Shown here one piece after another: positions 1-64,000 of a DNA stretch of 64,000 nt. The first letter of the stretch is position 1. The number at the start of each line of letters is the position of its first letter. The notes beneath the pieces are model-generated. The model ran no database searches. It was not told where the DNA came from and was given only the letters and a program-made list of their open reading frames with translations. Source of the DNA: Macrostomum lignano (lineage: Eukaryota); assembly GCA_002269645.1 (NCBI GenBank), contig NIVC01001778.1, positions 174,401 to 238,400 on the forward strand. Reading direction: 5' to 3'. The position numbers and the translations under genes are program-made.

Positions 1-339
1 CCCCAGGCTAATTATCTCACAGCCTTCTCCCTCATCTTTGCCGGGGTTGAAAAAATCTGACAATGAAGTGAGGAAGCGAGCATGGGGAATTTTCGACGTT
101 TTCAGCGCGCTGAGACTCGGACAGACAGACAGACTGGTGGAGGACAGATTTGGAGATCGAGCGTGTTGAGAAAGATTAGCGCAGGCCCTAATTAGCTTTG
201 TCGCCTATTAAAGCTGGGCGAGTTTTTATTTGGTTCGAAGCTCAAAGTTATGACCGGCTTAAACTATGGCTGACACTCTCGCCTGCTCTCTGCTCCCTCA
301 CCTGATTCCTGTGCGCCGCAGTCTCTGCTTTCCCCGTGC

Positions 340-1235
340 TCCCTTCTCCTTCTCTTCTCCTCTCTCCTCTCTCCTCTCCTCCTTTCTCCTCTCTCCTCTC
401 TCCTCTCTCCTCTCCTCCTTTCTCCTCTCTCCTCTCTCCTCTCTCCCTCACTTCTCTTCTCTCTTCTCTCCTCTCTCCTCTCTCCTCTCACCTCTCTCCT
501 CTCACTTCTCTCCTCTCAATTCTCTCCTCTCACCTCTCTCTCTCCTCTCACCTCTCTCCTCTCACCTCTCTCCTCTCACCTCTCACCTCTCTCCTCTCTC
601 TTCTCTCTTCTCACCTCTCTCTCTCCTCTCACCTCTCTCCTCTCACCTCTCTCCTCTCTCCTCCAGTGGAGTAGCCAGGGGGGGGGGTGGGGTTGGGCGC
701 GGCGGATACCAAAAACCAGGAGGCAAATGAGTGCCTGCGGCGCCAAAATGAGTGCCTGCGGCGCCAAAATGAGTGCCTGCGGCGCTAAAATGAGTGCCTG
801 CGGCGCCAAAATGAGTGCCTGCGGCGCCAAAATGAGTGCCTGCGGCGCCAAAATGAGTGCCTGCGGCGCCAAAATGAGTGCCTGCGGCGCCAAAATGAGT
901 GCCTGTGGCGCCAAAAGTGGCAATGGCATAAGGCATGGCCAGCCAGGCCAACCCGCCCCCCCCCCCAATTGAAATTCCTGGCTACGCTACTGCTCTCCTC
1001 TCTCCTCTCACCTCACTCATCTCTCATCTTTCTCTCTCCTCTCTCCTCTCCTCTCCCATTTCACATCTCACCTTTATCCTCTCTCCTCTCACCTCTCTCA
1101 TCTCTCATCTTTCTCTCTCCTCTCTCCTCTCCTCTCCCATTTCACATCTCACCTTTATCCTCTCTCCTCTCACCTCTCCTCCTCAATCCTCTCTCTCCTC
1201 CATCATCTCTTCTCTCTCCTTTATCCCTCCTCTAT
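340..1235. repeat. Pyrimidine-rich (CTCTCCT)n-type simple repeat, interrupted by a MITE at 664-992
   Basis: Direct: degenerate CTCTCCT/CTCACCT units on both sides of the insertion. Confidence 0.9.
664..992. mobile_element. Non-autonomous DNA transposon (MITE, hAT-like) with an internal 21-bp tandem array
   Basis: TIRs CAGTGGAGTAGCCAGG / CCTGGCTACGCTACTG. CTCTCCTC flanks both sides (8-bp TSD candidate, ambiguous inside a microsatellite). Nine copies of GAGTGCCTGCGGCGCCAAAAT. A second, inverted copy lies at 57792-58099. Confidence 0.8.
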
Positions 1236-1804
1236 CCGCCCCATCACACCGAGAGGATCAACTCCAAAGCAAGCACTAGGGCAATACCGATCGAAAATCG
1301 GGCGAGATTTAAGAACTGCCGCTTGAAAGTTGACCAGCCATGCAGCCCCCCAAAACGCGGTTTTTCATCAGTTCCACTCGCTTTCCTCCTGACCCCGGCG
1401 CGGCCGCCGCCTTATAACCCCCCGCCGAGCCCAAAGTCATTAGCCCACCGCAGCCGCCACCCCCACCCCCGCTGCCTCAGGTGCTAATTGTTTCCTAATG
1501 ATTATTTGCTCACTTGCCCATAACCGCTTTACCGTTCGGCACTCACTTCAAGTTTCCACACGCGGGATTCGTCACACTTGCCAATTTCTCACATCTCGGA
1601 ACTTGAAAATCTTTTTCGAACTAAGAAAAATTGATTTTATAAGCTCGTTCAGGTGTTGGAAATTTTTCAAAGGACCCGTCATTAGGGAAAGCAATTTGCG
1701 GTTAAGGGATTTTTTAGAGTTAGCAGCAAACTTTTTGGAACCCTCTCTGCCCGCGATCAAAGCGATCAAAATTGAATCAAGGAACCGAAAATAGACGTTA
1801 GGGA

Positions 1805-2109
1805 GTAGAGAGCAGTGAGAAGGAGAGAGTAGACAGTAGACAGACAGCAGAGAGAGGACAATAAACAGTAGACAGTAGACATTAGACAGTAGACACTGAG
1901 AGTAGACAGTTGAGAGTAGACACTGAGAGTAGACAGTTGAGAGTAGACAGTAGACAGTTGAGAGTTGAGAGTAGACAGTAGAGAGTAGACAGTAGACAGT
2001 AGACAGTTAAGAGTTGAGAGTAGACAGTTGAGAGTTGAGAGTAGACAGTAGACAGTAGAGAGTAGACAGTTGAGAGTTGAGAGTAGACAGTAGAGAGTAG
2101 ACAGTCGAA

Positions 2110-2143
<34 letters not shown>

Positions 2144-2179
2144 GAGTAGACAGTAGACAGTAGATAGTTGAGAGTTGAG

Positions 2180-2220
<41 letters not shown>

Positions 2221-2650
2221 GAGTAGACAGTAGACAGTAGATAGTTGAGAGTTGAGAGTAGACAGTAGAGAGTAGACAGTAGAGAGTAGACAGTAGACAG
2301 TAGATAGTTGAGAGTTGAGAGTAGACAGTAGACAGTAGAGAGTAGACAGTAGAGAGTAGACAGTAGAGAGTAGACAGAAGAGAGTAGAGAGTAGACAGAA
2401 GAGAGTAGAGAGTAGACAGAAGAGAGTAGAGAGTAGACAGAAGAGAGTAGAGAGTAGACAGAAGAGAGTAGAGAGTAGACAGAAGACAGTAGAGAGTAGA
2501 CAGTAGACAGTAGAGAGTAGACAGTAGACGGTAGAGAGTAGACAGTAGAGAGTAGAGAGTAGACAGTAGAGAGTCGACAGTAGACAGTAGAGAGTAGACA
2601 GTAGACAGTAGACAGTAGAGAGTAGACAGTAGAGAGTACAGAGTAAATAG
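1805..2650. repeat. Heptamer-based minisatellite (AGTAGAC/AGTAGAG)
   Basis: Direct tandem units; these produce the spurious YSLLSTV ORF. Confidence 0.95.
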
Positions 2651-3089
2651 TTGAGAGTAATGTCACAAAGCTATTGCATTATCGCAGTTGGCCAGTGGTA
2701 AAAGCCAGTGACAAGCTAAATTCAATCCAGTTTTTATCAGTTCAGATCGTGGCAGTCCTGTTTCCCAAGCTCGCCCCGAAAATGGAAAGTTGAGTCAGTT
2801 TAACAACATTTCTGACTGCCCAACAAAAACCCAAATTCTTCAGTCTGTTCCCGAATTTCGCTTTGAAGGTGAAATGGAAAGTTAATTGAAAACGAAAAGT
2901 TTCCATTTTTTTCGTTTCCCTGCTCCAGTTGAGATGCAGTGAAAAAATAAGCGAAATTAGGCTTGCACAGGGACCGAGCCAGGACTTCTGGATGAGAAGC
3001 CTGGACTGGATCGGCAACCGGGAAAGTAAAAGCGTCAAAAAGCGGAAATTTCGCCTACAATTTTGCCTAAATGACACTCATGGTTGTGG

Positions 3090-3468
3090 AAGTAGAGAGT
3101 AGAGAGCAGAGAGTAGAGAGTAGAGAGTAGAGAGTAGAGAGTAGAGAGTAGAGAGTAGAGAGTAGAGAGTATAGAGCAGAGAGTAGAGAGCAGAGAGCAG
3201 AGAGTAGAGAGTAGAGAACAGAGAGTAGAGAGCAGAGATCAGAGAGTAGAGAGCAGAGAGTAGAGAGCAGAGAGTAGAGGGCAGAGAGTAGAGAGCAGAG
3301 AGTAGAGAGTAGAGAGCAGAGAGTAAAGAGCAGAGTAGAGAGCAGAGAGTAGAGAGTAAAGAGCAGAGAGTAAAGAGCAGAGTAGAGAGCAGAGAGTAGA
3401 GAGTAGAGAGTAGGGAGCAGAGAGTAGATAGTAGAGAGCAGAGAGTAGTGAGCAGAGAGTAAAGAGCA
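3090..3468. repeat. Heptamer-based minisatellite (AGAGTAG/AGAGCAG)
   Basis: Direct tandem units. Confidence 0.95.
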
Positions 3469-4487
3469 TTTGTTATACGGGTAACTTTCCAACAAAACCC
3501 AGTTTCCAATCTGGAATCCTACACAGTGGTCCCCGAACAGATATATTTTCGTTGAATTGGTTTTTTGACTCCGTTTTTTTACTGCGCAAATCTTTTTTTG
3601 TGATAGCGTGCAGCACTGCGGCTTCTTACAACGGCAGGTATTCAGTCAGCAAATCAAGATGGTTAATTATTTTAGACGCTTTTTGCTTCGCTCCAAAGTT
3701 TTGCACGCAAATGTTCCCGCGGTGGTCAGAAAGTCATTCAAAATAGCTTTGTATGCACACTATAACAACTTCTGCTAAATGTTCGATAATTATTCATCGA
3801 ACAGGAGGAGGCAGATTGAATCAGTTGATTTCGGCAAATCTGTCTCTCAACTTACCTGTCCGCGAGGAATATTGCTTGCTAATAATAATAATTATAATGC
3901 TTTCTTAACACGATAGAAGCGCGGAGGCTGGGGCTCGACAATTTGATGAAGCATAACGATAGGAAGACGATTCTGGAGGCAGGTCCATCCATCTCAGTTA
4001 ATTTAGGCCCCCAGGCAGATTGTCGCATTCAGGTGGCAAAGCACTTCAAAAGATTTGCTAGCTTTTTATGCGCATACTATAACAAAACACAACAATAGCG
4101 GCTTCTGTGGTGGTGATGAGGCGTGACCAAGGTAGAGTGGAGTCTGGGAATGTAGCGTGTTACTCTTTTGATTTCGGGTGACAAAAATTCCATTATAGGG
4201 CGAGCGCAAGGTTCGATTGTTGTTATCAGTTGAAATTAGCTCAGACATCTGGAGGCTGACGGGCAGACAGGCAGGTCAGACATTTCACAGCTGGACTCAA
4301 CTTGGAGATTAAATGCCATTAGGCAAGTAGAGCACAGAGGCGCTGGGTGTGTCGTGCGACCTTTGGCTGCGTTGTTCATTGGTTTCCTTTTGTGAGCCAT
4401 TAGCCTGGCTAATTGAGATTGAGAATCTGTTCAAAGCTTGGAGACTCGAGTGTGGCTTTTTTACTGATTTAGGCTGCATTAAAACTA

Positions 4488-5100
4488 CAGTGACTGAGAA
4501 GAAAGAAGAGTGACTGAGAAGAAAGTAGAGTGACTGAGAAGAAAGTAGAGTGACTGACGAGACAGTAGAGTGACAGAGGAGACAGTAGAGTGACAGGGGA
4601 GGCAGTAAAGTGACAGGGGAGACAGTAGAGTGACAGAGGAGACAGTAGAGTGACAGGGGAGGCAGTAAAGTGACAGGGGAGACAGTAGAGTGACAGGGGA
4701 GACAGTAGAGTGACAGGGGAGACAGTAGAATGACAGGGGAGACAGTAGAGTGACAGGGGAGACAGTAGAGTGACTGAGGAGACAGTAGAGTGACAGGGGA
4801 GACAGTAGAGTGACAGGGGAGACAGTAGAGTGACTGAGGAGACAGTAGAGTGACAGGGGAGACAGTAGAGTGACAGGGGAGACAGTAGAGTGACTGAGGA
4901 GACAGTAGAGTGACAGGGGAGACAGTAGAGTGACAGGGGAGACAGTAGAGTGACAGGGGAGACAGTAGAGTGACTGAGGAGACAGTAGAGTGACAGGGGA
5001 GACAGTAGAGTGACTGAGGAGACAGTAGAGTGACAGGGGAGACAGTAGAGTGACGGAGAAGACAGTAAAGAGATGGGAAAGAAAGCAGAGTGACAGAGCA
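4488..5100. repeat. 20-bp minisatellite GACAGTAGAGTGACAGGGGA
   Basis: Direct tandem units with a GACTGAGGA variant. Confidence 0.95.
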
Positions 5101-5623
5101 GTCAAGCAAATGCTCCAGCAGAGAGCAGCTTCAAAGTATGGAGCACACCACTTTTAGAAGATGCCAAGATGAAAGAAGCTGGAAGCAGAAAGCTCACAGA
5201 GGCCAGAGAGAGAGATATATATATAACGCAGGAAAAATGCGTTGGAAACAAAGGATAAGCAAAGAAAAATGAAGGGCCTATGCATAGTGGAAGATTCGTT
5301 CTGACAGAGATTACAGGCTTACAAATACGGTCAACACTCGGTCCGTAACGAAGTTGTCAGCTTTTTCTTGGGAAAACATCGACTTATTATTGAATCAGGG
5401 CGATACTCTCTCTGTTGCTAAGTTAATTCTTTTACAGCCTTGGGGCCTTTGGTTCAAGGGGGTGTATGAGTCTTCTGGTCTCAATGTGCAGGGGTCCAGT
5501 GTTTACTGCCAAAGTTGAAAGTGATGTCTTGTGACAGAAAATATTGGGCATGAAAGCGTCAAAGAAAAACCTGAATAATGATAGGGCTATGAAGAACAGA
5601 AAATCATTAAGTAGCTTCCGTGT

Positions 5624-6361
5624 CAATGATTCAGCAGCCTCAGTGTCAATGATTCAGCAGCCTCAGTGTCTATGATTCAGCAGCCTCAGTGTCAATAATT
5701 CAGCAGCCTCAGTGTCAATGATTCAGCAGCCTCAGTGTCAATGATTCAGCAGCCTCAGTGCCAATGATTCAGCAGCCTCAGTGTCAATGATTCAGCAGCC
5801 TCAGTGTCAATGATTCAGCAGCCTCAGTATCAATGATTCAGCAGCCTCAGTGTCAATGATTCAGCAGCCTCAGTGTCAATGATTCAGCAGCCTCAGTGTC
5901 AATGATTCAGCAGCCTCAGTGTCAATGATTCAGTAGCCTCAGTGTCAATGATTCAGCAGCCTCAGTGCCAATGATTCAGCAGCATCAGTGTCTATGATTC
6001 AGCAGCCTCAGTGTCAATGATTCAGCAGCCTCAGTGTCTATGATTCAGCAGCCTCAGTGTCAATAATTCAGCAGCCTCAGTGTCAATGATTCAGCAGCCT
6101 CAGTGTCAATGATTCAGCAGCCTCAGTGTCAATGATTCAGCAGCCTCAGTGTCTATGATTCAGCAGCCTCAGTGCCAATGATTCAGCAGCCTCAGTGTCA
6201 ATGATTCAGCAGCCTCAGTATCAATGATTCAGCAGCCTCAGTGTCAATGATTCAGCAGCCTCAGTATCAATGATTCAGCAGCCTCAGTATCAATGATTCA
6301 GCAGCCTCAGTGCCAATGATTCAGCAGCCTCAGTATCAATGATTCAGCAGCCTCAGTGTCC
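5624..6361. repeat. 23-bp minisatellite TCAATGATTCAGCAGCCTCAGTG (~32 copies)
   Basis: Direct tandem units with few substitutions. Confidence 0.97.
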
Positions 6362-7005
6362 AAGAATCATGTTAGAAAGCATCTAACTACGGGGAATCTG
6401 ATAGATTATTAATATTCAGAATCAGATTTATCGCCAGCCCTACACCAGAGCTAACTTGTGTGCGTGTTGGGGCTCGGGTCCAAGGCGCACAGATGTAACT
6501 GCAGATCCGGCATGTAGATCTATTATCATTTGAAATCGTGTTTCGAATGAAGCGCAACACAGAGCCAGAGGGGCCAATGACTGTGGCAGTTCTCAAGTTA
6601 CCCTTCTCAAATCTATAAATGAAATTGTCTTTGTAGCGAATACTCTTTGTCTTAGTCTTTGTATTTCGTGACTTTGTGCTTTTAAAGAATTTTACAATAC
6701 GATAACGGGAGCACGCAAAAGCAATGAAAGCTGATATCTGTTATGTGTGCTGTCAGCCAGGTAAGAACAGAATTTCTTCTTTACAAACTCGGGTCCAAAG
6801 CTAATTATGCTGTCAGAGCGGGGTGCTCTGTGTGGAGACACGGTTGTGCTAACATGCTCACGGTATAGGCTCATCTGTCCTTGAATCTGCTGGCGAAGCT
6901 CGAAAAAGATTAACAAAAAACTTCACTTGCTTCTATAAACATAGTAGACAGTGAGACAGTCTCCGAGTTTGAAGCTGGAGTCGGAGATGAGGCAGATTAT
7001 TTGAG

Positions 7006-7706
7006 ATGGGGATGGATTTAGGGATGGAGATGGGGATGGGGATGGGGATCGAGATGGGGATGGGGATGGGGATGGGGATGGGGATGGGGATGGGGATGGG
7101 ATGGGGATCGAGATGGGGATGGGGATGGGGATGGGGATGGGGATGGGAATGGGGATGGGGATGGGAATGGGGATGGGGATGGGATGGGGATCGAGATGGG
7201 GATGGGGATGGGGATGGGGATGGGGATGGGGATGGGGATGGGGATGGGATGGAGATAGAGATGGGGATGGGGATGGGGATGGGGATGGGGATGGGGATGG
7301 GGATGGGAATGGGGATGGGGATGGGATGGAGATAGAGATGGGGATGGGGATGGGATGGGGATGGGGATGGGGATGGGGATGGGGATGGGGATGGGGATGG
7401 GGATGGGATGGGGATGGGGATGGGATGGAGATAGAGATGGGGATGGGGATGGGGATGGGGATGGGGATGGGGATGGGAATGGGGATGGGGATGGGATGGG
7501 GATCGAGATGGGGATGGGGATGGGGATGGGGATGGGGATGGGAATGGGGATGGGGATGGGATGGAGATAGAGATGGGGATGGGGATGGGGATGGGGATGG
7601 GGATGGGATGGGGATGGGGATGGGGATGGGATGGAGATAGAGATGGGGATGGGATAGGGATGGGGATGGGGAATGGAGATTGGGATAAAGATAGAGATGG
7701 GGATGG
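7006..7706. repeat. (GGGATG)n hexamer repeat
   Basis: Direct. Confidence 0.97.
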
Positions 7707-8094
7707 AGAAACTAAAAAAAGTAAACAGCTGGAAATTCACCCGTCAAAGACACAAAACTCTGACTCGCCTGACTTCATGCGCTTCAGCGCAAAACAAGCA
7801 GCCGAGCTGAACACATGGGGCATGAGAAACGAGCTCATTTTTATCAGAATCCGAAAGCCGTCAAAAACTGGTATTGCACTGTATAGCATGAATTCTACAA
7901 TACTACTGGGGATGTGCTAAACACACTACTTACAAGATAGCAAATGAGTAGTATATAGGGAGCATACGCATTGGGTTATTATTTTTGTAATACATTTTGC
8001 ATATAGCCTTGAATAATGGATTTGTAGTTGCTTTCAGAGTAAAAGCGTAATAAGTTACTGCAAATTACTATGGCAGACATCCCATCTGACAAGA

Positions 8095-8555
8095 AACATC
8101 TCAAAGACACCTCTGACACAGACATCTCAAAGACACCTCTGACACAGACATCTCAAAGACACCTCTGACACAGACATCTCAAAGACACCTCTGACAACAG
8201 ACATCTCAAAGACACCTCTGACACAGACACCTCAAAGTCACCTCTGACACAGACATCTCAAAGTCACCTCTGACACAGACATCTCAAAGACACCTCTGAC
8301 ACAGATATCTCAAAGACAACCCTGACACAGACATCTCAAAGACACCTCTGACACAGACATCTCAAAGACATCTCTGACACAGGCATCTCAAAGACACCTC
8401 TGACACAGACATCTCAAAGACACCTCTGACACAGACACCTCAAAGTCACCTCTGACACAGACATCTCAAAGACACCTCTGACACAGACATCTCAAAGACA
8501 CCTCTGACACAGACATCTCAAAGACATCTCTGACACAGACATCTCATCTGACACA
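8095..8555. repeat. 26-bp minisatellite ACAGACATCTCAAAGACACCTCTGAC
   Basis: Direct tandem units immediately 3' of the TRP gene stop codon. Confidence 0.95.
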
Positions 8556-8579
8556 GGCATGTGTCCCTCCAACAGAAAT

Positions 8580-11500
8580 TTATTCAGGTAAGTCCAAAGC
8601 TGACTGGAACTGGCTTCCATCGCCCGTAGCATCCTCTGAAGAACTTTCCGTCGCGTGAACCTGCAGCTGGTAGTTTGGTGGCGGAGGGACTTCCAACGTT
8701 TGCTGCTGCTGCTGCTGTTGTTGTTGCAGAATCTTCTCCAGCATCGAGCGCAGGTCTTTCATCTGATCGTCCAACGAGGCCAAACGTCGTTCCACCGCTT
8801 GAATCGGCGGCTGCTGCTGCTGCAGCTGCTCAGCCGGCGTCGCCGCCGCCGCAGTCTCCCCGGTTGACTCGGTGAAGTGCCGACTTCGATTCGACTTCAC
8901 CAAACCCAGGTAGAGTTCGGCTCGTTTCGATCGCATAGCAACGGCCTGGACAGCCAGGTAGTAGACGAACTTTAACACGGCGGACTCTCTGCGGACTCCG
9001 CGCAGACGGCGAAGCATCGTGGCGCGGTGACGACCCAGTCTGGTGTTGTGAAGGCAGCGAGGCGCCCGCAGTCGTTGCAGCAGCAGGTAGACGGCCTGCA
9101 GGATGTTCAGCGGTGGCGGCAAGGCCAGACGACGTTGAAATTCTTCGACGGTGTAGTGACGACTGTAGTACCTGGTTGAGAAGGGGTTCGGGTGTTCCTA
9201 TGTCACGCGTGGGTCGAAGCTGGGTCGAGTTTGGTCAAGGATGGGTCAAGGATGAGCCAAGGATGGGTCAAGGATGGGTCAAGGATGGGTCAAGGATGGG
9301 TCAAGGATGGGTCAAGGATGGGTCAAGGATGGGTCAAGGATGGGTCAAGGATGGGTCAAGGATGGGTCAAGGATGGGTCAAGGATGGGTCAAGGATGGGT
9401 CAAGGATGGATCAAGGATGGGTCAAGGATGGGTCAAGGATGGGTCAAGGATGGATCAAGGATGGGTCAAGGATGGGTCAAGGATGGGTCAAGCACAAACC
9501 AAAAGACTCTCACCACACCGATGTGCTATTCCCGTGGATCTGGTCAACAGTCTTGCTGAACAGGGCAATCAGCAAGTTCAACAGCAGCACGTTGGTGACC
9601 AGGATGAACAGGAAGTTCAGCGCGGTCGGCACCAGAACCCGACCGATTTCGTGTGGACAGCCGGCCTCCTCGCAGGCGAGTCCTTTGAGCTCTTCGACAA
9701 AGAACTCGCCTACGGTGATGTAGAAGGCCTTCTCGATGAGGTTGACCCACACGCGCTGCATCTCCCAGCGGCTGCTGTGAAGGTCCTCACAAGTCTCGTT
9801 ACCCTTAGCCGCGGGCGCAGACCTGCGCTGATAGTAGCCGTTGGGGTACAGCAGCGACTGCAGCGAGACGCCGAAGGCGGCCATGAAGATGCCGAGAACG
9901 AGCAGGAATGGCAGCAAATCGGTGACGAGCATCTCGCAGATCATGCGAATTTTCGGCCCGATGGCCTTGAAGATGACGGCGTAGAACAGGAGGCGGCAGT
10001 ACAGCAGGAACAGGCAGACGCAGTACAGAACTCTGATCCAGTAGTACCGGCTGTCCACGAAATCTGGGACGCAGGACATACGCTCCACCTGGGAGTCGTA
10101 TGGGATTGGAAGGAAAGATGTAGAATTGGGGAACTTTTTCTGGAAAGATTGAAGTGTCAGAGACTGTTCTAGGGTGTCAGAGACTGTTCTAGGGTGTCAG
10201 AGACTGTTCTAGGGTGTCAGAGACTGTTCTAGGGTGTCAGAGACTGTTCTAGGGTGTCAGAGACTGTTCTAGGGTGTCAGAGACTGTTCTAGGGTGTCAG
10301 AGACTGTTCTAGGGTGTCAGAGACTGTTCTAGGGTGTCAGAGACTGTTCTAGGGTGTCAGAGACTGTTCTAGGGTGTCAGAGACTGTTCTAGGGTGTCAG
10401 AGACTGTTCTAGGGTGTCAGAGACTGTTCTAGGGTGTCAGAGACTGTTCTAGGGTGTCAGAGACTGTTCTAGGGTGTCAGAGACTGTTCTAGGGTGTCAG
10501 AGACTGTTCTAGGGTGTCAGAGACTGTTCTAGGGTGTCAGAGACTGTTCTAGGGTGTCAGAGACTGTTCTAGGGTGTCAGAGACTGTTCTAGGGTGTCAG
10601 AGACTGTTCTAGGGTGTCAGAGACTGTTCTAGGGTGTCAGAGACTGTTCTAGGGTGTCACTCTCGGACAGTCCAAGATTAGTAACCAACGCTAACCTCCG
10701 CTCCGGTGGTGAGGTCGAGTCCCAGCTTGGCAAAGAAGCCCAGGTAAAACAGGCCAATGCTCGCCAGATCCATCACGTTCCACATGTCGCCAAGGTAGAT
10801 TAGCGGACTTTTACAATTGCGACACTCGATGGCCTCCTCGACAACCAGGCCGACAAACCAGACTGCTATGAGAGTCTCCAGACGGTTCAGTCTCGAGTGG
10901 AAATGGAAGAGCACAGTGCTAGTGAGCAGGGCCAGCAGCACCAGGTGTGACAGCAGGTGGTACTGGAACTTCACGGACGGAGAGCTCAGAAACTGGCCGA
11001 GGCTGGACAGTGCTCTGCGCAGATCCGAGCCCGATCTGCAGTCGCTGTCGTCGCCGCGGTCCAGCTCGTTCAGCAGCTCCTCGAGGCCGTGGTCGTTGCT
11101 GGCGAAGCCGACGCCACCGCCGATGCCACCGCCGCTGCTTCTGCCGCTGCCTTCGCCGACTGACTGCGGACCTCGACGACGCCCCAGGTTGCCGCGGGAC
11201 CCGCTGATCGACGGCGGCTCCTCTTCTTCCTCTTCTTCTTCCTCCTGGTTGACTTCGTCGGGAGCATCGGCTCCGGCTTCGGGTTTGTCGTTGAATTGCT
11301 CGTCTCCTTCGACATCCAGTTGGAGCGGCTGATGCCTGTCTTCTGGCGGCGCTGCCTGGTGGTGGGGTTGGTTGGGGATTTTAGATTTGAGATGGGAATG
11401 GGGATGGGGGTGGGGATGGGGATGGGGATGGGGATGGGGATGGAGATGGGGATGGGGATGGAGATGGGGGCGGCGATGGGGATGGGGATGGGGATGGGGA

Positions 11501-14500
11501 TGGGGAAGGGGATGGAGATGGGGATGGGGATGGGGATGGGGGGCGGCGATGGGATGAGGATGGGGATGGGGATGAGGATGGGTTAGAGATGGGGATGGGG
11601 ATGGGGATGGGGTGGGGATGAGGATGGGGATGGGGATGGGGATGGTGATGGGTGATGGAGGATGGGGATGGAGATGGGGATGGACACATGAAGCAGGCCT
11701 CAAAAAAGCAACACAATAATCAACCACCCTCCCCATACCTCCTCAGACATCCCATCGGATATCAGGACGCCGTCCTTCTGCATGGCTCGGCAGCGTTTCC
11801 TCATCGGCTGATGCGGCTGCTCCCCGCAGTTCCGTTGAATTCCCGGTTGATGACTCAACCGCCAACGCTGCTCCCAGCGTCGTCGCTTGAGCTTGATCAC
11901 AGCGTAGAAGGTGACGACATTCAGCGGCGGCAGCAGAGCCACCGCGGCAAGCAGCTGCCGCTTCACAACGAAAGCCGGCGACCGCATCCGGTCAGGCCCA
12001 CGGACTCGAAGTAGCAGCCGAACCAGTCTTTGTCCAGCGCGTCCTGACAGCAGGCCAGCGACAGGAAGTTGCCGCACTTGGCCGCCGCTGCCAACGACAC
12101 GACGCTGTGATTGCCGAACGGGGTGAGCTTGAGTCTGATGAAGTCGCAGGTGACCGTCTTTCTCTGCGAACGATCGTTGATGAACACCTCTTGCAGGGCA
12201 GCTTTCAACAGTTGCTCCATGGAGTCGGCGCGCTCTTCCAGGCCTTCGCGCACGCCTGTGGTGATGACTGACAGCCGGCAGAGGCTGCGGAGCACCTTCA
12301 CTGCGTACAGGCCCAGCGGGATGATGTCAAACTGGCGCATGCACAGGTTGAGAAAGCTGCGCTGGTATCTGGTTGGTGCAGTTTTTTCACATAAAATTGC
12401 AGCTTAATCTACTTGCAGTAGCGTAGTGCACGTTTCTAATAAAAAAGTTGAAATTTAATTCGCTTTTAAAGTGATCAAAGATTTGCCATTTAAAATTTCT
12501 ACAGAAAATCGACTTAAATTTCTCATAGACTTTCTTGATTGTTCATTACATTAGCTAAGCTAAATTGGTCATAGATTAGCTAGCTAAATTGGTCATAGAT
12601 TAGCTAGCTAAATCGGTCATAGATTAGCTAGCTAAATTGGTCATAGATTAGCTAGCAAAATTGGTCATAACGTTTTTTTATAGTCAGTAATTCAGGTTGT
12701 GCTAGCCAGTAATTAAATTATGTCCAATTTACAGAGATTTCGTTAACCAAGTCTAGCTCAGAGAGGGTTAATTACTTCTTAGTGCATTGCAACCGTAGCT
12801 AGTAGGGTAGCTAGTAGGGTAGCTATTAGGGTAGCTGATAGGGTAGCTGTTTGGGTAGCTGTCAATCATTTTCTTGAGCATTCGTTGACTCTAATTCGCT
12901 CCCGACTTCAATCGGGCACCAAGCACTAGCCGCAGGCAAGGGAACACGGGATATTTCGCCACTCACTTCCCAGTGATGACTGTCCAGACAATGTAGGTGC
13001 GAATAGGATTGAGGAAGATGCGGAACTGATTAATCTGGCACAGCCGTGCATCCGGTTCGGCCGTCTCGATGCCGGTGAGGTGAGCCAGAAAGTACTGCAG
13101 ACTGCGCCAGAACGCGTCCTCGTTGCTGAAGTCCAACTGTTCTCGAACATAGGTCCACACGCCTTGGCCATTCTCCTCGCACTCCTTGTACAGGGTGAAC
13201 AAGTAGTTCCGCTCGATTCGCTGGGTAATGTCTACAGGCGTCACGTCACCCATGACGTGCATGAGCACCTGCATGAGGTCGAAGTTCTCTTCGATGTAGG
13301 CTTTCTTGGTGAATAGCTCCATGAATCTCTGTCCAGACTCGCCCTCCATCAGCTTTCGGCTCAGACAGAACTCCGGCATCTGACGCATCAGTTCAAGGAA
13401 TTTCTTCAAGTTCTGCTCATTGATGCACTCCTCCAGGGCTTTGATGCTGAAGGCCTGACGAACCGTTTCGCTGGCGTGGTGACTCTGAATGAGACCGAGG
13501 CGTCTCAGCTCCTGTACGATCAGCAGGAAGCTGCGACCGGTGCTGTCAATCATTTTCAGCATCTCGAAGACGTCCCGGACCAGAGATAGTTGAGCTTTGG
13601 GCGACTCGGTTGGGGTAATCGAGGTCGCGTCCTCGGAGCGGCGAAACATTCGGACGAGTTTGAACTGGAAGATTCGGTGCAGCAGCTGAGCGTTGTTGCT
13701 TTCCAGCAGGAGGTCCAGCGGACGGACCTGCGGAAATAGCGGAGTCAACCGATCGAATGAAGATTTAAGCTCCGAGGATGGTAAACTCTCAGGATGGTAA
13801 ACTCCCAGGATGGTAAACTCCGAGGATGGTAAACTCTCAGGATGGCAAACTCCCAGGATGGTAAACTCCCAGGATGGTAAACTCCCAGGATGGTAAACTC
13901 CCAGGATGGTAAACTCCCAGGATGGTAAACTCCCAGGATGGTAAACTCCCAGGATGGTAAACTCCCAGGATGGTAAACTCCGAGGATGGTAAACTCCCCG
14001 GATGGTAAACTCCCAGGATGGTAAACTCCCCGGATGGTAAACTCCGAGGATGGTAAACTCCGAGGATGGTAAACTCCCAGGATGGTAAACTCCCAGGATA
14101 GTAAACTACGAATTCGTTGCATAACCCAACAATCTCTACAAACGACAGACAAGTTCTTGACGCAGGCCCGGTACTTAGATTTCTTGCGACGATTCAAACC
14201 GAATCGCAACTCTCGCGTCTCACCTCTTTAAAGTCTGAATCGTACAGGCTGACCGAATGTCTCAGCAGGAACAGCACGGATTCATTCAGCTCCCGTTCGA
14301 CGCACGCGTGCATCAGAGTTCGACCGTCGGAGTCGCGTGAGCCAAAGTGCCTGACGGACCAGTCGGGCTCGGCCTGCAGCAGCAGCTCGGCAGTTTCCGC
14401 GCTCTCAACCAGCAGGGCGCGGTCGATCGGCGCCTGATTGGCGTCGTCCAGCACGGCTGCTTTGGCGCCGTTTTCTAGCAAGATTTTCACCGTCTTTTTG

Positions 14501-14590
14501 CACACCCTGCTGAGTCGACCGGAGGCGTAGTGAAGCGGAGTGCGACCCCTGCGGTTAGCGGTTCGGGTCGGCACCTGCCTGTCTTTCTCC

Positions 14591-14623
<33 letters not shown>

Positions 14624-14657
14624 CCTGTCTGTCTGTCTGTCTGTCTGTCTGTCTGCC

Positions 14658-14690
<33 letters not shown>

Positions 14691-14693
14691 GCC

Positions 14694-14734
<41 letters not shown>

Positions 14735-16486
14735 GCCTGCCTGTCTGTCCGTCTTTCTCAAAGTAAAAATCCCATACTTAAATTAGCCACAAATACAAAA
14801 GTCAGAGAGCACATTTCTCGACATTTGATGGATCAACACAAGACCAATTATTTAAAGTACCGGTAGAGAAAATTAACTTAGGGACTCCAGCAATCCAATC
14901 GAATTTTATATTGCCAAAAAATACCTTAATGAATTGTTTGCTCAGCTCAGCTAGCTTATGAGACTCAGTCTCACTAATTAACCCACACTAGGCGTATACA
15001 TAGCCTACTGCTAGTCGAATTGTAGATGAACCTACTTAATTTATTGCCTACTTAATTAACAGAGCGGCTGTCAATGGACAGGTAGATAAGATTGAGTTAT
15101 CCTAACAGCTAGGGCTCAGTGCTCCGATGCTGACTGTTTAAACAAAGCAATCTTCACTCGCAGCAAGGATCAATAAAATACTCTACGTGGTCTATAATAC
15201 TGAGCAGAGATGGGGTTGAGAATGCAGAGCTCATTCAAAGTAGAAGGGCATTTTTAACGCCATTCGCGGTAGAGGATTAATCGACTAAGTGGTTCTTCTT
15301 TTAGAAGCAAAATTTCAGTCAAGCGGGTTTCATTTGCTGACACATTCATCGTGATAAATGTGCTGCCGAATAAATGAAACAAAATTTAATTACAATAAAT
15401 TGAGAAACCACTATAATTATGGCTTGAAAAATCTTTGCAATTAAATAGACACATTCTTGCACATTTTAGACACAGCCATGCACCTTTGGACACAAATCCT
15501 GCACCTTTGGACACAAATCCTGCACCTTTGGACACCATCATGTACCTTTAGACACAAATTCTGCACCTTTGGTCACAATCCTGCACCTTTGGACACAATC
15601 CTGCACCTTTGGACACAATCCTGCACATTTGGACACAATCCTGCACATTTTAGACACAACTCTGCACCTTTGGACACAATCCTGCACATTTGGACACAAT
15701 CCTGCACATTTTAGACACAACTCTGCACCTTTGGACACAATCCTGCACATTTGGACACAATCCTGCACATTTTAGACACAACTCTGCACCTTTGGACACA
15801 ATTCTTCACGTTTGGACACAATCCTGCACATTTTAGACACAACTCTGCACCTTTGGACACAATTCTTCACGTTTGGACACAATCCTGCACATTTTAGACA
15901 CAATCCTGCACATTTGGACACAATCCTGCACATTTTAGACACAATCCTGCACATTTGGACACAATCCTGCACATTTTAGACACAACTCTGCACCTTTGGA
16001 CACAATTCTTCACGTTTGGACACAATCCCGCACATTTTAGACACAACTCTGCACCTTTGGACACAATCCTGCACATTTTAGACACAACTCTGCACCTTTG
16101 GACACAATTCTTCACGTTTGGACACAATCCTGCACATTTCGGACACAATCCTGCACATTTCGGACACAATCCTGCACATTTCGGACACAATCCTGCACAT
16201 TTCGGACACCAGTTGAATTCCAATGAATTCGCAATACAATGGGACAGAGCAAGCACCACTAAGCCGCTCACTTCTTGTCGGTAACGTTAGGATCGGCTCC
16301 CCTCTCAATCAGCAGGTACTCCAACAATTGGTTCCTGCTGTGCAAGGCCAGAATGTGCAGGCCTCGCCGACCGCAGTTGCCGCACAACGGACCGTCCACG
16401 CCGACGTCCCGCAGTACGGCGTCGATGTCGGCGCGATTGCCCGACGCGAAATTGGCAGCTCGACGTTCGCAGTTGCTGGCGGACAT
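8580..16486 (-). CDS. TRP cation channel, TRPM-like (MHR3/4, 6 TM, TRP helix, coiled coil) with N-terminal ankyrin repeats; ~1238 aa, 8 exons
   Basis: Exons 16272-16486, 14224-14548, 12967-13727, 12002-12368, 11739-11960, 10696-11355, 9514-10088, 8580-9171. All introns are GT-AG, phases are consistent, total 3717 nt. Motifs: ANK DPNVTDKKGRTPLHYA; MHR4-like NPIRTYIVWTVITG and FGNHSVVSLAAAAKCGNFLSLACCQDALDKDWFG; S1 FLSSPSVKF; S3 DMWNVMD; S4-S5 GPKIRMI; pore YITVGEF; S6 NVLLLNLLIALF; LPPPLNIL; coiled coil. The start codon and the 41-nt intron are inferred. Confidence 0.88.
9225..9491. repeat. 11-bp minisatellite GGATGGGTCAA (TRP intron 7)
   Basis: Direct. Confidence 0.95.
10154..10659. repeat. 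Perfect 20-bp minisatellite GTGTCAGAGACTGTTCTAGG x~25 (TRP intron 6)
   Basis: Direct; no variant units seen. Confidence 0.97.
11390..11683. repeat. (GGGATG)n hexamer repeat (TRP intron 5)
   Basis: Direct. Confidence 0.95.
12555..12670. repeat. 24-bp tandem AGCTAAATTGGTCATAGATTAGCT (~5 copies)
   Basis: Direct; TRP intron 3. Confidence 0.85.
13775..14105. repeat. 16-bp minisatellite GGATGGTAAACTCCCA (TRP intron 2)
   Basis: Direct. Confidence 0.95.
14575..14755. repeat. (TCTG)n microsatellite (TRP intron 1)
   Basis: Direct. Confidence 0.95.
15455..16210. repeat. 20-bp minisatellite TGGACACAATCCTGCACATT with higher-order variants (TRP intron 1)
   Basis: Direct. Confidence 0.95.
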
Positions 16487-16609
16487 GATTGCGTTATGAG
16501 CTGGGGATAGGAACTCGACGCATTGCTTGGTGCTGGGTTTAGCACAGTTTATATAGGTTAAATACTGTGCGAACACCTCGGCGAAGTCTTAGTGAACCCC
16601 CCTCCCCCC

Positions 16610-16625
16610 AGCCAGCCAATCAGAA
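16610..16625. promoter_or_regulatory. CCAAT box (GCCAATCAG) ~130 bp upstream of the TRP gene ATG
   Basis: Match to the NF-Y consensus at a plausible position; function untested. Confidence 0.3.
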
Positions 16626-16964
16626 GCCTTTTTGACAGGGTACGAGCTATAAACGTATGCATGATTCCTATTATACGATGATATATACTGAGTAAATGTA
16701 CCACAACATGCAGATACGGGGTGCATAGGCAGAGCTGTAGATAGAGATATATAGAGCAATGGAGGTCTAAACTTAGAACTTGGAGCGGCTATAACTCCAC
16801 AAAAGACCTATTTTCAGGCTGCTATTGGCTGACCACAGTTTCTTTCAGTTAATGCACAGAATTTAGGCAAGTTTCAGAGCGGTAATTATTTCATCTAGAG
16901 ACCGTCTTTGGAGATCGTGCTGGTTTCGTTTAAAGGGCGCGACATCTCGTTCGACGGGAAGCGC

Positions 16965-17775
16965 TATTTCATTTGAGAAAGGCACCATTTCATTTGAGAT
17001 TGGCGCCATTTCATTTGATGGAGGCGCCATTTCATTTGAGGGAGGCGCCATTTCATTTGAGGGAGGCGCCATTTCATTTGAGGAAGGCGCATTTCATTTG
17101 AGGGAGGCGCCATTTCATTTGAGATTGGCGCCATTTCATTTGAGGGAGGCGCCAGTTCATTTAGGAGTGGGAGGCGCCATTTCATTAGAGAGGGGGAGGC
17201 GCCAGTTCATTAGAGAGGGGGAGGCGCCGTTTCATTTGAGATTGGCGCCATTTCATTTGAGGGAGGTGCTATTTCATTTAAGGGAGGCGCCATTTCATTT
17301 GAGGAAGGCGCATTTCATTTGAGGGAGGCGCCATTTCATTTGAGATTGGCGCCATTTCATTTGAGGGAGGTGTATTTCATTTAAGGGAGGCGCCATTTCA
17401 TTTGAGATTGGCGCCATTTCATTTGAGGGAGGCGCCAGTTCATTTAGGAGTGGGAGGCGCCATTTCATTAGAGAGGGGGAGGCGCCAGTTCATTAGAGAG
17501 GGGGAGGCGCCGTTTCATTAGAGAGGGGGAGGCGCCATTTCATTAGAGAGGGGGAGGCGCCAGTTCATTAGAGAGGGGGAGGCGCCGTTTCATTAGAGAG
17601 GGGGAGGCGCAATTTCATTAGAGAGGGGGAGGCGCCATTTCATTAGAGAGGGGAGGCGCCATTTCATTAGAGAGGGGAGGCGCCATTTTATTAGAGAGGG
17701 GGAGGCGCAATTTCATTAGAGAGGGGGAGGCGCAATTTCATTAGAGAGGGGGCGGCGCCATTTCATTTGAGGGTG
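16965..17775. repeat. 21-24-bp minisatellite GAGGGAGGCGCCATTTCATTT
   Basis: Direct; the unit drifts to AGAGAGGGGGAGGCGCCATTTCATT toward the 3' end. Confidence 0.95.
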
Positions 17776-20014
17776 CCATTTTGAACTGTAACTGAGACGC
17801 CCGTTATTTCCCTAGCCAGATAGCCAATTAATCGTAGAACTCCAGGTGCTGGAGCAGCTCAATTGTTTATTTAGGCCATTTTAACCCTTCAGCATGGGGC
17901 AGTGGACAGACTGGCCTTCCCGCACAGAAGCGCAATTCAGGCCGGCCCCCTGCTGTGCTCAAAGTGAGCGGTACTAAAAATTTTATATGACTCGCCACTT
18001 ATTGAAGTTGTGTATGCTCTTGGTCTGGGCTGTACCTGTATGCGAGTGCAGTCTTAACAACAACACTCACTGTTAGATTTAGTTTATACAAAGCCTTTTT
18101 ATCTTCAACAAGGCACTATCACCTCAGTGTGTGTGTGCTACAATTAGCTCACTTGATTGTACAGCCTCTCACGCTACACAGAAAATTAATTCCATTCATA
18201 TACAATTCTGCCTACTTAAAAGAAACGTATAAAACACGTATTTAAGAATACGTATTTTAGGTTCAAAAAGGAGAGAAGTAAAAATGTAATATTCATTTAT
18301 GGGCATTGGGAAAAATTTTAACAGAGAAAATATCAATAAAACGCTTATCAAGTCTCATTTATCAGTAATTATTTGATTCCAACTAGCGCACTTGTAAGCG
18401 CGCAATGCATACTACTAACAGCTTTGCGTGCAAATTTAGCTCGTAATAAATGTATTTTTTAACGAAAACAGTTTTAAATATTAGGAACCCAGAAGTTATG
18501 AATTTTAAGCGAATAGCAAGGCAAGCATAATAAGAAAAAATACAGTTAGACAGGAAAAACACAAAGCTAAGAATATGCATGAAAGAATATAACATATTTT
18601 TGCGCCAACACAGTTTCGTAAATCTTTGACAGCGACAGTTACAGGAAACAAAAAAATCGTGAATATTGCTAACAAACAATTTGCAAGGCTAACAGCTACA
18701 ATCAACCTCTGCAGTTTCATTGATGAAAAATCGTTTATTCATAGTTGAAATTCCAATTTCCAACTAGTAGGCAAACAGTTACAACAATAAAAACCGTGTT
18801 CACTAGTAGGTTAATTAAAATATTATAATGCAAGATGTGACTGTGATACAATCAGTTGCGAGAAAGAAGTTGACAGCACACATAATAATCAATACACTGT
18901 TAGCAGAAAACTGCAACTGCATTTCCTATCTTCACAATAAGTATATCAACTTCATTTAAGATAAAGTACACGTGAAAATTTAGATTTCTAGATCGCTAAT
19001 AATAGTCTATACTCTATATAATAGTAATAAAAAAATAGGGTTAGTGTTAATATTAGGCTACGGGGTAAGGAAAGAAGGGGGGTTAGGGCTCCTCTCCATA
19101 GCCAACCACCCTATTCGGGCCGGGCGGGCAGAGGGATAGGGTGGTTAAGTGGTTTAAGCACGGCTAGGAATGGCTGCGGCTAGGGCTAATGGGTGACTGA
19201 CGATAAAATCGATAAAATTCAGCCCCCCTCCCCCACTGAGACCCCTGAAAGCTGACGTACAAATAGTAGAGTTAATAGGGGTAGAAAATAGGGGGAGGGG
19301 CGACGACACTAATAAAATCGATAATAATAAAAAAGTCTGCTAAACGATTAAATGACTTAAGAGAGCGTGGGGGTTTATTGGCCGACCCAAATAGATCGAT
19401 AAATCTCGACCAAACTCCACACGGTCTGAATGAGACGGAATTATTGTTAGTTGTCCTAAATACTGGAACCACTTAATTAAATTAATTTGTACTCTTACGA
19501 CTACTGACTGCTGAGTGCTAACCAAATAATTTGGGGAGAAAGTCAGTTATTAAGTACTAAACAAGTTCCGCTGTTTAAATTTCCAATTTAAAGTAAATAG
19601 AAAATTAGAAACCAGGCGAATATTTGCTTCGCAGAATACTACCCCATATAAATTGGTGATTAAACAACAGAACAAACAAACTGAGGCAAAACAAAAAAGC
19701 AAGCAAACACGCTTCAGTTTGTGTACTTTGGCACACAGACACGGACAGCTAAGCAAATCGGGATTAAATGTGTTGCATTTATAGAGTTCAACATTAAGAA
19801 ATTGTAGGGGAATCGACGAAATTCCCAACGAATTATAATCCAAAACAAATGTTATAAATTTATTTATTTATTTGATTTGATTATTCCAATGCATAGGTCA
19901 CAGGGCAGTCAGAGAGATTACTTTACAATACGAATCCGATTGGCATATTTGAAAACATCCACCAATGCACCCAACATAGCTACATTAGTGACAAACTAAA
20001 TACGCTTGATTCTA

Positions 20015-34671
<14,657 letters not shown>

Positions 34672-34835
34672 TTTAAAAGAAAAATTAACGATTTCTCATT
34701 TAAGCTTATATCGTGTATTTAATTGTTCTGATAAAGCTATTGCCTTAAAAGCATCTAGTCTATTTGTACAATAAATCTCAATTGCAACTAATGTTGTAAC
34801 GATAGTTCTAATAGGATTTGGGAAGTTGCTGAGGG

Positions 34836-35247
34836 AGGCTGGCTCAGCAACTGATGATCTGGGAGGCTGGCCCAGCAACTGGGGATCTGGGAGGCTGGCT
34901 CAGCAACTGAGGATCTGGGAGGCTGGCTCAGCAACTGATGATCTGGGAGGCTGGCTCAGCAACTGAGGATCTGGGAGGCTGGCCCAGCAACTGAGGATCT
35001 GGGAGGCTGGCCCAGCAACTGAGGATCTGGGGGCTGGCTCAGCAACTGGGGATCTGGGAGGCTGGCTCAGCAACTGATGATCTGGGAGGCTGGCTCAGCA
35101 ACTGAGGATCTGGGAGGCTGGCCCAGCAACTGAGGATCTGGGAGGCTGGCCCAGCAACTGAGGATCTGGGAGGCTGGCCCAGCAACTGAGGATCTGGGAG
35201 GCTGGCCCAGCAAGTGATGATCTGGGAGGCTGGTGGCCCAGCAACTC
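34836..35247. repeat. 28-bp minisatellite GGCTGGCCCAGCAACTGAGGATCTGGGA upstream of the UGGT ATG
   Basis: Direct. Confidence 0.95.
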
Positions 35248-36074
35248 AATAGCTGTTAAATAGCTGGGGTAATGGCGGGTGTATGTGGTGACCCCCCAGT
35301 CCTTGAACTCATCAGCCCTTCCGATGCGCAGTGCAATAGCTGCGGCTGAGCTGTCGGTTGCAGATCTGCTCATTAGGGCAGGTGTAATCTATTATTACTG
35401 TTGCTGCTATTTGCTGCTATTAAGAGTTCATACACTGAACTTAATCTTTAATCGGTATTCAGTATCATAGCGTGTATGAAAGTTCAATTCATTAGAAATG
35501 AAATTATTGTCTTAGTTCGAGTTTAAGTTCAAGTTTGTTTTAACCGGGTGAAATCAGAGCATATTAGTTTCCTTTTTTATTTTCGTGCAACTTGTTATCT
35601 AGTAGAATTATCAGTTCAGCATAAAATGTTTTTTTTGAAGTAAATGTAACAATTCTAGTAAAAAAGTAAATTAAGATTTTTTCTAACTCTCCATTAAAAG
35701 CAACAGTAAGAATAATGTATAAAAAGCCATGTACCACTGGAATTAGAGTAAGAATAAAAATCTACTTTTGGATAGACGTGCATCGATTGAAAATTACGTG
35801 CAACTCTCGCAAAAGAGTACGTAATAAACTTACATTTTATGTTTTTTTGTGAGAAATATGTTGTTACTAATATTATCATCAAGGTTACTACTTGTTAAGA
35901 CATTAGGAAACGAAAACACTTAATTTTTTTGTATTATCCTAAACGGATAAAAATTCTATCAAGCCAATCAAGCGCACTGCCACTCTTCTAAATTGTCAAG
36001 CTAAGCAGCCAATTATTCTAGCCGCAGAAACTATGATTTCTCATAGAATTATTAATTTAATTTGCAGCATTTAA

Positions 36075-36391
36075 TTTGGTCCAACAAGCATCAATTTGGT
36101 TCATAGCGGCTCTGTAGTTTCAGCCCTAGATTTTCATTTAGACACGACTGTCACAAGCAGTGAGAAGCAAGATCAGTCCCTAGAATCGTGGACTATAGTG
36201 CTACACTGTTAAACGAACGCCACGGGCTTGCGATCGAAGTGCAGTTTTGACCATGTTTAAATGCTCTCTTTGTTATTTTATAGTTGAGCAGATTGAATAT
36301 TTGACGTCATATTTTAATGGTACAGTGAAATTTGTCACTCATGATTAGGATTCATAGCCGCTATGAGCTAAATTGATGCTTATGAACCAAA
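36075..36391. mobile_element. Small inverted-repeat element (MITE-like)
   Basis: ~36-bp imperfect inverted repeat (AAGCATCAATTT-G-TCATAGCGGCT core) at 36075-36111 and 36356-36391; no clear TSD. Confidence 0.5.
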
Positions 36392-36451
36392 GCTTCCATT
36401 ACTTTGACAGACGTATCTTGGATTAAATTCAATGCTATTACACAAAGTCCA

Positions 36452-38424
36452 TTAACTATCTTGGCCCAGATAAGCTGGGTAATCCAGAGAGTTTTGCGAA
36501 GCAATTTTCTCAGCCAAAGTTTCATTGTTAGCCGACACGATGAGCTTGCTCTGCGGAGTAAGCGGCTCGCAGATTCTCAATACAATCGATCGCGGCTTGC
36601 AACTCAGCTTGCGAAACAATGCCATCGACCTCTCCGAATAGTCTGCCGAGGAAAGCATCAGAATGTACCGGTTCTCAATGTCGTGCTCCTGCACTTGAGC
36701 AACTACGGACGACAGAATACCGACTACAAAGTTAATGAATAGAATCGGCACAAATAGCACGTAGAATATGTGGGTCACGTTCAGGTCGATGCGATCGTTC
36801 TTCGGTACAAATATCGTCGTGTTAACAATGTTCAAAGAAACTAGAAATGTCTCGTAGAAGGCGGCTAGAAACTGAGGAATTGTATCCGGCCTGCTAGTAG
36901 TAGAATTAGTTGAGCTAGAGAAGATAAAGTTGGACTGAAACATTCGCGCGAAGATGGCCATAAGTACCAAATAGAGGACTATAAAGAAGGTGAACGCTGT
37001 TAAACTGTTGTAGAAACTGCTCATTAAAGTAGTCAGTGGCCGCAACAGGCGAAGATAGCAGACAAGAAGACAGGCACTAGACAGCAACAGAATTATGTTG
37101 CATAGACCAGTGAAAGTGTAAATAAAGTGACCGAATAGTTGGCAAGCGCGTTCAGCATCCAAGTAGATCCAAAACAGACCGACAGTGGCAGGAAACGAGA
37201 CTAAGGTAGGCAAGTTCCACGTCAACATGTCATAGTAGTACTTCCTTGGCCATTTAGGATAATTCACTTGGTTCCTGAAATATTTATCAAAAAATGGCAA
37301 AAACGTCTTAACAAATTGACGATTGCAAACCAACCGAATGGCACAAGAGTGAAATGGCATTACAAACGTACTCACCTTATATATTCCTTGCGAACAACTC
37401 CATACAACATAGAAAATGTTCCAAGCGAAGTGTACGCAAGCCAAACCGAGAGAACTACAACTGTTCCAATAGGAGTATCGGTATTCACGCCGGCGCATCT
37501 AAACTTGATGTAATCGTTGAGAATGCTGCCAGTGAACACAACAGTAAACACAGTGAGCAGAACACCGACGAAAAGAATGGTATAGAGAAACATCTTATTC
37601 GACTCAAAAAGCAGGTCAACCCACTGTTTCCAGATGAAGTTGTGCCTAAAAATTCCGATTTTCTTGAGCTCCGGCAGGGTTGATTCGCCGTACAAATCAA
37701 GCAGGATGCAGATTGGGCTGGTGAAATAACACGGATTTTCGCCAACGAGTTCGGACACATCCATAGTGATGTGCTCAGTAATGCCGATAGCCTCCGACTT
37801 TACAAGACAGTTGGGTGAGAAATAGTAGATGACGTACTCAACATAGTTTGCAAGACCGAGGTACACACCCCAGCTCAATGGACTCATGCCGGCAACACTT
37901 CGAGAATTAAGCATAACAGTATGCTGTTTCTGAGTGAAAAGCACACGATGGAACAAGCACACCAAGTCAAAAATTTCTGTCTTCGAACCTGTTTCCAATC
38001 GGCGCTTGGATGAAAAACTAAGTGCTCCAAACAAATGATGATAAGCGTTTAAGCCGTGCTCAACAATGCTGCTAAAGTCAACGCCAGACTCATTCATGTA
38101 AATCAGACACTTCTGTGCGTTATAAAACATCGCGATAAAGAAAGGGTTGGTAGGAAACGGATGCACATTATTGCACATAGCAACAGTGCTAGCGAACTGC
38201 GGACTGCATTCAAGCCAAACACCACCTGTGTCTCTGCTTTGCAGGAACTGCTTCCAGTTGATGTGCCTTGAAAAAACTTCTAAGTCTTCAACGTTGTCCT
38301 CGGCGAGACACTTGACGAAAGCTAACCAGTCCTCGTTGGTTGGTAAAAAGTCCAAAATGTTGTAGGGACATTCGATCATTTCCGGTGTATCCAACTTGGG
38401 CAAGATAGAATTTTTGTGCTTCAT
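36452..38424 (-). CDS. Divergent TRPV5/6-like (ankyrin + 6TM) cation channel, paralog A, ~623 aa, 2 exons
   Basis: Exons 37376-38424 and 36452-37274; 101-nt phase-2 intron GTGAGT...TTTCAG. Ankyrin-like NPFFIAMFYNAQKCLIYM and GMSPLSWGVYLG; six hydrophobic segments; pore FYETFLVSLNIVN; S6 ILFINFVVGILS; TRP-helix-like tail ending in ER. Confidence 0.8.
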
Positions 38425-40476
38425 TGCGAATCGAGTTTTGCTTTGCTGTAGTTGTCGGTTGCCAAAAATATTCCGCGTACAGTTGAAAACAACGTTCTGT
38501 GTTCCGATATTGACTTTTAGGCGCCAGTTTATAGGGCAAGCTAATCAGATTATATCATTGGCTATGCTTGGCTCTCCAGTAATCACATGACAGTGATTGG
38601 CTGTGTTACTCATAACCACGTGAAAATGTTTATTCAGCAACTAATTCAGCAAGTTTTTCGTTTGAAATCAACACTAGCTGTTAGTGTAAAATCAAGTGGC
38701 CAGATCAGAATGCCAGACAGTATTTGGGGGCCCTTGATAAATTCACCTGGCTTTGTGAAACAATAAAACTGTCTATAGAATCTGCTATTGTATTATAATC
38801 CGAAGGCTAGGCAAACAGCGGCCTGGAAAAGTGGACCTGAGTGGGCAATCAATAATCAACTATGCAAATATTTACCTTCCGAGCCAGTTGGGAAACCGAG
38901 AGCTCACTCTGAGCTAATCCGCTTAACTAGCACAGCATCCGCTGTGTGCCAGCCAGAATAACAAAGAAAAATCATGCGACGATCGAAGTTTATTTCTGTT
39001 GGCATGGCAACGGATCGACTGGCGTAGCAAAATGCGAATCAAACTGGATTTACAAGCTATCCAAAGCCGTGCATTGATTTAATTATTGATAAGGTGAACG
39101 GAAGTGCTTGACTAGGACTATGAATAACTAGGCTCCCTGGGCTGGAGACGATAATATTAATTAGACTAGAAGTTCTTCCATCAAAAAGGGACAGCTAGAA
39201 AAGCTATTAAGATAAAAGCTGTTTTCGTCTCCCTAAAGTCATACAACGAAAGCAACGTAAAATAACGTCTCCAACCTAGCAACTACTAGAACTTTTTTCT
39301 TTATCATACATATGAAAAACAGATACTTAATAAAAAATAGACCGAAGCTATAACTCTGAGCTGCATCTCTTCCTACACTCTCGGTTAATGCTTGAATATT
39401 ATTATAGCCAGTTTTAATTATCACTATCTAGTTCTTATGAAACTTTATGGACAGCTACATGTAATCTAAAGTAGCAGCTGTTGAAAGAGTTCACACTGCC
39501 CGAAATTCTGACTGTTCCACTTGTGACCTGGTGATCAAATATTGATAATACGCATCTGACTGATTGATCAAACACTCTTGTTTTAAAATATCAAGTGATT
39601 GACACTCGGTAAAGCACTGAGCAGTATGCCAAAAAAGAATTCATTGATTGGTAGCAGGCATTAATGTCAAATATTTGCGACATAGGAGCGTGGCCAAGGG
39701 ATTGTTGCAATTCTAAGCAATATGGGCGGGGGTTTAGACCCGATTGAGACGGCATAGAACTGCATCGATTAATTACACTATAAGTAGCTACACTCACAAT
39801 TTAGCTACTGAGTGTACTTCGAGAAAATCCACAATCCATTTATCCAGAAAAGAATTGTACAGCTTTCGATAGCTTTGTTTTATCAATGTTTATTTTTAAA
39901 AGAGAATTATTTTAGAACACGACAAAGAGCATTTGGAAATATTTCGTAGTTAAATGTAAACGCGAGTTTAATAACAGACTATAAGTTTCTATCACAATTT
40001 GCAATTGCATTTCCGTCATGCATGCTTGCTTTATAGATTTGAATCAGAATAATTTGCCTGATTGCAAAACTGCAAAACGGTACATTGCAAAAATTCTGTC
40101 CGATTACGCAAAGTGAAACTGTAGAATCAAGGATAGGAACTATGCTGAGCTACAAACCATATAGGTTTTTTGTGCCTCTCGGTTATTCAACTTCACTATC
40201 CAGACTAGAAATATTATTCGGTCATATCCGGATTTTCGATCGGGTAAGGACATATCAGAATTCGGATAACAAACATCCGACTAAATTTTTCGTCTAATTT
40301 TAGCGCAAACGCAACGGTTGGTTTTTTAAGCCCTTTCTGAGCACACACAACATTGAACAAAGAAATTCTATACTATTACTATTGCATCACGTAATAGATT
40401 TACAGAGCACAGAATGCCACTATGTTTAAAAAAAACTGAGTGAATTTTCAATTGTATCAATTTGCGACGAAATATG

Positions 40477-42420
40477 TCACAGAGGTCGCTGCGGAATCAT
40501 TGACTCGAGCGTATTACGACAAAATGCAACAAGCTTGCTTTCCGGACTAAGCGGCTGACAAATCGACAATTTAACTGTTTGATGGCCCAATAAGCGTCGA
40601 ATCAATCCATTAATAAAATAGAATGTGCGCTCCGAAAATTCGGACGCCCCCAGCATTAAAATGTAGCGATTTTCAACGTCGTGTTCGATAACTTGAGAAA
40701 CAACAGACGACAGAATTCCGACAACGAAGTTTATGAATAGAATCGGCACAAACAGTACGTAGAACAGGTGTGTCACATTGAGATCAATCCGATCGTCTGC
40801 TGGCCTGAATATTGTCGTATCGACGATGTTCAACGATACTAAAAACGTTTGATAGAAAGCTGCCAGAAAATCTGGAAACGTGTCGGATCGGCTGGTCGTA
40901 GCATTACTGGCGCTTGAGAAAATAAAGTTGGACTGAAACATTCGCGCAAAAATCACCATCAAACAGAGGTACATAAAGACAAACACGCTGAAAGTACCTA
41001 GACTGTTGTAGAAGCTGCTCATCAAGGTAGTAAGGGAGGATACTAGGCGAAGATAGCACACAATTAGGCTGACACAAGTCATCAACAAGAGAATGTGGCA
41101 CAAGCTACTAACAGTGTAAATAAAATCTTTAAATATCGCGCAGCTCCGACCAGTGTCAAGGTAAATCCAAAGCAAGAACACTGTAATTAGCAAGGCAACA
41201 GTGCTAGGAAATAGCCAGCCAACTAGGTCTCTGTAGTTTCGGCGTGGTATTTTCGGGTATCCGACTTTGTGCCTGCAATAAAAACCAGGGAAAATTCGAT
41301 AAACAGAATACTGAATATAAGAATCGATTGTATAGCTACGCATGGACAGTGATGATTACCGGTAGTATTCCTTTCGAGCAACTCCAAATGCAGCAAAAAA
41401 AACGGATGAACCCGAAGTGATAAGCCAGGTGAGTAAGACACAAATCGTTCCAGTTGGATACACAGAAGGAGCATTTTCGCACTTGCTTTTAATATAGTCG
41501 TTGCCACTGCTACCGGTAAAGAATACAGTGATTACAGTCAGCAAAATGGCGAGCAGCAAGTAAAAAAATATTACGACTCGATTGCGCTTGAACATTAAAT
41601 CCACCCAGTGCTTCCACAGACAACCTTTCCGAAATATGCCGAGCCTTTTTAACTCGGGCAGAGTAGACTCGCCGTAAATGTCCAGCATGACGGAAAGTGG
41701 ACTAGTAAAGAAGCTCGGATCCTCACCAGTAACATCTGACACATCCATAGTGATGTGCTCGTTGATACCCAGAGACTCGGAATGCACTGTACAATTTGGC
41801 GAAAAGTAGTAAATCACGTATTCTACCTGATCTGGCAGACCAATGTACACGCCCCAAGAGAGCGGTGTCATGCCATTTTGGCAAACTGATTTAATCATCG
41901 AACTCTGCTGATCGCGGGTGAACAAAGTGCAATGAAATAAAGTGATCAGCTCGCTATACTTGGCCAACGGAGCGTCGGGGCATCGACGGATCGACATGAA
42001 GTGTATGGCGCTAAATAAGACATGATAAGCGGACACGCCGCGCTCTCTTAGCTTGGAGAAGTCGACGCCGGACTCCATCATAAAAATCAGGCATTTTTGC
42101 GCGTTGAAGAACATAGCGACAAAGAATGGATTAGTGGGATACGGATGCTTTCCGGAGATTAATCCGCCTGGCAGAGTGAACTCATTTGAACAGTTGAGCC
42201 ATACATTCTTAACGTCGCAACTTTGTAGGAAACGATTCCAGTCAACGTACTTAGAAAATATCTGCAAGTCTTCGACATTGTCATCGGCTAGACATTTGAG
42301 AAAGGACAACCAATACGATTCTGTTGGTAAAAATTGTACAATGTCGAACTCACATTCGACTGTCTCGTTTAAGCCTGATTCAGACGACCCTACTGTAGCC
42401 GACGTAGTCAGTTCAAGCAT
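40477..42420 (-). CDS. Divergent TRPV5/6-like cation channel, paralog B, ~618 aa, 2 exons
   Basis: Exons 41360-42420 and 40477-41272; 87-nt phase-2 intron GTAATC...TTGCAG at the same codon as in paralog A (RKEYxR). Pore FYQTFLVSLNIVD; collinear with paralog A along its length. Confidence 0.8.
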
Positions 42421-44541
42421 TGTCAAGCTTTGCTAGACAAATTAGACTTACTATTGAACTCTATTGCTTGCCAAAATATGTGAGACTGTATGAGCACTAC
42501 GCGGTGAGCTGGACTCATTCTTTAAAAAAACTTTTGATCACACACAATCAACGGGGACAGACAGAAATGGCTTACTATTGGCTGGGAAGGCAATGAAAAA
42601 TAAACTGGTTTCTCTCTGCAGCGACAGCGAATCGCAGAAGCTGAACAAAAGCAAATTAAGCAGTTTTCCTCATCAAAAAGACATTAGACTGAATATTCCA
42701 TGTGACTTATCCCATGTTAACTACGTAAATTATCGGATTATATAAAAGCAAATTAGCAAACAAATCATCAAAGTTATCAAATGCATAGGATGATAGGCCA
42801 GTGAGTAGCCTACCTCATAAAAGCAATATCCAATCAATCTAATCTACTGCAATCTAATTAAAGCAAGTGTACACCGGTTTCGTTTAGGCAAACAATGGAC
42901 GAGTGGGAACCCCAGTGAGTAGGAATCAATTGATTACTTTATAGTAATAAAATAGCAATCAGCCAAGCGGTACCTGGATCCGAGATACGTCATGTAGGTT
43001 AGCTAAACAATTTGCCTCCCGTCTCTGTGTACACACCAATCAGGAATTGCCGATTGGAAAGAGACCTTGCTGCATATTAGAAACTACTATTGGCGTTGGA
43101 AAAATATTCACATCAATGATTACTGAATGCTTTTCTAGTTTACCTTGACTTAAAAGCTAAAATGCTAAATATAGGACTTATATCTGAGTTAATCGACAAG
43201 TCAATTATAATGGGCATAGGCTAAATAGATAAAATTTATCCTAATCAAAATATTATATGACAGCCAAAATTCCAGCTAGCTTTGACAGCCTAGGATTCAG
43301 TTGATTGCCACTGGCCACATCACGTGACCCCTTATTTGTTTAACACTGGCTGTAGAGTGGAGTCAATACAGATAAACTGCTACGCTGCTGACAAATTTAA
43401 TTACCTAATTAGCCTAATTAGTATTTACTGACAAAGCAAGAATGGCTTGTTAGAAAAAATTTACAACTCACAAGCTCTATGGATTGTTAACGAACATAAA
43501 TTTCTATAAATCATAATTGGTATCTATTTTGGCCATTAATAAAAATCAACTGCTATAAAACAATTTCATGAGGATTGTCTAGGAATAAATTAAATTCTAA
43601 CAATAATCAAACAAATGACTAAGTGATAAATATAGAAAACTTAATCGTTACCTCTATAATGCGCTTAAAATTTAATAATATATCTGATAAATAAACAAGT
43701 CAAATTACTGTTTAAAAATAAGTACAGTATCAAATTGAAATGAAAGCCGTGTATTTTAAAACACAACCGCTTCGTTTTTAGTCAGTTATTGGAAAATCAA
43801 AGCAATGAAGTCCGCTTGAACAGTCAGTGAAAGAAAAGCTTATCTAAAGTTAGAGTCAAGTGTCCGAAAGCTACTTGTAGTAGTGATGCTACAATTTTAG
43901 TTAAACATAAGTATTATAGCATTTTTTAATTGGAACCGGAGAACAGAAACGCGTGTTAAAGGTAAGATTTTTACAAACGCATTTGTAAGAATATGACACT
44001 TAAAATAATTTAATTGAAGCTACCCGCATATTATATATACTGTTACTAAAAAAATGTATATTACAATACGATAGACTCATGATAAACAAAATATCATCTC
44101 TCTCAAAGAGGACATCAGACTTTAGAGCATGATAATCTAAATATAAAATATACATAATAAAAGCTTAATAAGCCACTTCTATAGTTTGTAGTTAGCAAGT
44201 AAACTCTTTCATTAATTTTAACTGCTAGGTTTTACCGTATTCCATATTAATATGGGATGAGTTGGAGAAAATGCGGATTTCATGCGAACTCCGGTCATGC
44301 TAAATTTCAAACCTATATGCCATTCAATTGAAGTTCCAATCTGAGTTTTATATAATTCATACTTTATTTCAGGTATCAATACTTTTATTCTTATAAAATC
44401 TGCAAACCTACTAAGAGTAGAAAATTGTTGGTTTGAATTGAATTTTCACTTTGACATCCTTGAGTTCATACCCAGGATTTGAAATGGCACAGCGATTCTG
44501 AACGCTTAACAAAAACCCAGTTGACACATTTAAATGACCCT

Positions 44542-45246
44542 TACAGATACTAAAATAGCTAAATGGGCCACTCAGGTATAAATAATTATTAAAATAAGCT
44601 TTCTACTTTCAGTTCAGTAGCAAAGAAGAATACGTAAGCTATTTTATAAAAATCAAGGCAGCTGAGATGACTTTGATAAGTCCAGAAGCCCAAAAGCTTG
44701 CAGACGCATAAACAACTTGCTAATTGGTTCAGGCATAATGTACATTAGCCAGTCCACTGAAATGTACATGGCAGCTTTAGGCTGGAATTCCGAGAAAGGC
44801 AATAAAAATTTGGGTCGGGGCGGGGCGTAGGGGCGTAGTGTGGAAAGGCGCGGTTGGGGGGGGGGTTTAAACTGGGGGTAAGAGGCATGCTGAAATGTAC
44901 ATGACTACATGGCAGCTTTAGGCTGGAATTCCGAGAAAGGCAATAAAAATTGGGTCGGGGTGGGGCGTAGGGGCGTAGTGTGGAAAGGCGCGGTTGGGGG
45001 GGGTTTAAACTGGGGGTAAGAGGCATGCTGAAATGTACATGACTACATGGCAGCTTTAGGCTGGAATTCCGAGAAAGGCAATAAAAATTGGGTCGGGGCG
45101 GGGCGTAGGGGCGTAGTGTGGAAAGGCGCGGTTGGGGGGGGGTTTAACTGGGGGTAAGAGGCAATAAGTGAGCCTTGGCTTTTAAAATACTGAACTGAAA
45201 GTAGCTTGCACGCAAATGTACAGAGTGGTCCATCTAGTTGTCTGTG
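44542..45246. mobile_element. Second (inverted) copy of the CACAG-terminus MITE with an internal ~140-bp unit triplicated
   Basis: Ends match the TIR of the 21737 copy (right end partly deleted); internal sequence is its reverse complement; GGCAGCTTTAGG recurs at 44770, 44911 and 45049. Confidence 0.75.
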
Positions 45247-45327
45247 AATGACCCAAGCAAAATAACTTTACCCCTAACCCTGTTCCGCGGTCTCACTGCA
45301 ACATAAATTAAAATAATGTTAAACGAA

Positions 45328-45972
45328 TTAAGCAGCCAAGAAAAACTCGTAGCCCTTCGGTATGAAAGGCGGCGGTCTTGGCTGTGGCGGCAGCCGAGTG
45401 AAGCTGTAACCGCTAGGTCGATACTGCAGCTGGTGCTGCCGCAGGCCGCCAGTGAACATACCAATTGACGGCGTCAGGCCCAACTGTACTCCGTACTTAG
45501 ACAAAACTGCATCAGCTAGCATGGCAACCGTGAATCTGGAGCAATTACAGGCTAGCACAGCCTCTAATAGGCACAGATGCAGGGCTTGGCCAGGTCGCAG
45601 GGCCAACAGGCCAGTCAAGGTGATGCTGAAGCTGAGCAAGAATGACAGCCAGAAGAACAGATCGAAGCCAACAGTGGATCGCCAGGCTAGCAGGGGCAGC
45701 AGCATCGCACGGCAGCAGCCAGCAACTAAAACTAATTTGGCAGTCTTGTGCAGGCTCAGGCTGCCTCGGTTAACGAACTCGTTGGATAAGATGGCTAAGA
45801 TCTGGGGGCGTGGCAGGGGCGGAATTACTTTGCAAAAAGGCTTTGATATATACAAGCTGTTTATAAGCTGGGACACTGCGATCAACAGCAAAAACAGAAA
45901 CCAAGGCCAAAAAATTTACACAAAGGAAGTTGGAAGCTAATTTATTTGATTGATTAGTATTGTGCCAACGAG

Positions 45973-46004
<32 letters not shown>

Positions 46005-46079
46005 AAGACAGACACACAGACACAGACAGACATAAACTGAAACAGACAGACAGACAGACACTAAGACAGACAGATAGAC

Positions 46080-46113
<34 letters not shown>

Positions 46114-46155
46114 TGAGACAGACAGAAAGACACGAACTGAGACAGACAGATAGAC

Positions 46156-46192
<37 letters not shown>

Positions 46193-47156
46193 AAGACACG
46201 AACTGAGACAGACAGACAGACAGAGAGACAGACAGACGGACAGACACAGACAGACAGACACAGACACACAGACAGACAGACAGACAGACACACAGACACA
46301 CACAGACAGACAGACACACAGACAGACAGACAGACAGAAAGACAGACACAGACAGACAGACGGACAGACACAGACAGACAGACAGACAGACAGAAAGACA
46401 GACACAGACAGACAGACGGACAGACACAGACAGACAGACAGACAGACACAGACGGACAGACAGACAGACACACAGACAGACAGACGGACAGACACAGACA
46501 GACAGACGGACAGACACAGACGGACAGACAGACAGACACACAGACAGACAGACAGACAGACACACAGACAGACAGACACACAGACAGACAGACAGACGGA
46601 CAGACACAGACGGACAGACAGACAGACACACAGACAGACGGACAGACACAGACACTACCACAAATCTAAAACGATACGCACACAGATACAAAAGCAGACA
46701 CATCTCACACAAGACAACACAGACTAATAGGCTCACCATAGAGGCAGTCTGCAAAGTGGACACCAACAGCTTAGCATAGAATTCCATCTCTTTAGCAGCC
46801 GAGAACACGGCAGCGGACAGATCCGAGTCCAAGTCTCTGGCCTCAAGCCACAAAGCGTAGGCCTCGCAGATGACTAACAGCAGCAGGCCGCGCCACACGG
46901 CCCCATGCGCCAGTCGGTGATTATGCAACAGATGACGCATAGCAGCCAGTCTATGCAAAAGTATATCTAAGGCTAGCAACAGGCGATCGCATTCAATATA
47001 TCGATCAGCTGGTTGACCGCATTTTTTACACTTGGCTAATTGCACCACATCTGCGCTGTACTTGGTGTAGAGACTGGAAACAGATGAGCCGCATTCTACA
47101 CAAATGTAATCATTATAGTTGGCTTCTTTTGGTTTAGACTCGTTTGACGACTGCAT
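45328..47156 (-). CDS. ARV1: ARV1 (ER lipid/GPI homeostasis protein), ~297 aa, 2 coding exons
   Basis: Exons 46737-47156 and 45328-45801, phase 0, 894 nt. Arv1 homology domain ICVECG...LYTKYS...[16 protein letters not shown]...[17 protein letters not shown] followed by TM segments. Confidence 0.92.
45973..46655. repeat. (GACA)n-type microsatellite (ARV1 coding intron)
   Basis: Direct. Confidence 0.95.
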
Positions 47157-49685
47157 GGCTGCAGTAGAGACAGGTGGGCGTTTGTTCTTTTATAAAGTTC
47201 ATAATGAATTTGGCTTATTTTAATGCTAGCATATTTAGAAACTAATATTTTAAAATTAAAAGCTTGAGAACCACTGCATTAGGGGTCAGCAACATTTTTC
47301 CTTTTAAATTTTTAGAACAAAACAATCTTTCATTTATTGCAACTACAAAATCAAAAGAAAAAGAAAAACAAAATCTAAATTATTTAATAGAAGGCTAATT
47401 AATAATCAAAAAATAGGAAACCAAGACATTTTATTTACTATATTTTTTATGATAAATTTGATATTTATAAAATTTATTCTATAGTATATCTGTTCTACCT
47501 TCAATGCTTACATAATATACATTTAAAAGGTTAGATCACAACTATACTATATGCTAATGCTAATAGACTAGGAGAGGTCCAATGGATAGACCAAGGGAAA
47601 TGTTTGATAGATAGACTAGGAGATCTACTTAATAGACCAGAGTAAATTGCATTATTGCATGTGTGGTACAATTCAATGACAATTTGTCAAAAAATTTCTT
47701 GAAGAATTACAATTTGTCAAATTTTGTAAGCATAAGCATGCTTTGAAATAAGTATCTATGTTTCTATGTATCTATGTATCTATCTATAAGTATTTCTAAA
47801 AAATGGCTCAACCAATTTTCTTTAATGTTGTACCATTCAATCAGAAATCCAGACCAAGCAGACTACAAATTGGCATTGCATGGTTTGCAATGAACACACA
47901 ATATGCCAAGCAACAATTGTCCAGTGTGGGAGTACATTTTGACAAGGACCAAGTGAGCATTGTCATCTGCCTGAAAATCTACCAATAGAGCAACAAAAAA
48001 TTTACATGAAGAGGTTTTGCATGTTGCTGACCAATTTTAGGTAAGCAAAAATAAACAGTCCAAAGACTGGCTTAATTAATAGCAATAGCAATATGAATCC
48101 ATAGAATGCCCTCAATGTGCCAAGGCCAGATGTTTAGTTGGCTCTTTTAGAGTATACTAAATAGCAGTACATAGATAGGACTTTCAATGTCATGCATTTA
48201 TTTATCCAACCCTACAACATCCATGGCTTTATTTTTAGGCCAGATGGGACATTGAAGCAGGAGCCCTTAATATTTGTATTGATGTCTAAATGCCCTTGCT
48301 AGGACTATCAACAGTTCTCCAAACTGTGTAGACTGATACTAAAATACAGGTAATTACATGTACTAATATACTAATAAAAGTACTTGTACTAGTATTGACT
48401 ATTTTAAGCATGTAATGTCTATCCAATGTTCATTTTATTGCTTACTATACCCCAAACAACAATATCCTTTCTATATAGACTGCTTGGATTTGTATTTGAC
48501 TTTGAGGCAGCTATGTGAATAGCACTTCCTCCAATCCATGTGGCATTGTGGCCTCATATGCAATAGCAGGAGTGTAACTTCCACTTTACTTAAGTTACAT
48601 AGTGACATGTGCAAGCCCTTGGTCTCCAAAAGGCTTACATCAAAAACCTACAAACTTGGACCTTCTGCAGAAATCTAATGGTGCTAGCAATTCTTCTAGC
48701 TAATGAAATATGGCAGTTTAAGCAACTTTGCATCCTTGCCAGCACATAATGCCCATTCAGCCACTCTTGGATTAGCTATGCTTTTAGTTATATATACCAT
48801 TAACAAAATTTTGAAATTGTATGATAATCAAAATTTCTGTCAAAATTGGGTAAACATATGCATTTGTATAATTTAATTTAAGGACACATGGTTAAATAAG
48901 ACCATCTGCAGCAATAACAAAATATTTATTTATGACTGTTCTATCAAAACTAACAATGTAGAAGGTAAGCATAAATTGATCAACTACTAGGCTTAGCAAG
49001 GCAACCTTAAATTTTGTTCTCATCTGACTTTTGTGCAAGGAAGGGCAATTTACCACCATTGATACTCCATTTATTGCATTACATAGGGATAGTTGCAATA
49101 GTTCAAGTACAAAGCATTGTAAAAGTGCAACTACATTTTTATAGATCTGTGGTAAGAATACTGCTTGGATATGTGCTAAACTGAGAGCTTGTTAGAGAAA
49201 TGTAGTCACTTAAATTCACTCTAACTTTGTGATACATTTATGATGATAATGAATAGATTATCATCAATTAAATTTTACTTAACTTCTTAGTGCAATGGCA
49301 TTTAATTTTATTCAGCAATTTTATTTGCTAAATGTGTTATTTTTTCTTGTTTTATTAAGTTACCATTTATTAATTTGTTACTTACTCATACTAAACCTGC
49401 CTATAAACTATAAGTAGCACATAAATTAATTGTGACAATTGTTTACCAAAATGGCTAGCTTTGGACAAAATGGTCAATGCAAAAGCCTTTTTGTGCCATT
49501 ATTGACTTATGCTAAAAATTCCCTTTGCCAAAGTGGGTTGAATCCAAAATGATACTAATAGCATTTTATATGGCAATACAAAAAAGTCTGGATAGGCTTC
49601 TTGTTATTAAATACACTATATATGCCTATGGCATATATGACTCCTTAGGACTTTTATTGTATAGTAAAATTTTCTTCAAAAATAT

Positions 49686-50926
49686 AAGAGGTGTTCAATA
49701 AGTTTCCAAACTACATGAAACAGCTTGTTTAGGTCTGCACACAATGTACTTAACTAAAATATGTATATATCCCAAGCTTACTCACCAAATATAAAGGCTC
49801 CATTTTTAACCTTGCTAATCTGAATCTTATTTCAGTCACCTATCCCCCCATTATCAAACCTATCTGAAATGGAACTGTTGCATACTTACTAGAAAGCAAT
49901 GATTTACTATGATTTCAAGTGAGCTAATAGTCAGAGAGCTTGGAACAGCTTCAACAGGCCTTGGGCAACATTGCACCTTCCAGAACAACAATTTTTTACT
50001 AGTTTGCCAAATTTCATTGGGGTCGGCTGTCACTTGAAGATGAAGCTCAAGGGGGACAACCTCCAAGCTTGACAACCAATGAAAATGTTGCTGCAGTAAC
50101 AAGCATTGGTTGAAGAAGATCTGCAAATGACAGTCCAGCAACTAGCCATAGCTATTGGCATTATATCCCAAAGCAGCTCTATAATTCTGTATGAAAGGCT
50201 TAGGCTAAGCAAGGTATCCACCTGCTGGGTACCCCACCACCTGACCCAGGAGCAAAAGCAGGCCCAGGTCAATTGGGGCCAAGCCATGCTCAACAAATTT
50301 GACAATGGGACATCAACAAGCACTTGGGAGATCATCACTGGTGATGAAACCTAGGTATACAGTTTTGACCCCAAAAGCAAGCAGCAGTTGACTCAGTGGA
50401 CCCCAGTTGGCAGCCCATTGCCCCTAAAGCTAGTGTAGTCCCAAAGTGTCACCAAGTAGATAATTGCTACTTTTGTGGCTTGTAGCAGTCCTGTGGCCAT
50501 GATCATGCTGGTAACAGTGGACAATGACTTTCAAATGGTATTTTACTGAATATATACCACAGGTGCTACAGTCCATTAACAAGAAGTGTCAAAGGACTTG
50601 AACTTGCAGCCTGTTGCTCTATTAGGACAATGTCCTAGCCCACACTGTGTAACAAACAATGGAGTTTATAGAGCAGAACCATATCCAGCTATTTCAACAT
50701 CTACCTTACAGTCTAGACTTGGCCCTATGCAACTTCTTTGTGTTCCCTTGGGTCAAGCGCCTGCTCAAAGGAGTTTGGTTTGAATTGTTAGAGTTGGCTA
50801 TCAAGGCCTTCTGCAGTCACCTATATAACATCCCTTAGTCCAAATGGACTGGCTGCTTTTCTATTTAGTTTGAGAAGATAAGGAAATACATCAAAGCTGC
50901 TAGGGAGTATTTTGAAAAGACCCATA
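49686..50926 (+). mobile_element. Decayed mariner (Tc1/mariner) transposon
   Basis: Transposase relics WVPHHL, IITGDET*, LLLY*DNVLAHT, HLPYSLDLALCNF (YSPDLAPCDF) and the C-terminal EYFEK; several stops, at least one frameshift; degenerate TIRs. Confidence 0.9.
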
Positions 50927-50974
50927 CATGCCCAACCTCAAAATTTCACCCATCCAGTGCAACTTAGTTTTGTC

Positions 50975-51153
50975 CAGATTTGCAACTTAGTTCCTCCCAA
51001 TTGCAACTTAGCTCCTCCTAATTGCAACTTAGTTCCTCCCAATTGCAACTTAGTTCCTCCCAATTGCAACTTAGTTCTTCCCAATTGCAACTTAGTTCCT
51101 CCAAATTACAACTTAGTTCCTTTCAATTGCAACTTAGTTCCCCTGATTGCAAC
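50975..51153. repeat. 21-bp tandem CAATTGCAACTTAGTTCCTCC (~8 copies)
   Basis: Direct. Confidence 0.92.
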
Positions 51154-54100
51154 TTAATTTTCACTTTGTATATGTATTTCACTTTTCTTGCCTTTTTATT
51201 TTTTCTTCTCTTTCTTTTTCTTTCTCCTCTTTCCCCTCTCCCTTCTCTTTCCTTTCTTTTCTTTTCTCTTCTTCTTTCTTCCCCCAATTTTTCATTTTTC
51301 GCATTTTTGATTTTGCGACTTACCTTGGCCAATGGCCATTTCACCCACCTAGTTCAAATGGGTTAGACAAGTGTTATATTCAATATGTATGACTTATAGA
51401 CTTACTCTATAAAGAATTTAACTTTTTAAATAGTGAACCTAGTAGACCCAACAATCCACTAATATCATTAATGCCAAGGGTATATGAGCTCATATGAAGG
51501 CCAAATTTTGTCAAATGTATGGTCTATCCAAGGGACTATTTGAGTTACATCTATAGGAGTATTTCTTCCCATTTAAACAAGACCTACCGGAACTTCTTCT
51601 ATTGGTTACTATATTATTATCTATTGTAATTTAAGACTAACAAACCTAGACACAAGGACCACTAGGAACACTTTGTTATATAGGACGTAGCACTTTCGAT
51701 TCGTGTAAAAATAGTTGAAGGCCGATTTTTGTTCTTGTATACATTAGTGAAATAGAGGAATTGCATGATTTTCAACATAATATGCTGTTTGCAGAAGCCT
51801 AGGGCTATTAATTTCTGAAATTTTGCAGTATGTTACCAAAAAAACTTAGCTAAATTATATTATTTTGTGGTTTAGTCATATTTTTTGGTTATTTACCATT
51901 TTTTATATTACTTATGACTAGTAGGCTGGCTAGGTAGGCCTATGACTAAGGACAAATGTTTATTGACTGGAAACCTAGTAGTAAATACTTCATAGGTCTA
52001 GACCTATTTGATTTCTAGCTAGGCTAGTCATAACCCAAACTGCCTTAACTAACTTCTTTTTTATTGATCACATACCTGCAAAGTATAAGTAGGTGTATTT
52101 ATTGAAACTTTAGGCCTATTGTAACTTTGAAACTTAAAAAATTTAGTGTTTTTGATTCCACGCCAGGGTTTTGGGACATAGGCAATCAATGACAATGACC
52201 CTAGGCCTAGAATAATAATTAGGGCCTAAAATAAAACTTTATTTGTTTTGAGAAGTTTTTAAATAAGATTGTTTTTATTTAATTTTGGGTTCTTTTATTT
52301 TTTCTCTTAGTATTTAGCAATTTTTTCCTGGGTTTATGCTTTAGCTATGTGATAAATATGTTATATTATCTTGACTTTCAAAATTGCAACTTCAAGTTAG
52401 ACCTTGGATGCAATTTAGTATCTTAGTATTAGGCTTAGCAAAAAAATATTGGCTAAGATATCTTTAAGCTATAGTATCCTTATTGTACAATATCTTTTTT
52501 AATTGCATTTTGAACTTGAACCTTAGATACAATTTCATATTGCATCCTAGACCTAGACCTAGTATAGTGCTAGCAAAAAAGTAAAAAAACCTAGGTTATT
52601 ATTTTTTTTATTTTGTTTCCCAATGATTTTTATACTCTACATGGTCTGGTACTATTACTGCACTACCAGTTATACAGTCAAGAACACATTCTGATTATAT
52701 ACACTTCAGGGTTGGAAAACTGTTACCTCAAGGGCTTGATAAAGAATCTAGCTCTGATGATAGGCTAGAAGAGGAGAAAAGAAGAAAAAAAAGTGAGATA
52801 AAAAAAGGAAGTGAAAGAATAATTGGAAAGATAGTTGGGATAAATTGAAGATAGAAGAAAAAAGGAAAAGGATAAAAAGAAAAGTGAAAGGAGGAAGGAG
52901 AGGATAAAAGAATCTTTATGTCCCTGTGGTACAAATTTTCCAGGGAATTGACATCTCTAGATTTAGGCCCTACTTGATAGCAGTCATATATATACTTATA
53001 ATTTTTAAATAATCAACTTATTGAGATCTTAAAAATGTTTATAAGCAAACTATTTAAATAAATTAAGTTAGAATTTTATAATTAAAGGTTGAGTAGTTCA
53101 GTAGTACTTGTCTGAAATTATTAGGGCCTATAATATATACAATATTTTTATTATATACAGAGAATGATAAAGCTCAAGTCAGTATTAATCACATAGTTCA
53201 TTTTTTCATTTTTAACTTTATTTCATTGCAGACTAGTTGTCAGGCTAATGAAGTTTTGTTTGCCAAGATATACAAGCAACTATACTACTGGTAATATCTG
53301 GCTAGGATGGAATTTAATTATAACTTGAGGCCCAGGTGCACACTTTTCTTCATGCTCCTGTGATACTCTTGGATATCCAGAACTGAGATATCCAAGTCAG
53401 GTCCTGCAGCTTTTACAGGTGACTGTGGTGACAGACCAGCTAATTCTAATGCTTCCTAAACTTTATTTTGATGTTTAGAGTGACAAGATTTATCAGCATA
53501 TACATGTACCATTTGTACACATGATCCCAACACTGCATTTCATTTTCATTTACATTTCATTTTCTTTGCTTAGTACTGTTTTATCACTTTGCAACACTGT
53601 TGGACCAACAATAAAATTTCTTCAATATAGTTTATCATACCTCATCAATTTTGTGCCAGACAGACTGCTGTTTATAATTTGAGCTATAAGCAAATAAACT
53701 TGACAAGTCTGCTTGTTTGCTAAATTCTGCTGCCACTCGCAAGCCACTTCAATTTACAAGATTATAGAGAACAAAATGTTAAAACAGGAGTCTGCTTTGT
53801 GATGTTTTGCTTTTTCTTCTCACTCCTTTTTTCTGACTAGCCATCTTGTGAGAAAGATTTTAAAGGATATAGACCAAAGTATGCGGGTTCTGTATATGAT
53901 CTCCAGACTCTGATATATTTTCAGAAATGTCACTAATGACACTAAGAGTATATTCACAAAAAATGTGCTCAAGATTTTTGGCTACTTTATTAATTTTGCT
54001 TCCTAAACTTGAAGATTTGAATCATTACCATATGCCTAAAAATAGGGTGTCTCCATTGTACAGGATTTTCTTGCATCTACATCTAGTGGGAAGCTAAACT

Positions 54101-54374
54101 AACTGACTTACTTGGTAGGGGACAAAAATCTAAACAATCTGTCAAAAAAATTAACCTTTTATATACAATTGATTCAGAGATACAGACATTTTAATAATCA
54201 GCCTTCAACTATTTTTGCACAATTTGCAAGTGTTGCATCCTTCAATTTTAGTAGTCCTTAGCTAGACATTCATGTTAATCTTATTCCTTGTTACTCTTTA
54301 AGTCTTTTTTATTCCTAAAGCTACTAAAACTTAATCCATTTTGCCATTTTTAGTATATATCAATTATCAATATA

Positions 54375-54764
54375 CAGGGTGTCCCATAAGTTACTTTACA
54401 ACTTGTTTCGTGAATAACTTTGTGATTAATGCTTGGATTCCAACCAGATTTTAGCATAGGAAAATATATAGAAAAGGGATTTTTTGACACCAAAAGCATG
54501 TTCATATCAGGCCCAGATTTTGCCTGAGACGCTTACCAAAGCCCTGCTAGACTTTCCGCGGTGGCTGGAGGCCTGCCTTACAAACAGCGGTGGCCACATC
54601 AAAGGACCCTGAACAGACTGTATTTTTTAACATATGAACATGTTTTTGCTGTCAAAAAATCCATTTTCTATATATTTTCCTATGCTAAAATCTGGTGGGG
54701 ATCCAAGCATTAATCACAAAGTTATTCACAAAACAAGTTGTAAAGTTACTTATGGGACACCCTG
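54375..54764. mobile_element. Tc1/mariner-type foldback MITE (TA TSD, ~130-bp inverted arms)
   Basis: TA|CAGGGTGTCCCATAAG ... CTTATGGGACACCCTG|TA; the arms stay complementary for ~130 bp. Confidence 0.9.
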
Positions 54765-57361
54765 TATATCCTAGCATACATGACTAGAGCTTCTAGAGGT
54801 CAGAGGAGATCTTTGATCTTGCAATCAATATTTAAGAAACTGCCAAGAATCTAACATAAAATAAAGTACAATAAAGTGCCATATCTTGAATACTATTTTT
54901 TAAAATAGCATATATTATTTAGACATCAAAATAAATGCATTGAATTCAAAATGAATCAAATTAGTGCCAAAAAATCAACTTATAGGCTATATAGGCTCTA
55001 ATAGTGTCACCCATATAAAGGATTTAGCCAAGTGTTTAGAAAAACTATATACCCAATTTTTTCATTTCTTTACAAATTAAAGGTTATGATTTTTAATAAC
55101 AGTACACAAAGTTTACTTTTGTTTTAAAAATTTACATATAGATATACTTACATTACATATAGTTTACTTATAATTTAAATAATTTACATTATATATAGTA
55201 TATTTTATATTAATTAAAAAAATTTACATATATATCTCTTTGTAAATTTACAAAGAGAATTGCAATTTTCAGTTTTTTAGCTTTGTATTATTTGAAAATA
55301 TATACCTTAGAATCCAGATCAAATCTTATATTGTTTTGACAAAAAATATAAAATCTTGAAATTAAAAAAAAATTAATATTGTCTAACCTTTATACATCCA
55401 TATTCAGAATTATGGCATGCTTGTGCCAGAATGAATCCAATCAAAAAAGTTTGGTTATGCCATGCGCCAGAACAAATCCTATCACAAAAGTTTGCTTACG
55501 CCATGTGCTAGAACAATTCTTATGAAAAAACTTTTGCTTGTTCTATTTATTATTACTTTTTGAAAAAAAAACATATTGGTATTTTTCATTTGGTATTTTT
55601 CATTTACCAAATGAAAAATACTGGTAAAACTTGTATTTGAATCTGTTTCATAGAAAATGCAATGTTTACATTATTAAATATAAAAGTTGTCAATATACTA
55701 GCAAACAAAAAGTGCTTATAAAAAGAAATTATGGCACTAATTTTTGTCAAAGAAAATATTCTCTCATTGGAAGCTTTTTTCTTGCACCAAATTGTGCCAA
55801 TTTTTTTGTCTTGCACCATATTGCATTGGATTTTTCTCCCTTGCCTGCTATTGTGCCAGAATGCACCAACGTGGCATACTAAAGTCCAACCAAGATTATA
55901 ATATGTTTTTTGAGCAAGATCAAGCAATAATTTTATTAAAAATTTAAGATCAAGAATACATTGATCGAGAATTGGAGATCCAGCTACAATTGTAAATTTG
56001 TATAGGAAAAATGGTACTTATAATTAGATTTATATAAGACTTAGCCTATATTATAAGTAAATGAATAATAGTACAAAAGAAATACTGATTTCTTTCCAAA
56101 CAAGGACTCCATAGTATTTTTGCAATATGCAAAAATAAGCCACTAACTCTGGCTATGCCACTATATGCTACTATAAGATACATAAATAGGTTGAAAGTTG
56201 GTAATAGCCTATCAGGTGAGCCATAGTCAGGATCATGACATGCCTATGCTAAAACAAATCCTATCAAAATAATTTGATTACACCATGTGCTAGAACTATT
56301 TTGCTAAAAATGCTAATACAAAAATCTTATTTTCTAGTTTTCCCTTAAAAAATACCAGTAAAACTTGTATTTGAAACTGTTTTGTAGAAATACAATGTTG
56401 TATGTTGTGGTAGGCCAGTCTACCACTGGGAGGAAGACAGCAGTCACTGACACTATTTATTTTTTGTTCTTGTAATCGAAGCCCTTAGTTTTCTATTGAG
56501 TCATTTGCCCATGGGAAAACTAGGGCATAAAGCAATCAATTAGTCTCATCTCAAAAGCAAGCTCTGAAACCTTCAACATTCTATAATATGAAATTATGGC
56601 AATGCTACTTTATTACTGATAGTGACAAACTGAGCCTATCAATAGATTACTAAGTTTACAGTGTCTGAGGACCCAATTGAATGACTATGCCATTAAAAGA
56701 CTGCTTGACTGCGATTATGACTACCTTCCCCCAGAATTGAGGACCCAGCAGATGGAGTATCAAAGGAAAAGTTATATGAATCAGTTTGTGAAATTTTCTA
56801 GCTTTACAAGTGCCAAGACATCACAGGTAGCAATTCAAACTTTAAAACTGCCTAAACACCCTCCCAATTTATTTTCTTCTCTGCCCCCACCTCAATGTAA
56901 AGGGATTGTAAATATATTTTAATTGAAAAAGACATCAATACATCAGCAAACAAAAAAGTACTAATTGTGCATTAGATTAGACAATGCATTATTTGTTTTT
57001 TATTTGGCATTTCATAATATTTTTACATTTTCTATATTGAATTCAATCTTGCTTAATTGTTTTATAATTCTAAGCCATTTCTTGAAATTTTGACAATTTC
57101 TCAAAATGACCTAGGCCTACCCAAAAAGGTAGTCTTGAAATTTTGAGATCAAGATTGAAATCTCGGTCAAACTCTATAGGCTTAATATATGTCCAAAACC
57201 CTTTTGTGCTGGAATTTTCTGTAAAAAAGGCTATCTTCTTGACTATCTATGGCTATACATCACAATGAAAACATTGTCAATGACATTTTAGTCTTAATGT
57301 ATAAACAAGGTTTTTTCAAGGTTAGGCCTACTTTTTCTCCTAGTCCTACCAGACCTGGCAT

Positions 57362-58639
57362 CAGTGTTGGGCACTTCCGTTACCGAGTAACTTGTAAATG
57401 GTAACGCAAGTTACTTTTTCGTAAAGCGTTCCTTACGCAAGTTACTTTCCTATTTTGGTAACGGAGTAACGGTAAGTTACTCAAATTTCGGAAGTCCGTT
57501 ACAGTTACTTTGCAACAATCGCAATATTTAAATTTAAAACTGATATGCTTAGCTATTACTCTAGTTGTCACATTTTTAGCATTTTTCATTCCTAAATTCA
57601 AAACTAAGTGAATAATATCATACGGTATTACGCTGTAATTAATAAAGAAATACTTGAAACATGTTTTTACTTTGTTATTTTCGGTAAAATATTTTTGCTT
57701 TTCGTTTTTAAGTTAATAAAAATATTTTGTTTAGTTCTTAGAAACAAAAAACCAAAGAAAGAAATTCATCTGTAGTCTCCACAAATCCACTCAGTGATCG
57801 ACGTAGCCAGGAATTTTAATTGGGGGGGGGCGGGTTGGCCTGGCTGGCCATGCCTCATGCCATTGCCACTTTTAGCGCCGCAGGCACTCATTTTAGCGCC
57901 GCAGGCACTCATTTTAGCGCCGCAAGCACTCATTTAAGCGCCGCAGGCACTCATTTAAGCGCCGCAGGCACTCAATCGCCTCATGGTTTTTGGTACCCGC
58001 CACGCCCAACCCCACCCCCCCCCAGGTGGGGTGTCTTGCAGGTGGGGTGAAGTTGCCGCCCCAACGATTGTTAAGGCGGCCTCCCTGGCTACACCACTAA
58101 AGTCCACTGGCACTGCACTGCACTGCACAATAATTTAATATTAATGATAATAATTGAAAATAAATAAAAAGACTAGTAAAGCAGACTATAGAGTGGAGTA
58201 AAGCCAGGTACTTATTACGAGCGATGTATTATCAAGGCCAACTGAAGTTACGTTAAGTTGTCCTTGTGTATTATAACTTATAATGTTATTAAAAATTAAA
58301 TTGCGTTTTGCCTTTAACGTTTCTGACCTTCAGCTTCTTTTCTTTTTACGGAAAGGGCCTAAAGAGATTAAAATTTAATACAGTTACTGAAATTAATGTT
58401 GTTTTATTCTTCCTCCTGGCTTTCGCGATCATTTGTGCTGTTCCAGCGCATTTGCAATGTTAAAAAAGCAGAAAATTTTGTTAATAACATAGGTAACGGA
58501 AGTAAGTAACGGAAGTAACTTAAAAGTTACCGGGTTTTTGTATAAAGTTACTAGGCTAACGTAAGTTACTTTTTGAAAAAGTGGTAACTTGAGTTACAGT
58601 AACGCAAGTTACTTTTTTTGAGTAACTTGCCCAACACTG
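57362..58639. mobile_element. Non-autonomous hAT DNA transposon (1278 bp)
   Basis: TIR CAGTGTTGGGCA / TGCCCAACACTG; perfect 8-bp TSD CCTGGCAT (57354-57361, 58640-58647); many subterminal GTAAC/GTTAC motifs. Confidence 0.92.
57792..58099. mobile_element. Second copy (inverted) of the 664-992 MITE, nested in the hAT element
   Basis: Reverse-complement identity to 664-992; five 21-bp units; an extra ~60-bp segment near one end; TSD imperfect (AATCCACT / AAGTCCACT). Confidence 0.82.
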
Positions 58640-59069
58640 CCTGGCATACACTAATGCATAATCCAAACCAAACTATGGTATCAGTGAAATATTTATCTAT
58701 ATAATAGGCCTATCTTAAAAATTTTGGAAACTATATTAAAAAATTTTAGGCCTAGCTTTGGATCTATTGTGTTTAAGATTAGGCTAGGGCCTATTGTTTA
58801 CTTAAAAACAAAACTAAATGTTCAATGGCATTGCTTGAAACTTAAGCGTTAAGGATAAAGCCTAGGGTTTGCCATAACTAGTAGGATAGATAGGCCTATT
58901 TATTATATTGTTGTTGTAGTAGCCTATTCATTGAATCTACACAAAGCAATATTTTACATTTCCAGACCAAATAAGTGATATAAGCTCCAAAAGAGAGCTT
59001 TAATCCAACTCTTGCCACAACTCTCCACTTTCTCCTTAACAGCCTTAGCCCAAGATAGGCTTAGGGCAG

Positions 59070-59300
59070 GGCGTCCTGACGCTGATGCAACTTTGCAACA
59101 AACCGCGGGGCGCGGGCGGGCGCCAGGGCCAGGCGTGCGTGGTGTGAATGTGAATTGCGTCCCTTGTGACTGAGACCTAAAAAAACCACTAGTTTTGGTA
59201 CAAAAACTTTAGCATGTTGCTAAGCGTACAAGCGTACATTGCGATAATTCTGCCGTTACCTGCCGTGAGGTGGGTTGCTTCGACGCTTCGAATCTACTAA
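59070..59300 (-). promoter_or_regulatory. CpG-rich, promoter-like island with a candidate non-coding first exon donor (CAG|GTAACG at 59259)
   Basis: GC-box-like GGGGCGCGGGCGGGCG; abrupt return of CpG at the end of the CpG desert; minus-strand donor consensus. Assignment to ARV1 is inference. Confidence 0.4.
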
Positions 59301-60890
59301 TAATAATATACAACAATTATAAACTTTAATTAAGTAAGCGCTGTAAAAAGTTTTAAATGTATTCTAAGAAACAGTTTAAGTAAAAAAATGAAACAAATAG
59401 TTAAAAAGTTTTACTGGCTTTTGAAATCTCCTTTAATATATTTTATAATTTGAATTTTAGTAAATATATCTTTCTCTGCTCTAAAAAGTTGTTTATGTTA
59501 AATAACATAATCATCGTAAATATCCACGGTTTGCGTAAAAAGCTATTAAAAATTCTACGTAACTAATTCATACATGCTTAAATATAAACCGCATGCAAAT
59601 GCGAATTCCCACTTTCCTGCTTTCTCACTCGGGACAGCGATCGAGAAGGCACGAACAAGACTCGCGATTATATACTGTCGGTACTATTTTTTATCAAAGT
59701 TTCCTTTAAGAGTTCTTTTATACCTGTCTCGTTCTTATTATTATTGCCTAAAATGACATTAATACTCTCATATTTACACAAGCGATGGGAAGCCTTTGTT
59801 TTCGGGTGAGTAATTGCAAGAAATTGAGAATTGACGCCCATGAAGAAGTCTATGCACGCGAACTCATGCACCAGGGCCAGTTCAATGTGTTTTACTTTGG
59901 AGCACAGATCGGGCCAGAGAGGCTACTGCATGTATTTTTGGACCTATCCAGCAAGGCATACACGCCTTCACGGGCTGCAGTGAGGCACTCTATTAGCAGA
60001 GGAATGGCAGCTGTGTACGAGTACCACAATAAATTAAAGGACCATTACTCAGTACATTTAGTACGGGAAACCTCTTTTCTAGGAAACTTTTAGAGGCTGT
60101 TTTTTCGAAAATACACTACTGAGATAGGAAGTGTTCACGGAGATAGTATAACTTTTTACTATCGTCGGTATAATTTGCAATTAACTCTTGTGCCATCGCG
60201 CGTTGCAAGGACCTCTCTGTCTCCGGCATTGAAATGATGTACTGCAGGTTCGACAGCGGCTTTAGCACGCCAGGCAGAATGAAATGGCGTCTTCATAGAC
60301 AGGTATATACATATTTTCTGGCACCGCATGCCTTACGTTACGTCCAGCTGGGACGAACTCAAAAGTACGAGACAGAAACTTTTAATTTGATAGCCTACGA
60401 CGCGACTGTATCAAGTTGTTTTTAACATATAGAAAAATGCTATTCTTACCTAAATATAATTCTGAATCCTATATACTAAAAAAATTGAAAATAAACTTGT
60501 ACATGCATTAGTAAATCTACTGTATGCCATATAGAATTTACTTTTACTCTGAACTAAGCATGTGCAAGCAGTATATTTTTATGTAAGAAAGACATGGACG
60601 GCAGTACATTAAAAGTGTAAATTTTCTTTCGTAAAGCCTATTGTACCATGGACCTATGCGCGATCATACATTAAATCGTATAATTTTACTTTCAGCTTCA
60701 AATATGAGTATTGCCTCTAAACTATAGTCCTTCAGTTGGTAAACTCCTATTGGTTCTGTCCATGCACTTCCTTCATTGGTAGCCACCACTGCCCATACAT
60801 ATATTATAAAACGCTGTTGACTCAATCCTTCCACAATCATTTCCACAACTCCGATTTCTAAGTTTTCCAAATAATTTTCAAACACCGACT

Positions 60891-61656
60891 ATGTCTGCTT
60901 TGAAATATCTTAACTTTGCATGCACTTTTCTAGCACTAGCGTCGCTCACACAGTCGGAACTGAGCTGCAACTCCAAGTTCCACCCCATCACTGGCTACCT
61001 GTGCATTCGCCGTGAGTTCGTCCGCACCATCGGCACCTGCACCAATCATGCCGGCTGCTCAATGCTGTGCGCCACAGACCGCCGCTGTCAGGCGTTCAGC
61101 CTGGCTGACGGTCCGTGCCAGCTGTTCGTGTTCGACAAGTGCAGCAAGTCGGTGAGGAACTGCGGCTGCTCCAGGAGAGGCCGCGTGTTTGTGAAGCAGC
61201 AGCCGGGACTCGAGGCGGGCGCGCTGTGTCCGTCTGGCTACGGAGACGACCTGTGCGGAGTGAAGTACAAGCTGCTGAATCACTCTGGAACTTGGTGGCC
61301 AAGCAGAGAGAAGTGCGAGTCGGAGAGCGGTCTGGTGATCATGGCTGATGTGGTTGATGCGACCGAGATGAGCCACGTAGATGAATTGTACAAGAAGCAC
61401 AGCCTCGGCAAGTCGTTCATGGCTCGGCGGCTTTCAGACTCCGGGAAGTTCAGAGCCGGCAGGAGGCTGGCACTGGGTCGCGTGCAACATCAGCGTCGAT
61501 GATGGACTCTGGGCTTCTGTTGAGCCAAACAATCGTAACAACGTTGAAAACTGCGTTGGCCGTTATCACGTGCGCCCAGGACTGAACGACATGGAAGAGA
61601 ACAGTAAACGTCCACAGGGTGTCCTTTGCGAGTGCGTGTCCCCCTTTGTCATGTAA
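60891..61656 (+). pseudogene. Secreted PAN/apple + C-type lectin protein with a 1-nt frameshift at ~61419 (pseudogene or assembly error)
   Basis: Signal peptide; PAN-like CSMLCATDRRCQAFSLADGPCQLF; CTL start CPSGY...SREKCES. The CTL core WLGG...EPAGGWHW...WASVEPNN...ENCV...LND...VLCE continues in the +1 frame; removing the A at 61419 gives KSFWLGG. Confidence 0.75.
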
Positions 61657-61855
61657 TTCGATCAACGTACATTGCCTAAATATACATGTACGTAGTATTT
61701 TTCTCGGTGACTTTAAATGGTCATCTCTAGACAGGTCCGGAAGACCTCCCTGACCGGCCCCGCGCCTCTCATGCGGGCTTCTCAGAGATTAGCGGAATGG
61801 GCGACGCTCGCCTCCCCGCTGCCTCTTCAGATCGCCCTGCAGCTCTCACGAGCAC

Positions 61856-61955
61856 CCAGGACTGAGGGACTTCAAAGAGAACAGTAAACTTCCACGGGGT
61901 GTCCTTTGTGAATGCGTGTCCCCTTTCGTCATATAGTTGTTAATCAACGTACGTA
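61856..61955 (+). pseudogene. Diverged duplicate of the lectin gene 3' end
   Basis: Reads PGLRDFKENSKLPRGVLCECVSPFVI* versus PGLNDMEENSKRPQGVLCECVSPFVM* at 61575-61656; similarity continues past the stop (TCAACGTAC). Confidence 0.75.
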
Positions 61956-62904
61956 CAACGTACAATACTGCTCTCACGCGACCCTAACTCAATATTCTAA
62001 CTACATGCACACGAACCTGCTGCAGCCATCCAATAAATAAGCAATTTTCTACATGAAGTAGATTTGATGGAATACTTTACCAACCACACGGCACGACACG
62101 GATATTATAAAATGTATGCATAGAATTATTTTAAACAAAATAAAAAACTCTAATAATCCACTTTGGAATCGAAATACGAAATTCTGCTTTTTAAAGAAGC
62201 ATCGTGAATGCCTGTTCCTGAGAATGTGTTTTGGCGTTGCCTTGCTTATACATATATTTACTCACGCATGACGAATTAAACAAGTCAGCTTGTTTGCACC
62301 ATGCGACTGGCTTACCCATTAACAGGTAGTCTACGTTAAGTTTTTTATAGAAAAGTCCATTAGCCATTAATTCATCGAAAAGCTGCATCGAAACTCTTGA
62401 TGGTTGTATTCAACTGACTCCCGTTTTACAAAATGACTTTTGTAGACGAGGCATGAAATCAAACAGGAATACAGGCAAATAGACTCTACTGAGCCACTGC
62501 AGCTTATTTCTGATATACGAGCGTATTGACTCCATGGGAGGAACCAGTAGGAAAAGGAGAGCTTGCATATTATATGGTTTATGCATCCGTGACTCTAGCC
62601 AAACCATGGTAGATCCACGAACTTCGAGGTCTGGGAGCTGAGAAGTGAGAAACTGGGGTTGAAACAGATGTTGGAAACAGTAGAAAACATGTCTCACCTA
62701 ATATAGTTACCAAGAGGGAATTTTCGTACAATGCCTGCATAAATTCACATGTAATTTTGGAACTGTAAAATATGAATAGTAAAACGACATTTCGAAAATT
62801 TCAAAGCTGGATTAAATCTCGAAAGATGACAGGTACTCGAAAAGGACACTTCGTAACGAAGTGATATCCTCTATGAAGTCGCTCAGCTCTGCGTGCTTGT
62901 GTGT

Positions 62905-64000
62905 GCGATAGCCTTAGTGAATCGGTGGACCCAGGAACGGAAAAGGTAGTCTCTGGGAACGAGCAGACCTCTCTGGGTTGGATCCAGAGCGCCAAGAGGG
63001 TCAGGTCGGTCGGCATGGCTCTAAGGTTGAAGATATGCGTGACGGTCTCATCGTCCCGGCCGTATTTGCGGCACAGAGGTTGGGAACGACGGGTCGATTT
63101 TGGCTTGATAAGTGGCGAGCAGTTTGCAGTGTCCAGAGCGCAGCTGGGCGAGGGTGGTGCGCTGACGATTACAAAGGAGGCATTCGGAGGTGGTGATGTC
63201 CGGCGCACGTGTGCCGAGAACCGGGTTGGGCGGCTGATTGATGAGGAACTCGTCGCCCACTTGACGTTATGGATCGCCAAGTGGGCGAGGCGGAGAGAGG
63301 CGAGATCAGTGATGGAAGCAGGATGAAAACGGATGCGAGCGAAGATGGCGTGGCCGACGATACGGAGGTTGCAGTGGATGGAGCGACGTGGCTGAGGGTC
63401 TTGGAAGAGCTGGTGATTAGGATGCCAGGGTGCCAAGTAGGAGGCCCAGAACTGAGACCCAAGAAGCTCAGAGTGCGCTTTGACCGGGAGCACGGCACAT
63501 TCGGAGTGAAGGTGCTCAACTTGAGTGCAGCTGTGACACCCGGCGCAGTAATTAAGTAGAGACCTGCAGATGGCTTTGAAAGACACGCTGAGTGTTTCTT
63601 TATCTTGGCCCCATTGCGTGCCACAAAGAGCACGGAGGATGGTGGTATTCGCGCGGACTTTGTTGCTGGTCAGCTTAGCGTGCTCATGACAACGAAGAAA
63701 GGGTCGAATGTGACTCCAAGGATCTTCGGGTTGAAGCAGTAGGGCAAAGGCGAGCCACGCAGAAAAATCGGCGGAGACGAGCGGAATTCATGAGTGTGGT
63801 GTGGTAAAGATGGTGACAGTGGATTTGCCCGGTGAGAGAGGAAGACTTTTGGATTCGAGATAGCGGCTGAGCTGATCGGGTACGGTTGAATGAGCTCAGG
63901 GGAGTTTATGGACAAACGCGGCCGCGAGCACAGATGGAAGATACCATCGGGATACTGCTTGATGTGCAGGCTTGGCGCCGGACGCGGAAGGTCAGACATA
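62905..64000 (-). mobile_element. 3' part of a degenerate non-LTR retrotransposon (I/Jockey-like LINE), continuing beyond the window
   Basis: Frameshifted ORF2 relics NPKILGVTFDP, TTLAQLRSGHCKLL...IDPS, ETVTHIFN, TDLTLLALWIQP. Confidence 0.8.

What the first reader, a model, noticed from the sequence alone, without database searches (positions are those of the whole stretch)
8580..16486. TRPM-type channel whose N-terminus is ankyrin repeats: a chimeric TRP architecture
Seen: in-phase splicing joins about 4-5 ankyrin-like repeats (exons 1-3; one repeat is completed across the exon 1/2 junction, DPNVTDKK|GRTPLHYA) to an MHR3/4-like region, TRPM-like S1-S6, pore (YITVGEF), LPPPL motif and coiled coil. 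Established: TRPM channels lack ankyrin repeats and start with MHR1/2 (SLOG fold), whereas ankyrins typify TRPC, TRPV, TRPA and TRPN. Here the space for MHR1/2 is taken by ankyrins, and there is no NUDT9-H domain. Inference: domain shuffling or an undescribed TRP lineage with different gating inputs.
Basis: partly seen in the sequence, partly recalled or inferred. Interest (0 to 1): 0.75.

Follow-up and report, generated by a model that had tools for sequence, protein, structure and literature searches.

The report
Flatworm ankyrin-headed TRPM-like channel gene
This is a real gene of the flatworm Macrostomum lignano for a TRPM-type ion channel whose usual N-terminal domain is replaced by ankyrin repeats, but the same design is already published for the schistosome drug target TRPM_MCLZ, so this is a new family member and not a new kind of channel.

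Summary
A 7-exon, minus-strand gene (16486-8580, all GT-AG) encodes about 1252 aa: five clear ankyrin repeats plus a partial N-terminal one, an all-helical MHR3/4-like region, TRPM-type S1-S6, the pore FYITVGEF, a TRP helix, LPPPL and a probable coiled coil. There is no SLOG/MHR1-2 and no NUDT9-H. Two ankyrin repeats span exon junctions. RNA-seq-guided public models of the same gene (BOX15_Mlig000356 g1/g2) join the ankyrin exons to the rest.

The window is Macrostomum lignano assembly Mlig_3_7. It is probably a homopolymer assembly error.

The "undescribed lineage" reading fails. Schistosome TRPM_MCLZ (Smp_333650) was cloned and shown to work as a channel, and is described as lacking MHR1/2-SLOG and carrying N-terminal ankyrin repeats. 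That group has been called "TRPM-like".

In my TM-region tree all ankyrin-type, SLOG-less sequences form one clade (94% bootstrap). It holds the window gene, ten other M. lignano paralog groups, and trematode, cestode and monogenean proteins.

What may be new is modest: the family predates parasitism, is expanded in a free-living flatworm, and coexists with ANK+SLOG+TRPM+Nudix proteins.

Verdict: new member of a known kind, interest about 0.33.

The parts
8580..16486 (-). Whole coding region of the ankyrin-headed TRPM-like channel gene (Macrostomum lignano BOX15_Mlig000356, g1 copy): 7 exons, about 1252 aa after repair of one frame break
   Evidence: Gene model. Identical to public fragments P0154 (residues 562-1252) and P0153 (87-516). 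Locus identified as GCA_002269645.1 contig NIVC01001778.1.
16272..16486 (-). Exon 1: start codon, partial N-terminal ankyrin cap, ANK1, and the first residues of ANK2
   Evidence: Ends AA|gtgagc, and the split codon is completed by the G of exon 2.
14224..14548 (-). Exon 2: rest of ANK2, then ANK3, ANK4, and the start of ANK5
   Evidence: Public fragment P0003/P0153 starts inside this exon and continues into exons 3 and 4.
12967..13727 (-). Exon 3: both helices of ANK5 (VRPLDLLLESNNAQLLHRIFQF...), a family-specific all-helical linker, and the start of the MHR3-like region
   Evidence: ANK5 aligns with the last ankyrin repeat of all paralogs. AlphaFold helices 183-190 and 193-207.
11739..12368 (-). 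Exon 4: MHR4-like region (CMRQFDIIPLG ... ALDKDWFG), pre-S1 segment, and the start of the disordered loop
   Evidence: PF25508 hit at E 3.9e-4. Family profile versus PDB TRPMs. Foldseek top 50 hits are all TRPM.
11995..11999 (-). 1-bp frame break (one base missing from the GGGCC run) within exon 4
   Evidence: The g2 copy P0151 reads through in frame. The NCBI annotation of this copy starts only at the ATG at 11987.
10696..11355 (-). Exon 5: acidic and Gly-rich disordered loop, then S1, S2 (VVEEAIEC) and S3 (MWNVMDL)
   Evidence: Residues E818, E821, N837 and D840 align with the Nematostella TRPM2 Ca2+ site E893, Q896, N918 and D921 (PMC5976436).
9514..10088 (-). Exon 6: S4, S4-S5 linker (GPKIRM), S5, pore helix and filter FYITVGEF, S6, and the start of the TRP helix
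8580..9171 (-). Exon 7: rest of the TRP helix (W|YYSRHYTVEEF), LALPPPLNIL, rib-helix-like segment, probable coiled coil (8727-8804), Q-run, and TAA stop
   Evidence: Junction NSTSVW|YYSRHY confirmed by P0002 and P0154. Coordinates.
9233..16209 (.). Intronic minisatellites, a different array in each of the six introns (for example a 20-mer x25 at 10154-10659 and GATGGG x49 at 11391-11683)
   Evidence: [quoted passage not shown]

Best explanation
The locus encodes a subunit of a tetrameric, TRPM-type, probably Ca2+-permeable non-selective cation channel. It belongs to the flatworm 'TRPM-like' group whose characterised member is schistosome TRPM_MCLZ.

Shown here:
- Five to six N-terminal ankyrin repeats occupy the place of the SLOG/MHR1-2 domain.
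- They are followed by a family-specific helical linker, an MHR3/4-like helical domain, a TRPM-type S1-S6 with TRP helix and LPPPL, and a short C-terminus without NUDT9-H.
- The window gene sits in the same well-supported clade as the trematode, cestode and monogenean ankyrin-type proteins.

Inferred:
- Both known ADP-ribose sites of TRPM2-type channels (MHR1/2 and NUDT9-H) are absent, so gating cannot be nucleotide-driven in that way.
- The five residues of the TRPM2/4/5/8 cytosolic Ca2+ site are kept (E818, E821 in place of Gln, N837, D840, E1066), and the S1-S4/TRP cavity is intact. The likely mode is therefore Ca2+-dependent or Ca2+-sensitised opening controlled by a ligand in the voltage-sensor-like-domain cavity, as for meclonazepam on TRPM_MCLZ.
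- The ankyrin layer would then form the bottom cytosolic tier and act as a scaffold or protein-interaction input.

The 1-bp frame break in this copy is most likely a homopolymer error of the PacBio-based assembly.
For: One gene:
- ANK2 spans the exon 1/2 junction and ANK5 spans the exon 2/3 junction.
- RNA-seq-guided models P0151, P0003 and P0153 join exons 1-4, and P0002 and P0154 join exons 5-7. The annotation method is described in PMC5730564.
- Homologues carry ANK and channel in single ORFs. These include a cestode protein named TRPM7 in UniRef (A0A0V0J4K6, 1413 aa) and an intronless 1072-aa ORF on a Logan contig.

TRPM-type:
- (top 60 PDB hits all TRPM, best E 9e-80).
- (Foldseek of residues 205-559: top 50 hits all TRPM, TM about 0.5).
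- (paralogs show Ank_2 + PF25508 + Ion_trans and no LSDAT_euk, whereas canonical M. lignano TRPMs show LSDAT_euk + PF25508 + Ion_trans).

Same clade as the parasite proteins:
- NJ tree of 132 TM regions: all 18 ANK-type sequences plus 3 N-truncated fragments form one clade at 94% bootstrap, with no SLOG-bearing member.

Link to TRPM_MCLZ:
- It is the only schistosome TRPM without SLOG, is 1380 aa long, was formerly labelled 'M7', and is conserved in other parasitic flatworms (PMC11731825, PMC7138929, PMC10788528).
- The trematode and cestode clade members are 1270-1413 aa, and two are named TRPM7.
- In the O. felineus protein, the S4 Tyr967 to TRP Arg1141 spacing is 174, the same as Sm H946 to R1120.

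Ca2+ site: alignment, with residue roles from PMC5976436.

Frame break as artefact: the g2 copy is intact at this site and has its own break at a GGGG run about 40 codons later. The assembly is Canu on PacBio reads with Pilon polishing.
Against: - I could not retrieve the Smp_333650 sequence, so the link to TRPM_MCLZ rests on literature descriptions plus clade membership, not on a direct alignment.
- The window protein is a long lone branch. It is 29-34% identical to its nearest relatives and joins the other M. lignano paralogs at only 49% bootstrap.
- On its own its MHR hit is below Pfam's cutoff (21 vs 27 bits).
- The tree is neighbour-joining, has no TRPC/TRPN/TRPS outgroups, and the sister group is unresolved (<20%).
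- The coiled coil and the Ca2+/ligand gating are inferred from sequence only.
- The frame break could be real, which would make this copy non-functional.
Confidence: 0.78

Rival explanations
1. This genomic copy is a young pseudogene. The 1-bp deletion at 11995-11999 is real, so the copy makes at most a truncated ANK-MHR protein, or a 691-aa N-terminally truncated channel starting at Met562. The near-identical g2 copy would supply the function.
For: The frame break is in the sequence. An older-assembly prediction (P0001) shows the same reading, FESVGLTGC. M. lignano DV1 carries duplicated chromosomes and many redundant gene copies (PMC5730564). NCBI annotated only the 691-aa half for this copy.
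Against: The break lies in a G3C2 homopolymer context. The g2 copy has a different break, also in a homopolymer (GGGG). The two assemblies share the same PacBio reads, so they are not independent. The two copies differ by only 2 of 616 residues, with no other lesion.
Confidence: 0.17
2. These are two separate genes, a small ankyrin protein (exons 1-2 or 1-3) and an N-terminally short TRPM-like channel, wrongly merged by the first reader.
For: Reading through the exon 2 donor reaches a stop after 14 codons. There is an in-frame Met in exon 3 (MFRRSED). Some public predictions are fragments.
Against: ANK5 is split by intron 2, and its second half lies in exon 3. P0151 and P0003 span the exon 1-2-3-4 junctions. 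More than 15 homologues from M. lignano, trematodes, cestodes and an unknown organism have ANK and channel in one ORF.
Confidence: 0.03
3. Ankyrin heads were acquired independently in M. lignano and in parasitic flatworms, so the window gene is not related by descent to TRPM_MCLZ in its architecture.
For: The window protein is a long lone branch. N-terminal ankyrin repeats also occur on SLOG-bearing, Nudix-bearing TRPMs elsewhere in the tree, which shows that ankyrin repeats have been attached to flatworm TRPMs more than once, or were attached very early.
Against: ANK-type, SLOG-less sequences are monophyletic at 94% bootstrap. The ankyrin repeats and the linker that follows align repeat for repeat across M. 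lignano and neodermatan members.
Confidence: 0.04
4. It is really a TRPN/TRPA/TRPC-type (natively ankyrin-bearing) channel whose TM region merely resembles TRPM.
For: NOMPC is the top whole-protein PDB hit by summed score, and TRPA1 and NOMPC appear in the Foldseek list of the full N-terminus.
Against: Those hits come from the ankyrin repeats. The NOMPC TM domain scores 32 bits, against 75-90 bits for TRPMs. The post-ANK region aligns continuously with TRPM MHR3/4-TM-TRP and folds like TRPM. LPPPL and the WxxxR TRP box are TRPM-like.
Confidence: 0.02

Closest known systems
Schistosoma mansoni TRPM_MCLZ (Smp_333650; target of meclonazepam) and its orthologues in other parasitic flatworms ('TRPM-like' group)
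   Same: N-terminal ankyrin repeats instead of MHR1/2-SLOG, TRPM-type S1-S6, TRP helix, short C-terminus without NUDT9-H, and similar length (1252 vs 1380 aa). The window gene falls in one clade (94% bootstrap) with the trematode, cestode and monogenean ankyrin-type proteins (PMC10788528, PMC11731825, PMC12861061).
   Different: The host is a free-living macrostomid. The window gene has 7 exons, against 3 for Smp_333650. It is only about 30-34% identical in the TM region to the parasite proteins and is not their one-to-one orthologue. M. lignano has at least 11 paralog groups, where schistosomes have one. Ligand sensitivity is unknown.
Canonical TRPM channels (e.g. Nematostella TRPM2 6co7, TRPM3, TRPM7, choanoflagellate TRPM2 chanzyme)
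   Same: MHR3/4-like domain, pre-S1, S1-S6, VGE/YGE-type filter, TRP helix, LPPP motif, VSLD Ca2+-site residues, and probable C-terminal coiled coil.
   Different: No SLOG/MHR1-2 (Pfam; all-helical model), no NUDT9-H or kinase, and an extra linker of roughly 120-145 residues (about 211-330 to 355) after ANK5 with no TRPM counterpart.
Natively ankyrin-bearing TRPs (TRPN/NOMPC, TRPA1, TRPC, TRPV)
   Same: An N-terminal ankyrin-repeat domain precedes a 6-TM TRP channel.
   Different: TM-domain similarity is much weaker (NOMPC 32 bits vs TRPM 75-90 bits). In the window protein the ankyrin domain is joined to the channel through TRPM-specific MHR3/4.
TRPS (soromelastatin, ced-11-like)
   Same: Sister family of TRPM with a related TM and TRP domain.
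   Different: TRPS has SLOG and Nudix domains and no ankyrin repeats (PMC7306681). Its placement relative to this clade was not testable here because no labelled TRPS sequences were available.

Membership tests
TRPM family in the strict (melastatin) sense | N-terminal MHR1/2 = SLOG domain (Pfam LSDAT_euk) | tested here: not met
   No LSDAT_euk or LSDAT_prok hit even at E<=1. The AlphaFold model of residues 1-603 has ankyrin repeats and helices only. Canonical M. lignano TRPMs P0018 and P0020 do hit LSDAT_euk.
TRPM family in the strict (melastatin) sense | MHR3/MHR4 helical region (Pfam PF25508 TRPM2-like domain) | tested here: met
   The window protein alone scores E 3.9e-4 and 21 bits, below the 27-bit cutoff. 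Paralogs score 28-46 bits, above the cutoff. The family profile aligns from residue 448 of Nematostella TRPM2 onward. Foldseek of residues 205-559 returns only TRPMs in the top 50.
TRPM family in the strict (melastatin) sense | TRPM-type S1-S6, TRP helix and LPPP motif | tested here: met
   the best PDB matches are all TRPM. TRP box WYYSRH, and LALPPPLNIL.
TRPM family in the strict (melastatin) sense | C-terminal tetramerising coiled coil | tested here: inconclusive
   A heptad-like stretch at 1179-1204 aligns with similar stretches in paralogs. PF16519 gives no hit, and I ran no coiled-coil predictor or multimer model.
Flatworm TRPM-like / TRPM_MCLZ group | Ankyrin repeats N-terminal, SLOG absent, no NUDT9-H | tested here: met
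   The group is described in PMC11731825 (section 3.1) and PMC12861061 (Fig. 1 legend).
Flatworm TRPM-like / TRPM_MCLZ group | Phylogenetic clustering with parasite TRPM_MCLZ orthologues | tested here: met
   94% bootstrap clade with Opisthorchis, Dicrocoelium, Fasciolopsis ('TRPM7'), Schistocephalus ('TRPM7') and Protopolystoma proteins. Caveat: that these are TRPM_MCLZ orthologues is inferred from the literature and from residue spacing. The Smp_333650 sequence itself could not be fetched.
Flatworm TRPM-like / TRPM_MCLZ group | Forms a cation channel opened by a VSLD-pocket ligand such as (S)-meclonazepam | not testable with these tools
   Needs heterologous expression. Only conservation of the S1-S4/TRP cavity and of the Ca2+-site residues could be shown.
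TRPN / TRPA / TRPC / TRPV | TM domain of that subfamily | tested here: not met
   The NOMPC TM domain scores 32.4 bits, against 75-90 bits for TRPMs. No non-TRPM channel appears among the 60 best profile hits.
TRPS (soromelastatin) | SLOG plus Nudix domains and no ankyrin repeats | tested here: not met
   No SLOG and no Nudix, with ankyrin repeats present. Definition from PMC7306681.

The most novel reading that the evidence does not exclude
The ankyrin-headed TRPM-like channels are an old, platyhelminth-wide family, not a parasite peculiarity. They were already present before Macrostomorpha and Neodermata split. They have expanded to at least 11 paralog groups in free-living M. lignano, and the window gene represents a third deep lineage.

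The architecture may have arisen stepwise. Ankyrin repeats would first have been appended to a complete SLOG-MHR-TM-Nudix channel, a form that still exists in M. lignano (P0055, P0203). SLOG and Nudix would then have been lost.

This would contradict the general statement in TRP-evolution papers that the TRPM/TRPS lineage is ankyrin-free.
Probability: 0.35. Interest if true: 0.5.

Novelty: new member of a known kind. Interest (0 to 1): 0.33.

Why it matters
The only characterised channel of this design, TRPM_MCLZ, is an anthelmintic drug target whose natural activator and physiological role are unknown.

Macrostomum lignano is a free-living, transgenic-tractable flatworm. A whole set of relatives in it, including this divergent one, would give an experimental system for three questions: what the ankyrin head does, how the channel gates without either ADP-ribose site, and which pocket residues set drug sensitivity.

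It also flags a gap in the literature. Broad TRPM/TRPS phylogenies (PMC7306681, PMC13143021) did not sample platyhelminths and call the lineage ankyrin-free.

For genome annotation, the public record for this copy covers only the C-terminal 691 aa because of one probable homopolymer error.

Tried and rejected
- The search for homologous proteins (word-indexed) was nearly useless here. The post-ANK region gave no hit, the family profile A1 returned only a self fragment, and the TM region of the O. felineus protein returned only a monogenean fragment. As a result I never obtained Smp_333650 or labelled TRPS, TRPC or TRPN sequences. The tree therefore has no outgroups, and the alpha/beta/gamma/TRPS placement is unresolved.
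- The 47-nt GT-AG mini-intron (12001-11955) as the repair for the exon 4 frame break was rejected, because the g2 copy reads through in frame and the 16 residues align with paralogs.
- My first hand-made ankyrin HMM was too insensitive. I replaced it with Pfam scans and jackhmmer.
- Supplementary files of the TRPM_MCLZ papers are not held, so there were no accession lists.
- Foldseek with the whole N-terminus was swamped by ankyrin proteins. I re-ran it on residues 205-559 alone.
- I tried to identify the organism of the Logan contig DRR639838_5415 from its sequence. Composition was uninformative.
- P0019 (S. rodhaini) as a possible TRPM_MCLZ orthologue was rejected, because it carries a NUDT9-H-like C-terminus and no ankyrin repeats.

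Full report
**What is in the sequence**

The region 8580-16486 holds a minus-strand gene. I rebuilt it from six-frame translation and splice-site inspection. It has seven exons, all flanked by GT-AG: 16486-16272, 14548-14224, 13727-12967, 12368-11739, 11355-10696, 10088-9514 and 9171-8580 (TAA stop).

Every intron is largely filled by its own minisatellite. This fits the source organism, in which simple and tandem repeats account for 15% of the genome (PMC5730564).

Either a 47-nt GT-AG mini-intron (1236 aa) or one extra base (1252 aa) restores the frame.

**Source and independent support for the model**

An exhaustive HMMER search of 1.84 billion representative proteins found three fragments that are 94-100% identical. 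They belong to Macrostomum lignano. By exact look-up the window is assembly Mlig_3_7 (GCA_002269645.1), contig NIVC01001778.1.

The two near-identical genomic copies are annotated as BOX15_Mlig000356g1 and g2.
- PAA62464.1 (g2, P0151) contains exons 1-4 in one reading frame. It reads YFESVGPDRMRSPAFVVKRQLLAAV across the window's frame break.
- PAA64147.1 (g1, P0154) is the window's own copy. It is annotated only from Met562 (window 11987) to the stop, and it is 100% identical to my model.
- Other fragments span the exon 2/3, 3/4 and 6/7 junctions exactly as I spliced them.

These NCBI models come from a genome-guided RNA-seq transcriptome assembly (PMC5730564), so they are transcript evidence and not ab initio guesses.

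Inserting one C at 11996-11995 reproduces all public fragments. The g2 copy has its own break about 40 codons downstream, at a GGGG run. The assembly is Canu on PacBio reads polished with Pilon. I therefore consider both breaks probable homopolymer errors (about 0.8). The remaining probability is that this copy of a duplicated chromosome region is a young pseudogene.

**Domain anatomy**

Pfam finds Ank_2 at 43-134 and Ion_trans at 766-1033. It finds no LSDAT/SLOG, no NUDIX and no TRPM_tetra.

AlphaFold2 on residues 1-603, with an 18-sequence family alignment, gives mean pLDDT 71.6. It shows five ankyrin helix pairs (42-61, 76-97, 112-131, 150-168, 183-207) and a low-confidence N-terminal cap. 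After them comes an all-helical region with no Rossmann-like SLOG fold. Foldseek superposes the ankyrin part on DARPins at TM 0.85 and 2.4 A.

ANK2 is split by intron 1 and ANK5 by intron 2. ANK5 aligns with the last repeat of every homologue. The ankyrin exons therefore cannot be a separate gene.

The post-ankyrin region alone (205-559) was modelled separately (pLDDT 72, with 90 or more over most of 380-550). Its 50 best PDB matches are all TRPM channels: TRPM3, TRPM2 chanzyme, TRPM7 and Nematostella TRPM2, with E 2.5e-5 to 3e-4 and TM about 0.5.

At the sequence level:
- A profile of the family's post-ankyrin region matches Nematostella TRPM2 (6co7) at E 9e-80. It is one alignment from residue 448, just after MHR1/2, to the TRP helix. 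All 60 best hits are TRPMs.
- The window protein alone hits PF25508 (the MHR3/4 'TRPM2-like domain') at E 3.9e-4, below the cutoff. Its paralogs pass the cutoff.
- With the single sequence, TRPM TM domains score 75-90 bits and the NOMPC TM domain 32 bits.

**This is a family, not a one-off**

The next-best database hits (29-34% identity) all show the same arrangement: Ank_2 + PF25508 + Ion_trans without LSDAT_euk. They are:
- many M. lignano paralogs;
- proteins of Opisthorchis, Dicrocoelium, Fasciolopsis ('TRPM7') and Echinostoma (trematodes);
- Schistocephalus (cestode), a 1413-aa protein named 'TRPM7' in UniRef;
- Protopolystoma and Cichlidogyrus (monogeneans).

An intronless 1072-aa ORF of the same type lies on a contig from sequencing run DRR639838, of unknown organism.

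I built a neighbour-joining tree of 132 non-redundant TM regions (280 columns, 200 bootstraps). All 18 ankyrin-type, SLOG-less sequences and three N-truncated fragments form one clade at 94%, and no SLOG-bearing sequence falls inside it. Within the clade:
- the neodermatan sequences plus some unknown ones group at 87%;
- ten M. lignano paralog groups cluster at 99%;
- the window protein is a lone branch that joins the M. lignano cluster at only 49%.

The sister group of the whole clade is unresolved (<20%). I had no TRPS, TRPC or TRPN outgroups.

**Comparison with the literature**

General TRP-evolution papers state that TRPM and TRPS lack ankyrin repeats (PMC7306681). The species list of one of them contains no platyhelminth (PMC13143021), and the other mentions no platyhelminth taxa in its main text (PMC7306681).

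The parasitology literature has already described this design.
- Park et al. cloned Schistosoma mansoni Smp_333650 from cDNA and expressed it in HEK293 cells. They showed a cation channel opened by (S)-meclonazepam, named it TRPM_MCLZ, and drew a long N-terminal domain of ankyrin-like repeats. They note that it is present in other parasitic flatworms and was formerly called TRPM7-like (PMC10788528; PMC7138929).
- Sprague et al. say it lacks the NH2-terminal MHR1/2 or SLOG domain and has ankyrin-repeat-like modules instead. They also say it lacks any C-terminal enzyme domain, is 1380 aa long, and is the only schistosome TRPM paralog with this layout (PMC11731825).
- A 2026 paper proposes calling the group 'TRPM-like' (PMC12861061).

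The trematode and cestode members of my clade match that description in length, in their old 'TRPM7' label and in architecture. In the O. felineus protein, the spacing from the S4 Tyr to the TRP-helix Arg-Thr is 174, as in Sm H946 to R1120.

I could not fetch the Smp_333650 sequence itself. The equation of the parasite subclade with TRPM_MCLZ orthologues is therefore a strong inference and not a direct alignment. None of the papers I read mentions free-living flatworm members of this group. M. lignano appears only for TRPM_PZQ (PMC9910428).

**How it most likely works**

Shown: the architecture above, and the conserved TM, pore and TRP elements.

Inferred: it is a tetrameric, non-selective, probably Ca2+-permeable channel. 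Two lines of reasoning apply.
- The two ADP-ribose sites of TRPM2-type channels (MHR1/2 and NUDT9-H) are both missing. That rules out that mode of gating.
- The five residues that build the cytosolic Ca2+ site of TRPM2/4/5/8 are E893, Q896, N918, D921 and E1110 in Nematostella TRPM2 (PMC5976436). They align with E818, E821, N837, D840 and E1066 here.

Together with the intact S1-S4/TRP cavity, which is the meclonazepam site in TRPM_MCLZ, this points to Ca2+-dependent or Ca2+-sensitised gating modulated by a pocket ligand. The ankyrin tier would be a structural or protein-docking layer beneath MHR3/4.

**Verdict**

I file the gene as a new, divergent, free-living-flatworm member of the known TRPM_MCLZ / 'TRPM-like' kind. 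Three points remain of modest interest:
- the age of the family;
- its expansion in M. lignano;
- the M. lignano proteins that carry ankyrin repeats in front of a complete SLOG-MHR-TM-Nudix channel. These hint at a stepwise origin, which I could not test properly.

Noticed in passing
window 11995-11999 (exon 4) and the annotated start at 11987: A 1-bp frame break lies in a GGGCC run. Because of it, the public annotation of this copy (PAA64147.1) covers only the C-terminal 691 aa, and the ankyrin and MHR half is unannotated. The sister copy g2 breaks at a GGGG run about 40 codons later.
   Followed up: yes
window 8096-8546, 9233-9492, 10154-10659, 11391-11683, 12538-12669, 13766-14107, 14591-14758, 15448-16209, 16956-17773: Each of the six introns and both flanks carries a different minisatellite, with periods from 4 to 61 bp and up to 49 copies. 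The 20-mer array in intron 5 has 25 perfectly identical copies.
   Followed up: partly
proteins P0055 (Mlig003066), P0203 (Mlig025325g2), P0038 (unknown species); not in the window: These M. lignano TRPMs have N-terminal Ank_2 repeats in front of a complete LSDAT_euk (SLOG) + PF25508 + Ion_trans + Nudix-like architecture. They sit in a 99%-supported Nudix subclade, away from the SLOG-less ankyrin clade. They may be an intermediate form, an independent gain, or a gene-model fusion.
   Followed up: partly
window ~20000-34000, minus strand: The neighbouring gene is a UDP-glucose:glycoprotein glucosyltransferase (Glyco_transf_24, UDP-g_GGTase and Thioredoxin_12 hits). A 1565-aa UGGT is annotated upstream of the channel in the public record.
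   Followed up: partly
window 36455-38544 and 40480-42432, minus strand: Two tandem paralogous genes encode products of about 650 aa. Each has a conserved N-terminal half (…NPFF[VI]AMF[FY]NAQKCLI[FY]M…) and a hydrophobic, apparently multi-TM C-terminal half, and each is interrupted by a stop or an intron. Neither has a Pfam hit, and the one C-terminal half I searched (the 40480-42432 copy) has no significant PDB sequence hit.
   Followed up: partly
locus L002 (Logan DRR639838_5415) 1298-4516: An intronless 1072-aa ORF has the same ANK + TRPM-like channel layout and groups with the neodermatan subclade. The organism is unknown, so the family may reach other flatworm orders or beyond.
   Followed up: partly
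window 60810-61499 (+) and 62804-63787 (-): Two long ORFs near the window's end: a Cys-rich 230-aa ORF with a signal-peptide-like start, and a 328-aa ORF. Neither has a Pfam hit.
   Followed up: no
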